In this document: piece by piece, positions 1 through 64,000 of the stretch
How positions within the stretch are numbered: the stretch's first letter is position 1
Layout: each line of letters opens with the position of its first letter
IMG/VR virus record: IMGVR_UViG_3300029288_000063
Span: 189,103 to 253,102 of that record
DNA from: a virus
Taxonomy: Duplodnaviria > Caudoviricetes
Length of the DNA: 64,000 bases
Strand: one strand, 5' to 3'
Position numbers and translations under genes: made by a program
The notes under the pieces: generated by a model
What the model saw: the letters and a program-made list of their open reading frames with translations, nothing else
Database searches by the model: none
Told to the model about the DNA's origin: nothing

Positions 1-377
1 ACAAGTCCATTTTCAGCCTGAAGGCGGATGACTTTGTTTTGGAAGGCGTGAAGCGTTCCGGTGGCGGCGTAAACCGCTCGAAGGATAAGACCTATCGGTT
101 TACGGTTGTCCTGTCTGCCCCTGCCCCGGTTCAGTCGTTGGAAATCAGCGAGTCGGTTCAGGTTGTCCTGATAAACCGTGCCCGGCGGTTGCTGAAGAAG
201 TTGGCAGGTCCGGATTTGGTTGTGCCGGTTAAGTGGGAGGTTGCCACGAAAGACGGTGGGACGAAGAAGAAGACATTCAACTTCGCGGGCAGCATTACAC
301 CTCTAACTGTTCTCGGATTCGAGATTTATGACGGGAAGTTTTTTGTGAAAGCCGAAATGCACGGCGTGTTTTATTGA
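1..377 (+). CDS. hypothetical protein, 5'-truncated by window edge
   Basis: Frame is open from nt 3 to TGA at 375-377; no recognisable motif. Confidence 0.6.
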   Translation, partial: KSIFSLKADDFVLEGVKRSGGGVNRSKDKTYRFTVVLSAPAPVQSLEISESVQVVLINRARRLLKKLAGPDLVVPVKWEVATKDGGTKKKTFNFAGSITPLTVLGFEIYDGKFFVKAEMHGVFY

Positions 378-1340
378 TTATTTCCCGTCGTTTGCGTTTT
401 CTGTCAGGATTTTGCGAAGTGGAAAAACGGGCGCAGTCGTCCGTTTTTTCATTTTGAAGTGGATGAGTCCGTCTCGAACCTCTGTTCCGGTAACCCAAGG
501 GATTTGTCCGGCTGCCTCGCAGACCCGTGCGGCGAACCTGTGGGGGTTTGTGTCGTCGCTGCCAAGTTGTTGTGCCATCTTCTCGACTCCTATCGCGTAA
601 CGGCGGCGGTTCGGGAGAAAGCTGAGGAGCCAGCGCAGGAAAACCGTCAAAGATCCGCTTCCTTGTCCCTCCTTGTAGTGAATAAACCAAGGGTTTGTGA
701 TAAGTTGTTCGATGTATCCGGGTTGCAGGTGGTATTCTATTCCCGTTTGCCCGGCGTAGTGCCCGCTGACGATGGCGGCGTGTTCCAATGTTATGGCGGC
801 GTTTTGGAGTCCTGCCTTGAGTGCGGTGCCGTTCTGTTTGTCGGCTATGCGAGCGAAGTCGCTGTATTCGATGGTCAGGATTCTATCCCGCATCCGCCCG
901 CAAACGATATGGTTTCCGATGCAAAGCATGGTCTGAAAAGCCAGCAGTCCGATATGTCCGTGCTTTGCCCGGCGCGGGGCGAAACGTGGCAATGGCGTTC
1001 GTGGGGCGGCGAGCCAGAGGGTTCTATCAACGGTTGTCGTGTCGATGCTGAGCTGACGTCGTCCGGGATGGCTTGCAGCGTGGCATCGGTCGCAAAGGGT
1101 TGCCGCGCTGACAAGGTCGGATTGATGCCGGATAAGGACGTGGTTATAAGCCTCGTCCCAATCGCCGTAGAATTTGTGGTGGTCCGCGATGCTGTGATAA
1201 AGACTTTCGATATGGTGGAGGGTTACATTCTCTGTGCTTCCACAGCGAATACAGGCGGCTGCCCGGTTTCTGTCGACCCATTCCGAGTATATTTTGGATG
1301 CCCGGATGCGTCTGATAATTTCCTGCGCGTTGTTCTTCAT
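378..1340 (-). CDS. HNH endonuclease domain fused to a Rep/TrfA-like winged-helix region
   Basis: N-terminal CIRCGS..LHHI...TLCDRCHAASH is a Zn-binding HNH pattern. C-terminal RRYAIGVEKMAQQLGSDDTNPHRFAARVCEA resembles the second wHTH of plasmid initiators (weaker call). ATG at 1340, alternative TTG at 1346. Confidence 0.6.
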   Translation of the reverse strand: MKNNAQEIIRRIRASKIYSEWVDRNRAAACIRCGSTENVTLHHIESLYHSIADHHKFYGDWDEAYNHVLIRHQSDLVSAATLCDRCHAASHPGRRQLSIDTTTVDRTLWLAAPRTPLPRFAPRRAKHGHIGLLAFQTMLCIGNHIVCGRMRDRILTIEYSDFARIADKQNGTALKAGLQNAAITLEHAAIVSGHYAGQTGIEYHLQPGYIEQLITNPWFIHYKEGQGSGSLTVFLRWLLSFLPNRRRYAIGVEKMAQQLGSDDTNPHRFAARVCEAAGQIPWVTGTEVRDGLIHFKMKKRTTAPVFPLRKILTENANDGK

Positions 1341-1638
1341 GCCCAAATTATATTGTTTTCTTCGGAGATGTTGGTAAAAAAACCCGGAGTTGTTGGTAGA
1401 TTGTCACTTTTTGCCCTATGTCTGACACGTTTTATAAAGCCATGTACTGTCTGGGTTTATGCGGTCGTTTTTGCCCGTTTGGCTCTTCGTTTCTTCCGGA
1501 TAATAACTATAATAGAGTATGATTGTCCACCCTCTTTGGATACCCGGAATGCTCTTGGGGGTGCCTTATTGGGTTGTTGTTAATTATTCTTTTATTAGTT
1601 GCCAAAGTAAGAGGTTAATATCTGAAAGGAGTAGGAAA

Positions 1639-1983
1639 ATGTCGTCAAGTCGGATTGCGAAGGAACTGTGTGTGATTGCCCGTGAGTTGGTTGGTGCGTC
1701 TGATATTGAGACGAAGGCGAAGGGTATTGCGGACAAGATCAATCGTTCGTCGAAAGTTCTTGAGGTGAAGTATGAGGTTGAGGAGAAGCGTCCGGGTACG
1801 GTGGTGGTCTATTTTCGTGTGGAGTTGAAAGCGGACCCGTATGTGAATCCCGAGGGTGGTGTTTCTGTGTCGAACAAGTTCCGCAACGAGATGGAAGCTG
1901 CGTGCAAGAATGCGTTCGGTGAGGAGATTGACTGGAACAACACTGGAACGACTGGTTGGGTGTATATCCGCGAGCAGGCGTGA
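1639..1983 (+). CDS. hypothetical protein with IAxEL-type leader (candidate virion cargo)
   Basis: AGGAG RBS before ATG 1639; begins MSSSRIAKELCVIARELVG. Confidence 0.75.
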   Translation: MSSSRIAKELCVIARELVGASDIETKAKGIADKINRSSKVLEVKYEVEEKRPGTVVVYFRVELKADPYVNPEGGVSVSNKFRNEMEAACKNAFGEEIDWNNTGTTGWVYIREQA

Positions 1984-1995
1984 GGTTTATCCACA

Positions 1996-2379
1996 ATGGG
2001 TCACAACTCGTCTGTAGCGCGTTCTTTGTTGCGTATAGCCCGTCTTATGCTCTCGGGTAAAGAAAAGCCGTCCACGGCGTTTGAGGCGGCTTTTTGGGAT
2101 GTTCGTGAGAAGCTTCGTGCGGTAAAGGATGAGTTATCGGGGCGTGCGCGTGCGGGTTTGGAGTCGCGTCTGGTGGGTGATTTGCGTGGGCGTGGGTATG
2201 AGGTGTTGGGTTGTGAGGTGAAGCTTGGGAAGTTTCGCGGGTCGTATTTTGTGACGTCGTGTCCGTTGCAGGTGCGAGGTGAGGCGAAGGGTTTGGAGGG
2301 GTATTTGGTTCAGACCTATAGTCCGAAGTTTCGGTTGAAGTCGTTTGAGGGTGGTATTTCCGTGTTTAACGTTCGGTGA
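1996..2379 (+). CDS. hypothetical protein with leader motif
   Basis: GAGG RBS; begins MGHNSSVARSLLRIARLMLS. Confidence 0.75.
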   Translation: MGHNSSVARSLLRIARLMLSGKEKPSTAFEAAFWDVREKLRAVKDELSGRARAGLESRLVGDLRGRGYEVLGCEVKLGKFRGSYFVTSCPLQVRGEAKGLEGYLVQTYSPKFRLKSFEGGISVFNVR

Positions 2380-2389
2380 GGGTAGTTTT

Positions 2390-3212
2390 ATGGAAGCGAT
2401 TTCGTTGACGCGTAAGGAACATGACAAGTTTATGCCGCTGGGTGACGCCGATGCGAAGGTGCTTCAGGGCATCAAGTCGAAGTGGAGTTTGGGCGGCGTG
2501 GTGTATATGCCGAGGAACGATAGGGAATTGGCGTTTTTGAAGCGTGTGTTCAAGAAAGCGATGGATAAGCAGAAGCTTGCTGGTGATTGCGAAGGGGCTT
2601 CTTGGCTTTGGCGGCAAGCTTGTTGGCAAGGAGTTTCGTTTGACGTGGGGGAACCTTGGGCTGGAGCTTCAAGAGCTTCATGCGCCGGGTTTGAAGCGGC
2701 TTCGTTTGTTTCATGCGAACGTGTGGGGTGGTGGGAATTTCCGTATCCTGAATGTTGAAAACTTCGTGGACAAGGTTGCGCCGGGCATGAGTTATGAGCA
2801 GGCGAAGATGTCCATCCAGAAGCAAATCGACGAGATGAAGGTGCTTGAGGTAAAGAAGTATGGCACCGACCCGAAGCATATGCAGTATGCGGTAAACACG
2901 AATGAGGAGATGCTGAGTGCGCTGAAGGTTGAGCCGGAGGGCATGGATGCCATTTCGGTGGAGGCGAAGGGGTTCACGATTGAGTCGAAGTGGGCGAGTT
3001 TCAAGGCGTATAGCCCTGAAAGTGACATGGGGACGTCTGGCGACCCGTCGTATGCGGTTATTGAATCGAAGAGCGCGGGTGCGGCGCGGAAGCTTTATAA
3101 GCTGCTGCGTCAGAATCCTGATGCTTTGAAGGGTGTTTCATGGGACGCGTTTTCGTCGTGGCTTGATCGGAACGGCGTGGCGTATGAGTATCACTTCAGC
3201 CAATGGCATTGA
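2390..3212 (+). CDS. hypothetical protein, apparently split by a +1 frameshift near 2541-2581
   Basis: Frame from ATG 2390 (GAGGG RBS) reads MEAISLT..KKAMDKQKLA. The +1 frame (2544-3212) carries LLVIAKGLLG.. to the stop at 3212 and has no good RBS. Confidence 0.55.
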
Positions 3213-3225
3213 GAGGAGAGTTATC

Positions 3226-4275
3226 ATGGGTGGTTCATATACTCCGGTTCAGGGGTGGTTTTCTTTTTGGGGCAAGGGTGTGTTCAATGTTGACTTCGTG
3301 AATGACCTGAACAGGGTGATGGTGAAGTCGAAGGAGTTGGGCGAAGATGTGTTTTTGAAGTTTGATATGGGGAACAAGACATCTGCCGGTATTTCGAATC
3401 GTGGTCGTGAGTTGAAGGGTGAGTATCCCGAGACGGTGATTTTGTGTACGTATCCCAAGGGTGTGACGGAAGCGGAGTTATTGAAGGTTGTGAAACCGGT
3501 GGCGCAGTCGCACAAGTTGAATGTGGAGTTTTTGGGGAAGACGAAGAAGAAGCCGGAGTTCCGTAAGGCGGGCGAGAGGGTTGCGTGGGAGCGTTGGGAT
3601 GAGGCGTCTGTGTTGCAGATGTTGAAAGACGAGCCGAGGCGGATTGAGTATTACAACGAGTGGCTGTCCCGAGGCGACCCGATTGACGAGGATGATGGGT
3701 TGTTGGATTCCCTTGATTCGCTTTTGAAGAAAAAGAAGATTCGGGTGAATGGTCATCGTGTTGTGATTGCGTCCGGTTTGAACCGGAAGAAGGCTATTGA
3801 CCTGATCAATTCGTTCAACAACGCCAAGTTCATTGATATCCGTACTGCCCCGAAGAAGGGTGCCGGTTCGATGTATGTGTTTAGGGCGTCGAAGTTTGCG
3901 GCGGATGGAATTTTGAAGGCATGGCGTCGTGCGTATCCGCAGAACGAGGTTGAGTTGAAGTATATGGGTCCGGTTGGTGGAGAGGTGTTGTTGTGGGGTA
4001 TTTTCATCATTATGGAGCCTGTCAAGGCGTCTGTGCAGGACATTGTGGCTTCTTGCGTTCGTGAGGCTATGATGAACGTCTCCAAGGACGCTGAGATGGC
4101 TGAAGACATTCTGAAAGACCTGAAGCGGCTTCAGGGGTATTTGACGAAAGCTGTTGTCGAGTTGGAGAAGGTGAAGGGTGGTGGCGAGAGTCCGTTGAAT
4201 TCCACCTCGCAGGTTGTTGCCATGCTTCGTGATGGCAAGCATTTCTCCAAAGCTGTTGAGTATTTCTTTGCGTGA
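3226..4275 (+). CDS. modular hypothetical protein
   Basis: GAGGAG RBS before ATG 3226; several small domains joined by linkers such as RKAGERVA, VVIASG and VKASVQDIVAS. Confidence 0.7.
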   Translation: MGGSYTPVQGWFSFWGKGVFNVDFVNDLNRVMVKSKELGEDVFLKFDMGNKTSAGISNRGRELKGEYPETVILCTYPKGVTEAELLKVVKPVAQSHKLNVEFLGKTKKKPEFRKAGERVAWERWDEASVLQMLKDEPRRIEYYNEWLSRGDPIDEDDGLLDSLDSLLKKKKIRVNGHRVVIASGLNRKKAIDLINSFNNAKFIDIRTAPKKGAGSMYVFRASKFAADGILKAWRRAYPQNEVELKYMGPVGGEVLLWGIFIIMEPVKASVQDIVASCVREAMMNVSKDAEMAEDILKDLKRLQGYLTKAVVELEKVKGGGESPLNSTSQVVAMLRDGKHFSKAVEYFFA

Positions 4276-4286
4276 GGGGGTGGGGA

Positions 4287-5984
4287 ATGCCATACGATAG
4301 CGTGCAGGACGCTGTGAAGCGTCATCCGAATTTGGGGAAGTATAGTGCGAAGGCGCAGCGCGCTTTTGTGTCGGCGTTCAATAGTGCCTTTGAGTCGGGG
4401 AAGGACGAGGGTACTTGTTTTGCGATAGCGTATGCGGCGGCGAACAAGGTGGATGGGAAGACGTCAGCGGAGCATGAATGGTTTGATGACCGTTCGCAGC
4501 ATGACATTCTGCACCAACTGGATGATGAGCCGTCGTGGGTTGAGGTGACGGAGCATAGAGACCCGTGGAAGTCGGTGAAGTGGGCGGCGGCGGTTGAGTT
4601 GGTTCGTGTGGCGAACATTTTGTCGTATGTGCAAGAGGGGAAATTCAAGGAGCGTCGTGAGGTTGAGTCGGCGGCGCGGTTGATGAAGCTGGTGATGCGC
4701 AAGATGGAGATGCCGGAGGCGGCGTCTGCCATGAATGACATTGGGGTTTTGGCGCATGGTCGTGGTGATGTGCGTGATTTGCCGGATATTGTTTTGAAGA
4801 ACTTCAACGGGTTTCGTGGTTGGGGTGCGGGTGATTTTGCCGTGTTGTATTCGGAGTTGACGAAAGCCCGTGTGGTTCGTGAGATGGCGTTATCGGCGGC
4901 TGTTTCTGATGTTGTGAAGCGGATTAACGAGTCACCGCTTTCGCCGCAAGACAAGAGCGAGATGTTACGGCGTCCGGACAAGTTGAGTTTACCTGAGAGT
5001 GGTCGTTTATATCGCCGGGTGAATTTTGACCGTGAGGAGCAGATGTTCCCCGGTCGTCGTTGTCGTGTTGACTGGAAAAACCATGCGAAGTATCGTGCGG
5101 AGTTGCGTGGGATAGACCCGGACGAGATGTCGCATGAGGTTTGTGATTATATTCGTGAGCGTCATTTTGATAAGACGAATCCGAAAATTGAGCCGCCCAA
5201 ACCGGACAATACCCGCGTAAAGGTTCCCGAAGGTGTTGCGGTGGTTGAGTATGATGCGAGGAAAGACCCGGTTCCGGTGGATGTGATTACCACGTGGGCG
5301 TCTGTTGGACGTATTGCTGCGAATTTGTCGGCAAGGTTAAAAAAGCTGATAGAGGATATCGTTGACGATTTTATTGATTTCAATCGGTCGAACGGTACTC
5401 GAAGACAGGCGTTGGATACGCTTAAGTCGATGATGATGCGTGGTTTATATGGTTTGGAGGCGAAAGAGGAGTATTTTCGAGGTATGCCTGATTTTCGTAG
5501 GGCGTTAGAATATACTCTTTTGCGTCGTCTGCGTTTGAATGAGGTTGTTGCTTCGTCTGGCGTGTCTGGTTTTGAGGGTTTGTTTCGTCATATATTGGAT
5601 GATGAGGATTATGTCCAGACCTCTGATGTTGAAATAGACTACACGGTAGAGCCAGCGCAACATGGTGGCAGGTGGGACGAATCATATGGGGCGTATGTTG
5701 ACGAGGTTAATATTGCCGGTATGGTTTGGTTGAAAATAAAGCTATCTCGGCTTGGTTTGTCTGTTGGTGATTTGTCTGAATCCGTTAGTGATTTGTTGTC
5801 CAGAAAAAAACGTTTTGAGTTTTCCGTGGAAAGTGATTTTGGTGATATCAATGTTGTCGGGGTGTTGGTTCGGGTAAAACCTTCAGGTTCGGATGTGCTG
5901 TTTGGTTTTGAAAAGCTTACGGTTGCGGATAAGAGTCTTAAACTGTTAAAAAAGAAGATTCAAAGATCGGAGGAAGAAAGATGA
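4287..5984 (+). CDS. modular protein with N-terminal ChaB-like domain
   Basis: YSAKAQRAFVSAFNSAFES..EGTCFAIAYAAANK matches the ChaB pattern (AQ..F..AFNSA..E..A...AWAAV). Internal motifs AVELVRVANIL and SVGRIAANL. Confidence 0.7.
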   Translation: MPYDSVQDAVKRHPNLGKYSAKAQRAFVSAFNSAFESGKDEGTCFAIAYAAANKVDGKTSAEHEWFDDRSQHDILHQLDDEPSWVEVTEHRDPWKSVKWAAAVELVRVANILSYVQEGKFKERREVESAARLMKLVMRKMEMPEAASAMNDIGVLAHGRGDVRDLPDIVLKNFNGFRGWGAGDFAVLYSELTKARVVREMALSAAVSDVVKRINESPLSPQDKSEMLRRPDKLSLPESGRLYRRVNFDREEQMFPGRRCRVDWKNHAKYRAELRGIDPDEMSHEVCDYIRERHFDKTNPKIEPPKPDNTRVKVPEGVAVVEYDARKDPVPVDVITTWASVGRIAANLSARLKKLIEDIVDDFIDFNRSNGTRRQALDTLKSMMMRGLYGLEAKEEYFRGMPDFRRALEYTLLRRLRLNEVVASSGVSGFEGLFRHILDDEDYVQTSDVEIDYTVEPAQHGGRWDESYGAYVDEVNIAGMVWLKIKLSRLGLSVGDLSESVSDLLSRKKRFEFSVESDFGDINVVGVLVRVKPSGSDVLFGFEKLTVADKSLKLLKKKIQRSEEER

Positions 5985-6727
5985 TTGGGAATCGTGAATT
6001 ATCCGCCGAACTGGTTTTGGTGGCGTCGTTGTTGGATGAAAAACAGTTTGGCTGCCGAACTGTTGTTGCGGCTGTGAAGGATATCCTTGGTACGTCTGAT
6101 GATGGTCTCGTTGACCGTGTTGCATCGTCGGTTCGTTGTGCCGCGCCTGATGAGAAGGCGCATGCGCTTGAGGGAATTCAGTATAACCTTCGGATGATGA
6201 CGTCCTTTGCCAGCAATGGTGATGGTTTTAACGTGGAAGGTTTTATGAGGAGTCTGAACGCTCTTATGAAGGATGTCAAGGAATATCAGAGGGCTGAAAA
6301 GTCCGTATCCGTTGCGAGGGGTCCGGTGCAGGATGCGATTGAGGCGTATGGTGACATTCACAAGCTCAAGACGAGGAACCTGAGTTGGCGTGGTCAATTT
6401 GTCAGTTCGGCCGAGGTTCAAAAGGTGATGCAGGTGTCGGTGCCGGATGGATATAACGGTTTTAATGCGAAAAAGGTATCGGGTGCCGTTGCGAAGTTTT
6501 CGGCGTACAAGTGGGCGTTTGCCCGTGAGGGTAGTCCGGCGTTGTACTGCAAGGGCATCAAGACGAAAGACGAGGTTTTGAAGCTGTTTAGTGAGTTTGA
6601 AGATGTTGATGCCGACGAGCTTCATGTTATCTGGAAGGGGAAGTATTATTCCCGGTTATCGCGTAATAACATGAGTGAATTGCCTGAAGACCTGAGTGGT
6701 GCCCTGTGTCGGTTTTGGTGGGACTGA
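5981..6727 (+). CDS. hypothetical protein with leader motif
   Basis: GGAGG RBS; begins MIGNRELSAELVLVASLL; internal LVDRVASSV. Confidence 0.75.
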   Translation: MIGNRELSAELVLVASLLDEKQFGCRTVVAAVKDILGTSDDGLVDRVASSVRCAAPDEKAHALEGIQYNLRMMTSFASNGDGFNVEGFMRSLNALMKDVKEYQRAEKSVSVARGPVQDAIEAYGDIHKLKTRNLSWRGQFVSSAEVQKVMQVSVPDGYNGFNAKKVSGAVAKFSAYKWAFAREGSPALYCKGIKTKDEVLKLFSEFEDVDADELHVIWKGKYYSRLSRNNMSELPEDLSGALCRFWWD

Positions 6728-6780
6728 GTCAGATTTTGTTGCATGATTTGTTTTGAGGGTAATTTTTGTAAAGATTTAAC

Positions 6781-6814
6781 AGCAAAACCTCAATGAGGTT
6801 TTGCTATTTTTTTT
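6781..6814 (+). terminator. Rho-independent terminator
   Basis: AGCAAAACCTC-aat-GAGGTTTTGCT hairpin followed by a T-run. Confidence 0.75.
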
Positions 6815-6855
6815 ATTATCGTGAATGTATGGATAACTGTTTGGAGGAAAACATT

Positions 6856-7818
6856 ATGTGGGATTTCATAATTTATCTTATTCGTCGTTTTTTTGGTTTG
6901 TGTGCAGGGGATGTTCAGGTTGCAACCTCATCTGTAAGTGTTACAGAGCAGACAACTTATGGAGATAATGCCATGACAAACAATCGTTATGCCCTTTTAG
7001 TTGGCATCAATAAGTACACGTCGATGCAAGGTGCGGATTTGAACGGTTGTGTGAATGATGTGAATGATATGTACTATCGCTTGACGAAACATTATGGATT
7101 CCCCGAGGACAACATTCGTGTTCTGTGTGATGCTCGTGCGACACAACAGAACATTTTGGAGCGTTTGGAATGGCTGGTATCGTCCGCGAAGCCGGGCGAC
7201 CAGTTGGTTTTCCACTATAGTGGGCATGGTTCGTCGATTCGTTGCCGTGTTGACGACAAATTGGAAGACGAAGAGTGTCAGATTTTGTGTCCGACGGATA
7301 TGGATTGGGATAACCCGTTGACTGATAAGATGTTGGCTCAGTTTTTCAAGCGCATCCCTGCGGGTGCGTTTTTGACGTTTATCTGTGATTCGTGCCACAG
7401 TGGGACTATGGATCGTGGTGCGTTCCCTATTGGGAATCCACATGAGACAAAAATTCGCTTTATGCCGCCGCCCTTTGATATTTCGGTTCGTTCGCGTTCG
7501 GTGTTGCCGGTGAATCGCGTTGGTTGGAAAGATCTGAATGGTCCAAAAAACGGGAACATTGCGTTTTTTGATACTCGGCATTTATTGTTGTCGGGTTGCC
7601 GTGATAATCAGACTTCTGCGGACGCGTTTATTGGTGGGCAATATAATGGCGCGATGACGGCGGCGTTAAAAAAGGCGTTGGATAGCAATTTGGATGCGGA
7701 TTGGTTTACTGTTCACACTGAGATGCTTAAATATCTAACATCGGAAAAATTCACTCAGGTTCCGCAGTTGAGTGGTCCTGAAAAGGTGCTGAAACAGTCG
7801 GTTTTTCGTGGGCTGTGA
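6856..7818 (+). CDS. metacaspase (peptidase C14, caspase domain)
   Basis: YALLVGINKY, LNGCVND, FHYSGHG (catalytic His), ICDSCHSG (catalytic Cys), SGCRDNQTSAD, GAMT, QVPQL. Two RBS-preceded in-frame starts at 6856 and 6973. Confidence 0.92.
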   Translation: MWDFIIYLIRRFFGLCAGDVQVATSSVSVTEQTTYGDNAMTNNRYALLVGINKYTSMQGADLNGCVNDVNDMYYRLTKHYGFPEDNIRVLCDARATQQNILERLEWLVSSAKPGDQLVFHYSGHGSSIRCRVDDKLEDEECQILCPTDMDWDNPLTDKMLAQFFKRIPAGAFLTFICDSCHSGTMDRGAFPIGNPHETKIRFMPPPFDISVRSRSVLPVNRVGWKDLNGPKNGNIAFFDTRHLLLSGCRDNQTSADAFIGGQYNGAMTAALKKALDSNLDADWFTVHTEMLKYLTSEKFTQVPQLSGPEKVLKQSVFRGL

Positions 7819-7887
7819 TTTTTTTTTTGATGCTTGTCGTTAAATGATACTGACGTGCATCGTTTTACATATGGACAGAGCTGGAGG

Positions 7888-8130
7888 AACGAAATGAGGA
7901 GGTGGCAGGCTAATCGTTCGTTTTTCATGTCGGACATCATCAACCACTTGAAGCCCGATTCTGATTTTGAAAAAATTGCCCGTGTAAAGCAGGGTGATTT
8001 TATTTATGAATCGGTGAACGCAGAACGTATTGTTGTAAACGGACGTTCGGTTTTGGGTGATTTTAGTACGGGTGGTTGGAAGGGGTATTGCACCTATATT
8101 GGTGATATTGCCGAGAATGAAATAGGCGAT
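7888..8130 (+). repeat. dispersed repeat copy 1 (copy 2 at about 10225-10467)
   Basis: Includes a 56-nt identical stretch ATCATCAACC...GTAAAGCA; other differences are mostly at third codon positions. Confidence 0.9.
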
Positions 8131-8652
8131 ACAGGCACGGGTAGTGGGGGTGCTGATGGTGCTGCCGGATATCTTTATCAGTACACGGCACAAGCTCTTG
8201 AAAGCCCTTTTGATGCTGATTGGGCTGTAAATAGCAATGCCGCGATAAGTGCCGATGCTTCAAATGCTGGTATTGTTGTCAGGCTTTTTGGTGATTCTGC
8301 CGAAAGCGGAGCCGGAACCCAATCAGTTGTGGTTCCGGACAACGTAACAGATATGATTATCTCCCTGCATTGGCGGGCTGTAACGGCCCCCGGTGGTACG
8401 GTTGGTTGTGTTTGGAAACTGTATCATCGCAGCGAAAACAACACAGTAAGCGCATGGTCGAATCAGGTCTTGAATACGGCAAGCATCTCTAATGCCGAAT
8501 GGAAATCAACAAGCCAAACAATCAGCCTTTCGACGCTTGGTATTACAGCGGGCGACAAGAGGCAATTTGAGATTACGAGAGTACCCACGGAAGCGGAAGA
8601 CACTCTTGCGGGGAATGCGGCTTTGGAATCTATTGTTTTGGAGTTTGTCTAA
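7894..8652 (+). CDS. short fibre/virion protein with shared N-terminal domain
   Basis: GGAGG RBS; first ~80 aa nearly identical to the 10231 fibre; Gly linker then a beta-rich C-terminal domain. Confidence 0.7.
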   Translation: MRRWQANRSFFMSDIINHLKPDSDFEKIARVKQGDFIYESVNAERIVVNGRSVLGDFSTGGWKGYCTYIGDIAENEIGDTGTGSGGADGAAGYLYQYTAQALESPFDADWAVNSNAAISADASNAGIVVRLFGDSAESGAGTQSVVVPDNVTDMIISLHWRAVTAPGGTVGCVWKLYHRSENNTVSAWSNQVLNTASISNAEWKSTSQTISLSTLGITAGDKRQFEITRVPTEAEDTLAGNAALESIVLEFV

Positions 8653-8653
8653 A

Positions 8654-9334
8654 ATGGCGGTGACAGGATCAATCGCTCTGAACTTTGGTCTGCAAGACCA
8701 ATACAGGATTACGGATAGCATCACGCTGTGTTGTTGGGCAAACCTTTCATCGTCGTCAACATTTCCGTGCCTGATTTCAAGGGGAATCCTTAACGCTGGT
8801 GATAGTTATTGTCTTTACCAAAATAACAGCAACCAGTTGTGTTTTGGTTTTTGTTATGGTGCCGCAAGTGGCTCCAGATACATTATTGTATACACGCCAA
8901 CCATACATGGTGTACTGCATCATTTCGCGGGTGTAAGGGACAGGGCGGCTGGAAAAATGTATATATATGTCGATGGAGTTCCAGTAGTCGACACCAACGT
9001 ATCATCAACGCTGTATATCTATAACGGAACAGTACCATTGTATGTCGGAAATAATAGCAGACCCTTGTCTGGAATAATTTTCGATGCAAGGGTCTACAAT
9101 AGGGCATTGTCGGCGGCTGAGATTGCCGGTATATGCGGGGCAAGAGGGTGTGATAATGTTTTAGATTCATCGCTTGTTTTGCGGACATGCATTAACAACG
9201 GATATGCTTGGAATAGTCTTACTGGACAAACTGTCTATGACCACAGTACATTCAAGAACCAAGCAGCAGGATCTGGATCAATGTCAGTAGCGGAAGACCC
9301 ATATGGCACGGTAAAGTCTCCGTTGATTCTCTAA
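8654..9334 (+). CDS. LamG/concanavalin A-like domain protein
   Basis: ITLCCW, HHFAGVRD, YIYVDG, LYVG, GIIFDARVYNRALSAAEI is a Laminin_G_3 signature. Confidence 0.85.
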   Translation: MAVTGSIALNFGLQDQYRITDSITLCCWANLSSSSTFPCLISRGILNAGDSYCLYQNNSNQLCFGFCYGAASGSRYIIVYTPTIHGVLHHFAGVRDRAAGKMYIYVDGVPVVDTNVSSTLYIYNGTVPLYVGNNSRPLSGIIFDARVYNRALSAAEIAGICGARGCDNVLDSSLVLRTCINNGYAWNSLTGQTVYDHSTFKNQAAGSGSMSVAEDPYGTVKSPLIL

Positions 9335-9351
9335 CATCAGGAGGTAAAAAG

Positions 9352-9717
9352 ATGTCAGTATATGCAAGTAATGACATTCCAGCCAAGACAAGCAAGGTCC
9401 AAAAAGACGGATTTGAACTTGTAACGGCTGTGGCGAACTGTAACCCAATGTATTGGGTGCGTGAAGGTGAGGTTATCCGGGAAATGACAGAGACGGAAAA
9501 ACTGTCTGCTTATCCGGTAACCCAGCCGACAGATCAGGAAAATGCACTTTCCGAAATATCACAAAGGGATGATCTCGGTACTGACATCAGGATGCTGGAA
9601 GATGTTGTTGGTTGTCTTGTTTCCAAGGGTGTTATTACTCTTGAGGACTTGCCGGAAGCGGCACAGGTAAGGATTTTGGCTCGTCAATCAATCAGGACAC
9701 GAATCAGGGGTGAATAA
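9352..9717 (+). CDS. small fibre-associated protein (possible chaperone)
   Basis: AGGAGG RBS; follows the LamG gene; helical C-terminus. Confidence 0.55.
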   Translation: MSVYASNDIPAKTSKVQKDGFELVTAVANCNPMYWVREGEVIREMTETEKLSAYPVTQPTDQENALSEISQRDDLGTDIRMLEDVVGCLVSKGVITLEDLPEAAQVRILARQSIRTRIRGE

Positions 9718-9840
9718 ATATCTTTAGAAAAGAAACAACAAAATGAGAAAATTGCAGGCACGTATCTGAGCAACATTCGAATTGTCAATCGTGTGTTGGA
9801 TGTTTCAATAGCATTTTCTCCGATTCGTTGAGGGGTTTTT

Positions 9841-10179
9841 ATGTTTTGGCCGAAATGTATGACGTATGGCAACTGGGGTGGTCCGGGTTGGTGTGGTGGT
9901 CGGTATTTGTCGTCTGAAGAAAGAATGAGGATGACGGAAGAAGAGTATGCGGAATTATGGACTGTTCCGGCGCAAGACGAGATAGATGCATGTTTCAAAC
10001 GGCATGATTGGGAATATCAACACGGTTTTGATCGCGGTTTTGCCGATTTGAATTTGGTAAATAGTCTTGAATTGATAAATCCTGTTGGTTTGTGGTCAAA
10101 CGTTTATTGGTATGCAGCTATTGTCGTTTTTAGTCTTACTGGTTGTATTCGCAGGATTCGTTCTATTTTTAATAAATAA
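9841..10179 (+). CDS. phospholipase A2-like protein
   Basis: YGNWGGPG (Ca-binding loop) and DEIDACFKRHDWEY (HDxxY catalytic motif); hydrophobic C-terminal helix. Confidence 0.75.
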   Translation: MFWPKCMTYGNWGGPGWCGGRYLSSEERMRMTEEEYAELWTVPAQDEIDACFKRHDWEYQHGFDRGFADLNLVNSLELINPVGLWSNVYWYAAIVVFSLTGCIRRIRSIFNK

Positions 10180-10191
10180 ATTATTTTATAA

Positions 10192-16001
<5,810 letters not shown>

Positions 16002-16038
16002 ACTCCGTTAAACGGAAAATATTGATAGGAGAAAAAGA

Positions 16039-18273
16039 ATGAGATTTCATTTGCTTGGTCTGGCGCATCTTCCAACCCATAAAAAGTTTTCCCAGTGTGC
16101 CTATACGAACAAGATAGTGCGGCTATCCAAGATGCTTCGTGCGAAGGGTCACACTGTTATTTTTTATGGTGTGGAAGGGTCCGAAGTAGAGTGTGATGAG
16201 TTTGTTCAGGTGCTGTCCGAGAAAGAACGTGTCGCGTGTTATGGCGAATATGACATGAAGAAGGAATTCTTCAAGCTGGATGGTGGAGACGCGGCATATA
16301 CGACTTTTAATCTGAACACTATTGAAGAGATCAATAAACGCAAGGTTGAGAGGGACGTACTTTTGTGTTCGATGGGGTGTTGGCATCAACCCGTCGCAAA
16401 AGGTACTGGCGTTTTGGCAGTCGAGTCAGGCATTGGTTATGAAGGTGTTTTTTCTCATTTCAAGGTTTTCGAGTCATATGCATGGATGCATTGGATTTAT
16501 GGGAAGCGCAACATCGTAAACGGTGTATGGTTTGATTCCGTCATTCCGAATTATTTTGATCTTGAGTCTTTCCCATTCCAAGAGAAAAAGGGTGATTATG
16601 CTCTTTTTGTTGGACGACTTGTGCATCGGAAAGGTATAGATGTGGCGGTTGAGGTAACGCGGCGCTTGGGAATGGAATTGATTGTCGCCGGTCAGGGTTC
16701 GTTGGTGAATCCACGGGAAAAACTTAACATAACGTCGTCCCATGTCAAACATGTTGGGTGTGTTGGTCCTGAAGAACGTGCGCAGTTGATGGGTGGTGCG
16801 CGGGTTTGCTTTGCCCCGACGTATTATATTGAGCCGTTTGGTGGCGTTGCTGTTGAGGCTCAATTGTGCGTTCTTCCAAAGACAAATCTAGGACTGTCAA
16901 ATAAATATTTTGAGGACGCAAAAATAGGGGATTCTATAGAATCGGAGGTTGGAGTTGTAAAAGTTGTAGATACCATGAAGCGTGATTATTGCGGAGATGT
17001 ATTTACAATTAAAGGATTGTCAATGTTGCCATTCACTGTAACTCGTGGACATCAAGTTAAAACAGCGAAGGTGGAAAGAACATATAATCCAGAATTTAGG
17101 AAACAGGGGAAAATGTGCTACGTTCGTTCTGTTAAAGATGTTGCATGGAAGAACGTGGAGGATGTAAGTGATGAAGATTATTTAGTTATTCCTAAGAGTT
17201 CTATTGAAATAAAAAAAGAAGGTTTTGTGTTAGAATCAAAGACATATACGCAAAAAGAAAAAAAATACAAAGATGTATTTTTACCTATCAATGAAGACAC
17301 GATGAGGTTATTTGGTTATTATGTTGCAGAGGGTGGAAGCGCAGAAAATGCTGCCAAAATTTATTTTGGTTCTCATGAGCCAGATTTGGTGTCTGATGTT
17401 ATTGACATCATTGAAAGATATACTCCATATAAAGTAACAGTTAAAGAACTTGGAAGTGTGTTTCATATTTCTTTTGGGGGGAATGTGATAGCGAGATTTT
17501 TAAGAGAAAACTTTGGAAAAATATCCACGGAAAAAATGATTCCAGATTGGATTTTATATGCGCCTTTAGACTTGTTGGAATCATTTTTAAGAGCTTATAT
17601 TGATGGGGATGGCTGTTATACAGGAAGGGCTTTGTCAATTTCAACATCTTCTAAACTATTGGCTATGCAACTTCAAAAAGCATTTTTGAGGTTTGGAGTC
17701 TTGGTTTCAATAACGATAGATAATAGAGAAGGTGAAGTTAATATATGTGGAAGAACTTGTCATCAAAATGTTCGGTATCTTATTCGTTCAAAAACAAACA
17801 ATCTTTTTAATAATATTGAAAAAGGAAACAGACTTTGTTCTCGCTTCTTAGAAGATGATAAGGCTTTTTATGTTCCTGTTTCTTCTATTATTAAAGATAG
17901 TTATTCTGGTGAGGTTTACAACGTAACAACCGAAGATAGTACATATTGCTTGGGAAATGTTTTGGTTCATAATTGCGGGACTCCGGTGTTGACGTCGGAT
18001 TTTGGGGCGTTCACGGAGACGATTCAGCACGGGAAGACTGGCTTCCGTTGCCGCACGATTGAGGAGTTTGTTTGGGCTGCAAAGAACGCAGATAAACTGA
18101 AGCCAGAAGACTGCCGTGAGTGGGCAGCGGCGAATTATAGCATGGAACGTGTTTCGGATATGTATGAAGAATACTTTCACAGGATTGCCTCTTTATGGGG
18201 TGAGGGTTGGTATGCCGAAAATGAAGCGAGGATAGATTTGAACTGGCTTCGTAAGCACTACATAAATGATTAG
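16039..18273 (+). CDS. GT4-family glycosyltransferase containing an intein
   Basis: LFVGRLVHRKG, EPFGGVAVEAQL|intein|CGTPVLTSDFGAFTETI..GKTGF is a GT-B/GT4 signature. Confidence 0.92.
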   Translation: MRFHLLGLAHLPTHKKFSQCAYTNKIVRLSKMLRAKGHTVIFYGVEGSEVECDEFVQVLSEKERVACYGEYDMKKEFFKLDGGDAAYTTFNLNTIEEINKRKVERDVLLCSMGCWHQPVAKGTGVLAVESGIGYEGVFSHFKVFESYAWMHWIYGKRNIVNGVWFDSVIPNYFDLESFPFQEKKGDYALFVGRLVHRKGIDVAVEVTRRLGMELIVAGQGSLVNPREKLNITSSHVKHVGCVGPEERAQLMGGARVCFAPTYYIEPFGGVAVEAQLCVLPKTNLGLSNKYFEDAKIGDSIESEVGVVKVVDTMKRDYCGDVFTIKGLSMLPFTVTRGHQVKTAKVERTYNPEFRKQGKMCYVRSVKDVAWKNVEDVSDEDYLVIPKSSIEIKKEGFVLESKTYTQKEKKYKDVFLPINEDTMRLFGYYVAEGGSAENAAKIYFGSHEPDLVSDVIDIIERYTPYKVTVKELGSVFHISFGGNVIARFLRENFGKISTEKMIPDWILYAPLDLLESFLRAYIDGDGCYTGRALSISTSSKLLAMQLQKAFLRFGVLVSITIDNREGEVNICGRTCHQNVRYLIRSKTNNLFNNIEKGNRLCSRFLEDDKAFYVPVSSIIKDSYSGEVYNVTTEDSTYCLGNVLVHNCGTPVLTSDFGAFTETIQHGKTGFRCRTIEEFVWAAKNADKLKPEDCREWAAANYSMERVSDMYEEYFHRIASLWGEGWYAENEARIDLNWLRKHYIND
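16867..17973 (+). mobile_element. intein with LAGLIDADG homing endonuclease (369 aa) in the glycosyltransferase
   Basis: Starts CVLPKT; block B VTRGH; LFGYYVAEG and FLRAYIDGDG; ends VYNVTT..LVHN followed by Cys; visibly AT-richer than flanks. Confidence 0.93.
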
Positions 18274-18466
18274 CTCTCAAACGGGGAGGTGTGTCGTGGG
18301 GTTGTTGATGTTGGTTACCGTTCTGTATTTTTGTTATGTTTTTGTTGTTCTGAGGTAAATACAAATTCTTCTAAAATAATTTTATAAGCACCTAAGAGTG
18401 TGGGTGTGCCTTTGGATGTTCATGAAGGTACACCGTGGTTCTTTTTTTGGAAAAAGGAGGTGTGCT

Positions 18467-19090
18467 ATGGCCGGAACGACTAAGGCTAACTGGCAGCAGT
18501 ATTCGCGGTGGGGCTGGGTTATTGCTCGTACGATGAGGATTAACCAGCCGGATCAGGTGAGAAAGTCCTATGAATACAACATTGTTGGAGTTGATGGTGG
18601 GGCGTTTCTCATTGAGGGGAATCACACTCTTGAATTGATGTCTGGTGATACTTTCGTCGTGAAAGATTCGACTGGAAACGACGGAACGTATACTGTTGAC
18701 GAATCTGCGAGTTACGACGAACCTACTAACCGCACAACAGTTCTTGCAACTGAAGAAGCGCCGGATGAAACCGTAGATGGCGTTCTGGAAGTATCCAATA
18801 TGGAAGAGACTGTCGTTCGTCGCTTTGTTAAGTATATTTGGGACACGGCGACTCATACCGGTTCTCGCCCGTGGTTGGATTGGAAGTTCGTTGGTGATGG
18901 TACGCAGGGTGCCGGTTACAATCCGGGCGACAGCGCGAACGAACCCGTTCACGTTCTCGTGAAGTTGCTTCAGCACTCTGTTCGTGACCTGAAGAAAACC
19001 CCGTTGACCGAAGCGGAGCGTCCGCTTGTTGAAGCATTGTTTGCTGGAACGGGCAACCGTCGTTTTGGCGATATGGGGAATCTGGTCTAA
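18467..19090 (+). CDS. hypothetical, probably virion structural protein
   Basis: Strong AAGGAGG RBS; located in the structural region. Confidence 0.65.
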   Translation: MAGTTKANWQQYSRWGWVIARTMRINQPDQVRKSYEYNIVGVDGGAFLIEGNHTLELMSGDTFVVKDSTGNDGTYTVDESASYDEPTNRTTVLATEEAPDETVDGVLEVSNMEETVVRRFVKYIWDTATHTGSRPWLDWKFVGDGTQGAGYNPGDSANEPVHVLVKLLQHSVRDLKKTPLTEAERPLVEALFAGTGNRRFGDMGNLV

Positions 19091-19142
19091 AAGAAAAAAG
19101 TCGGCCGCATAGGGTGGTCGAAAAATATGAAGGAGATGTGTT

Positions 19143-19892
19143 ATGGCGAATAAGAGTGAACCTGTTGTATCGAATGGAAAGGTTGAGAAGTGGGTGATCT
19201 GCCGGACCGTTCATCTTGGCATCACACGCGATTCGTTTTCTCCGGGAACTGTTATCGAGCATTATCCGGAAGAGATGTCCGTTGTCATCGAAGGGAAGCG
19301 TTACGACAGCGACAGGGATTTGCTGGCATTGAGGAAGCTTGAGGAGAAGACGGGTCAGCAGTGGATTGTTCCGTTTTCCGCAAAGGCTGTTGCCGAAGCC
19401 CGCAAGGTTCCCGGTGTATTGGCGAAGGATAAGCCGCCTATGCCGGGAGAGGGTCATGATAAGATGCCTGTCGTGAAATGTGACAGCGACGAATTGGGAG
19501 AAATTGACATCAGTGCAACCAAGCAGCGTCCGCACACGCAAAAGGACACCGGGAAGAAGATGGAAGTCATTCGTGGTGACGAGTCGGCAGAAGATAGGAT
19601 TGCTCGTTTGCAGAATGAAATCCCGAAGATGCAGGTTGTTCGCGATGACTCCCTTGGTGATATTTCCGGTCCGAGTCTGAACATCGGTGGTGTAAAAACT
19701 CCGCCTCCCGGTAAAGAAGCTCAGATTCATGCTCCGAAAACTGTTACTTCGTCGGTTGACACTGAAGTTTTGCCGAGTGATGTCGAGGTTGCCAAGACGC
19801 CGTCTATTTCAAAAACAGAGCCAGTGAAGCGTGGTCCGGGTCGCCCGCGTAAGGCGAAGCAGGTTGTGGGGGGCAAAGATGGCTCTGTTTGA
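19143..19892 (+). CDS. hypothetical protein with low-complexity tail ending in an AT-hook
   Basis: AGGAG RBS; C-terminal KRGPGRPRKAK; N-terminus weakly similar to the fibre N-terminal domain. Confidence 0.65.
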   Translation: MANKSEPVVSNGKVEKWVICRTVHLGITRDSFSPGTVIEHYPEEMSVVIEGKRYDSDRDLLALRKLEEKTGQQWIVPFSAKAVAEARKVPGVLAKDKPPMPGEGHDKMPVVKCDSDELGEIDISATKQRPHTQKDTGKKMEVIRGDESAEDRIARLQNEIPKMQVVRDDSLGDISGPSLNIGGVKTPPPGKEAQIHAPKTVTSSVDTEVLPSDVEVAKTPSISKTEPVKRGPGRPRKAKQVVGGKDGSV

Positions 19893-20142
19893 CTATAAGT
19901 GTGAATCCTGCGGGGAAGTCCTTGAAAGGGACTTCCCTGTGGGTAAAGCTCCTCAAACTATTAAGTGCTCCTGTGGTGAGTCTGCCGGTCGTTTTTATGG
20001 GAGTGTGAGTTTTGTGCTAAAGGGCAGTGGTTGGCCATCGCAGACACATCGCCGGAAGGCGGAGGGTCTTGCGGCGAATGAAGCTGCCGGTCGTCGGATG
20101 CGCAAATCTCATTCGTCTCCTAAATTGATTGATCAGCGGTAG
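19879..20142 (+). CDS. FmdB-family zinc-ribbon protein
   Basis: MALFDYKCESCG...CSCG...FVLKGSGW. Confidence 0.85.
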   Translation: MALFDYKCESCGEVLERDFPVGKAPQTIKCSCGESAGRFYGSVSFVLKGSGWPSQTHRRKAEGLAANEAAGRRMRKSHSSPKLIDQR

Positions 20143-20159
20143 CCAAGGGGGTATCAGGA

Positions 20160-20438
20160 ATGAACCCTATGTTTAACGCAGACGATCAGGAAGAAGTTGT
20201 TCTTTATAGAACATCGGATATTCATTTCGCGAGTTTTCTTGGCGCGTTGGATGTTCCGTTGGTTAACACCGAGAGGGAAGAATCCGGCGATGGACGCACG
20301 AAGGTAATGTTTGTGTTTCGGGTTCCGTCGAGTTCGCTGCGTCAGTTGAAGGCGCAGTATTTTGGTGGAACGGGTACGGTGAAGGTTCAGAAGTTTGTGC
20401 AGCAGTTGCGCAGCTTGAAATCTATGTGTTTTACGTAG
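20160..20438 (+). CDS. DUF5659-like small phage protein
   Basis: YRTSDIHFASFL...VMFVF pattern. Confidence 0.6.
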   Translation: MNPMFNADDQEEVVLYRTSDIHFASFLGALDVPLVNTEREESGDGRTKVMFVFRVPSSSLRQLKAQYFGGTGTVKVQKFVQQLRSLKSMCFT

Positions 20439-20505
20439 GCTGTTGTCCTGTAAGGACAAAAGGCAATCGGTTCGCCGGATAGACTTCACTTGATGAGGTA
20501 AGAAT

Positions 20506-21261
20506 ATGCCCGTATTTCCCGGAACATTCATCAACACCGAGGCGGTTGGTATCGTGCGCTATGATAACATCATAGACAACCTACTTACGCCTCGTTTGAT
20601 TGCGTTTCGTGAGGTCAAGGTATATGACGAGGTAAGCACCTTGTTATCGGATGGTTTGACTTGGCGTCAGACGTACGGCAACTGGAACTCGACGTTTCCC
20701 TTTACTTTTGTGAAAAATGGTGCCGAGGTTGTCACTCCTTTGGTTGTTGATTATGTTGCCGGGAGTTTTCAGTCCGGGTCGGTATCGGCGGGTGACAGTT
20801 TTCGCAGTTCGTATTGCTTTGATTATTTCCCTGCCCCGGTGTTAAAGGGATATCTCGATACTGTTGTTGATATTGTCAATACGGGCGCATATGGTCCTCC
20901 TACCGGTTATTCTATCGAAACGATGCCTCCTTGGTGGGATGGTGTTGTTGTAGACCTTGTTGTAGCCATGTGTATGGAACGGTTGATTACCGACTACACA
21001 ATGTGGCGTGGTCGCTTGATTTTTGCAATTTCTGGCAATCAACTTGAGGATGGTGGAGGAGACATCGTTGGACAGCTTGAGACAATCAAGCGGAACGCTG
21101 AAGAGCGTGCGTACAAGACGATGGAAAATGAGAAATTCAAGAGTGGGAACTATTTGGCTCCTCCAACATCTATTTATTACAATGCGATTCGTGGTACGGG
21201 TCGTGGTGGAATGCATAGTTATGGAAGAACAAGGGGATGGCGTCCGAATCGTTGGATATAA
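20506..21261 (+). CDS. putative head-tail connector/neck protein
   Basis: Context; helical connector-like C-terminal half. Confidence 0.5.
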   Translation: MPVFPGTFINTEAVGIVRYDNIIDNLLTPRLIAFREVKVYDEVSTLLSDGLTWRQTYGNWNSTFPFTFVKNGAEVVTPLVVDYVAGSFQSGSVSAGDSFRSSYCFDYFPAPVLKGYLDTVVDIVNTGAYGPPTGYSIETMPPWWDGVVVDLVVAMCMERLITDYTMWRGRLIFAISGNQLEDGGGDIVGQLETIKRNAEERAYKTMENEKFKSGNYLAPPTSIYYNAIRGTGRGGMHSYGRTRGWRPNRWI

Positions 21262-21295
21262 ATTTTATATCTGACGTTTGTTGAAAGGAAAAATC

Positions 21296-21724
21296 ATGAA
21301 TCGTGTTTTGATTGCGAAAGAAATAATGGCAATTGCCCGTATCCTTACGAGCACGGAGTTTGACTCTCAGGAGGCTATGAATAAATATTTGAGAGAGCAC
21401 CCTGATGCCGACCGCTCAAAGCATTCTGTCAAGAAGCCTGCCGGTGGCGGTTCCGGGGGTTCGGGCGGCCCGGGCGGTAAGAAGGTGAAGCCGCACAAGT
21501 CTTTGGGAGAACTGCTTGGTCAGTGGCATTCCTCTGGGAGCGACCCTATTTATCAGGTGTCGTCCCATGCGTCGGGAGGTCACGAGGTTGACCATGATGT
21601 TGCAGTGAAAGCCCTGTCCCGTGTCAATCAGTTGTTGGAACGTGACGATGTGAAGAGTAACAAATCGGATGCCGCTCAGCTTGGAAAAGCAAAGAAGCTT
21701 TTGGAGCAGGCGGTTGGGAAATAG
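21296..21724 (+). CDS. hypothetical protein with IAxEL-type leader
   Basis: MNRVLIAKEIMAIARILTS followed by EFDSQEAMNKYLREHPDAD module and Gly linker. Confidence 0.75.
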   Translation: MNRVLIAKEIMAIARILTSTEFDSQEAMNKYLREHPDADRSKHSVKKPAGGGSGGSGGPGGKKVKPHKSLGELLGQWHSSGSDPIYQVSSHASGGHEVDHDVAVKALSRVNQLLERDDVKSNKSDAAQLGKAKKLLEQAVGK

Positions 21725-21747
21725 GTTTTATACGAACGGGAATCGTT

Positions 21748-22074
21748 ATGGGTATTGATGTCGGACAAGAACTCAAAGAGATTCGGAACCTTATCGGTTC
21801 GGCCTGCATCATGGAGTCTGTGCGCCAAGAGGTTCGTGCGGCACTCCAAGATGGCAAAGCGATGATTCTTGACGGCGAACATGCCCAGTCGAGGGTTTCT
21901 GGTTCTTCGGGGTTTGATGTGGTTGTGATAGTATCGTCGATAAATGATGATGTGGTTGAATCTTTGGCTAGACGTTTACGTGCACGTATTCCAGATGCCG
22001 AAATCAAACGTATTGGTGTAGATGGCGTGCTTGGGGTTCGCGGTTCGCGTCGCGGTTCGAGGGGCACAAAATGA
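21748..22074 (+). CDS. hypothetical protein with leader-like N-terminus
   Basis: MGIDVGQELKEIRNLIGS. Confidence 0.65.
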   Translation: MGIDVGQELKEIRNLIGSACIMESVRQEVRAALQDGKAMILDGEHAQSRVSGSSGFDVVVIVSSINDDVVESLARRLRARIPDAEIKRIGVDGVLGVRGSRRGSRGTK

Positions 22075-22694
22075 ACAAAACTATGATTGCGTCTGAGATT
22101 CTGCGCTGTGCTAAGATGCTTGTTGGATGGGGGAAGCCGATGCCCCGGTCGTTCCATATTCCGAAAGACGCCCAGCCGACGAAAGATGTTGGTGGGACGG
22201 ATTTGGAAATCTGGACGTACGAGGGTGTGAATCCACGCGGACCGTATTTCGGTGGGATTGCGTTTGCCGGTAAGGCGCAGAAGCCGTTGTGGCATTACAC
22301 GTTCCAGTCCGAGGACAAGCGTAGCGACTACATCAAGAAGACGATTGACCAGCGGAAGATGATTATGGATGTCAAAAACAAAGAGCGCGAGGAGCGTCGT
22401 AACTTCAAGCACTCGCTGAATGTTGGCGATATCCTGTATGACACGTGGGGTTATGACCAGACGAACGTGGACTTCTATCAGGTTGTCGCCGTTGGTGAGA
22501 AGTCTGTCAAGATTCGTCCTATTTCCAGCAGGAATACGGATGATAGTCACGTTGTTCCGCTCCCGGATAAGTTTACAGGTCCGGCTGAACTAAAAGTTGT
22601 TGGTCGTGGCAATCATGTTCGTGTTCATTCGGGTGCGGCTGGTCCGTGGGAAGGTCGTCCCGTGTATGAGACTCCATTTGGCATGGGTCACTGA
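22071..22694 (+). CDS. hypothetical protein: leader plus a mobile-element domain (GDIL..WGYDQTNVDFYQV)
   Basis: MNKTMIASEILRCAKMLVG leader; FAGKAQKP and WGYDQTNVDFYQV motifs recalled from phage/plasmid hypothetical proteins. Confidence 0.75.
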   Translation: MNKTMIASEILRCAKMLVGWGKPMPRSFHIPKDAQPTKDVGGTDLEIWTYEGVNPRGPYFGGIAFAGKAQKPLWHYTFQSEDKRSDYIKKTIDQRKMIMDVKNKEREERRNFKHSLNVGDILYDTWGYDQTNVDFYQVVAVGEKSVKIRPISSRNTDDSHVVPLPDKFTGPAELKVVGRGNHVRVHSGAAGPWEGRPVYETPFGMGH

Positions 22695-22711
22695 TGAGTA
22701 GGGGATAGTGG

Positions 22712-23200
22712 ATGCCGGATATTTCGAGCACGACAGGGAGGGAATTTTATAGTGGGTCATGGGAGGATATCCGTGACCTTTGTCGTGTTTTGAATATCGG
22801 AGAAGGTAAGCTTGCCACCATTACCCAGCAGACCGTAAACAAGTTTCAAGAGATGGTTGATAGAGAGATTGATGGCATTCTTGAGGATATGTATTGGGTT
22901 CCTCTTATTCAGATAAATCAGTATCAACCTGATGGAACCACAAAGTTGATCTTTCCCGGTTCGTTGAGACGTCTTGCGCGTTATTGGTCTGCCGGTTTGT
23001 TGTTGCAGGTTCAGTTTCAGGGTGTTGACCCGAACATAAACGAATCGGCGAGTGCGTTTATCGAGGATAGTCGAAAAGAGGTCTTCAAGCTTCGTCGCAT
23101 GACGAATAGATTGCCCGGTCAGCGGTTTAAATCTGCCCACATGGGGCATACGATGCCGCCGACAATGATGCCGCCGGTTATCCCGGAACAAGATTGGTAA
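22712..23200 (+). CDS. head-tail adaptor, Mu gp36/DUF1320-like
   Basis: EIDGILEDMYWVPL...PGSLRRLARYWSAGLL resembles IDxYLxxRYxLPL...PxxL. Confidence 0.6.
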   Translation: MPDISSTTGREFYSGSWEDIRDLCRVLNIGEGKLATITQQTVNKFQEMVDREIDGILEDMYWVPLIQINQYQPDGTTKLIFPGSLRRLARYWSAGLLLQVQFQGVDPNINESASAFIEDSRKEVFKLRRMTNRLPGQRFKSAHMGHTMPPTMMPPVIPEQDW

Positions 23201-23211
23201 GGGGGGTTGTA

Positions 23212-23568
23212 ATGGCACAGTTTGTTGACCCGAAGGCAGTTTTGAAGACTGATTTCACGGATATTCGTGCCTTGGAGCGTGCGGTTCGTCAGGCGTTGGC
23301 GGCTGAAGAGGAAGCTGTGTCGTTGTACGAGACGATTGCCGACTCCACAGATGTTGACATCGCAAAGAAGGTTTTGCAGGACATCGCCGACGAGGAGAAG
23401 GTCCACGCCGGAGAGCTGTATCGCCTGTTGGAAATTCTTACGGATGGTGAAGAGTCTGATTTCTTCCAAGAGGGTGTTGACGAGGTCGATGAGGGCAAAG
23501 TTGCGTCGATTGCCGGGCGTGTTGCGCACTCTATGATGCCGCGTTATCTCGGAGGAAAGGACAAATGA
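23212..23568 (+). CDS. ferritin-like/rubrerythrin half-bundle protein (encapsulin-cargo type)
   Basis: AVRQALAAEEEAVSLY...VLQDIADEEKVHAGEL (E..ExxH di-iron ligands); C-terminal tail VASIAGRVAHS. Confidence 0.85.
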   Translation: MAQFVDPKAVLKTDFTDIRALERAVRQALAAEEEAVSLYETIADSTDVDIAKKVLQDIADEEKVHAGELYRLLEILTDGEESDFFQEGVDEVDEGKVASIAGRVAHSMMPRYLGGKDK

Positions 23569-24044
23569 GGGGACGTCGGGCGATTCCGTGGCTTGTCAAT
23601 GTCGACTGTTGTGGGCATCGGGTCAATTTTGACCAAGAGCTTGAGAAGTATGGTACGGGTGTTTTGAATCCGAAATACGAGAAGGCGCTGGAACGGTTTT
23701 TCAAGACCAAAGACAAGAAGGTAATGTTGCAAAAAGCACTTCGTGCTGATAGGGTTCCTGTGTGGTGCGAAAAATGTCGCACCATAGAAGTTGTGGATGT
23801 GGATTCTGGTGATTGTGTCAGTGGTTGTTCTATAAGGAGAGGTTCGATGTCGAATATTAACCAACGTGTCGCCGAAGAATTGATTGGTTTGGCGAAATTG
23901 TTGTTGTCTGATGGTGTTCAGGTTAGTCGTGGTCGTGGTCTTGGTCGTGGTATGCGTTGCGGGCCACAAAATGGTTTGGGTTTCCGTTCCGGTCCTCAGG
24001 ATGGTTCTGGAAACAACCCAAACTGTCCTATTAACAAGGATTGA
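23565..24044 (+). CDS. Cys-containing hypothetical protein with an internal in-frame start at 23847 (65-aa leader plus Gly/Arg-rich peptide)
   Basis: N-terminal part has CCGH..CEKC. AAGGAGAGG RBS precedes ATG 23847, which reads MSNINQRVAEELIGLAKLLLS then GRGLGRG..GPQDGSG. Confidence 0.6.
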   Translation: MRGRRAIPWLVNVDCCGHRVNFDQELEKYGTGVLNPKYEKALERFFKTKDKKVMLQKALRADRVPVWCEKCRTIEVVDVDSGDCVSGCSIRRGSMSNINQRVAEELIGLAKLLLSDGVQVSRGRGLGRGMRCGPQNGLGFRSGPQDGSGNNPNCPINKD

Positions 24045-24106
24045 ATATACTTATGCGGTTGTTATGTTTTGGGGAAAACCATCAGCAATATCAAAGGAGT
24101 AGTTTC

Positions 24107-24769
24107 ATGTCTGACGTTAGGATGCGCATTGCGAAAGAGTTGTTGTTTGTAGCGAAAGAGCTTGCAGCGTTCTGGGATTTGAACATTGTTCCACCGACGC
24201 GTTCTGACATTGAGAAATCGAAGAGTGTTGTGAAGTCCGCCCTTCAGAAGAAGGGAATGCGTTGCGACAAGCTCGAATTCCAGCGGTATATGGTCTACCA
24301 AGAGAACAAAGATTGTTCCGGTCAGGAGTGTCAGCGGAACTCGAACAAGCACCTGTGTGTGTTTGGGTACAGCGATAAGAACGGTCAGTTCGGCGGCGGT
24401 GTTGCCGGTGGTCGTATTGGCGAGAACAATCAGCCGAAGCTGTATCAGGATTGGGGTATCGTTGGTGAGGGTGCGGATGGTGAGCGTCGTATTCGTGCGT
24501 TGATTGATGCGTATATCCGCAAGAAGACGACCCAGAGCGATGGGTACTCCGAGGTCAAGGTTGCGTCGGTTGCAGTGTCGGCTGACAACAAAGCTGACGT
24601 CGAATACAAAATGAAACAGCAAGCGATAAAGAAGTCGTTGGAGTTTCTTGAAAAAAAACTTCGTGAGCACGCCGCTCATCAGTCTAAAGGCTACACTGAT
24701 TGGGGTTATGTTGGTGATTTGGAAAAGGTTCTTGGAAACCTTAACGAGATTAACAGGTTTTTGGGCTAA
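24107..24769 (+). CDS. leader + WGR-like domain + WGYVGDL helical domain
   Basis: MSDVRMRIAKELLFVAKELAA; NSNKH...GGRIG..Q...KK..GYSE resembles WGR; C-terminal DWGYVGDL module. Confidence 0.65.
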   Translation: MSDVRMRIAKELLFVAKELAAFWDLNIVPPTRSDIEKSKSVVKSALQKKGMRCDKLEFQRYMVYQENKDCSGQECQRNSNKHLCVFGYSDKNGQFGGGVAGGRIGENNQPKLYQDWGIVGEGADGERRIRALIDAYIRKKTTQSDGYSEVKVASVAVSADNKADVEYKMKQQAIKKSLEFLEKKLREHAAHQSKGYTDWGYVGDLEKVLGNLNEINRFLG

Positions 24770-25363
24770 ATGTACACGAATCCATCTAATCTGATAAAGA
24801 CCCTGATTCGAATGCTGGAGTCAAACGCTGAGACAATCAATCGTGTGATTCAGGTTTATGAGCCGAATAAGGGTTTGACGGTTTTGGAGGGCATGCGCCG
24901 GACGCTTCCGGTGGATGCCTTTCCGTGTTTGGAGATTGAGCCTACTACAGGGGCGAACGAGTGGGCTGTCACGCGTGCCCAGCGTCCACGGTATAGCTTT
25001 CAGTGCACGCTGACGGTGAGGAATGATAACGAGTTGTTTGGTGTTGAGTACATTGCGACGATTGTGACAATTCTTACGGAGCTTATGACTGACCCGCAAA
25101 ACCTCCAAATGCGTATATTGAACGAGTCCAAATGGGACCCGAATGCCGGTCTTGTTGCGACCTACATAATGGATAGTTTGGTTGAGAGCGTGACCTATAA
25201 TGCCAACAAAGAAGGTACAATTCGAACGGCTGAGTTTGATTGGTTTGCGCTGATTCACGAGCCGTTCCCGGATAGCAAATTCAGGATTGGCGGCGGGGAT
25301 GTTGAGATTGCCGGTAGTTTGGTGCAGCCGGTCGTTGTAAGGCCGTTTTCGTCCAACCCGTAG
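24770..25363 (+). CDS. putative tail terminator/completion protein
   Basis: Context upstream of tube genes; FPCLEIEP and an alpha/beta pattern typical of tail terminators. Confidence 0.5.
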   Translation: MYTNPSNLIKTLIRMLESNAETINRVIQVYEPNKGLTVLEGMRRTLPVDAFPCLEIEPTTGANEWAVTRAQRPRYSFQCTLTVRNDNELFGVEYIATIVTILTELMTDPQNLQMRILNESKWDPNAGLVATYIMDSLVESVTYNANKEGTIRTAEFDWFALIHEPFPDSKFRIGGGDVEIAGSLVQPVVVRPFSSNP

Positions 25364-25427
25364 GGAATAGTTTTTTTATGAGTTTCCTTAGGGTAGTTCT
25401 TGCTTTTGTTTGAAAGTTGAGGCGTCT

Positions 25428-25652
25428 ATGTCCTGCGAAGATAATCTTGCCCGAATAATCGCGGATTCAATGCGTGCGGCGGAAGCCGTTTATTCTGCCA
25501 ACAAAGAGGCGAAGATTCATTTCATTGTTCGGGATGATGCCGAGGCGGGGCTTGATGTTGTTGATGATATGTTGATGGGTTTGTCCGCTTGGGAAGCCGA
25601 TGTTCGGAGATTGAAAGATGCGGCGTGGTCGTGTGGCAAAAAAATGTCCTGA
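25428..25652 (+). CDS. hypothetical protein
   Basis: GAGG RBS; begins MSCEDNLARIIADSMRAA. Confidence 0.55.
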   Translation: MSCEDNLARIIADSMRAAEAVYSANKEAKIHFIVRDDAEAGLDVVDDMLMGLSAWEADVRRLKDAAWSCGKKMS

Positions 25653-25656
25653 GTAT

Positions 25657-25884
25657 ATGCGTCTCAATATCCTGCAAGACCTGAAGGATACTGCGGCCCA
25701 ATATGCCTATGTGCGTATGCACATGGAAAGGATGAAACACATCGACGCAGAGGTTAACCCGGAAAAGGCGCATGGTCACGCGATGGCTATTTTTGTCCGT
25801 TCTCAATATCTGTTGGAGTTGATTGTTGAGATGAAGCGGAAGTTAGTTGGGTTCAAAAACAAGGCGAAAACACAATGCCTCTGA
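25657..25884 (+). CDS. hypothetical protein
   Basis: Fills the gap; overlaps the next start. Confidence 0.55.
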   Translation: MRLNILQDLKDTAAQYAYVRMHMERMKHIDAEVNPEKAHGHAMAIFVRSQYLLELIVEMKRKLVGFKNKAKTQCL

Positions 25885-26660
25885 TTGAAAAAAGCGTGCT
25901 GTTGGGTATTGCGGATAGGGTTGCCGCCCAATATGAGATTCTGTTGGACGCGTTTGGTGCCGTTTCTCAGACCGGTGGTGGTTTGTATTACGAACGTGTC
26001 AATGCAACCGGCGATGTCGATGTTCAGTTGCCTCTATTGCAGCCATATTATACGGTTGATAGGGGTTTTGTTGTTAATCGCTGGATTCAGTTAGCTGGAA
26101 ACCTCCCCATTGTTATTACTTCGATGGAAAACCACTTCAACAATATGGGTTCGGTTGGTGGGTGGGATGGATATTTTGCTACTCAATCATGTCGTGTAAG
26201 TGATTATTTTAACCAAGTTTACAAAGTTGCGAAAGCCACCCCGTTATTGGCGACGAATGTGTTTTGTGAGTCGTCCGTGTTGTTTGGAACTGCGGAGGTT
26301 GCGTCAGGCCCGGCTATAGACTTTGTGGATGGTGATGATTTTGGTCCGGGTATGAATCCGAACTTGCGTGCCGATGGTGGAAATTTTGCCGCGTCCCAGT
26401 TGCAGGTCGTTGCGGCGTCTGTTATTGGTGCGTCTGATTTGGACCTTACGGTGACAATGAAGAATTGGGCGGGTGACATTGTCGAGATGGATGTCACGAT
26501 TCCAGCCGGTTCAGGTGTTGGTGTTTCTGTTGCCATCGGTGACTCCACAAACAGGTTCATGGATGTGGTTGGTATTGGGTTTAAGTCCGGTGGTTCGGCC
26601 GGGTCTGTTGGTGATAAGGTTGAGATTTATAACATCAAAGAGCGGGTTGTTGTGTTGTAG
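25875..26660 (+). CDS. hypothetical structural protein
   Basis: Context; beta-rich C-terminal half. Confidence 0.55.
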   Translation: MPLIEKSVLLGIADRVAAQYEILLDAFGAVSQTGGGLYYERVNATGDVDVQLPLLQPYYTVDRGFVVNRWIQLAGNLPIVITSMENHFNNMGSVGGWDGYFATQSCRVSDYFNQVYKVAKATPLLATNVFCESSVLFGTAEVASGPAIDFVDGDDFGPGMNPNLRADGGNFAASQLQVVAASVIGASDLDLTVTMKNWAGDIVEMDVTIPAGSGVGVSVAIGDSTNRFMDVVGIGFKSGGSAGSVGDKVEIYNIKERVVVL

Positions 26661-26754
26661 CCTCGTATGTTTTTTTAATCATTTGCGTTAGTTAGGAGCG
26701 AAAGAAATCCGTTTTTGACGAACACTTTCGGATGAAATAGGAGGGTATTTTACC

Positions 26755-27876
26755 ATGTCTATGGGCTATATGGGTTTTATCAAGGTGTACCGAACGCTTG
26801 GTACGCCGTTCGCGGGGACGCCAGTTCCGCCGAGTGACCCCGTCTTGCTGTTGGCAACGGGTGGCTCGGTGAACCTGACGTTGGAGCCGCTGTATTCCAG
26901 TGCGGTTTGGGGTGCCGGGTGGTTTAATGCACCAGAGGCGGCGCACTATGCTGACGGTGCCTTGCGTTACGAAGGATCTGTAAGTGTTGAGTGGCAGGGT
27001 AACGCAAACCTGTGGGAAACAATTCGCCAGTGGGCTGTTTACAACCGTGCGTATGCCCGTTCGTGCGATATCTCGACAGACGGCAACCGTGTGTACCAGT
27101 ATTGGGCGACCGGTGGTACACCTCAGGCGTTTGATAACCGTGGTGCGTTCTGCTCCTCTGTTTCGATGAGTACCTCTCCCAGTAGCTTGGTAACGGGTGA
27201 TGTTGGTATTGTCGCTCTGACCCGTGTTGAGAACATCGCGGCAGGTAAGCCGTACATCGAACAGGATACGGGTGTGACGACGTGCGCGGAGTTAGCGGAG
27301 ACGTATCCACTAAACCCGTCTGGTCGTAACACGGACCCGATTCCGTTCTGGCGGACAAATGCCCAGTTGCTCAAGGGCTTCACCTCGACGTATGAGCCGT
27401 TTACAGGCGGAACATCTATTCAGTCCGACCTGAGCGTTATGGATTGGTCGATTGAGCGTAACAACAACCACTATGTTATGTATACGTGTGGTGGTTCCCG
27501 TGAGGCAAAGGCTGTTCTGATGGGTGCGATCAATGCGACTGGTAATGTGACGCTGTTTCATCCGACAGGTGTTCTTGACCCGATCATTGGACCGAACCCA
27601 CCCGGCACGGGTACTCCATCTTCTCCGTATTTGTATGCTCAGGATACGGTATTCCGTGTTGCGATTCAGGGCGTGCAGTCTGACGGTGTGACGCCGAACA
27701 TGTATTATGTCGAGTTGCCCGCTGTTGTGGTTGAGACGGAAGACTTTGGTTTGAAGGGTCAGTCCGAGCCGACCACGCGTGCCTTCACTATGAAGGGTCT
27801 TGGTGGTCGCTGTACGACGTCTGGTGGTGTGCTGATGCCGCCGCACATCATGAGTGACCCGGACGTTGTTTACTAA
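26755..27876 (+). CDS. major tail tube protein (paralog 1)
   Basis: AGGAGG RBS; followed by a strong hairpin; shares GYxG..LLATGG..NL, LVTG.VG, PI/L.F/YW.T and DWS motifs with 27940 and 30073; upstream of tape measure. Confidence 0.65.
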   Translation: MSMGYMGFIKVYRTLGTPFAGTPVPPSDPVLLLATGGSVNLTLEPLYSSAVWGAGWFNAPEAAHYADGALRYEGSVSVEWQGNANLWETIRQWAVYNRAYARSCDISTDGNRVYQYWATGGTPQAFDNRGAFCSSVSMSTSPSSLVTGDVGIVALTRVENIAAGKPYIEQDTGVTTCAELAETYPLNPSGRNTDPIPFWRTNAQLLKGFTSTYEPFTGGTSIQSDLSVMDWSIERNNNHYVMYTCGGSREAKAVLMGAINATGNVTLFHPTGVLDPIIGPNPPGTGTPSSPYLYAQDTVFRVAIQGVQSDGVTPNMYYVELPAVVVETEDFGLKGQSEPTTRAFTMKGLGGRCTTSGGVLMPPHIMSDPDVVY

Positions 27877-27880
27877 AATC

Positions 27881-27921
27881 AACAGCATGGTTGGGTATGT
27901 AAATCCCAACCATGCTGTTTG
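27881..27921 (+). terminator. terminator/stabilising hairpin after major tube gene
   Basis: Perfect 15-bp stem AACAGCATGGTTGGG / CCCAACCATGCTGTT with 9-nt loop. Confidence 0.75.
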
Positions 27922-27939
27922 TGATATCATGGAGTGTCG

Positions 27940-28755
27940 ATGCTTGGTTATTTCGGTTCTGCTCAGATAGGTGGTACGACCTTCCTGTTTACCGGTGGCG
28001 GAATCAACCTTACGCGAAACCGGATGGATTCATCGGCTTCGTTTGGTGGTCAGACCGCGACGGCGGGTTCGGTTGGTCTTGGTGTTCCTCATCAATACGA
28101 TTACCAGAGCTATGAAGGTTCGTTGGAGTTTGAGCTGGATGATGCTGGAACGTTGTTAGGGATGTTTCAAACGTGGATAACCCAGAGGAATCAGGCGAGA
28201 ACTATTGTTATTCGACCGAATGGTTCGTCTACAAATTCGTTTAGTGGGTATTGGAACAGTATGTCTTTTTCCGGGTCGACAAGTTCGTTGGTGACCGGGT
28301 CTGTTGGGTTTGTTGCATTGACAGCCACGATGTCAGCGGGAGAGACGTACCCCACACCACCAGCAGCGGGTGGTATTGTAACGCCTGTTGTGTTTACACT
28401 GAAGCCTTTGGCGTATTGGCAAACAAAAGTTAATATTGGTGGTGATTTGGACTGTATTTCGTGGACGTTGAATTTTAATCAGGATGTGGTGAAGTTTTTC
28501 ACCTGTCAGGGTCAAAGTTCGGCGCAGGCTCCGAAGTATGTTGCGGTTGGTCCGTTGAATGGTGATTTCCAATGTGAGGTCTTGTTGACGGCAGGTATTC
28601 CGACGGATACGGCGTCGCCTGTTTTGACCTTGGCTTCGCATTCGTTTACGTTTACTGACTCGGAATTGAACAACACGGGTCAATCGTTGAAATCGGGAAG
28701 TGACGTTTTGAGTTTCCCGATGCAGTATCAGTTGTATGGGTATACGTACGCCTGA
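27940..28755 (+). CDS. tail tube-like protein (paralog 2)
   Basis: GYFGSAQI..FLFTGGGINL..YEGSLEFE..SSLVTGSVGFVAL..PLAYWQT. Confidence 0.62.
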   Translation: MLGYFGSAQIGGTTFLFTGGGINLTRNRMDSSASFGGQTATAGSVGLGVPHQYDYQSYEGSLEFELDDAGTLLGMFQTWITQRNQARTIVIRPNGSSTNSFSGYWNSMSFSGSTSSLVTGSVGFVALTATMSAGETYPTPPAAGGIVTPVVFTLKPLAYWQTKVNIGGDLDCISWTLNFNQDVVKFFTCQGQSSAQAPKYVAVGPLNGDFQCEVLLTAGIPTDTASPVLTLASHSFTFTDSELNNTGQSLKSGSDVLSFPMQYQLYGYTYA

Positions 28756-28819
28756 GTGCTGTTTGTGGTTCATCGCGCATAGCGCGGCATTATTATATTC
28801 AAATACGATGAACCTAATT

Positions 28820-28863
28820 CGGCACAGCGGAACCCATTGAGTTGGGAGCTGTGCCGTTTGTTT
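28820..28863 (+). terminator. putative terminator
   Basis: CGGCACAGC...GCTGTGCCG inverted repeat followed by TTTGTTT. Confidence 0.6.
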
Positions 28864-28883
28864 GGAATGATGAGGGAAATAGA

Positions 28884-29393
28884 ATGGTCAAGATAACGTC
28901 AGCGAAAGAGGAGCAGAAACAACCGGAAAACGGTGGCTCCGCGTTTAACACTGTGGGTGAGCGTGTTGACGAGCGTCTGTCCGGTCCGGGGAAATATGTA
29001 GTTACGAAGGAAAATATGTTTCGGGTTCGGTTTAATCTCTTGAATCGCAATGACCGGTGGGTGATTGTGAATCCGGGGACGGATGATTCCGAGGAGCATT
29101 GGGTTGAGTTTCGGATGTGGACGTTTAACGAGGAGGTCGAGTTGCGCAAGATGTCGACGCAGTTTGACCCGTTGAAGAAGATTCATATTATTGATAACGA
29201 CCTTCTGAACCGTTTGAAAATTCAGCGTCTTCTGAAAGCGTGGTCGTTTGAAGAACAGAACCCGAAGCTGAAGTTGTTGCATGTGAATGGGGTATTGTCT
29301 GATGAGGGGTGGAAGGCGTTTATAAGCCTGTTTCCGAATATTGTTCGGTTTGTTTTGGAGTCGATGAATGCAGTCCTTGAATATGGTGAGTGA
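28884..29393 (+). CDS. tail assembly chaperone-like (paralog 1)
   Basis: EFRMWTF..ID..LNRLKIQRLLKAWSF..LFPNIV pattern shared with 29383 and 30917. Confidence 0.55.
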   Translation: MVKITSAKEEQKQPENGGSAFNTVGERVDERLSGPGKYVVTKENMFRVRFNLLNRNDRWVIVNPGTDDSEEHWVEFRMWTFNEEVELRKMSTQFDPLKKIHIIDNDLLNRLKIQRLLKAWSFEEQNPKLKLLHVNGVLSDEGWKAFISLFPNIVRFVLESMNAVLEYGE

Positions 29394-30069
29394 GGCTGCG
29401 GAAAGGGAATGGCGTGCCCTGTCCGGCTCCGAGCTTGTAACGATTAAGGTACAAGCCACAAAGCATGGTGATATATGTTTGCCGTGCGGTAATGGTGAGT
29501 TGGATGTATGGGCGAAGTTTGCTCGGATGTCGTGTGGTGATTATTGGGATTTGGAAAGTGAAGTGTCCGTGCGTGTTGAGCTTGGTGGCGGGCGAGACTT
29601 TACGACATATGTGGATATGTATGAATTGCGTCGTCAGTTTGTGCGCCGGTTTCTGAGGGAATGGAATCTTGATGTTCCCCTTGAGTTTGATAAGGAAACG
29701 GGGTGGTTGACAAAGGAGTGTTTTGACCGTGTTGGTGCGTTACCCGGGCCGTTGTTAATGTTTATGGCCACAAAATATGAGGAAGATGTTTTTCCGGGTG
29801 AGGCGGAGCAACTGGAGATTGACAAACAGTGTGCGTTGCTGTTTTCAGAGCGTTCTGTTGGTGTTGCGGAGCCGTGTGAGACGGTTGCACTATATTGTGT
29901 TACGACGAACTTTTGGGACAAATTCGGACTTAACAGACAGGATTTGAGAAATTTGTCGTATCGTGATTTTATCAGGCTTCGGTTGATGGTCCACCGAGAG
30001 AATTCAGCGTTGTCTGTTCGACACAGGTCGAAAGAGAAAAAGAATTCGTCGAAAACAAATCTTAGGTGA
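29383..30069 (+). CDS. tail assembly chaperone-like (paralog 2) with extra C-terminal segment
   Basis: KFARMS..VD..LRRQFVRRFLREWNL..LPGPLL, then KFGLNRQDLRNLSYRDF. Confidence 0.55.
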   Translation: MVSEAAEREWRALSGSELVTIKVQATKHGDICLPCGNGELDVWAKFARMSCGDYWDLESEVSVRVELGGGRDFTTYVDMYELRRQFVRRFLREWNLDVPLEFDKETGWLTKECFDRVGALPGPLLMFMATKYEEDVFPGEAEQLEIDKQCALLFSERSVGVAEPCETVALYCVTTNFWDKFGLNRQDLRNLSYRDFIRLRLMVHRENSALSVRHRSKEKKNSSKTNLR

Positions 30070-30072
30070 TTT

Positions 30073-30906
30073 ATGGCTGACATAAAGAAACTTGGGTTTG
30101 AAGGTGCGGTTCGAATCTCCTTGGATGGTGGTTCGGCGGCCCAGCTTTTGGCTACGTCGGGTGCGTTGCAGGGTGAGTCGTCGAAACCAACGTTTATTGG
30201 GGTGGATATGCCGCCACCTCCGTCGGACGGTACTGCCGGTGACAATCGCTCCAAGTTTGTGTACTCCGAAGGAACACTCGTTGTTACCGGTTCCGTGAGT
30301 TTTGATTGTACCGAGGAAGTGTTGCCTATTGTTGCCGCGTTGTGTACCGGGCGCGGACAAAGGTTTACGGTTGGTATTGCGGGTGGTGAGGTTGGTAGGA
30401 GATTGCAAAGATGTTACATGACCACGTTGACGTTGTCGGGTGCCACGAATGGTCTTGTAACAGCGTCGCTGTCGTTTGTTTCGGCGTCCGATTTGGAAGT
30501 TGGTGCTGGGTTTACCCCTGTTAAGCGCGACCCGTCGTCCTCGACGTATCAAGAGCCTCTGGCTTATTGGTATACGGGTGGACCTACTGCATCGACAGAC
30601 ATAAAGGATTGGTCCCTGTCCGTATCACAAAATGCGACACCTGTATTTGGGAATGTAGCCGGGGTGTCGCCTCTTTATATTCGAATTGGTGTTATGGATG
30701 CGTCGTTGACGGTGAATACTTATTTGGAGCTTCAGGAAATAGACGAGGTGTCTATCGCGACACAAACGGTGACGATTGTTGCGGGTTATGAGAAGTCGAG
30801 GGAGTTTACGTTATCTCCCTCTGATTTGGAAACGTTTACCTATACGTTCGAGTCGATGTTGGACCCTGCCGGGGGTTCGTCCGGCGATATTATTACCTTT
30901 GAGTAG
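30073..30906 (+). CDS. tail tube-like protein (paralog 3)
   Basis: GFEGAVRI..LLATSG..VTGSVSFD..GLVTASLSFV..PLAYWYT..IKDWSL. Confidence 0.62.
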   Translation: MADIKKLGFEGAVRISLDGGSAAQLLATSGALQGESSKPTFIGVDMPPPPSDGTAGDNRSKFVYSEGTLVVTGSVSFDCTEEVLPIVAALCTGRGQRFTVGIAGGEVGRRLQRCYMTTLTLSGATNGLVTASLSFVSASDLEVGAGFTPVKRDPSSSTYQEPLAYWYTGGPTASTDIKDWSLSVSQNATPVFGNVAGVSPLYIRIGVMDASLTVNTYLELQEIDEVSIATQTVTIVAGYEKSREFTLSPSDLETFTYTFESMLDPAGGSSGDIITFE

Positions 30907-30916
30907 GAGATGTGTC

Positions 30917-31531
30917 ATGTCTGATGAAAGCGTAGCTAAGCCTGAGGTAACGAATGTGTCGCTTCCAGAGCCTGCTGGAACGGTTGCCGAGAGGATGACG
31001 GGGAACAAGGTGCAGGCGAACAACATTATTGGCGTGGTTTCTGCCCGACGAGAGGCGGAAGCTGATGAGTCGAAGGAAGTTGCGATGCCGAAATTTTTCA
31101 TTTCGGCAGATGACCGTGTTCGTGTTGAGGTTGTGGTTCTGTTCAACAAGAAGTCCGGGGAGCTTCTCAATATCGCCCTGCGTGAGTTCAATATCGACTT
31201 CTCGAAGTTGACGTTTTTGGGCAGCTCATTTGAGTCGTTTGAGTTCTCCCGTCCGACATATGACGAGTTGTCTTCATATCGCCAGAAGTCGATGATGTTC
31301 GACCGCCAGATTGGGAAGATGTTGGTTGACCCGGTGCGTTTGCGCAATTTCCTTATTGTTTTCCATCTTAAGGGGTGGAGCCTTCGTGACAACGAGGGGA
31401 ATCCGCTTCCGCTTGGTTTCAATGAAGCCGGTGCCCTTGATGCATCAACGCTGAAAGTGATTGATGCGCTGCACCCGACGATGTTTGATGTTGTTATGTC
31501 GAAGTTTGAGACTGAGATTCTTCTCCAGTAG
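30917..31531 (+). CDS. tail assembly chaperone-like (paralog 3)
   Basis: EFSRPTY..VDPVRLRNFLIVFHLKGWSL..LHPTMF; directly upstream of tape measure. Confidence 0.55.
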   Translation: MSDESVAKPEVTNVSLPEPAGTVAERMTGNKVQANNIIGVVSARREAEADESKEVAMPKFFISADDRVRVEVVVLFNKKSGELLNIALREFNIDFSKLTFLGSSFESFEFSRPTYDELSSYRQKSMMFDRQIGKMLVDPVRLRNFLIVFHLKGWSLRDNEGNPLPLGFNEAGALDASTLKVIDALHPTMFDVVMSKFETEILLQ

Positions 31532-31541
31532 GTAAAAGCCG

Positions 31542-34500
31542 ATGCCAAAAGACATAAACGAAGCCATTGAGAAAGACGCAGTACGTATAGCCTCTGCATC
31601 CAAGGCCATATCGGAGCAGATGCAGGGTACGGTGTCTGCCATCGAAGTTTCGGAGCAATATACAAAGGTGATTTTGGCGCACGCTGCGGCTGAGAAAGCC
31701 TATCTTAAGGCGTTGAACGACAAAGAGGGAAAAGAAAAAGCGGAGCAGAAGCGAAAAGAAGCCTTGATTGCCGTTCTTATTTCTGAAGAGCAGAAACTCG
31801 AAGCATCGAAGAGGTCTATGGAGGCGTTCTCTGACGCAATAAGCCGTGGTCTTGATGAGACCACGGCTATTTCAGAAGCCCAGTCGTCATACAACGATAT
31901 AATAGACGACTTCATTGCTGGTTCTGAGGCGATGAAAGATCAAATCGACGAAGTAGTCGATGAGATGGAGTCGTATTCAAGGGAGGTCAATGAGGCTGCC
32001 ATTGGAACCTCGTTCCTTGCCCAGAAACAGCATGAGGCGAAAGAGGAGGCGGAAGATTTTGCCGGTGGCTTGGGGAAAAGTGCCACGGGTGCGATGGCTG
32101 TTGGGGTCGCTATGGTGTTTGCGGCGACGAAGATTTCCGAACTTAGTGATAGTTTTTCCGATACCGCAAAAGAATTTGCAAAGTTCAACATCGAGGCACG
32201 CACGCTTTCGAAGTCGTCTCTGATTGCTCCGGGTGGGTTCGAGCAGATTGAGGCGATGCGTGCAGAGTTAGCACTGACGAGAGACGAGAGTTTAGCGTTT
32301 TTCGAAGTATTGCAGGATGGAACATCGTCCGGTGTTGATTCCGTAATGGGGTTGGCTGAAGCCGCCGAACATCTGCATGATGCATTTGGTGAAGACCCGA
32401 CGAGTCGCCTGCAAAACTATATCGACCTGTTGAAGGAAATACCGACTCTCGATATGGATCTTTCGATTACAGCCTCGATGGATGACCAGACGGCGGCGTG
32501 GTTTGCGTTGGCTGAAAAGGGGAAGGTTTCGCAGGCGATTGAGCTTCAGATTGCCGGTCTGATGGGTGGGAACAAGGACGAGCTAGACAAGACGATTCCT
32601 CAGGGAGAGCGTGAAATTATTCAGCGCTTGGACCGTGCGGAAAAAATAGAGGATGATATTTACAAGGAGTTGTCGTTAGCGTTCCCGCCGATCCTTCTTC
32701 AAGGTGGGAAGCTGGTTGGTACGGCGATATCCATTGCAGCCGGAGTTACCGGGGTGTATGTATCGGCTGTTGCCACGAAAAGAATCCTCGGAAATGTTCT
32801 TAAAGAAAGCGAGAAGACGGTAGACCTTCTTGGTGAAATATCACGTGGTCAGTTGTTAAGTTCCGGGAACAGGTCGTCTGTTGACACGCTGTCTGGGCGG
32901 GGTATTTCGCGAACAATCCGTGGCAGTATAGTTGAAGCGTTCCGCGAATCGAAAGGTGTGTTTAAAGACGCACTAAAGATGCGTGGGATGGTGTCGGAGA
33001 CGGGTGGTACTATTGGTCGTTTTGCGGCAACGCGTCTCGGTGTAACTGCCGCAGGGAAGGCTGCCGCCGGTTCGCTGGCGTCGTCTGCTATGGCGTCGGG
33101 CGGTGGTGTGTCCAAGTTGGGTTTGGCGGGTTTGTCCGGCGCGTTGAAGGCGTTGACGACCCAAGTCGGATTGTCACAAGGTGCGTTGGGTGGATTAACG
33201 ACAGCGGCGACATCCGGTGCGGCGGGGATGTCCGGGGCTGCGGCCGTTGCCGGTACAGCGGCGAGCGTATTTGCGGTGGCTGTTGGTGGTATTGCTGCCG
33301 CTGTACTGCCGATTTATGCAGCCGGGAAATATGGTGAACTTGCTGGTGACATGATGCTTGATGCATCTAAGTCTCTGTCCGATACTAGGATTGGGAAAGC
33401 ATTTGATGGACTTCTTACCGCAATCAATCCTGTTAGTGCGTCGTTGTATGTCTTGTCGGGTGGGACGCATTCGTTTTCCGACTCAATGAAGGGTGCTGGT
33501 AAGCAGCTTAAGCTGATTGGTAGCTATTGGGCTGAGGCTGGAAACTCCATTTTGGATTGGCTTAGTTACGACGAGAAAGCCGAAAACCTTCGCAAGAAGG
33601 AACAGGCTGAAGCCCTTCGTGTCTATCGTGCGAATAGCGATGTTGTTAAGTCGTTGCAAAAGACGCAACAATCCGCCTTGCATCTCGAAAAAGCTTTGAA
33701 AAAGATAGACAGTGCGGCGAACACTGATGCTGTAGCCTTGTCGAAGATGAATATGGAAATTTCTTCGATGAAATTGGAGGAACTATCGCAGATTGGCGGC
33801 TCCGTGGCTGATTTTGGAATCGCCGTTCGAGATGGCGCGGATGCTGTTACACGTGGTTATAGTCAACAGATGCGTGCTCTGAAACGTGCGCGTGATACGA
33901 TTGAGAATGATGCGAAGTTGCAGCCAGCAATGCGTGCGGCTGCACTTGCGAAATTGCATAAGGCTGAGATGGAAGCAGCGGCATCCTTTATTGACGGCAT
34001 GATGAGGATGACTGGAAACTTTAAGAATATTCCGAGTGTTGCCAAAAAAGAGCTTCAGATTGGTATCCGTAACGCTCTTGTTGACGTGTCAGCCTCTATA
34101 GGTAGTGGTTTGTCTGGGTCGAGTTATGACAAGGTTTCTGCCAACTTTAAGGATTCACTTTCTGCATCGGCAGATGTTGCGGATCAGATGGCTGCGGACC
34201 TTAGCCGTGCCAGAGAGAAGGTGTTAAAGGCTCGGGAAAACGCACCTAATGTAGCCGGTCAGGTAAAGACCGATTTGAAGTTGGCATCGGATTATCTGGA
34301 AAAATCGAGTCCAGAAGAGGCTGCTTTGTCCGCGAAACTGAAAGGTTCGTTGGACATAGGAACAGATGTGAAGTTCAAAAAAGGCATGGAACACGTTGGA
34401 GAGGAAATCGCCAACGAGGCTCAGACAATGATTGATAAGTTGTCAAAGGACCTTGGTGATGTGAATCCGATGGAGTTGGTAACAGATTACGAATCACTGT

Positions 34501-36920
34501 CAAAGGCGGCAGCAGAACTCGGAAAAGCCAAGGCTGAACAGGCGAGACGTGTTAATGAGTTGTTTAACGCGGGTATGAATGCGGATGCGTATGCGGCACA
34601 AGACAAACTCAAGGCAGACAATATTGCCTATAAAGAAGCCCAAGAGGCTGTTGCTGAAAAACAGAAAGAGATTCTTAAGCTTGTTGAAAATATGGGTGGT
34701 TCAGCGGCTTTGGAATTAGCTCGTCATCGAGAACTCAAAACCTCGGAAGAGAAGTTGGTTGAAATATCGAAAAAGCATCTGTCGTCTCTTGCGTCGGAGC
34801 GTCAATCCGTTGAAAAGCGCATTGCGGGGTTGAAGCTCTTGAAGGATTCGTCAGAAAAAGCCGCGAATATGCAGAAGGCCCAGAACGACCTTTTGATGTT
34901 GGAAAAGAAAAGCGTAGAGGCGTCTGTTGAGTCGTTGAATGATGTTCTTAATTCGCTTGAAAAAATGGTAGACTTGTCAGAGCAAGACCCGATGGTGACC
35001 CAGTTAAAGCGTGAGGGTGAACTTATTGGTCAGAAACTTGAGCTTGCCCGTTTGAACGGACAAAGTGCCGCCGAGTTCGCGGAGAGTCTCGAAAACAGCG
35101 TGAGTTTATACGACACCCAAATAGGGATTATAGATCGGGCTATTTCAGATTTAGAGCTTGTTTCTAAAGGCGGGGGTGAGTTGGGGAAGGCTCTTGAAGC
35201 TGTTGGCAGGAGTTATAACGAAGCTAAAAATGTTTCGGCTGATACGTTGTCCGGGAGGGATATCAGTATTAGTGGTAAAGATGCGTCGTCGCTGTTTGAC
35301 GAGCAGATTTCTGGAATACAAAAAGCGCACGAGAAACTTCGTGAGGCAACGAGTAATGGTAATAAAGAGCAGATAAAAGCTGCCGCAGAAGAGGTTCTTG
35401 CGAAGAAGGCAATCTTTAACAAGACTCTTGAGGAAACGAAAAAAATATATAAGGAGAAGTCTGGTCAGGAGCTTGATTTGTCGACGGTGGAAAATATGTT
35501 GGACTCTGCCGTAACATATGCGTCCGGCTTGGCAGGTAGTGTTGAGGCGTCTAAAGAAAAGTTGTTTGCCAAGAGGGCTGAGGTTGAGGTTGGGAAGAGA
35601 AATGAGATTTACGAAAAACTCAACAATCAAATTGCCGGGTTTGATGAATCTGAGGTACAGCGTTCCGCGCAAGCCCTTCAGGAAGCAGCGTCTGCCCAAG
35701 CGGACCTAGCCGTTGCCCTTGGGGATTCTGTGTTGGCTAGTAGTGCGTTTGAGGGGTCGATTGACTCTGTGTCGTCCAGTGTGTCCGATATGCTTAAAAA
35801 TATAGCGCAAAGTCGTGCCGAGATAGATAATGAACGTGACAAAGGCAACTTGACAGCGTTTCAATATGCGACGGCTATAGCAAATCTTGCGGCGAAAGAG
35901 GCTGCGGCGAAACAGTCGTCGTATGAAAAATCCGTTGATGCGTCACAAAAGCTATTGGATGCCAATGTTCGTGGGTTTGATATTGCGTCGGAGTCCATTC
36001 AGGAACAAGTGTCGTTTTTGGAGGATATTGGTGGAAGTTACGAGCAAATATTCGAACTTCGTTCACAGGAAATAGCGTTGCAAAGTGCGCGTGTAAGGGA
36101 AGAACAGGAGCATGTTGCGCGAATCGAGGAGATGCATAAGAATGGTCGTGCCTCCGAGTTGCAGGTTATGGAGGCTCGCCTTGGATTGCAGAAATCTCAA
36201 AACGAGCTTCAGAAGAAATCCATGACGGCACAGAAGGACGCATACGAGAAGATGATTGGTTATGCGTTCGGTGCCATTCGTTCGTCGCGTGGTGCCCGGC
36301 GGTTGATGGATAACCAGTCAAGGTTTTTCGGTACGGGTCGTGTCGAGGCTCCGGGTGGGATGACGGTACGTGGTGAGGCGAAAACGATGGAGCAGCAAAG
36401 GTTTGCCCTAGAATCGGCCAGCGGATTGTCCGGTGGCGGTTTGAGTGTTGCCTCGCGTGATCTGTCTCGTGGTATCGTTGGGAATGCGATGCAGGGAAAT
36501 GCGTTTGGGATGGGTGGGGCGTTTGCGGGGAAGTATGAGTCCGCACCGCCGTCAGGTTTGGCGGCGTCGACATCTGAAGCGTTGGTTAAAGACGTGAGGG
36601 AAGGGATAGAACACGCATCCGGCATATCTCCTGTTGCCGGTGCATCGTTCGGAGGTGTGCCGTTAAGGAGTGGGGGTGGGGTCGTTGATGCGAGGAGGTC
36701 GTCGTTTGAAGGTACGTCGGAGGTAATGCCGCCGCTCTTGGGTGGTGATTTGTCGAAAGTCAATAAGGTTGATGTTGCCGTGGGTGGACAGGTTAAGGTT
36801 GAGTTCAACTCGGCGATGTTCCGTGATGCTGTTATTGATATTGTTGCTCGCGAAATAGGTCAGACAGGATCGTTGACGTCATCATTTGATCAGCGTTATC
36901 CCGCGAAGGGGAGTATTTAG
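31542..36920 (+). CDS. tape measure protein
   Basis: 1792 aa, Ala/Glu/Ser-rich coiled coil with hydrophobic Gly/Ala segments; canonical position after tube and chaperone genes. Confidence 0.85.
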   Translation: MPKDINEAIEKDAVRIASASKAISEQMQGTVSAIEVSEQYTKVILAHAAAEKAYLKALNDKEGKEKAEQKRKEALIAVLISEEQKLEASKRSMEAFSDAISRGLDETTAISEAQSSYNDIIDDFIAGSEAMKDQIDEVVDEMESYSREVNEAAIGTSFLAQKQHEAKEEAEDFAGGLGKSATGAMAVGVAMVFAATKISELSDSFSDTAKEFAKFNIEARTLSKSSLIAPGGFEQIEAMRAELALTRDESLAFFEVLQDGTSSGVDSVMGLAEAAEHLHDAFGEDPTSRLQNYIDLLKEIPTLDMDLSITASMDDQTAAWFALAEKGKVSQAIELQIAGLMGGNKDELDKTIPQGEREIIQRLDRAEKIEDDIYKELSLAFPPILLQGGKLVGTAISIAAGVTGVYVSAVATKRILGNVLKESEKTVDLLGEISRGQLLSSGNRSSVDTLSGRGISRTIRGSIVEAFRESKGVFKDALKMRGMVSETGGTIGRFAATRLGVTAAGKAAAGSLASSAMASGGGVSKLGLAGLSGALKALTTQVGLSQGALGGLTTAATSGAAGMSGAAAVAGTAASVFAVAVGGIAAAVLPIYAAGKYGELAGDMMLDASKSLSDTRIGKAFDGLLTAINPVSASLYVLSGGTHSFSDSMKGAGKQLKLIGSYWAEAGNSILDWLSYDEKAENLRKKEQAEALRVYRANSDVVKSLQKTQQSALHLEKALKKIDSAANTDAVALSKMNMEISSMKLEELSQIGGSVADFGIAVRDGADAVTRGYSQQMRALKRARDTIENDAKLQPAMRAAALAKLHKAEMEAAASFIDGMMRMTGNFKNIPSVAKKELQIGIRNALVDVSASIGSGLSGSSYDKVSANFKDSLSASADVADQMAADLSRAREKVLKARENAPNVAGQVKTDLKLASDYLEKSSPEEAALSAKLKGSLDIGTDVKFKKGMEHVGEEIANEAQTMIDKLSKDLGDVNPMELVTDYESLSKAAAELGKAKAEQARRVNELFNAGMNADAYAAQDKLKADNIAYKEAQEAVAEKQKEILKLVENMGGSAALELARHRELKTSEEKLVEISKKHLSSLASERQSVEKRIAGLKLLKDSSEKAANMQKAQNDLLMLEKKSVEASVESLNDVLNSLEKMVDLSEQDPMVTQLKREGELIGQKLELARLNGQSAAEFAESLENSVSLYDTQIGIIDRAISDLELVSKGGGELGKALEAVGRSYNEAKNVSADTLSGRDISISGKDASSLFDEQISGIQKAHEKLREATSNGNKEQIKAAAEEVLAKKAIFNKTLEETKKIYKEKSGQELDLSTVENMLDSAVTYASGLAGSVEASKEKLFAKRAEVEVGKRNEIYEKLNNQIAGFDESEVQRSAQALQEAASAQADLAVALGDSVLASSAFEGSIDSVSSSVSDMLKNIAQSRAEIDNERDKGNLTAFQYATAIANLAAKEAAAKQSSYEKSVDASQKLLDANVRGFDIASESIQEQVSFLEDIGGSYEQIFELRSQEIALQSARVREEQEHVARIEEMHKNGRASELQVMEARLGLQKSQNELQKKSMTAQKDAYEKMIGYAFGAIRSSRGARRLMDNQSRFFGTGRVEAPGGMTVRGEAKTMEQQRFALESASGLSGGGLSVASRDLSRGIVGNAMQGNAFGMGGAFAGKYESAPPSGLAASTSEALVKDVREGIEHASGISPVAGASFGGVPLRSGGGVVDARRSSFEGTSEVMPPLLGGDLSKVNKVDVAVGGQVKVEFNSAMFRDAVIDIVAREIGQTGSLTSSFDQRYPAKGSI

Positions 36921-36922
36921 TT

Positions 36923-39598
36923 ATGGCTCTTGATAATCCCGTTGCGTCTCTGGCGTTTAATATTCCGTGTCCGGAAGCGGAGGACATGGTTTATGATCGT
37001 TGGGAAACACTTTTGATGTCCAAAGAGAATATGCGGACGTATGGGATAACATATCCGGAAGACCCCTCGTTTTCAGGGTCTCAAGAGCCCTTTTCATCAT
37101 CCTCTCTTCCGGAAGGTCAGAGGTCTATATATTTTTACAGGATGGAACGTGCGAATGGAACGGAGCGTCCCGCATTTGTAAGTCAGAGTCTTTGGCCAGC
37201 AGAGATAGATAGTGGATATATGAGGAATGCCCCGTCCGGGTTCTTGTCGGGGAACGGGTCGTTGATGCCGAAACTTATTGTGACGTCTGACCTTTTGTTC
37301 GATAACGGTGTAAAGGCGATTGAGAAATGGCGGGCACTTACAAGTGCGGCTGAGGGGACTAAGAGCCTGTTTAACTGGGATGTTTTAAATCCTGAGTCTG
37401 CGGCTGTCATAACTGATAAGGCAGAAGTTTCGAAAGCATTGCAACTCGGAAGTCCCGTTGTCGGGTCTCGGCACGTGTCGCTTAAAACCAAGGATGAGAG
37501 CTTTCCTGACCCGGCGGTGACGGAGCCTGTTCCGTCACTTGGGTGGTTGCGTTTGGATCAACTCGGAACTGAAGGTCCAACCCCGAACGACAGATGGATG
37601 CCGAACGAGTTGGTTCTTTCGGGCGCGTTTTGTATTTTTGTGAATATGGTTCCGTTGAGTCTTTCGAAAACACGGCTCGATTTCGCCCAAAAGATGAAAT
37701 CGGAGGTAGTGTTCGAGTTCGGCGAGGTTACGATGACACTTGGTGAGAGCGGTTCGCTCCTCGTAACCATTGGGAACACAACGACTCGTGTGCAGCTTGT
37801 CGAGGCGTCGGCGAGTGAGGGTCCGTCGCAGTCCCTTTCTGTTAAAGGCGTCAAGAAATATCTTATTACGGTGTATCCTGTTTGGAACGGTATTGTTGTT
37901 TCGAGTGGTATTCAGGATGTTGCCAACGTGCGTGATGTGTCGTCGGTCTTTTGTCCGAAGACGCCGGGTGCCAACGTGATGATGACGCCGTATCTTGATC
38001 CGCCGTTTGATCCGCAAGACCCGGATGATATTGTCGAGGTCGAGTATGCGTCGTTCCCTGATGTTGTGGTTAATATGGGCACGAAGTTAGACGTGAAAAC
38101 GACTAATTGTCGTATTGATCTCGCGTATATCCCGTGCTTTTTTTCGAAGGTTTCGAAGTTTGATATCATCTTTGTTGGTTCGAAGGATACCGATTCGACG
38201 ACGGGGATGAAGTACCAACAACGTGTGTTTCCGATTTGGTCGAAGAACGGAAATAGTGATGCTATTCTGAAGATCAATGGTTCGACAGACCCTGACGATT
38301 GGAACGCAGTACCATTGCCGAGCTATCTCGGTGGTCCGTTGGATTTCCCGAACTCTGGCGGCAAGATGGAGTATCGGTGTATTACTGTTGAGATAGACAT
38401 GAAGTCGGAAAACAACACCTTTTCCAGATATGCACCGGAAATACTTGGATTTTATATGCGTTATCGTGAGATAGATGATGTTGGGTCTGTTTCGAATCCG
38501 AACTCTGTTCCCGGTGAGCCGTTTGATGTGACGTGGACGGGTGGAACACATGGTGACCCTGAATACACCGGGTCGTGGCAAGACTACATACAGTCAATAA
38601 ACGTGTCGCTTGGTTTAGATGGTTCGACTGCGACGATTATTGTAGATAAGTACGGATGTGCCGGTTGGAATGCGTTGGTGAATCAGTCTATTGGTGCGAT
38701 TACGATAGATATCGCGGGTGGTCCGTTCCCTGAAAGATGTGGTCGTATCTTTTCCGGGCTTGCCTTCGGGGTTGGGGATTCCGGGTCTGCCGACTCCAAT
38801 ACATGGACGATTCAGTGCTATGGGTTGGAGAGGAAGTTACAAGAAATACTTCTTATTCTTCCTCCGTTTTTTGACGGGATGACGGTGAACGAGTGCACAA
38901 GGTTTTTGTGTCGTTACGCCGGTATCTATAGGAATTTTGATAATTTCGGGAGTCCGGATCAGCACGATGTCAAGCTTGGCAGTAGTTCGCGCTCGGATTC
39001 CCCGAAATATAATTTTGCGACGGGTACGTCTGTGAATGACGCGTTGATGGAAACTATGAATAATTCCTCGGTTGTTTGGATTTGTCAGCCGGACGGCGTT
39101 ATGCATCTGTATAGTCTCAATCCGACGACGTCGTTGCCGAAGGTTCCGCATACTGATTACTCGTCGTCCTATCCGTATGCGAGTATTATGTCGACGGATT
39201 TGCAGCCGGACTTTGAGGATTTGAGGAACGAGATTGTAACTATTGCGTTGAGAGATATTGGTATATCCACGGGTGCCACGCCTGATTCTGCTCCTGTGAT
39301 GCCGTATGTTCTTTCGGTAGAAAACACCACGGTTCCGGAGTTTCCGTGGTCGAAAAGAATGGTGATGCCGTTCAAGGGCGTTATGACGGCGGAAGAGCAA
39401 CAGTTGGCGACTGACAGATTGAAAACGTCCGCATCGAAATATGAATTGATTGGAAAGACCCAGATAACGGGAGATGCAAGGATTTGGCCATATTCGTCGT
39501 GGGGTTCCGGCGTTGTGGTTTCGGCCGTTTCGCATAGTGTTGATTTTATAAATAAGACTTGGACGACAGATTTGGAATTTTCGAAGTCCGGCACGTAA
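36923..39598 (+). CDS. baseplate hub/tail tip protein
   Basis: Follows tape measure; C-terminal hub-like motifs (ICQPDGVMHL, GDARIWP, VSAVSHSVD..WTTDLEF). Confidence 0.6.
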   Translation: MALDNPVASLAFNIPCPEAEDMVYDRWETLLMSKENMRTYGITYPEDPSFSGSQEPFSSSSLPEGQRSIYFYRMERANGTERPAFVSQSLWPAEIDSGYMRNAPSGFLSGNGSLMPKLIVTSDLLFDNGVKAIEKWRALTSAAEGTKSLFNWDVLNPESAAVITDKAEVSKALQLGSPVVGSRHVSLKTKDESFPDPAVTEPVPSLGWLRLDQLGTEGPTPNDRWMPNELVLSGAFCIFVNMVPLSLSKTRLDFAQKMKSEVVFEFGEVTMTLGESGSLLVTIGNTTTRVQLVEASASEGPSQSLSVKGVKKYLITVYPVWNGIVVSSGIQDVANVRDVSSVFCPKTPGANVMMTPYLDPPFDPQDPDDIVEVEYASFPDVVVNMGTKLDVKTTNCRIDLAYIPCFFSKVSKFDIIFVGSKDTDSTTGMKYQQRVFPIWSKNGNSDAILKINGSTDPDDWNAVPLPSYLGGPLDFPNSGGKMEYRCITVEIDMKSENNTFSRYAPEILGFYMRYREIDDVGSVSNPNSVPGEPFDVTWTGGTHGDPEYTGSWQDYIQSINVSLGLDGSTATIIVDKYGCAGWNALVNQSIGAITIDIAGGPFPERCGRIFSGLAFGVGDSGSADSNTWTIQCYGLERKLQEILLILPPFFDGMTVNECTRFLCRYAGIYRNFDNFGSPDQHDVKLGSSSRSDSPKYNFATGTSVNDALMETMNNSSVVWICQPDGVMHLYSLNPTTSLPKVPHTDYSSSYPYASIMSTDLQPDFEDLRNEIVTIALRDIGISTGATPDSAPVMPYVLSVENTTVPEFPWSKRMVMPFKGVMTAEEQQLATDRLKTSASKYELIGKTQITGDARIWPYSSWGSGVVVSAVSHSVDFINKTWTTDLEFSKSGT

Positions 39599-39617
39599 AA
39601 ATATAAGGTGGGATGAC

Positions 39618-39818
39618 ATGTCAAAGAGTGCTGCGGCATATTTTATGAGTCGTGCTGTTATGTATGCGTCGAATCCCGGAACGTACGGTAACGAAACCGC
39701 AGCGAAAACGTCACCGTCAGCAGGCAATACCGGGGAAGGGAAGGAAAAAGACGCGATGGGTCGTTTTCTTTTTGTGTGCAATGTTTCCGAAGTCGATGGT
39801 GATTGTGTGGTGGAGTAA
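39618..39818 (+). CDS. small tail-tip-associated hypothetical protein
   Basis: RBS-like GGTGG; fills the gap. Confidence 0.55.
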   Translation: MSKSAAAYFMSRAVMYASNPGTYGNETAAKTSPSAGNTGEGKEKDAMGRFLFVCNVSEVDGDCVVE

Positions 39819-39823
39819 AGACC

Positions 39824-40789
39824 ATGTATAATAGAAGAACAAGCTTTTTTGGCATCCCCGTTCCCGCTCCGGGTGACAAAATCGTGTCACAAGAAGAGAT
39901 GCGGAAATTTCGCATTATAGAAAACCAGCTTCTTGCGGCGTCAAGGGGGGCGTTATGTGCCATATATGAGGATGGTGTGTATTCGTGCTCGGTTAAAGAT
40001 GATGGTTCGTACGTCGTGCGCTGTGCGTCGTACGGTGGGAAGCCGTCGCTTCTTGGTGTGTTGAACTATGGGTTGGCGAAATCGTTCTCCACAATTCGCT
40101 GGGAAGGTTTGTTTGCCGGGAAAAAATATTACCTCTATGTGAATTGGTCTGCAACACTTTACGAGGACGAGACGTCGTTTGTTGTGTCAATCTCCACATC
40201 ACCGGTACAACAGACGGATAAGAACCTTTTGATGGCAACGGTAGATTTGTCCAACACGCAAAACATTGTGATTGATTCGAATCCTGATGGCAAACTGTAT
40301 GTGAAGGATTTTGCCCAGCATATAGGCGACAACATCAATCCTCATTCGCCTGTCCTTATTCAGGACGTATTACAGGTAAGGGATCGTATTGTTTTTGATG
40401 CAACATATGATTCACCGGCAATTGAGTCATTTGGTGAAATGACTTTTAAGGATAAGCGTGCAAGCGTTACCCTTTCTGATGAGGATAACACAGAGTTAAA
40501 GACAGAGAAAAAGTCTGTTGTCGGGGCTATTAACGAACTGTGCGACAGGGAACGTTCCGTGGTGGTGGAGGCGTCGTATGCCGGTTCTGCTGGCGTTCTG
40601 TGCTCTGTCGTCGGTGAAGTCCTTGGCGTGTATGTATCGACGGTTTTTGGCGGTGTTCCCGAGGGTGGTGTTGGCGAGGTTGAGGTTGAATATGCCAGTG
40701 ATGGGAATGATCTGAATGCTTCTTCCTTTCGCGTGTATAATTCCGGTGGTAGTGGTGGTTTGTTCCGTGCTTTGGTCCTGTATAGGTGA
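39824..40789 (+). CDS. tail fibre/tip-associated protein
   Basis: LKTEKKSVVGAINEL fibre motif; GKKYYLYV; HIGDNINPH. Confidence 0.6.
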   Translation: MYNRRTSFFGIPVPAPGDKIVSQEEMRKFRIIENQLLAASRGALCAIYEDGVYSCSVKDDGSYVVRCASYGGKPSLLGVLNYGLAKSFSTIRWEGLFAGKKYYLYVNWSATLYEDETSFVVSISTSPVQQTDKNLLMATVDLSNTQNIVIDSNPDGKLYVKDFAQHIGDNINPHSPVLIQDVLQVRDRIVFDATYDSPAIESFGEMTFKDKRASVTLSDEDNTELKTEKKSVVGAINELCDRERSVVVEASYAGSAGVLCSVVGEVLGVYVSTVFGGVPEGGVGEVEVEYASDGNDLNASSFRVYNSGGSGGLFRALVLYR

Positions 40790-40792
40790 TTT

Positions 40793-43762
40793 ATGGCGAA
40801 TACCCCATATGTTCATGTCGGTAGAAAACCTGAGATTATTTGTCTCAGAGACAGAGACTTTATTGCCTTTGTAACTGATACTGTGGGTTGCTTTTCATAT
40901 GCGTCGGAAGACGATGATGAGTGTACCGACAGGACTCCCACTGATGACGAAACGATGTCATTATCCATGAAAGCGGATGATGATGGCGTTTGGCAGTATC
41001 AAGCGACGGTTGCTGAATACCCCAAAAAGGGTGACAGGGTTGTTATGTGGTATCGTCTGTCGCAGGAGGGTGTTATTACCGCCCCTCCGAGGTTTTTGTA
41101 TTATATAGATGAAAACGACCCTGATGGGTCGGGTGCATTGGCTAAGTTGTTGCCGTTTCGGGAAGTTATTAGTCCGAGTTTCTCGTACGATTCCGATTCG
41201 AATACGCTTTCTATGTTTTTTTGGACGAATTATAGTGAATTTATTGGGGTCGGGGATGTTATTGACCCGACGAAAGTCATTCGTCTAAACGAGGGCGAGT
41301 TTGACCTGACGAAAGATGAGTACAAGCATTGTTATAGGGTGTTCTGTGTCGCCCGTGGCAACATTTTTCATATGAATGCCCAAGGCGGATATGCTGCTAG
41401 GTTTGAATTTTATGGTGGTGCTGCGCCGGATACACAGAAAAACCCGGATATGATTCCGTTATTTCAGAGACCTGTGTGCGTAGACACGCTGACGTTGGAT
41501 CAGGTGTCCGATGGATTGGTGCCGATTGTTGATTTTGTTCCGCTGGGAGGTGCCGGGTCAACCCCGGCAATGTTTCGGTCTGAACTTCAAACAGTGACGT
41601 GTCCGAAAGCAGAAATTGAAGGTGAGCCGGTGGATATTCCACCGGATGAAGGTGTTAATGTCGTCGATTCACTTTGTATTGGCGGTGATGGTAGATGGTT
41701 GCGTATAACGGCTGTAGACGGGGAAGGCGAACGTATATCGGAATATATACCATCCTTTTCTCTGGCGTTTGATGTCGCAGATCCATCCGGCTCCACGCTT
41801 ACATTTTCTCCTGTCGGCACCGGATGTGAAATAAACTATCTTCAAACTCATTGGTATGCGTGGCTAGATGATGTCAACGCTTGGATTGCCGCATATACTG
41901 CGTGGTTAGCAACCAATAGGGTAGAACCTGAACCTGAACCTCCAATGTTAAATGGTGTAGATGCAAATGAACACGGCGAAGCACTGCTTATTATGTTGTT
42001 GTCCAGAACGTCTCCTCCGGATGTAGCAGACGTCATCAACGCTCATCAGGCATATGTAGATGGTGTGCGTGTTGATGCGTTTCTGAATCTTTACGAATTG
42101 TGGAGAGCTGATAGCTGGTTGTTCTTTGAATCCGCGTATGATGTGTGGGTTATAGCGTGGAATGCTTGGTATGCTGGTGGACAGGTAGGACCTGAACCGG
42201 CTATGCCGGATTTGCCCGAAAGTCGACCGGCAAACAATGACGAAGTTGAGGATTGTTCTGATCCAGATGTTGAAGATTTGGTTGATGAGTTAGGAGTATT
42301 TGATACGGATTATGCGGCGTTTCAATCCGCAATAACATCGTGGGATCACGCAAGTGCTCCACCTACGTGTCCCGATGCTCCCTCCCTTGCGACGCCATAT
42401 GTTGCTCCGCCAGATTATGACTTAGAGCCTGATCCCGGCTTGGATCATTCAGGTGGTGGAACGTGGCTTATGGGGCAGTGGCTTGGGATTGTCCACGTTT
42501 CGGGTCCAACTACGAGTGGTGCAGGTTTTTTGACGTTGACTGCGGCGGATTGTGAAACATCTACGGAGTTAAATCCTTCGCTTGGTTATTCGTGGAGTGT
42601 TGTGAAATGGGTTCTATGTGATGCATGTGGTTACAATCCCGGATGGTATTGTGTATATAACGATGATACTGGAGAATGGGAACCGCAATACTCAACGACA
42701 AAGCCAATCGAAGCAAGTATGGGACCATTCGAGACCTCACAGGAGGTTCTCGATGCTGGCTGTGATTGTTATGAGACTATAGCTGGTTTAGGTACAGTTT
42801 ATACAATGTATGAACTGGATTTGACATGTACGAAGTCCGCCTTTAATGTTGTCTATTCGGGTCCGTTCTACACATACATAGAACAGGATGTGAAGCTCAC
42901 ACTGAAGCTGAAGCAGATCGGAACCAAGGTAGTAATGTATGACGTGGATTTGGCGTATGGCATCCCGACCCGTGACTCCATATACGATCCCTTTGTTTAT
43001 ATCCCAACGTCCTATAAAGGGTCGTATAACATCGAACATGCCGACGTGTGCGACATTTACAATAATATTGAGATCGGCAAGGCGCGTATTGCGATCAGCG
43101 AAAACATCGAGCCGACGGGCTATCCGGTCCCTCATTCATGTGGCCCGGAAAACTTGCCCTACCGTTTTACTATAAATTTCCTGTGGTATTTGTGGCCCAC
43201 CTTTGCCTTCAATAACGAGACGGGCGAAATCCTTGGTGCGTGGTCGGCCAACGGGAATGGCGGGACGTGCTGGTACAATGTCATCATCCCCGGCACGTCG
43301 GGCACTCTGAAGCGCACGCAGATTTTCTGCCCGTCGTTCGAAGTTCCAGAAGGCAGTTATGTCCTGACAACATGGACTACATATTATGATTGCAATTTAG
43401 GGTGGTCGACTATTACTTTGGTCACGGCGACAACAACAACTGATCCAGATTACGATACAGGTTGGGAAGTTGATCCATATTCGCCCAATTCGTATACGCG
43501 TACATGGGCTAGTTCTTGTATGCCGGATTATCCTGATGTCACACCAACATGCTACTATTTGTGGGAAGTAATGTACTCATGTACGAGTTCTTCGGGGGGT
43601 GTTTGGGGTGAAATTTCTGGTTATGTAACAGAGTTTGGACCAGAGCAGCCGTGGAGTGTCTATCCGTGGAGTCTTTGCGAATTCTACTGCTCCTGTGTCA
43701 CAACATCAAGCACACCGCCATCGCTTCCGGGAGAACCGGATTGTAGTGATTGTCCTCTATAA
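40793..43762 (+). CDS. large acidic Cys/Trp/Tyr-rich protein, probable tail-tip/receptor-binding component
   Basis: 989 aa; end of tail module; internal Trp-rich helical repeats and Cys-rich C-terminal repeats. Confidence 0.6.
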   Translation: MANTPYVHVGRKPEIICLRDRDFIAFVTDTVGCFSYASEDDDECTDRTPTDDETMSLSMKADDDGVWQYQATVAEYPKKGDRVVMWYRLSQEGVITAPPRFLYYIDENDPDGSGALAKLLPFREVISPSFSYDSDSNTLSMFFWTNYSEFIGVGDVIDPTKVIRLNEGEFDLTKDEYKHCYRVFCVARGNIFHMNAQGGYAARFEFYGGAAPDTQKNPDMIPLFQRPVCVDTLTLDQVSDGLVPIVDFVPLGGAGSTPAMFRSELQTVTCPKAEIEGEPVDIPPDEGVNVVDSLCIGGDGRWLRITAVDGEGERISEYIPSFSLAFDVADPSGSTLTFSPVGTGCEINYLQTHWYAWLDDVNAWIAAYTAWLATNRVEPEPEPPMLNGVDANEHGEALLIMLLSRTSPPDVADVINAHQAYVDGVRVDAFLNLYELWRADSWLFFESAYDVWVIAWNAWYAGGQVGPEPAMPDLPESRPANNDEVEDCSDPDVEDLVDELGVFDTDYAAFQSAITSWDHASAPPTCPDAPSLATPYVAPPDYDLEPDPGLDHSGGGTWLMGQWLGIVHVSGPTTSGAGFLTLTAADCETSTELNPSLGYSWSVVKWVLCDACGYNPGWYCVYNDDTGEWEPQYSTTKPIEASMGPFETSQEVLDAGCDCYETIAGLGTVYTMYELDLTCTKSAFNVVYSGPFYTYIEQDVKLTLKLKQIGTKVVMYDVDLAYGIPTRDSIYDPFVYIPTSYKGSYNIEHADVCDIYNNIEIGKARIAISENIEPTGYPVPHSCGPENLPYRFTINFLWYLWPTFAFNNETGEILGAWSANGNGGTCWYNVIIPGTSGTLKRTQIFCPSFEVPEGSYVLTTWTTYYDCNLGWSTITLVTATTTTDPDYDTGWEVDPYSPNSYTRTWASSCMPDYPDVTPTCYYLWEVMYSCTSSSGGVWGEISGYVTEFGPEQPWSVYPWSLCEFYCSCVTTSSTPPSLPGEPDCSDCPL

Positions 43763-43780
43763 GACTAAGGGAGAATCGAC

Positions 43781-44221
43781 ATGGATGAAGAGGAAAAACT
43801 TTCGGAGCGTTTGTCGAACAGCGTAGCCGAGGTTCGTCTTCTCTTGGACACGATGTCGTCTGAGAGTAGAAGGCAATTTGTTGTTCGGTATATGGTGTTT
43901 CTTGAGAATACAGTTAGGTCGATGAAAAGGATTGTTGATTTTGTTGAGTCTGAATCTGTATCTGAGAAAACAACGTCTGGAAGGGTTATTACGGGTGCTC
44001 CGGTGTCTGTGACGAAACTTTCGAATCCTGAAATGTTTCGTGCCGGTCCCTGTATGTTTCTTGGTGACAAAGTTGACTCGGAAACAAAAACGTGTTGCGG
44101 TGGGAAGGAAAAGAAGGTTGATGTTTTTGAGTGCAAAAATGGCGTGAAAAATGGTCGTGTTGTTGAGACGGATTGCCTGTCGTGTCAGTTGTATACGTCG
44201 AGGTCTGAAGGGAATGGATAA
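43781..44221 (+). CDS. hypothetical Cys-rich protein
   Basis: GGAG RBS; C..CCGG..C..CLSC. Confidence 0.65.
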   Translation: MDEEEKLSERLSNSVAEVRLLLDTMSSESRRQFVVRYMVFLENTVRSMKRIVDFVESESVSEKTTSGRVITGAPVSVTKLSNPEMFRAGPCMFLGDKVDSETKTCCGGKEKKVDVFECKNGVKNGRVVETDCLSCQLYTSRSEGNG

Positions 44222-44495
44222 CAGGTTATTTCTTTCATGGGGATGTGCGGAGTGTTCCGTGGTGAAGGAACGTCTCAACCCTGATGCAATCTTCTCTGAC
44301 GGCTTCCGTTGCATCGACGGAAGCAAGCTGTTGGTATATTATGCGTTTTCGAATCAAGGGTGTAGGGATTTGTTGGATAGGTATGGTCTTGAGGGGAAGT
44401 TTTCCCCGGTATTATTGGTTGGTGATAGTATCGTTCTGGATTCCGTTGAGGAAATTCTTGTGTTTCTCGGTCGTCTAGGGGCGTCTCGAATATAG
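44214..44495 (+). CDS. glutaredoxin/thioredoxin-like protein
   Basis: LFLSWGCAECSVVK (CxxC) and SPVLLV cis-Pro motif. Confidence 0.6.
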   Translation: MDNRLFLSWGCAECSVVKERLNPDAIFSDGFRCIDGSKLLVYYAFSNQGCRDLLDRYGLEGKFSPVLLVGDSIVLDSVEEILVFLGRLGASRI

Positions 44496-44544
44496 TTTTT
44501 TTATATGTCGCATATGATAGTTGATTCTTTTATGGAGGAATAAA

Positions 44545-45624
44545 ATGAAGCGTGTCTATGCGACTTTGAGGGTTCTTATTGCAGAAAGTACCACAACGGC
44601 TATCTCTGAATACAACCGTGAACTTGCCAAGGTTTTCCACAAGTCTCTGATGGAAAAGATTGTACGACCGATGCGTCAGCGTGCAAATCAAGACCCATCT
44701 GTTGCGGATAAACTGAACGAGCAGGCGGACGAGATTGAACGGGAAAGTCTTTCGTACAAGTGGATTGTTCCCCTTCTTGCGTATGCGAAGAAACATCGAA
44801 CCTTCGACTTTGACGAGTTGCTGTCCTACCTGTTTTCGGCGGTTGTGTATGGGAATGAGGTTGCCGCCGGGATGGGGACGCCCGTCCTGAAAACGTTGCC
44901 CGCAGCGATGTTGAGTAAACATCCAGACCTCGATATTCATTGGATTGACATCGTCAAGTATTTCAACTATGTATCGAGGGGTGTCGTGACGGATGTTATC
45001 CGGATCATGTCGCGTATAAAGCCTATGGACCAAGAGCTTATGGAACAGGGTTTTGGTGGTGTGTCGCTGGTTGACAACTCAAATCCGGCGGACGATGTTA
45101 TTGAGGATGTACTTGAAGAAGACATTGGACAACTGAAGAGCTTTGTTCGTCAAAAGGCGAAGTCGCCCGAGGAGGCGAAGTTGTTTTTGATGCTGTTGGA
45201 TGCCATTATCGACAATGATTACCTTACCGAGCAGGGTAAGAAGAAGTTCATCGGTGTGATGCGGAAGCTTCCCCACAATGCCCCGAATCGTGAGGATGAG
45301 GATTTTTGGCGCAGTGTGTGGGATAAGATGCGTGTCCACATTTGTGTGTTTTTCAAGAACATGTTTGACAAGAATGACGTAAGGATGCCGGACAGCTATC
45401 GTCGGATGGTGTGTTCGTCTGAGTCGATGGCGCGGATTGCCAGTCGCGTGTTTGTTGCTGAAGTCCGTGCGGCTGTTGCTGCGTATGTTCTTGGTTCTGC
45501 TACGATTCGTGAGAGCATGTTGTCCGGTGACTTTTTGAGTCCGAGTGCGATGGTCGAAGAACTGCGTGCCGAACGTCGTAATGCCTCGTTGGTCGAACGT
45601 GTTGCCAAATCGGTAAGAAGCTGA
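44545..45624 (+). CDS. ECF sigma-like protein (paralog 1)
   Basis: DELLSYLF and YFNYVSRGVVTDVIR resemble sigma70 region 2; clear paralog of 45627. Confidence 0.45.
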   Translation: MKRVYATLRVLIAESTTTAISEYNRELAKVFHKSLMEKIVRPMRQRANQDPSVADKLNEQADEIERESLSYKWIVPLLAYAKKHRTFDFDELLSYLFSAVVYGNEVAAGMGTPVLKTLPAAMLSKHPDLDIHWIDIVKYFNYVSRGVVTDVIRIMSRIKPMDQELMEQGFGGVSLVDNSNPADDVIEDVLEEDIGQLKSFVRQKAKSPEEAKLFLMLLDAIIDNDYLTEQGKKKFIGVMRKLPHNAPNREDEDFWRSVWDKMRVHICVFFKNMFDKNDVRMPDSYRRMVCSSESMARIASRVFVAEVRAAVAAYVLGSATIRESMLSGDFLSPSAMVEELRAERRNASLVERVAKSVRS

Positions 45625-45626
45625 AT

Positions 45627-46463
45627 ATGTTTACTCGACTGGCTTATCTTCGCTTGGTGTTGTCTGACGACAAAAGCCTCATGCGGGAATTTGATGGGGT
45701 TTTTCGTGATTGGTTTGCATCAATCGTGAGTAAAATGTTGGGCGAAGACCGTTTGGAAGAAGAACCTGTCAGGTCGCTTATCGACAGTTCTTCGTCCTAT
45801 GCGTGGTCAAAAGTTGCGCTTAATATGCTTCACAAAAACAAGCGTTATCTTTTTGGTGATGTTTTGTCTGAGGTGTACGAAAAACTTGACAGCATTGAGC
45901 CTAGCATGTTGTCGCTGGTTGGGCGGGATTCGCCTTGGGAAGCTATTGCCAAGATGTGGTATCGCTATGTCCAAGCGCGTGTTGTCGATGTGATTCGTTT
46001 TAACAACAATCACCAGCAATCCGAGGACGACAAGCCGATTGAGCCATTGATTCATTACGACGAGTTTGTTGAGGATGTCGTAGAAGACCAACTGTCGGCG
46101 TTGCGTTCTGTTTTGCGTCACAGTGCTAAGTCGCCCGAGGACGCAAAGTTGTTTTTGATGTTGTTGGATGCGATGATTGATAATGACTACTTCACCGAGC
46201 AGGGTAAGAAGAAGTTCGTCGGCGTTCTTCAAAGGCTTCCTCATAATGCGCCAGAGCCAAAAAGCGAGAGCTTCTGGCGCGGCGTGTGGGATAAAATGCG
46301 CCCTGTCGTGTGCCGGTTTTTCACCAGTGTCTTTAAGCAGCAAGATGTCAGTATGACACATGAACAGAAAAAACTGGTTTGTTCGTCTGTGAATGTTATT
46401 GCAAATCGTATTGTGAGGGAGTCGATATTGCGCAGTATGTCTGCGTACGTTTTGGGTATGTAG
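45627..46463 (+). CDS. ECF sigma-like protein (paralog 2)
   Basis: GDVLSEVYEKL...MWYRYVQARVVDVIR resembles EDxxQEVFxKL...WLYRIARNxxIDxxR. Confidence 0.45.
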   Translation: MFTRLAYLRLVLSDDKSLMREFDGVFRDWFASIVSKMLGEDRLEEEPVRSLIDSSSSYAWSKVALNMLHKNKRYLFGDVLSEVYEKLDSIEPSMLSLVGRDSPWEAIAKMWYRYVQARVVDVIRFNNNHQQSEDDKPIEPLIHYDEFVEDVVEDQLSALRSVLRHSAKSPEDAKLFLMLLDAMIDNDYFTEQGKKKFVGVLQRLPHNAPEPKSESFWRGVWDKMRPVVCRFFTSVFKQQDVSMTHEQKKLVCSSVNVIANRIVRESILRSMSAYVLGM

Positions 46464-46498
46464 TTTTGATTTTACCTTCGTTTACGAAGGAGATTATT

Positions 46499-46996
46499 AT
46501 GCCGCTGTATGAATTTGAGTGTGAAGACTGTGGATATTGCTTTGAGATGCTGTTGCCGTTGTCGTCTGACAGCGTTCAGGAATGTCCGGAGTGTGGTTTT
46601 ATGGCGGAGCGCATTGTGTCCGCCTTCTCGTTTAAGGTCGGTTCCACTGTGGAACAGAAAAGGCGAAATGAAATATCCTTGCGTCAGATGGATATGAAGT
46701 TCAATCTCAAAGAGCGTTATGGTGTTGAGGAGGTTGTTCCGCTGGCAACATCTGAAGGTCCCGCATCATTTGAATCTGTGTATAAAGATGTTGTAAGTCG
46801 TGGTTCGATGGTGAAAGACCAGATGCAGGAGACTGCCGGTCGAAACGAGGAGAAATCCCGAAAGAAACAGAAGCGTTGGCTTGAGGATGCATGGTCCCGC
46901 CGCAGTCAGAGAGTGAAAGAAGTTCGTGTGCGGCAGGAGCAAGAGAAGGCTGCCGAGTTTAAAAAGAAAAGCATTTCGTTGAAAACAACATCTTGA
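46499..46996 (+). CDS. FmdB-family zinc-ribbon protein with charged C-terminus
   Basis: MPLYEFECEDCG..FE...CPECG..ERIVS. Confidence 0.85.
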   Translation: MPLYEFECEDCGYCFEMLLPLSSDSVQECPECGFMAERIVSAFSFKVGSTVEQKRRNEISLRQMDMKFNLKERYGVEEVVPLATSEGPASFESVYKDVVSRGSMVKDQMQETAGRNEEKSRKKQKRWLEDAWSRRSQRVKEVRVRQEQEKAAEFKKKSISLKTTS

Positions 46997-47018
46997 TGTT
47001 TTCTTGGCGTGTTTGACG

Positions 47019-47055
47019 CATAAGGTCGTGTGACCTTATGTGTTTGGTTTTTTTT
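47019..47055 (+). terminator. Rho-independent terminator
   Basis: CATAAGGTC-gtgt-GACCTTATG followed by a T-rich tract. Confidence 0.65.
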
Positions 47056-47072
47056 GTGTTGGAGGTGTCGGG

Positions 47073-50000
47073 ATGGTTAAGGTTATTAAAGAAAAAAAGT
47101 CGAATCCGACGGATGTGCATTTGCAGGTAAAGTCGCTCTCAAATTATGAGATTTACGATTGGGATTCTGCCAAGATTGTTTCGGCGTTGCGTGAAGAGTG
47201 TCGGTTGTCGAAGGCGGATGCCGAGAAAATCGCCGAAACAGTGTATGGCGAATTGGTGTCGATGGGTAAAACCGAAATCGACATTCAGACCCTCAAGACG
47301 ATGGTGAATTATCACCTCCTCAAGAACGGTTTCAATGGTGCGAAGCTTTCGGGTCAGGTCTCTGTCGGCATGTCGTTGTATGACCTCGACAACCTGATTC
47401 ACGAAAAGTCCGCTGAGAACAGCAACATTTCGAGCAACAACCCGGAAGCCATTGCGCTGACGGTTGCCGAGAACACGTTCAAAAAGTACGCTCTGAAAAA
47501 GGTATTTGCTGGTGACGTAGAGCGTGCGCATCTTGAAGGTCTTATCCATTTGCATGACATGGGGTGTATAACTCGCGTTTATTGCAGTGCCCATTCGGTT
47601 CGCGCTATTGCTATGCACGGCTTGGGGCAGTTCCTGAAGTTTGATGTTCGCTCGTCGCCAGCCAAGCACGCTCAAGTGCTTGTTGGGCACCTCAACACGT
47701 TCCTGTGCAGCGCGGCGACGTATTATGCCGGTGCGCTTGGGCTTGACTTTGTGAACATCTATTTTGCCCCGTATGTTGAGCACATGAGCGACAAGGAAAT
47801 GAAGCAGGTTGCGCAATACCTGATTTTCTCGCTATCCCAGTCTGCGTTCAGTCGTGGCGGGCAGGTTCTCTTCACCGACTTCAACGTCCACATCTCTATT
47901 CCGGAATGGCTGAAAAAGGTTCAGGCTGTTGGTCCGGGCGGCGAGATGCTAACGAAGAAAGTCGACGGAAAGGTTGTTCCGAAGACGTATGCCGACTTCG
48001 AAGTTGCGTCGAAGAAGTTCCTTCGTGCGATGATGGAGGTTTGGCGTGAGGGGGATTCGAACGGTGCTCCCTTCAGTTTTCCGAAGTGTTTTGACAAAGA
48101 GACTCCTCTTTATGCAAAAGTTGATGGCGTTGTTAGGTTTTTGACTGCTGGAGACATTTTGTCTATTTGTGGAAGAAAGAATCATGAGGTTTATCTTCCA
48201 CGCCTGAGTGCCGCAAGAACGATGGAGTGGGTTCGTGTTCGTGGAGCTATGTCTCGTGGTGAAGAAATTGGTGTTCGTGTTAGGCTGAACAATGGGGCTT
48301 ACCAAGATTCGACAAAAGATCACAAGTATTATGTGTGGGATGAAAATTGTATTTCTGAACGTATGGCTCAGGATATTCGTGTTGGAGATGTTATGCTTTT
48401 TTCATCTCCTGTTGTTGATCGGGTTGGTGATTATCAGAAGATTGATGTGTTTGGTTTGCTTGATAATCCAGACTATCAGGTTTTCAACGTAGTTAAGTCT
48501 TCAAACAGTATGAGTGCGGTGCGAGATGGGTGGTGTCGCAGGTCTGAGTGTCTACGTGAGAATCTGACTGCCGATTCTTTTATCTGCGGATCAAAACAGA
48601 AGAAGAATTCGCTTCCGGTTGAAATTATTCTTGATGAGAAGTTTGCAAAACTTCTGGGGTATTTTGCGTCTGAGGGCAGTTTTTCAGGAAACCGTCTGAA
48701 TGTCGCTGCTATTAACGGAGGACGGTGTCGTGAAAAGATTGAGGCGTTGTTGTCGGAGCTTGGTTTTGATTATGGTGGAGACAATGCATCTGTATATATT
48801 TACAATAAGTTGCTTGTTGATTTGGTTTCTATGTTGTTTGTCGATTACGGCGTTGTTTCAAAAGGATATCGTCCTGCTTCGTCAAAGCATGTTCCGAGCT
48901 ATATATTCAATTCGCCAGTGTCTGTCCGTAAAGAGTTTCTTGTTGGGCTGTTCTCGGGGGACGGTTGTGTCAAGAAGTATGGTTTTGGGTTTTCGTCCTC
49001 GTCTCGTTCGTTGGTTTATGGTTGCAAGTGGCTTCTTGAGAGTGTCGGGGTTTATTCGTCCGTATACGAGGAGAGTCGAAACGGATATGATTGTGTGTAT
49101 TACTCGCTAAGCATTAAGGGTTCAAAATCTGTTTCTTTGGCGAACGAATTCCTTTCTGAAGAAATGGGTTCTTGTTCTGATTTTGGGCGTCGTGAGAACA
49201 GTGAAGCGTCATGGTATAATTCGGTTCCTGTTTCCTGTTTCGGAGATGGGACAACTGTTTGTGATTGGGAAAAGAACAGCAGGCAGTCTATGTCTTTGGA
49301 CGACGAGCGGATTATTGTTAATCCGTTGCTTTCTGGTATGATTCCGGTTGTGGTGAAGTCTGTCGGTGATGTGGAGGTTGATGCGATTGCAATTGAGGTT
49401 GATTGTCCAGAACATGACTTTGTAACAGGTGATGGGACGTGGACAAAAAATTGTGATTTTCATTTGTCTGAGAAGGACTTTACAGAAAACAAAGACATCG
49501 TGATGGAGGCTTGTCAGATCGCATCGGAGAATGGATCGCCGTATTTCATCTTCGATCACGACAGCATTACGGTTTCGGCGTGTTGTCGTTTGAGAACCAA
49601 AATAGAAGACGAAAAGGTTCTTGAAGAGCCGGAACGGTTGCGTTTCTGTGGGTTTCAGAACGTGACAATCAACCTTCCGCAATGCGCCTATCGCAGCAAC
49701 GGTGACTGGAAGCTATTTGAGAAGGAAATAGCGAATGCAATGGAGTTATCGAAGAAAGCCCATCTTCAAAAGAAGAAGTTTATTGAGTCTATTAGCCAAA
49801 ATCCCGGAGACCCGATGTACGACTTGTGTGGAGCGTCGTATTTCGATGGGAAGCCATATGTTCATCTTCCGTCGTGTACATACATTATTGGCATGATTGG
49901 TTTGAATGAAGCCGTGAAGTTCATGCTTGGTCAGGAGATTCATGAGTCTGACGAGGCTTTTGAGAAGGGCAAGGATATTGTTGCGTATATGCTTGCTGTT

Positions 50001-51500
50001 CTTGGTAAGATCAAAAAGGAAACTGGTTTGAAGTTCACATTGGAGGAGAGTCCTGCGGAGAGTACGGCTCGGCGTCTCGCCCGCTGTGATGTTGGCAAAT
50101 ATGAAGTTGCCAAGAAGTTCGTCAATGGATCGCTTGAGGATGACAATATTTACTATACGAACTGTGTTTCGGACGACACTGAAATTCTTACGGAAGATGG
50201 GTGGAAGTTTCGTAAGGATGTTAGGGTGGGAGACAATGTTCTTACGCTTAACATGAATGATAAGCTGTTATATTATCAACCTGTTTTGCGTAAATTCGAA
50301 CAGAGTCTTAAAAACGCCAAGATGGTCTCCATTAAAGGGAAGGCTACGGATCAACTTGTTACTCCGAACCACAATATTCTTTATACAAATCTTGCCAAGA
50401 AGGATTTGGTGAACCTGACGACGTACAAGAATCTTCCATCTACATTCAGGGTGTTTTGTGCTGCGCCTGTTGCTTGTGGAGATAATGGTAAATACTCAGA
50501 CGATCTTTTGGCTTTGCTCGGGTGGATTATCTCTGAGGGGCATTATGGAAAGAAGGGCAATTTTATGACGATTGCTCAAAGTGAAGTGGCTAATAAAAAG
50601 AAATATGACGAGATTGAGTCTCTTTTGACTCGGTTGGGTTTTGATTATCAAATCAATCATTGTAAGCAGCGGGGCAATATTGCGTTTCGTTTGAAGAAAA
50701 AAGATTCTGATTTTGTTCGGTCTTTGTTCCCGAAAAGGAGGATTCCTCGGGAGATTCTCAATACTTGTAGCGTGAGGCAACTGATGGTTCTTCTTGACGC
50801 TGCATTGAAGGGAGACGGAACACGTCGGTTTTCGGTTCGCACTCAAACGTGGAACGAACAGGCGACATATTATTCGGCAGATCGTGGTATTATTGAAGAT
50901 GTGCAAGAGGTGTTGTTGAAGATTGGTTTCCGCTCGAACATCATTGATTGTCCGTCTTCATCAACTTATCAGATTCGTGCGACAAAGTTCAACACGACTG
51001 AACTTAACAAAAAACAGCATGTTTCAGAAGAAGAATATACTGGGATGGTGTGGTGTGTGGAGGTTGAAAACCACACATTTGTCGCTCGACGGAAGGACAA
51101 GGTGTTTATCACGGGCAACTCGATTCATTTCCGTCCGGATGCCGATATCCCGTTTGTGGACCGTGTGTTCAAGCAGTCCGAGTTCCATAACATGATTGAG
51201 TCAGGAGCCATCGTTCACATGTTCTGTGGCGAGCACTTGCCTGACCCCGAATCGTTGTTTGCGTTACTGGAAAAGGTGTTTCGTACAACCAATTGTGCAC
51301 AGTTGGTTGTCTCTCCAGAATTTACGGTTTGCCACAAGTGCGGGAGGTTTCCCGGACTAAAGGAGGCTTGCCCGAAGTGTGGGGCAACGGATGTTGATCG
51401 TATTACCCGCGTGGTTGGGTACTACTCTAAAGTGGATAATTGGAATGTCAGCAAGCAGCGTGAGGGTCTTGACAGGCATAACGGCGTCTATTCTCTGTGA
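47073..51500 (+). CDS. nrdD: anaerobic (class III) ribonucleoside-triphosphate reductase with two inteins
   Basis: ATP-cone-like N-terminus, IHLHD, YC, SACCRL, TINLPQ, ESPAES, YYTN|S, CxxC...CxxC and RVVGYY glycyl-radical motif. Confidence 0.95.
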   Translation: MVKVIKEKKSNPTDVHLQVKSLSNYEIYDWDSAKIVSALREECRLSKADAEKIAETVYGELVSMGKTEIDIQTLKTMVNYHLLKNGFNGAKLSGQVSVGMSLYDLDNLIHEKSAENSNISSNNPEAIALTVAENTFKKYALKKVFAGDVERAHLEGLIHLHDMGCITRVYCSAHSVRAIAMHGLGQFLKFDVRSSPAKHAQVLVGHLNTFLCSAATYYAGALGLDFVNIYFAPYVEHMSDKEMKQVAQYLIFSLSQSAFSRGGQVLFTDFNVHISIPEWLKKVQAVGPGGEMLTKKVDGKVVPKTYADFEVASKKFLRAMMEVWREGDSNGAPFSFPKCFDKETPLYAKVDGVVRFLTAGDILSICGRKNHEVYLPRLSAARTMEWVRVRGAMSRGEEIGVRVRLNNGAYQDSTKDHKYYVWDENCISERMAQDIRVGDVMLFSSPVVDRVGDYQKIDVFGLLDNPDYQVFNVVKSSNSMSAVRDGWCRRSECLRENLTADSFICGSKQKKNSLPVEIILDEKFAKLLGYFASEGSFSGNRLNVAAINGGRCREKIEALLSELGFDYGGDNASVYIYNKLLVDLVSMLFVDYGVVSKGYRPASSKHVPSYIFNSPVSVRKEFLVGLFSGDGCVKKYGFGFSSSSRSLVYGCKWLLESVGVYSSVYEESRNGYDCVYYSLSIKGSKSVSLANEFLSEEMGSCSDFGRRENSEASWYNSVPVSCFGDGTTVCDWEKNSRQSMSLDDERIIVNPLLSGMIPVVVKSVGDVEVDAIAIEVDCPEHDFVTGDGTWTKNCDFHLSEKDFTENKDIVMEACQIASENGSPYFIFDHDSITVSACCRLRTKIEDEKVLEEPERLRFCGFQNVTINLPQCAYRSNGDWKLFEKEIANAMELSKKAHLQKKKFIESISQNPGDPMYDLCGASYFDGKPYVHLPSCTYIIGMIGLNEAVKFMLGQEIHESDEAFEKGKDIVAYMLAVLGKIKKETGLKFTLEESPAESTARRLARCDVGKYEVAKKFVNGSLEDDNIYYTNCVSDDTEILTEDGWKFRKDVRVGDNVLTLNMNDKLLYYQPVLRKFEQSLKNAKMVSIKGKATDQLVTPNHNILYTNLAKKDLVNLTTYKNLPSTFRVFCAAPVACGDNGKYSDDLLALLGWIISEGHYGKKGNFMTIAQSEVANKKKYDEIESLLTRLGFDYQINHCKQRGNIAFRLKKKDSDFVRSLFPKRRIPREILNTCSVRQLMVLLDAALKGDGTRRFSVRTQTWNEQATYYSADRGIIEDVQEVLLKIGFRSNIIDCPSSSTYQIRATKFNTTELNKKQHVSEEEYTGMVWCVEVENHTFVARRKDKVFITGNSIHFRPDADIPFVDRVFKQSEFHNMIESGAIVHMFCGEHLPDPESLFALLEKVFRTTNCAQLVVSPEFTVCHKCGRFPGLKEACPKCGATDVDRITRVVGYYSKVDNWNVSKQREGLDRHNGVYSL
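48087..49451 (+). mobile_element. intein 1 of NrdD (455 aa, LAGLIDADG)
   Basis: FPK|CFDKET; STKDH; LLGYFASEG and FLVGLFSGDG; ends WTKN|C. Confidence 0.9.
50163..51119 (+). mobile_element. intein 2 of NrdD (319 aa, LAGLIDADG)
   Basis: YYTN|CVSDDTEILT; VTPNH; LLGWIISEG and LLDAALKGDG; ends FITGN|S. Confidence 0.92.
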
Positions 51501-51508
51501 GGTGTATT

Positions 51509-51733
51509 ATGGCAAAGTTTGTAATGTGGGTTGGGGATAACTGCCCCAAATGTGACGAAGTCAAAGCCATTTTGGCGGGTAACGGTCATGAGGTTGAGGT
51601 TCGCCCGGCGGTTGGGTTGACAAACGGTGATGAGTTCAACCCGGCCGCCCTGAAGAAGTTGGCGGCGCAGAACTACTCTACCCCGCTGGTGTGTATGGGT
51701 GATGTTTTCTTCCCAAAGAATCATAGCTTCTAA
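51509..51733 (+). CDS. glutaredoxin/NrdH-like redoxin
   Basis: NCPKCDEVK and TPLV; directly after nrdD. Confidence 0.75.
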   Translation: MAKFVMWVGDNCPKCDEVKAILAGNGHEVEVRPAVGLTNGDEFNPAALKKLAAQNYSTPLVCMGDVFFPKNHSF

Positions 51734-51741
51734 GGGATAGT

Positions 51742-53001
51742 ATGCTGCCAGAACTTGTTGTTGAGAAGAAGAAGCTTTCCGAGCTGATGCCTGCGGGGTA
51801 CAACCCACGCAGTATCAGTCCGGAGGCGTTTGAAGGCCTGAAGAAGTCGATAAGTCGTTTCGGGCTTGTCGAACCTATCGTTTGGAACAAACGCACCGGA
51901 AATGTGGTTGGTGGGCACCAGCGTTTGAAGGTGTTACAAGCAACCGGAGTTGAGGAAACCAGTGTCATTGTCGTCGAGCTTGGGGACAAGGAAGAGGTTG
52001 CCCTGAATATTACTTTGAACAACCCATCTGTCAAGGGGCATTGGACGGATGGTGTTCAGGGGTTGTTGGAGTCTATTCCCGAGGATATGAAGGATGATAT
52101 TTCGGCGTCTGACCTGAAGGAGTGGTTGTCAGAAAACACGGATATCCAAATCGTCGAAAAAGACGAGTTTGGTGTTCCGTTTGACGTAGACCATGTATCC
52201 ATCATTGATGGGAAGCTTGGCAACTGGCAGGAACGGAAAAAACTCTGGAAGAAGCTTGGCATACAGAGTGAGATTGGTCGTGGTAAGGCGTTAACATTCG
52301 CCCACCGGTCGTCGGATGGCGCTGGTGATTTTGTAACGAAGAAAATTCTTCGCGGTGATGCTGCGGGGACGTCTATTTTTGACCCCGTGTTGTGTGAGAT
52401 TGTCTATCGCCGTTATTGCCCGGCGGGTGGTCGTATCCTTGACCCGTTTGCCGGTGGTTCTGTTCGCGGTGTTGTTGCAGCGAAGCTTGGGTTTAAGTAT
52501 GTCGGCGTAGACCTTCGTGGTGAGCAGGTTGAGGAAAACATCCGTCAGGCCGAAAGGATTGTGCCGGAGAACAAGCCGGAGTGGGTTACCGGTGACAGCA
52601 AGAACATCCGCACAATGGTTGACGGTGACTTCGATTTTGTTTTCTCGTGTCCGCCGTATTTTGACCTTGAAGTTTACAGCGAGAAAGAGGAAGATTTGTC
52701 TACGATGAAGTGGGAAGCCTTTTGCGAGGTGTATTCCGACATCGTGGCCGGGTCTGTGTCACGTTTGCGTCCGGGCAGCTTTTGTTGTTTTGTGGTTGGC
52801 GACGTTCGTGATTCGGATGGGTTCTATAGAGGTTTTGTTCCCCTGACAATAGAGTCATTTGAACGTGCCGGAGCGCGTTTGTATAATGAGATGGTTTTGA
52901 TAACCCCAGTTGGGCACTTGGCGTTGCGTTGTGGTGGTCAGTTTTCGGCGTCACGTAAGCTCGGGAAGACCCATCAAAACGTTTTGGTGTTTCGAACTTA
53001 G
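51742..53001 (+). CDS. ParB-N domain + amino-DNA methyltransferase fusion (paralog A)
   Basis: YNPR...GLVEPIVWN...VGGHQR (ParB-N); TSIFDPVLCE, DPFAGGSVRG (SAM motif I), FSCPPY (motif IV), KLGKTHQNVLVF. Confidence 0.9.
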   Translation: MLPELVVEKKKLSELMPAGYNPRSISPEAFEGLKKSISRFGLVEPIVWNKRTGNVVGGHQRLKVLQATGVEETSVIVVELGDKEEVALNITLNNPSVKGHWTDGVQGLLESIPEDMKDDISASDLKEWLSENTDIQIVEKDEFGVPFDVDHVSIIDGKLGNWQERKKLWKKLGIQSEIGRGKALTFAHRSSDGAGDFVTKKILRGDAAGTSIFDPVLCEIVYRRYCPAGGRILDPFAGGSVRGVVAAKLGFKYVGVDLRGEQVEENIRQAERIVPENKPEWVTGDSKNIRTMVDGDFDFVFSCPPYFDLEVYSEKEEDLSTMKWEAFCEVYSDIVAGSVSRLRPGSFCCFVVGDVRDSDGFYRGFVPLTIESFERAGARLYNEMVLITPVGHLALRCGGQFSASRKLGKTHQNVLVFRT

Positions 53002-53012
53002 GAGGAAGCAGC

Positions 53013-55178
53013 TTGAAGGATATGAAGATTGTTCGGAAAAAGATGTCCGAGCTTATCCCGTCTGAATATAATCCGCGTGCGATTAGCCCGACGGCGATGG
53101 AGGGGTTGAAAGAATCCCTCAAACGTTTTGGTTTGGTTGAGCCTATTGTCTGGAACAAACGCACCGGGAGAATTGTCGGTGGACATCAGCGTCACAAGGT
53201 GATGTCTGAGCAGGGCGTCGAGGAGACCGATGTTGTTGAGGTCGACCTTGGTGAGACGGAAGAGGTCGCACTGAACATCGCGCTGAACAATCCGGCGATT
53301 CAGGGTGACTGGGATGAGTCGGCCGCAGAACTTTTGCAGGAAGTTGGCGAGGGTTTGCCGGACTTGTTCCGTGCCGTGCGTCTCGATGACCTTCTGGACG
53401 CCTTGGGTGGTTCGGATGACGGTTCTGGTGATGGCTCCGGTGATGGTACGGGTGAAGGGACAAAGGAAGAGGACGGAAAAAACGACGACCAAGACCACAA
53501 TAGTTCGTTGTTTGACCAGTTCGTTGTGCCGCCGTTCACCGTGCTTGACCAGCGAAAGTCATATTGGAGAAATCATCGTTCCGCATGGCTTAAGCACGGC
53601 GTGCGTGGTGAGTTTGACCCTGTTCTTGCTTCGCTGATTTACAAGTGGTTTTGTCCGGTTGACGGGGTTGTGTTGGACTTGGACGGCGACGAAACATCGA
53701 AGGGACTTGTGGCCGGTTTGGCGGGGTGCCGGTATGTCGGGGTCGCAACGTCGGAGAAGCAGGCGAAGGAAAACAAGAAGAAGTGGGAGGGTGTTCGTGA
53801 TAAGGAATACCTGAAAGACTTCAATCCCGAGCTTACCCCTATTGAGCGTGTCGGTGCGTTTTTCCTGAAGCGTGATGACCTGTTCTGTGTTGGCGGCGTG
53901 CGTGGTGGTAAGGTTCGCACTTGCTGGTCGTTGTCACAGGGTGCCAAGGGTTTGATTACGGCGGGAAGTCGTATGTCGCCGCAGGTGAACATCGTTTCGC
54001 ATATCGCCGGTCGTCTTGGGCTGCCTTGCCGCGTGCATACGCCCGAGGGCGAACTGTCGCCTGAAGTGTTGTCGGCAAAGAATACCGGTGCCGAGGTTGT
54101 CCAGCACAATGCCGGTTATAACTCCGTGATTATTTCCCGTGCCCAAGATGATGCGAAGGAGCGCGGTTGGACTGAGATTCCGTTTGGGATGGAGTGTCAG
54201 GCGGCAGTAGATGCGACGAGGAAGCAGGTTGCCAACATACCGAAGGACGTAAAACGAATCCTCATGGTTGTCGGTTCTGGTATGTCGCTGTCTGGCGTCC
54301 TGCATGGGTTGAACGATTTCGGGTTGAAGATTCCCGTTGTTGGTATCTCTGTCGGTGCCGACCCCGAGGAGCGGTTGAATACCTATGCGCCGAAGAATTG
54401 GCGCGAGATGGTTACCATTATCAAGTGCCCGATTGACTATCACGACGACGCCGATGGGAACATTATTGGTGATGTTATTGTTGACCCGATTTATGAGGGG
54501 AAATGTCTGCCGTATCTGGAAGCGGGCGACCTTTTCTGGATTGTCGGTGTTCGTGAGACAGCGGTGAAGCCGTCCGGGCAGGTTCCGGTCGTTATCGGGT
54601 CTTCCGCTGCGAAACAGGATGGTGACGATGAGGAACAGGAAGAGCCGGTAAAGCCTAAGTCGAAGTCCAAGAAGGGCAAGAAATCGGATAATGCGTTGGA
54701 ACCGGAGTGGCATTCCAAGGTTCCGGAGGACGGGGCTGACCTGTCACTGATTTCGGTTCCGGATAGTGTTCCGGATGAGGAGTGGGACACTTTTTACACA
54801 CAGCTTTGCAAGAAGATTGAGTTGGCATCGAGCAAACTGAACGACGGTCGTTTTTCGTGCGTTCTTTTCGATGATATAGCGGACAAGGATGGTTTTTCTC
54901 GTGGTTTGTTCCACAAGATTGTCCGCGAGTTTGAGAAGCACGACATGAAGCTCTACAACGAGGCGTTGTTGGTTGTGGATGAGCCGTGGTTTGCGTCGCG
55001 GTGTGCCGATTTCCAGAAGACGAGGAAGAATCACCGTATGCACCGGACGTTCCTGTCTTTCTTCAAGGGTGAGCTGAAAGCCGTGAAGTCTGATTTTGAG
55101 ATGGTTGACCTGTCGGGTCTTGAGAACACGTTGGTGTCCGACCCCGGAGAGACCTCGGAATGTGTTGAGCTTGAATAA
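53013..55178 (+). CDS. ParB-N + degenerate methyltransferase with inserted PLP-dependent (fold II, ACC deaminase/D-cysteine desulfhydrase-like) domain (paralog B)
   Basis: ParB-N; FDPVLA..VLDLDG (degenerate motif I). Insert at about 53829-54550: LTPIE..FLKRDDL..GGKVR, VGSGMSLSG, DPIYEGK. MTase C-terminus resumes with LYNEALL..HRMHRTFLSF. Confidence 0.85.
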   Translation: MKDMKIVRKKMSELIPSEYNPRAISPTAMEGLKESLKRFGLVEPIVWNKRTGRIVGGHQRHKVMSEQGVEETDVVEVDLGETEEVALNIALNNPAIQGDWDESAAELLQEVGEGLPDLFRAVRLDDLLDALGGSDDGSGDGSGDGTGEGTKEEDGKNDDQDHNSSLFDQFVVPPFTVLDQRKSYWRNHRSAWLKHGVRGEFDPVLASLIYKWFCPVDGVVLDLDGDETSKGLVAGLAGCRYVGVATSEKQAKENKKKWEGVRDKEYLKDFNPELTPIERVGAFFLKRDDLFCVGGVRGGKVRTCWSLSQGAKGLITAGSRMSPQVNIVSHIAGRLGLPCRVHTPEGELSPEVLSAKNTGAEVVQHNAGYNSVIISRAQDDAKERGWTEIPFGMECQAAVDATRKQVANIPKDVKRILMVVGSGMSLSGVLHGLNDFGLKIPVVGISVGADPEERLNTYAPKNWREMVTIIKCPIDYHDDADGNIIGDVIVDPIYEGKCLPYLEAGDLFWIVGVRETAVKPSGQVPVVIGSSAAKQDGDDEEQEEPVKPKSKSKKGKKSDNALEPEWHSKVPEDGADLSLISVPDSVPDEEWDTFYTQLCKKIELASSKLNDGRFSCVLFDDIADKDGFSRGLFHKIVREFEKHDMKLYNEALLVVDEPWFASRCADFQKTRKNHRMHRTFLSFFKGELKAVKSDFEMVDLSGLENTLVSDPGETSECVELE

Positions 55179-55200
55179 TTGAACCCGAAAGGATATCCCT

Positions 55201-56553
55201 ATGTCGTTTGTGAAAGTTGTTCGGGTTGCGATTGAAAAGCTCAATCCTGCCCCCTATAATCCACGGAAAATCTCTGACCGTGCCCTGTCGGGCTTGCAGT
55301 CGTCTATTTCCCGTTTCGGGATGGTCGAGCCTATTGTTTGGAACAAACTGACGGGCAATGTGGTTGGTGGACACCAGCGTTTGAAGGTGTTGCAGGCGGC
55401 GGGGAAGAAGGAGGTTGATGTTGTCGAGGTAGAACTTGATGACAAAATGGAGAAAGCCCTCAATCTTGCCCTGAACAACCCGAAGTTGGAGGGTGACTGG
55501 ACTGAGGATGTCATTGACCTAATGGAACACGTACGGATGGCTGAGGACGGGTTGGCGGATATGCTGCGGTTTGACGAACTCCAACAGATTGTCGAGAAGT
55601 CGTTGTTGCGTGGGCAGTCGGAAAGAAGTGCCCTTGAGGAGAACAGCAAGCACCTTGGCGTAACCCTGTTTGATTGTCGTCAGGGTGAGTGGCAGCGTCG
55701 TAAGGATGCGTGGATTTCCTGTGGGTTGGATAGTGGTTTGGGGCGCGGTGATAATCTTCTCGGAATGTCCAATCTGGCCAAAATCACGGGTATGAAAGGT
55801 CAGAAGGTTGGAACGTCAATCTTCGACCCCGTGTTGTGTGAGCTTTTGTATCGTTGGTATTGTCCTGAGGGCGGGATGATTCTTGACCCGTTCAGTGGCG
55901 GCTCTGTTCGTGGTATTGTCGCCTGTATTTTGGGGCGGCATTATGTTGGAGTAGACATCCGTCCGGAACAGATTGAGGCAAACATAGCACAAGCGAATCT
56001 CTTGGAATGCGACCCGATGCCTAAATGGATTGTCGGTGACAGCTCGAATATCGACGAGTTGGCGAAGGATGTCGAGGCGGACTTCTTTTTCTCATGCCCG
56101 CCGTACTTCGACTTGGAGGTTTACAGTGACCGTGAAGAAGACCTGTCCACGATGAAGTGGGAGGCGTTTTGCGATATCTATCGCAAGATTATTCACAAGG
56201 GTCTAGAGTTGCTCAAGCCGAATCGTTTCGCCTGTTATGTTATCGGCGATATCCGTGATGATGATGGTTTCTATCGCAAGTTTGTGAATGAGACCATTGA
56301 GTCGTTCGAGTCCGGCGGGGCGCGGTTCTATAATGAGGCTGTGTTGGTTACTGCCGGTGGAACGTTGCCGATGCGTATCCGTCGCCAGTTTGGTTCATAT
56401 CGCAAACTCGGGAAGTCCCATCAGAATGTTTTGGTGTTCTATAAGGGAGACCCGAAGAAGATTCCCGAGGTGTTTGAGAATACCCCGGCGGATGCTCCGG
56501 TTATGATGCCGGGTCTTGCGAGTCAGTATTTCAAGCCTCATGTTGGGTCTTGA
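55201..56553 (+). CDS. ParB-N domain + amino-DNA methyltransferase fusion (paralog C)
   Basis: YNPR, VGGHQR, TSIFDPVLCE, DPFSGGSVRG, FSCPPY, KLGKSHQNVLVFYKG. Confidence 0.9.
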   Translation: MSFVKVVRVAIEKLNPAPYNPRKISDRALSGLQSSISRFGMVEPIVWNKLTGNVVGGHQRLKVLQAAGKKEVDVVEVELDDKMEKALNLALNNPKLEGDWTEDVIDLMEHVRMAEDGLADMLRFDELQQIVEKSLLRGQSERSALEENSKHLGVTLFDCRQGEWQRRKDAWISCGLDSGLGRGDNLLGMSNLAKITGMKGQKVGTSIFDPVLCELLYRWYCPEGGMILDPFSGGSVRGIVACILGRHYVGVDIRPEQIEANIAQANLLECDPMPKWIVGDSSNIDELAKDVEADFFFSCPPYFDLEVYSDREEDLSTMKWEAFCDIYRKIIHKGLELLKPNRFACYVIGDIRDDDGFYRKFVNETIESFESGGARFYNEAVLVTAGGTLPMRIRRQFGSYRKLGKSHQNVLVFYKGDPKKIPEVFENTPADAPVMMPGLASQYFKPHVGS

Positions 56554-56800
56554 GTGCCTCGGCGTATGGCTTGGCGTAGCGTTCCTTGAGGGCGGCGATT
56601 CCCGCCTCGCGTGCCGTTGCGGGGTCGTATCCCATCTCGATATAGATTTCGGGGCGGATGGCGATTTCGTGGGCGAGTTTGATGGCGCTTTTGTGCTCCC
56701 CGAGTCGGGGGAACTTTGCCGCGAAGCGGATGGCTTCGTCCCATCGTTCGCTTGTCATGAGTTGTAGTAGTTTGGCGAGCTTAGTATCGGTTGCTGGCAT
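56531..56800 (-). CDS. small helical protein convergent on the ParB-MTase cluster
   Basis: AAGGAGG RBS before ATG 56800; TKLAKL..WDEAIRFAAKFPRLGEHK..YIEMGYDP..GIAALKERY. Confidence 0.75.
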   Translation of the reverse strand: MPATDTKLAKLLQLMTSERWDEAIRFAAKFPRLGEHKSAIKLAHEIAIRPEIYIEMGYDPATAREAGIAALKERYAKPYAEALKTQHEA

Positions 56801-56876
56801 TGTGTGGCTCCTCCTTTTCATATTCTCGGTTGACACCTAAAAAACTCAGGGATTTTCTTCGGAAAGAGGTGGTAAA

Positions 56877-57074
56877 ATGTTTGAGAGGACTTTTTTGGAC
56901 GAAATCCGTGAGGGCACTGTTGTTTATCCGCCCGCGCCGGACCAAGGTTTGATTAAAAAGCATTTTCTTGGGCCGGATGTTTGCCCGAAAATGAATGGGG
57001 ATTTTGTGGTTTGCACGGATGATGCGGAAAAGGTTCTTGACGCCGTTTGGAATGAACTGGAGTACAAGCGATGA
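56877..57074 (+). CDS. hypothetical protein
   Basis: GAGG RBS; overlaps the next start. Confidence 0.6.
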   Translation: MFERTFLDEIREGTVVYPPAPDQGLIKKHFLGPDVCPKMNGDFVVCTDDAEKVLDAVWNELEYKR

Positions 57075-57478
57075 TGTTCGGAGAGGTTTTGAAAGAGTTC
57101 AAACTGAAAGAGGGTCCGGAGGTATTGGTTCCTCTTATCGAAGACGTCGTCTTGCGGAAGGCACTTGTTGCGTGGCCGTCTGTGAAAATCGAATTCATTG
57201 TACCTGTTGGTGACTGTGAACCAGAAGCAGACGAGGTTACGAAGTGGGAATGGATGTGGTCGAGGGTGAAGTTCAACGAGGGTATGTTTGGAGTTGTTGC
57301 CGGTTTGCGTGGTCAGGATGTTTCGTCTGTAATTGTGCGGTTGCGTGGTTTGCGTTTGATTTATCCAGATGGCACAATCAACAAGCTTGCGCAGCAATAT
57401 CTTCGTTCGATTGTGGCATCGCAACTTTCGAAGGCGAAACCTAAAGGTAAAGCAGAAGACCCCGGACAGAAGAAATGA
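57071..57478 (+). CDS. hypothetical protein
   Basis: Tightly coupled ORF. Confidence 0.65.
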   Translation: MMFGEVLKEFKLKEGPEVLVPLIEDVVLRKALVAWPSVKIEFIVPVGDCEPEADEVTKWEWMWSRVKFNEGMFGVVAGLRGQDVSSVIVRLRGLRLIYPDGTINKLAQQYLRSIVASQLSKAKPKGKAEDPGQKK

Positions 57479-57678
57479 GCGAGAGCAAGGGTTCTGGCTT
57501 CTCTGATTGTGTTCCGTTTCAAAAGGTTGTCCTGCACAATAGTATGTGTAGGGGTTGTGCGTCGCACCGTCCGGTCTGCAACCGGGTGTTGTTCGGCGGG
57601 CAGCCGCCAACCGATTGTCCGTATGTGCTTGAGCACATAGTTGGAGACCAAGACTTCAAGGACGAAGAGGCGGGTTGA
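57475..57678 (+). CDS. small Cys-rich paralog family member
   Basis: MCRGC...C...PPTDCPYVLEHIV. Confidence 0.65.
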   Translation: MSESKGSGFSDCVPFQKVVLHNSMCRGCASHRPVCNRVLFGGQPPTDCPYVLEHIVGDQDFKDEEAG

Positions 57679-57696
57679 CAATAGTCAACCCATTTT
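57672..57696 (+). terminator. putative terminator
   Basis: GGGTTGAC-aata-GTCAACCC followed by ATTTT. Confidence 0.55.
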
Positions 57697-57709
57697 GTTG
57701 GGTGAAATC

Positions 57710-58090
57710 ATGTCGTTTAACCTTCGAGAAAAAATTGGCAAGTACCTCGCCTATGACCGCGAAAAGTGTGCTCTTTGGGGACTCGTTGTTGATGTTGTGC
57801 GGATAAAAAATGCCAAAGGTGAAATTAAAGATGCTTTGGTTATCGAGAATATGGCCCAAAGGACCGATGATTTTACGAGAACGTTTTCGGGTCGTCGTGT
57901 TGTGCATGCGGATGATATTACGGAGTTTGATTTTGTTGCCGGGAAAGATTTGCAGAAGGCGATTGAAGAGGATGAAGACACTTTCTTGCGTATGCTTGGT
58001 GCCGGTAAGAACGGAGCCATGTCGTCGTTTGACCTGATAAATATTGCCGTTGGGTTGAACACGGAACAGAGGAATAAGTTGAAAGCCTAA
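57710..58090 (+). CDS. hypothetical protein
   Basis: GGTG RBS; ATG 57710. Confidence 0.6.
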   Translation: MSFNLREKIGKYLAYDREKCALWGLVVDVVRIKNAKGEIKDALVIENMAQRTDDFTRTFSGRRVVHADDITEFDFVAGKDLQKAIEEDEDTFLRMLGAGKNGAMSSFDLINIAVGLNTEQRNKLKA

Positions 58091-58094
58091 AGAG

Positions 58095-58382
58095 ATGAAT
58101 AAGTCGATTTGTGTTGCGTGCCGTCGGTTTGCCGAACGCTCAGATTCAGATTCGGAAGACTGTTGGTTGTGCGCGAAGCAGGTTGTGTATCGTGGGAGTA
58201 ACGTGATTCCGAATCATAGTTACCTTGACCGGGATTATTTCTATCCAATATCGGCAAGCAGGTTGACACCACCGTCGTGGTGTGAATATGCCACAGAACA
58301 GGTTGTCATGGACAAAAATGATGATGTTTGCCTTCCAAGGTTTCCCGTTGGAGAGTTGGTACGCAATAAGGCGAAGACATGA
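58095..58382 (+). CDS. small Cys-rich paralog family member
   Basis: SICVAC...WLC...PPSWCEYATEQVV. Confidence 0.7.
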   Translation: MNKSICVACRRFAERSDSDSEDCWLCAKQVVYRGSNVIPNHSYLDRDYFYPISASRLTPPSWCEYATEQVVMDKNDDVCLPRFPVGELVRNKAKT

Positions 58383-58651
58383 TAAGTCCGAGCATATGTC
58401 GAGGTTGTCCGTTTTTGTGTGAGATAGAGCAAGGGAAACACGACCAGCAAGGTGAACTCGTGGAGTATCCTGTGGTTTGGTGTAGCCCCGTTGTAGAAGA
58501 TGTCATCGTTTTGGGAACAATGCACTTTCTGTCTGATAACCCACCGTCGTGGTGTCCGTATGTTGTTGAGCATGTTGTTGCTGTTGGGCATGTTGATACG
58601 TCTGAGGATGATTTTTGGGGACCAAAAAATGACAAACGAAGTGGAAGATGA
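58379..58651 (+). CDS. small Cys-rich paralog family member
   Basis: SICRGC...VWC...PPSWCPYVVEHVV. Confidence 0.7.
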   Translation: MISPSICRGCPFLCEIEQGKHDQQGELVEYPVVWCSPVVEDVIVLGTMHFLSDNPPSWCPYVVEHVVAVGHVDTSEDDFWGPKNDKRSGR

Positions 58652-58799
58652 AGACTTTTCTCCTGAAATGATTGCTATGTGGAAAGAGCAGGTTGCCGAG
58701 CGACGCAAAGAGCTGTTTGGCAACAAGCTCCGTCCAGTGAAGCCGGGGCTTCCATTGAAACGCGAGTATGACCGTTCTGTTTTTGAAGAAAAGAGGTAA
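58629..58799 (+). CDS. hypothetical protein
   Basis: Short charged ORF. Confidence 0.45.
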   Translation: MTNEVEDEDFSPEMIAMWKEQVAERRKELFGNKLRPVKPGLPLKREYDRSVFEEKR

Positions 58800-58947
58800 G
58801 GGGTGCGGTGTGAGGTCGATATCGGCTGAAGAAGCCCATATTGGACAATTCGATACCGAAAGGTGTAATGCGCTGATTGTGTTGGTCGAAAAGGAATTGT
58901 CTATCGAGAATCATGTTTGACTGTATAATGAACAAACGGGGTGTTTT

Positions 58948-59244
58948 ATGAAACGACTAAAGGCTGAAGAATTGGCTGAAAATGGTGTTGGTAAGTTTAT
59001 CGCCATATTTCAACACCATGACTCCGCCAGCAAGTCGTTTGCGAAGATAGTAAGGGTTGTACCAGACCTCCACCTTTTGTGTTTGGAAAAGGTTTGGGAA
59101 GAGAATGAAGGCGAGGAGTTTTTCGCTTACTATAAAGTCGGCACGTTTGTAGACGCATATGACGAAGACGAAGCTATTTTGTTGGCGTTTAGGAATTTTG
59201 ACGATACTGACCCTGAGAACCAACAGGATGAGATAGGATCATGA
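58948..59244 (+). CDS. hypothetical protein
   Basis: GGGG RBS-like element; plausible ORF. Confidence 0.6.
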   Translation: MKRLKAEELAENGVGKFIAIFQHHDSASKSFAKIVRVVPDLHLLCLEKVWEENEGEEFFAYYKVGTFVDAYDEDEAILLAFRNFDDTDPENQQDEIGS

Positions 59245-59262
59245 GATTTTCTTGGTGACGAA

Positions 59263-60366
59263 ATGGCGAAGAAAGAAGGTGTTGCGATGAAAGAAAACGA
59301 AGGAATGCGTGTGGTGGTGATGAATGATTCGGGGTATGATATGAGGTTGGCAAGTGAGGTTGGAAGGTTGGTTGCTGCTATTCGGTATCTCTCTCCGGAA
59401 ACGGTTGACAAGTTTATATCGGAATATCGTTTCCAGAAAGGCGTTGTTCTTCGTACGAGGAGTTTCTTTGTTCCTGAGATGGCACTTAAGAGGTGGAAGA
59501 TTGCAAGCTCTGAAGAGCCAATGGAAAGACTTGGAACGTTTGTTTGTGCGGTTATCGATAAGCTCCTCTACATTATGGATGATGAAGAGCAAACAGGTTT
59601 CGGTGTTGAGTTGCGCAAGTATCGGCGCGCTCTTTTGGCTTTGGCTTTGGTTCATTGCCACGATAGTGGGTTCGGAGGCTATTTGCGCAAGTATCGTCAG
59701 GAGCTTGGTATGACTCAAGCGAAGATGGGCAAGGATGTTGTCAAATGTTCGCAGAGGACACTCTCGACGATTGAGAACAACATGATTGTTGGTGCCAGTT
59801 GGGAGGGAGATCACAACCCATTCGTTGTCAACATCCGGGCATGGGCAACCGAAAAGGATTTAGGCAGTGATCTCGACAAGCGTTTGGATGATGAGATCAA
59901 AGCGGAAGACTCGCGGAATGAGCATGAGTTGTCGCGTGCCGCCACTGAGAATATGCACCGTAAGTTTCAGCGTAGTATTCTTACTGGTTCAGACGGTTTG
60001 AACCAAGAGAGGTTCGAAGGGAAAACGTTGCTTGAGGAAGTGTCTGGGACTTTTTCTGTTCTGATGGAGAGGTTCCCGGTGGAACGTCGTGTTGATCCGC
60101 ATGCCAATGATATCGAAGTGTTTCTACCGAACGGCGTGAAGGTTGTTGGTAGGGCGTCCTTTGTGGCGGAGTTTGTTCGCGAGACCTTTGTTGTCGGTGA
60201 TTTTGACATTGTGCGTTCGACGAGCACTGTCGAAGAGGCTCCGGTTGATGGTGAAAAAATCGCATCGTGTTTCGGTAATTATGTCGAAGGCAACAAGGAT
60301 TGTTCCCGCTGTTCTATTGAGGAAGCCTGCATGGGGAAATCGGGATACAGTTCCTCTATTGGGTAA
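59263..60366 (+). CDS. XRE-family HTH protein with C-terminal Cys cluster
   Basis: LRKYRQELGMTQAKMG...SQRTLSTIENN; CFGNY...DCSRCSIEEAC. Confidence 0.75.
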   Translation: MAKKEGVAMKENEGMRVVVMNDSGYDMRLASEVGRLVAAIRYLSPETVDKFISEYRFQKGVVLRTRSFFVPEMALKRWKIASSEEPMERLGTFVCAVIDKLLYIMDDEEQTGFGVELRKYRRALLALALVHCHDSGFGGYLRKYRQELGMTQAKMGKDVVKCSQRTLSTIENNMIVGASWEGDHNPFVVNIRAWATEKDLGSDLDKRLDDEIKAEDSRNEHELSRAATENMHRKFQRSILTGSDGLNQERFEGKTLLEEVSGTFSVLMERFPVERRVDPHANDIEVFLPNGVKVVGRASFVAEFVRETFVVGDFDIVRSTSTVEEAPVDGEKIASCFGNYVEGNKDCSRCSIEEACMGKSGYSSSIG

Positions 60367-60389
60367 AAACTCGGTTTGGGAAGGCAGGC

Positions 60390-61094
60390 ATGGAAAACTG
60401 GAATTTGGATGTTAGGGCGTTTCAACCGAACTCGTTGAACGAATGGGCAGGCAACATATCGGCTGTCATCTTTTTTGGCGGGTGCAATTGGTCGTGTCCA
60501 TATTGTCACAACTATGAGCTGTCGGGAGAGTCAGCCATTGACCCAAATGAGGTGTTGTCGAAAATCGCATCTATGAAATATTTGGATGGAGTCGTTTTGT
60601 CCGGTGGAGAAGCTACTCTTCAGCCGCATCTTGCCCGCTTTGCAAAAGCAATAAAGAGTCTCGGGTTGAAGGTGAAGCTGTTTTCGAATGGATCACGTCC
60701 GAGTGTGATTTTAGAGATGGTGTCGACCGGCGTGCTGGATTGTGTAAGTTTGGATTACAAGACGCTGCCGGAATTGCTTCCGTCGCTGTTGGGCGCGAAG
60801 CGAGAGGACATAGAGAATGTTGCGTGTTCGTTTCTGAATCTGAAAAACAGCGGGGTCGACAGGGAATACCGAACGACCCTGTGCCCCGCTGTCGTCACGC
60901 CGTCTATGCTTTTGGATATGGCAACTCGCTTGGACAATGACGGATTGTGGATTTTGCAGCAATACGGGAAAGAGCGTGTCCTCGATATCTCGAAGAGTGG
61001 GGAGCGTGTGTTTTCAGATAAAGAACTTGAAAGCATTCTTTCCGGCGTCCGTGGATTGCATAAGAATGTTGTTTTGAGAAAGGGCACATCGTGA
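60390..61094 (+). CDS. nrdG: anaerobic RNR activating radical SAM enzyme
   Basis: GCNWSCPYCHN (CxxxCxxC), GVVLSGGEATL, KLFSNGS, EYRTT. Confidence 0.88.
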   Translation: MENWNLDVRAFQPNSLNEWAGNISAVIFFGGCNWSCPYCHNYELSGESAIDPNEVLSKIASMKYLDGVVLSGGEATLQPHLARFAKAIKSLGLKVKLFSNGSRPSVILEMVSTGVLDCVSLDYKTLPELLPSLLGAKREDIENVACSFLNLKNSGVDREYRTTLCPAVVTPSMLLDMATRLDNDGLWILQQYGKERVLDISKSGERVFSDKELESILSGVRGLHKNVVLRKGTS

Positions 61095-61304
61095 AGATTC
61101 AATTTGCCGGTGCCGTTATGCCCGGTATGGTGTTTCAGTTTGGGGTTGATGGTGCCATGCCGCTGATGGCAGAATAACCGTTAGTTCTTTGTTGTTGATT
61201 ATCTGAAGCGTCTTGCCTGTAAATCGGGCAAGACGTTTTTGTTTGGTGCGTATAATCGTTCGCATTTAGGTTTATTTTATATTTGTGTCTCTTGTGGAGG
61301 TTGT

Positions 61305-61520
61305 ATGGATGCGAAGGTTGTGTGCCGTTCGTGTGCCTGTACGCACGGCTTGCCTTGGACAAGCCTTGATGATATATTGTGGAAAAAGGGGATTGTTTGT
61401 TGTCCGCTCTTTGGACAACGAAAAGTGTCTGAGGTAAAGGTGTCCGACTGCCCGTTTGCCGCTGAGAGGTTGATTTTGTCGGATAATACATGTGAGGTAA
61501 AAGAGAATGTCAAGAGATGA
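61305..61520 (+). CDS. small Cys-rich paralog family member
   Basis: GGAGG RBS; VVCRSC...WKKGIVCCP...DCPFAAERLI. Confidence 0.65.
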   Translation: MDAKVVCRSCACTHGLPWTSLDDILWKKGIVCCPLFGQRKVSEVKVSDCPFAAERLILSDNTCEVKENVKR

Positions 61521-61725
61521 TGCAATGTCTGATTTGTTTCGTGCTGTTTCGGATTGTAATGTCCAGTGTGATACCGTTCAGGAAATTTTCACGTTCGCGC
61601 TTGGTTTTTTTAGCGGGCGTGGGTTGTCGCTTGGTGAGGCAAAACGCTTTGCGATAGACGCCGCTGCAAACGGGTATTGGCCTCAGCTTGATTCGCTTGA
61701 AATTGCAGCGGATATCGCGAAATGA
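61507..61725 (+). CDS. hypothetical protein
   Basis: Coupled ORF. Confidence 0.55.
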   Translation: MSRDDAMSDLFRAVSDCNVQCDTVQEIFTFALGFFSGRGLSLGEAKRFAIDAAANGYWPQLDSLEIAADIAK

Positions 61726-61940
61726 AAGTCAGTTTGTCGAGAAATATCTGTTATGCGTGCTGTAAGGAGTTTGGCTCGGAATCTCAGGAACGATATTTCG
61801 ACATGCGTTGGAATTCCGGGTACGTGAATTGTCCGAATGGGCTTGTTGGCGGGCACAGCACTACCACTGTTAAAACCAAGAATGATATTCTTCCAAGTTT
61901 TTGTCCGTATTCGGTCGAGATTGTTGTTCAACAAGAATAG
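61722..61940 (+). CDS. small Cys-rich paralog family member
   Basis: NICYAC...WNSGYVNCP...LPSFCPYSVEIVV. Confidence 0.7.
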   Translation: MKVSLSRNICYACCKEFGSESQERYFDMRWNSGYVNCPNGLVGGHSTTTVKTKNDILPSFCPYSVEIVVQQE

Positions 61941-62209
61941 ATAGGAGAAAATCGTGTTTCGCCGCGTTATTAGTTTGTTCTGCAAACACCCCACGAAAAT
62001 CGAAGCCACATCCCAACAAAAGCCTTTTAACTCGGAATCGTTTGATTTGAGCGTTCCGCTATCTTGCAGGCTTAAACGCCTTCGTCCAATATCGAAAAAA
62101 CCAAAGAAAACCTCCGCTTAATCGTATAATTACGTAAGGTGTTATCTCAGAAAGCCTGTGCTCATGCGATGAGTATACAGGGTTTTCTGACATTATGATG
62201 GAGGTTCTT

Positions 62210-64000
62210 ATGTCGCTTATTGTGAAGATACAAAAGAAGGGGTTGATTCATCCCCCGAGTTGGCTCCCCGAAAACACCCACTACCTTGTGATGATGGGCA
62301 GCGAAGCCTATGGCTGTTCGTCCGGAAAGTCCGATATGGACTTGTATGGGTGGTGTGTGCCCCCGAAGGACATGGTGTTTCCGCACCTTGCCGGTGAAAT
62401 TACCGGGTTCGGTCGCCAAGCTAAGCGGTTCGAGGTTTGGCAGGAGCATCATATTGACGACAAGGATGTTGGCAAGCAGTACGACTTTGCCATCTACAGC
62501 GTCGTGAAGTTCTTTCACCTGTGCATGGAAAACAACCCCAACATGGTGGATGCCCTGTTTGTGCCCACGCGTTGCGTGCTGCACTGCACGTCGCTCGCGA
62601 ACATCATGCGTGACAACCGCAAGCTGTTTCTTCACAAGGGCTGTTGGCACAAGTTCCGTGGATATGCGTATAGCCAGCTCCACAAGATGGCTATCAAGAA
62701 CCCTGAGCCGGGTTCCAAGCGTCACGCTCTTGTGCAGGAGTTCGGATTCGACTGTTATTTAGAGTCTGAGACGGAGTTTCTAACCGCCTCGGGGTGGAAA
62801 CGATACCATAATATTGGAGAGGTGGACCTTCTGGCCGAGGTTGACCCCAAGTCTGGCGAGTTGTGCTTTTCAAGGCCAACCGGCAGAGTTTGTCGGGCGC
62901 ACTCTGGCCCCATGTATGTCCTTGAGCCATATATGAGCCGGTGTGTGGTTACGCCAAACCACAATATGCTAGTTTCCGTGGCTCACCGGGGGAAGAACGG
63001 GTACACCTACGAAGACAAAGATGCTTCGTGGTCGCTGACTCCGATGAAGAGTATCATTGATGGGAGTCGCTCTTGGTATCATGTTCGTCGTTCTTCTGCC
63101 CCAAGAGCGAAGGCTTACGCTGTAGAAGACGACTATCTCAAGTTGTCTGGACTCTTTGTTTCTGAAGGTTCTTTTGGGTTTTGTAATGGAAAGGTCAAAG
63201 AGGCTCGCCTGACTCAAACTCCGAACGGTAAATTGTCTTTTTACGGCGAAGCCGATGCCCTTGTTCCTCATCGTTATGACTACGAGAAGGAGTCTGTTTG
63301 GGTGATTGGTAGAAAGATGGCCGAACGCCTGTATTTAGATTTTGGTCATGGTTCTCGAAACAAAAGGCTCCCTGCGTGGTCGCTCCAATTGTCTTTCGAC
63401 CAAGCTCGGACTTTTTGGGATTATTTGTGCTTGGGCGACGGAACCTATACTGAAAATGGGGATGTCTATTACACCATCAATGAGGGCTTGGCTGGGGATA
63501 TTCAGGCTATGATGGTGTCTGCTGGACATCTGTGTTCTGTTCGAGGACCTTTTTCAAGCATCTGTTCTTTTACTGGAAAACCCGTCGAGTCTTTTCAGGT
63601 CTATCTATCTGAAGAAGGGGCGTTTCGGTGTGTTGACTTCAAGAGCAAGTCTCGATTTCTTCGCCACGGTCAAGTTCCTGACACGGGAAAGGGTTATTCT
63701 CTCAAGGAGATAATGGTTGACCAGCAGTTGGTGGTATGCTTTGAAATGCCTTTTGGGACATTAGTCACAAGGAGCAAAGGCAGGGTTGCCATCCAAGGAA
63801 ACTGCAAGTTCGCGTATCACGTTGTTCGCCTGATGTTGGAAGTCGAGCAGATTCTCGTCGAGCAAGACCTCAATCTCGAACGCAACAGTGAAATCTTGAA
63901 GGCGATTCGGCGAGGCGAATGGTCGGAACAGCGTATTCGTGATTTCCTGTCCGAAAAGGAAAGCTCTTTGGAGGAGTTTTACCACAAGAGCACGCTGCCG
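62210..64000 (+). CDS. RlaP/PF10127-like nucleotidyltransferase (pol-beta superfamily) with intein, 3'-truncated; absent from ORF track
   Basis: Manual translation from ATG 62210 (GGAGG RBS): MMGSEAYG..SDMD, NNPNMVDALF, FRGYAYSQL, FGFD|intein|CKFAYHVVRL..LKAIRRGEW; frame open to the window end. Confidence 0.88.
   Translation, partial: MSLIVKIQKKGLIHPPSWLPENTHYLVMMGSEAYGCSSGKSDMDLYGWCVPPKDMVFPHLAGEITGFGRQAKRFEVWQEHHIDDKDVGKQYDFAIYSVVKFFHLCMENNPNMVDALFVPTRCVLHCTSLANIMRDNRKLFLHKGCWHKFRGYAYSQLHKMAIKNPEPGSKRHALVQEFGFDCYLESETEFLTASGWKRYHNIGEVDLLAEVDPKSGELCFSRPTGRVCRAHSGPMYVLEPYMSRCVVTPNHNMLVSVAHRGKNGYTYEDKDASWSLTPMKSIIDGSRSWYHVRRSSAPRAKAYAVEDDYLKLSGLFVSEGSFGFCNGKVKEARLTQTPNGKLSFYGEADALVPHRYDYEKESVWVIGRKMAERLYLDFGHGSRNKRLPAWSLQLSFDQARTFWDYLCLGDGTYTENGDVYYTINEGLAGDIQAMMVSAGHLCSVRGPFSSICSFTGKPVESFQVYLSEEGAFRCVDFKSKSRFLRHGQVPDTGKGYSLKEIMVDQQLVVCFEMPFGTLVTRSKGRVAIQGNCKFAYHVVRLMLEVEQILVEQDLNLERNSEILKAIRRGEWSEQRIRDFLSEKESSLEEFYHKSTLP
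62753..63802 (+). mobile_element. intein (350 aa, LAGLIDADG) in the nucleotidyltransferase
   Basis: CYLESETEFLTASGW; VTPNH; LSGLFVSEG and FWDYLCLGDG; ends VVCFEM..AIQGN|C. Confidence 0.9.

Follow-up and report, generated by a model that had tools for sequence, protein, structure and literature searches.

We examined 253 kb of the genome record of a giant (jumbo) phage from a landfill metagenome, a record that is ~75% complete; the window, meaning the whole stretch of DNA analysed here, covers 64,000 nucleotides of it. Three neighbouring open reading frames, A, B and C, are found exactly at the positions at which the original prediction had placed three tandem paralogs (Table 1), with intergenic gaps of 11 nt between A and B and 22 nt between B and C; the end given there for the cluster, 56800, overshoots the stop codon of C by ~250 nt. 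These genes are best explained as one operon of paralogous ParB_N-fused enzymes belonging to the amino-methyltransferase (amino-MTase) family of phage ParB-terminase loci, whose motif IV reads [ST]-CPPY. ParB-fused N6/N4 MTases of these ParB-terminase (Tls) loci were predicted by Iyer et al. 2013 (summarised in PMC4738411), and A, C and the frame of B follow the same plan, an N-terminal ParB domain joined to an unpermuted amino-MTase core. Unlike in small phages, where the ParB-MTase gene adjoins the terminase, the A-B-C genes of this jumbo phage adjoin nrdD and lie away from the terminase. In the papers that we read on Tls-locus ParB-MTases, neither a PLP insert nor a dead-scaffold member is described.

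Table 1. Genes, domains and motifs of the A-B-C cluster (positions in the window).
Feature	Position	Strand	Description	Basis
Gene A	51742..53001	+	419 aa; ParB_N (residues 9-90) and intact unpermuted amino-MTase core	
A motif I	52441-52458	+	DPFAGG	motif search/alignment
A motif II	52501-52515	+	VGVDL	motif search/alignment
A motif IV	52645-52659	+	S-CPPY (SCPPY)	motif search/alignment
Gene B	53013..55178	+	721 aa, TTG start; ParB_N, predicted catalytically dead MTase scaffold, inserted PLP domain	
B N-terminal half of MTase fold	53523..53798	+	residues 171-262	alignment with A, C and intact fusions
B motif I, eroded	53670-53699	+	VLDLDGDETS	alignment
B motif II, acid lost	53736-53753	+	VGVATS	alignment
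B fold-type II PLP domain	53799..54572	+	residues 263-520	Pfam PALP, phrog_3650, Foldseek
B KRDD	53868-53879	+	KRDD	motif search
B PLP lysine	53904-53918	+	GGKVR with K300	motif search
B phosphate loop	54273-54287	+	GSGMS	motif search
B catalytic Tyr	54483-54503	+	DPIYEGK	motif search
B charged linker 3' of PLP domain	54573..54722	+	residues 521-570, mostly predicted disordered	
B C-terminal half of MTase fold	54723..55112	+	residues 571-700	
B motif IV, destroyed	54738-54764	+	DLSLISVPD	alignment
B acidic C-terminal tail	55113..55175	+	B-specific; 76% identity to the tail of the orthologue in a 344-kb relative	
Gene C	55201..56553	+	450 aa; ParB_N (residues 6-87) and intact amino-MTase core	
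C motif I	55885-55902	+	DPFSGG	motif search/alignment
C motif II	55945-55959	+	VGVDI	motif search/alignment
C motif IV	56092-56106	+	S-CPPY (SCPPY)	motif search/alignment

Genes A and C encode apparently complete enzymes. Both match ParB_N and N6_N4_Mtase in Pfam, with ParB_N (PF02195) scores of 27.6 bits for A and 31.9 bits for C against a curated cut-off of 26.3 bits, and both match phrog_498 (E 2e-95 and 2e-107, respectively). The SAM-binding motif I (FxGxG) and the motif II acid of N6-adenine/N4-cytosine MTases are present in both proteins, and Pfam and alignment together confirm the earlier description of A and C as MTases with intact SAM and catalytic motifs. The rule for amino-MTases is that motif IV, [DNSH]PP[YFW], lies at the end of strand 4 (PMC4738411). 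A, C and the whole family depart from this rule in having a Cys, outside the [DNSH] set, directly before PP, with the PPY and the fold present. At least 7974 ParB-MTases that have no PLP domain share this MTase core, with the motifs unchanged and an identity of ~46%, and a tree of the core places PLP fusions and PLP-less forms intermixed. We suggest that A and C would be competent SAM-dependent transferases acting on an exocyclic amine of phage DNA.

The ParB domains of all three proteins contain GGHQR. In an alignment to Bacillus subtilis Spo0J (6sdk), GGHQRLK falls opposite GERRFRA, and the GERRxR arginine patch (box II), which serves CTP binding and hydrolysis in ParB clamps, is absent from A, B and C. 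With GGHQR standing where CTP-clamp ParBs have GERR, the "ParB-loaded" complex proposed earlier, if taken as a sliding one, is conjecture. Phage 5mYOX thymine dioxygenases, which have a ParB activator, likewise couple a ParB-family module to a post-replicative DNA-modifying enzyme, and canonical CTP-site residues are dispensable for activity there (PMC13229309). In the 5mYOX systems ParB is a protein of its own that activates an Fe/2OG dioxygenase, whereas in A, B and C a ParB_N domain is fused to each subunit and carries GGHQR for GERR.

In Pfam, B reaches 18.8 bits for ParB_N, below the cut-off of 26.3, and 39.7 bits for PALP (cut-off 35), and no MTase profile, including PF01555, matches it. 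The ParB region of B does match phrog_620 (E 2e-29), and its predicted secondary structure is the same as that of C. Alignment shows that, beyond the changes listed in Table 1, the conserved GR...GTSIF loop ahead of motif I has been deleted and motif III (GDS) is missing, so that B satisfies none of motifs I-IV of the amino-MTases. The decay is selective. At positions highly conserved among 64 intact fusions, B keeps 50 of 96 (52%) in the MTase core, with motif I wholly lost, and 112 of 123 (91%) in the PLP domain. Its C-terminal MTase half retains the strands and helices of a predicted dimer surface, including LYNEA (54951-54965), R671 and H677; the latter two, together with G627, Y648 and F683, are invariant. 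The linker is mostly disordered in the model, with pLDDT <50 over residues 529-565 and 29% identity to the orthologue on the 344-kb contig described below, and in the core tree the B branch evolves faster than A or C. By its sequence, B is a pseudo-methyltransferase, a state that is new relative to its parent family, and because motifs I-IV are destroyed it should have lost the ability to hold SAM and a flipped base.

Aligning A, B and C with intact fusions shows the PLP block to be inserted between motifs II and III of the MTase, and in predicted structures it enters at a helix-to-strand loop. In Rossmann folds, a loop of this kind faces away from the SAM pocket. The domain boundaries agree with the extent of ~53829-54550 first suggested for it, and K300, GSGMS and DPIYEGK are invariant across 66 homologues. 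AlphaFold2 models the PLP domain with pLDDT >90 and the MTase remnant with pLDDT 80-96; the combination of a degenerate MTase (erosion to VLDLDG and LISVPD) with a complete fold-II PLP enzyme is therefore confirmed by Pfam, alignment and structure prediction alike. Because more than 828 homologues of B share its architecture and because the folds of the PLP domain and MTase remnant are predicted confidently, the A-B-C arrangement is far beyond chance.

In Foldseek searches, the best matches of the B PLP domain were DcyD and ACC deaminase (E 1e-13, target TM-score 0.63), and its sequence match in the PDB was 1j0a. The PLP lysine, glycine loop and DPxY(E/T)GK tyrosine are shared with ACC deaminases and D-cysteine desulfhydrases of known structure (1j0a, 4d8u, 7ysk, 1tzk). 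These differ in that their identity to B is 17-22% and that they are free-standing enzymes of metabolites, whereas the B domain is coupled to modules that bind and modify DNA. Scores against cellular equivalog models in NCBIfam were far under the cut-offs (TIGR01275/ACC_deam_rel, 19.9 bits vs 289; PRK03910, ~16 vs 429-610). Among phage proteins, the PLP part matches phrog_3650 (E 6e-34) and also phrog_7093 (E 2e-8), and phage ViI gp226 belongs to the core of phrog_3650 (E 2.5e-241).

ViI gp226 and M6 gp52 use PLP to decarboxylate amino-acid:thymine conjugates in phage DNA, and gp226 has been shown to decarboxylate O-serinyl-thymidine in DNA (Lee et al. 2021, PMC8989533). Like B's domain, both are fold-type II PLP enzymes encoded by phages, with PDB 1j0a as the modelling template. 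BLASTP aligns B's PLP domain with gp226 at E 1e-7, bringing the catalytic Lys, the Y-E-G-K motif and LFWIVG into register, and profile alignment with hhalign gives a probability of 97.3 and E 2.5e-11 over 168 columns. Identity to gp226, however, is only ~24%, and Escherichia coli DcyD is about as close to the PLP profile (E 3.7e-10 over 221 columns). The link to the ViI and M6 decarboxylases drawn in the original prediction thus stands at the level of the protein family, but decarboxylation does not follow from it, as homology alone does not imply DNA-adduct chemistry when DcyD is equally near. The settings also differ: gp226 stands alone as a protein and shares its pathway with a 5-hmdU kinase and an amino-acid:DNA transferase, and B's PLP domain lies inside an MTase fold.

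The parent family of B, ParB-MTases with an inserted PLP domain, comprises 467 clusters at 50% identity, with an intact MTase in almost all members, and we found no publications on it in the literature. Members occur in cultured phages, including Mycobacterium phage Vincenzo, Pseudanabaena phage Pam4 and Erythrobacter phages R6L and ZS04, and within the fusion family there is hardly any variation in the CPPY motif and the ParB domain. Among the 120 best homologues, the MTase motifs are intact in all except B and its relative P0005. The picture of a PLP enzyme grafted into an already degenerate MTase has to be reversed, because the same insertion is typical of a large family with intact MTase motifs; decay of the B MTase is probably secondary. 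On a 344-kb phage contig (L002), the gene order is ParB-MTase, ParB-MTase, dead-MTase/PLP, ParB-MTase, and its dead-MTase/PLP protein is 47% identical to B overall (ParB 62%, MTase N-terminal half 50%, PLP 53%, MTase C-terminal half 44%). On an unrelated 14-kb contig (L027), protein P0281 combines ParB, a dead MTase and a C-terminal PLP domain, a state derived independently of B, and an intact ParB-MTase (DPFAGG, FSCPPYADLE) follows 13 nt after it. A dead-MTase/PLP gene thus recurs beside intact ParB-MTase genes on both contigs.

Across the wider PLP family, the domain accompanies the CPPY MTase family in every architecture seen. Among the 150 best representatives, 70 have the PLP domain inserted in the MTase, 18 have MTase followed by PLP and 4 have PLP followed by MTase. 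In Mycobacterium phage Vincenzo the PLP and MTase are adjacent genes, and in L028, L032 and L024 a CPPY MTase is encoded 0.8-4.6 kb away from a stand-alone PLP gene. Further fusion partners of the PLP domain are DNA-related (ParB, DNA polymerase A, DUF3102), and in small phages, for example L003, the intact fusion is the sole modification gene. The core tree indicates that the PLP insert was gained or lost many times.

We asked how B might meet its paralogues by predicting the complex of B(171-700) with C(140-450), which scored an ipSAE of 0.83 against 0.00 for the best control, a mark attained by 58 of 80 solved complexes and 2 of 110 mismatched pairs in a benchmark of the tool. Three runs agreed in at least 89% of contacts, with partner pLDDT of at least 72. 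In the model the interface is pseudo-symmetric, formed through the MTase C-terminal halves (B residues 614-700), and includes no residue of the PLP domain. We found no close solved DNA MTase or dimer for this core, so recall of a solved complex by the predictor looks unlikely. Conservation does not single the surface out: B keeps 15 of 23 interface positions and 35 of 73 in the rest of the core (p = 0.16, no significant difference). Because B and C are paralogues, B-B or C-C homodimers could use the same surface. That B acts together with A or C, as originally proposed, gains from the predicted dimer and from the recurrent pairing on the two other contigs; in our preferred reading, A or C is the likeliest partner of B, joined to it by the conserved dimer surface of the MTase core.

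METTL3-METTL14 and the ciliate MTA1-MTA9 each combine an active methyltransferase with a degenerate paralogue. The present case resembles METTL3-METTL14 in that one paralogue is catalytic and the other lacks the motifs with its fold kept, and in the core-core dimer predicted here. It differs in that sequence kinship is at the superfamily level only, that B would bring a second enzyme and a second cofactor, and that the pairing is a prediction.

We tentatively propose, with slightly less than even confidence, that A or C and B form a module that writes a DNA mark beyond methylation, with B as the pseudo-MTase partner carrying the PLP enzyme. B would keep its Rossmann scaffold, its ParB domain and a PLP enzyme of the ACC-deaminase/D-Cys-desulfhydrase fold, and would pair with A or C as METTL14 does with METTL3. 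This pairing would position the PLP active site at the DNA being modified by the live subunit, and the mark made by the pair would therefore exceed a methyl group. Both the DNA-linked substrate of the PLP domain and the identity of the transferred group are what we infer here. Our leading guess for the chemistry is that the live subunit attaches the 3-amino-3-carboxypropyl (acp) group of SAM to adenine N6 or cytosine N4 and that the PLP domain then decarboxylates the DNA-linked acp to aminopropyl. That specific route, in which the live subunit (A or C here, the intact fusion in most phages) transfers acp rather than methyl and the PLP enzyme acts on DNA to leave an aminopropyl base, we consider unlikely as it stands. 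In favour of the module, the 253 kb of the ~75%-complete record holds no competing origin for an amino acid on DNA: it contains no homologue of ViI gp247 (AADT), no thymidylate-synthase-like hydroxymethylase (PF00303) and no other PLP gene of B's family. Counting against the module are the insertion site in a loop facing away from the SAM pocket, a modelled interface free of PLP-domain residues and open to homodimers, the lack of significantly better conservation at that interface, the equal nearness of DcyD, and the incompleteness of the record.

The MTase core may simply methylate, given that the many PLP-less ParB-MTases share it and are intermixed with the fusions, and simple methylation would not provide the PLP enzyme with a primary amine on DNA. 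A and C would then be ordinary m6A/m4C anti-restriction MTases of differing specificities, the PLP domain would act on a free metabolite, in the manner of a D-Cys desulfhydrase or an ACC-deaminase-like lyase, or on a SAM by-product, and the frame of B would be a chance carrier. This account, which we judge possible though rather doubtful, draws on the thousands of PLP-less proteins with the same catalytic core, the repeated gain and loss of the insert on the core tree, and the likeness of the PLP domain to metabolite enzymes, with DcyD and ACC deaminase on top in Foldseek and DcyD matching the profile as well as gp226 does. Tandem MTase paralogues are, moreover, common in phages, and phage R6L has been described with five methylase genes (PMC5463345). 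A metabolite enzyme, however, has no obvious need for its ties to one MTase family by insertion, tandem fusion, adjacency and a dead scaffold, and its fusion to ParB or DNA polymerase A would likewise have no evident purpose. The scaffold and ParB domain of B were kept by selection despite decay of the catalytic motifs, and the low scores against the cellular equivalogs also argue against such a role.

The shared PHROG with gp226 raises the alternative that the B PLP domain ends a thymidine-type pathway as in ViI and M6, with the kinase and amino-acid:DNA transferase encoded in the quarter of the genome that the record lacks, A and C being unrelated methylases and the scaffold a DNA tether. 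PLP decarboxylases fused to other hypermodification genes have been reported (PMC8989533), and the incompleteness of the record leaves room for such genes. We nevertheless think it improbable, as the 253 kb has neither the transferase nor the hydroxymethylase, some small phages have the intact fusion as their sole modification gene, and the consistent partner of the PLP family is a CPPY MTase, not a kinase or AADT.

Less credible again is a SAM-directed enzyme: with SAM bound by the MTase fold, the PLP domain would cut or rearrange the amino-acid end of SAM, working as a SAM lyase or by forming or opening ACC, and would so deplete SAM against restriction. The ACC-deaminase fold of the PLP domain and its Y-E-G-K motif, which resembles the residue pattern of true ACC deaminases, fit this scheme, as does the union of a SAM pocket and a PLP enzyme in intact family members. 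In B, however, motifs I and II are destroyed and the PLP site is kept, so the PLP domain needs no SAM bound in cis, and the near-invariant base-binding CPPY and the ParB domain point to a DNA substrate. That B is a decaying, functionless relic of a PLP-MTase fusion, or that its PLP domain is only a structural or DNA-recognition module, would suit the loss of half of the conserved MTase positions and the fast B branch, but is very hard to square with a 721-codon frame that is open, synteny kept between two phages at 47% identity, retention of 91% of conserved PLP positions, including the Lys, phosphate loop and Tyr-Glu, and independent origin of the same state on the 14-kb contig.

The parent ParB-MTase/PLP family is widespread; what is new here is B as a pseudo-MTase, its recurrence on the 344-kb contig, the independent case on the 14-kb contig and the predicted B-C dimer. 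The jumbo-phage locus is useful because the functions are already split, into two live transferases that have no PLP domain and a dead transferase that carries the PLP enzyme. Should the core prove to perform methylation alone, a metabolite-type PLP enzyme tethered to DNA methylases would still be of interest. To our knowledge, the PLP-using phage DNA hypermodifications known so far all begin from 5-hydroxymethyl-pyrimidines, and a PLP enzyme wired into an amino-MTase would indicate a second route, via purine or cytosine amines. If our preferred reading of A/C and B as one module is true, this would be the first case in phages of a DNA-modifying enzyme partnered by a pseudo-enzyme, and if the acp reading also held, the aminopropyl base would be new to DNA and jumbo phages would possess a two-cofactor heterodimer of an active enzyme and a pseudo-enzyme.

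The tandem genes A, B and C, separated by 11 nt (A–B) and 22 nt (B–C), each match phrog_498 (DNA methyltransferase), and alignment with intact relatives bore out the domain reading of the original prediction: the methyltransferase (MTase) motifs are intact in A and C, whereas those of B are eroded and a PLP domain is inserted among them. Motif I is DPFAGG in A and DPFSGG in C, and VLDLDGDETS occupies the same aligned site in B; where A and C have the motif II acid (VGVDL and VGVDI, respectively), B has VGVATS. The motif III GDS, kept in A and C, and the conserved loop preceding motif I are both gone from B, and motif IV, S-CPPY in A and C, reads DLSLISVPD. The PLP domain of B comprises 258 residues of fold-type II, located between motifs II and III, with the motifs KRDD, GGK(300)VR, GSGMS and DPIYEGK, and this middle part of the protein matches phrog_3650 and phrog_7093. 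The TRD of alpha-class MTases lies between motifs III and IV; equating the insert with the TRD site is thus inexact. The AlphaFold2 model of B has a mean pLDDT of 82 (PLP domain >90, MTase remnant 80–96), with disordered segments at residues 136–169, 529–565 and 702–721. B also ends in an acidic tail (55113–55175, …ETSECVELE) that A, C and ordinary fusions lack and that could be a docking peptide.

The intact paralogs are themselves unusual. The residue before PP in motif IV normally hydrogen-bonds the target amine. For amino-MTases the rule at this position is [DNSH] (PMC4738411), and because the S-CPPY motif (52645–52659 in A, 56092–56106 in C) places a Cys there, A and C are also not textbook amino-methyltransferases; this Cys reaches at least 90% conservation among members with the PLP domain and among those lacking it (family alignments A2 and A3). 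In literature searches we found no paper pairing 'CPPY' with phage methyltransferase (whole-word search), none describing a ParB-MTase with a PLP domain inside or next to it, and no experimentally characterised ParB-MTase. M.EcoGII was considered as a characterised relative and ruled out as a permuted beta-class enzyme without ParB. The ParB domains carry GGHQR where CTP-motif ParBs have GERR, so a loaded ParB clamp is not supported.

The window covers the final 64 kb of a linear IMG/VR virus record of 253 kb (~75% complete, CheckV), and all of its long genes lie on the + strand. The whole stretch is present in one landfill-metagenome DNA sequencing run, with no RNA run listed with it, and the record probably originates from a landfill metagenome. 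The 4.8-kb A-B-C cluster had no megablast match among 50,697 phage records. Upstream, NrdD has a LAGLIDADG domain at residues 630–697 and a sub-threshold intein-splicing match at residues 1062–1349, which suggests one or two inteins; its orthologue in L002, a 344-kb relative, is 736 aa long with no LAGLIDADG or intein match on record. The small ORF that follows had no Pfam match, and its CPKC motif suggests a glutaredoxin or NrdH-like redoxin; L002 has a 69-aa ORF at the equivalent position. The radical SAM protein is probably the NrdD activase, and the extra segment of the RlaP-type protein matches phage families that in NrdD fall on the candidate intein regions. The collagen-repeat protein is probably a fibre. 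A fourth MTase-like gene, elsewhere in the genome, encodes a LAGLIDADG_2 endonuclease domain and, after it, a region that weakly matches N6_N4/Eco57I-type MTases.

Features of the A-B-C neighborhood and of the rest of the phage record (window coordinates unless a record handle is given; G000 is the phage's own 253-kb record and L026 a locus handle)
Feature	Position	Strand	Description
Caspase-domain peptidase	6793-7818		Peptidase_C14, E 6e-29
1709-aa protein	10192-15321		Seven collagen-repeat stretches and a laminin-G/ConA-like domain
Group-1 glycosyltransferase	16039-18273		Interrupted by LAGLIDADG intein; low-GC stretch (0.39)
nrdD	47040-51500	+	Anaerobic ribonucleotide reductase, 1486 aa, putatively intein-bearing; 5' of A-B-C
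Small ORF	51510-51733		Between nrdD and gene A; CPKC motif
A	51742-53001	+	419 aa; ParB_N and N6_N4_Mtase (Pfam)
B	53013-55178	+	721 aa; ParB_N (sub-threshold) and PALP, no MTase match (Pfam)
C	55201-56553	+	450 aa; ParB_N and N6_N4_Mtase (Pfam)
Radical SAM protein	60390-61094		With 4Fe-4S domain
RlaP-type nucleotidyltransferase	62195-64000		Extra segment, residues 185-327
Fourth MTase-like gene	G000:C1:101524-103512 (L026:1525-3513)		Same genome, elsewhere; 662 aa

Fusions of this kind form a large family in which both halves normally appear active. A search of 5.8 billion proteins returned more than 828 B homologues with ParB, PALP and N6_N4_Mtase domains, mostly 700–800 aa long. Almost all of the best 120 keep DPFAGGS, [ST]CPPYxDLE, the PLP lysine and GSGMS; eroded MTase motifs were confined to B and its relative P0005. 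A scan of viral contigs for further B-type proteins gave 10 loci, every one with intact motifs, and by this sequence survey the dead-scaffold form is rare. The idea that the PLP enzyme was grafted into a degenerate MTase therefore probably gives way to a family that usually has both activities, within which the degeneracy of B is probably secondary. Among cultured phages, the fusion is carried by Pseudanabaena phage Pam4 (gp70) and by the Erythrobacter phages R6L and ZS04. Mycobacterium phage Vincenzo encodes the two halves in separate, neighboring genes ahead of the terminase; its gp1 is 40% identical to the MTase core of C and its gp2 31% identical to the PLP domain of B.

A profile of the PLP domain recovered 467 clusters at 50% identity (E ≤1e-30; 1.84 billion representatives). 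Among the best 150 of these, the PLP domain is inserted in an MTase in 70, follows one in 18, precedes one in 4 and stands alone in 18. The remainder are fragments or fusions of a different kind, among them ParB+PLP, DUF3102+PLP (metagenomic relatives P0308 and P0357) and PLP+DNA polymerase A (P0262). A CPPY-type MTase lies 0.8–4.6 kb from the stand-alone PLP gene in three of four sampled loci. In one, L028, the gene between the two (6027–6602) has a weak match to PF11307 (DUF3109/Rv0495c), as do parts of the long fusions P0031 and P0089, and this protein could be a third recurrent component. Two more family members, P0083, with an Asp/Arg-hydroxylase-type domain within the PLP insert, and P0034, with a weak match to LPG_synthase_C (aminoacyl-transferase-like), are hints that an amino-acid-like group may be tailored further.

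Of the positions highly conserved in 64 intact fusions, B retains 112 of 123 in the PLP domain (91%) and 50 of 96 in the MTase core (52%), and it has an orthologue in L002 with 47% overall identity (ParB 62%, MTase N-half 50%, PLP 53%, MTase C-half 44%, acidic tail 76%). Despite the loss of its MTase, B is not decaying, as judged from this conservation. The gene-neighborhood survey of fusions again placed dead-MTase/PLP proteins beside intact ParB-MTases. The neighborhood of B recurs in L002, where the order is nrdD, small ORF, two ParB-MTases, ParB/dead-MTase/PLP and another ParB-MTase, with radical SAM and RlaP genes farther on. In P0281, at locus L027, ParB is followed by a reduced MTase frame lacking motifs I–IV and then by a C-terminal PLP domain, and an intact ParB-MTase lies 13 nt downstream. 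Since P0281 is independent of the type shared by B and L002, a dead-MTase PLP carrier beside a live PLP-less paralog arose at least twice. We built a tree of the ParB+MTase core (FastTree, PLP columns removed) from fusions of 690–800 aa and PLP-less sequences of 400–520 aa. Seven jumbo-phage paralogs and two PLP-less relatives formed one clade (support 0.955), and elsewhere fusions and PLP-less forms were intermixed; as the tree is midpoint-rooted, we do not read an order of events into it.

The closest solved structure to the PLP domain by sequence is 1j0a, the P. horikoshii ACC deaminase homologue, and the closest by fold are D-cysteine desulfhydrases and ACC deaminases (Foldseek, E 1e-13, target TM-score 0.63). 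Phage ViI gp226, a PLP-containing enzyme that has been purified and shown to decarboxylate O-serinyl-thymidine in DNA, has been modelled on the same structure (PMC8989533). The proposed link to ViI-type decarboxylases holds in that phrog_3650 has gp226 at its core (E 2.5e-241) and is also matched by the PLP part of B (E 6e-34), and BLASTP aligned the lysine, Y-E-G-K and LFWIVG of the two proteins (24% identity, E 1e-7). When profiles were compared, E. coli DcyD (probability 96.7, E 3.7e-10) proved about as near as gp226 (97.3, E 2.5e-11), so that homology permits a DNA-adduct decarboxylase and does not demand one. ViI was not among the eight phage records matched by tblastn with the PLP part of B, which keeps the gp226 link at the profile level. 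B and gp226 share a Glu after the catalytic Tyr, whereas DcyD has YTGK. This Glu, near the PLP ring, also marks true ACC deaminases; shared with gp226, it is a candidate clue to the PLP role. Searches of the 253-kb record, which is about three-quarters complete, found no homologue of ViI gp247 (amino-acid:DNA transferase), no PF00303 (thymidylate-synthase-like) match and no second PLP gene of B's family; a DNA-linked substrate would therefore have to come from A or C.

Of the predicted A/B/C complex, a B–C dimer gained support from modelling. With each chain given its own alignment, B(171–700) and C(140–450) scored an ipSAE of 0.83, whereas the best of three controls reached 0.00, with at least 89% contact agreement across three runs and partner pLDDT of at least 72; the ipSAE mark, passed in calibration by 58 of the 80 solved complexes and by 2 of the 110 mismatched pairs, is a rough guide with user-supplied alignments such as these. 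The predicted interface is pseudo-symmetric, joining equivalent MTase-core parts (B 614–700, C 343–431), and includes four of the five family-invariant residues of B's MTase C-half (G627, Y648, R671 and H677), the fifth, F683, lying between interface residues 682 and 684. It contains no PLP-domain residue, and because B and C are paralogs the same surface may serve homodimers. Conservation in B was not significantly higher at the interface than at other dead-core positions (65% versus 48%, p = 0.16). No solved DNA MTase or dimer close to this core was identified; the best Foldseek matches to the C model were the RNA m2G methyltransferases aTrm11, Trm14 and TrmN (target TM-score ~0.4).

The main alternative is plain methylation by A and C with the PLP domain as a metabolite-type helper. 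At least 7974 PLP-less proteins share this core and the PLP insert was repeatedly gained or lost, both of which count against anything beyond methylation. We nevertheless consider this alternative somewhat less likely, and favor a DNA-linked PLP role because one MTase family stays coupled to the PLP family across five architectures, the remaining fusion partners of the PLP family are DNA-related, B retains its scaffold and ParB domain after catalytic death, and a B–C dimer is predicted. The specific chemistry that the original prediction gave as an example, acp transfer followed by decarboxylation to aminopropyl, is improbable, and the dead SAM site of B argues against models in which the PLP domain acts on SAM bound in cis. 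A mark beyond methylation is plausible, on evidence from sequence and models. What is new in this window is the pseudo-enzyme form of the PLP-MTase fusion, and we tentatively propose that B may have an active PLP site on a dead MTase and, as a partner of A or C, assist in writing a non-methyl mark.
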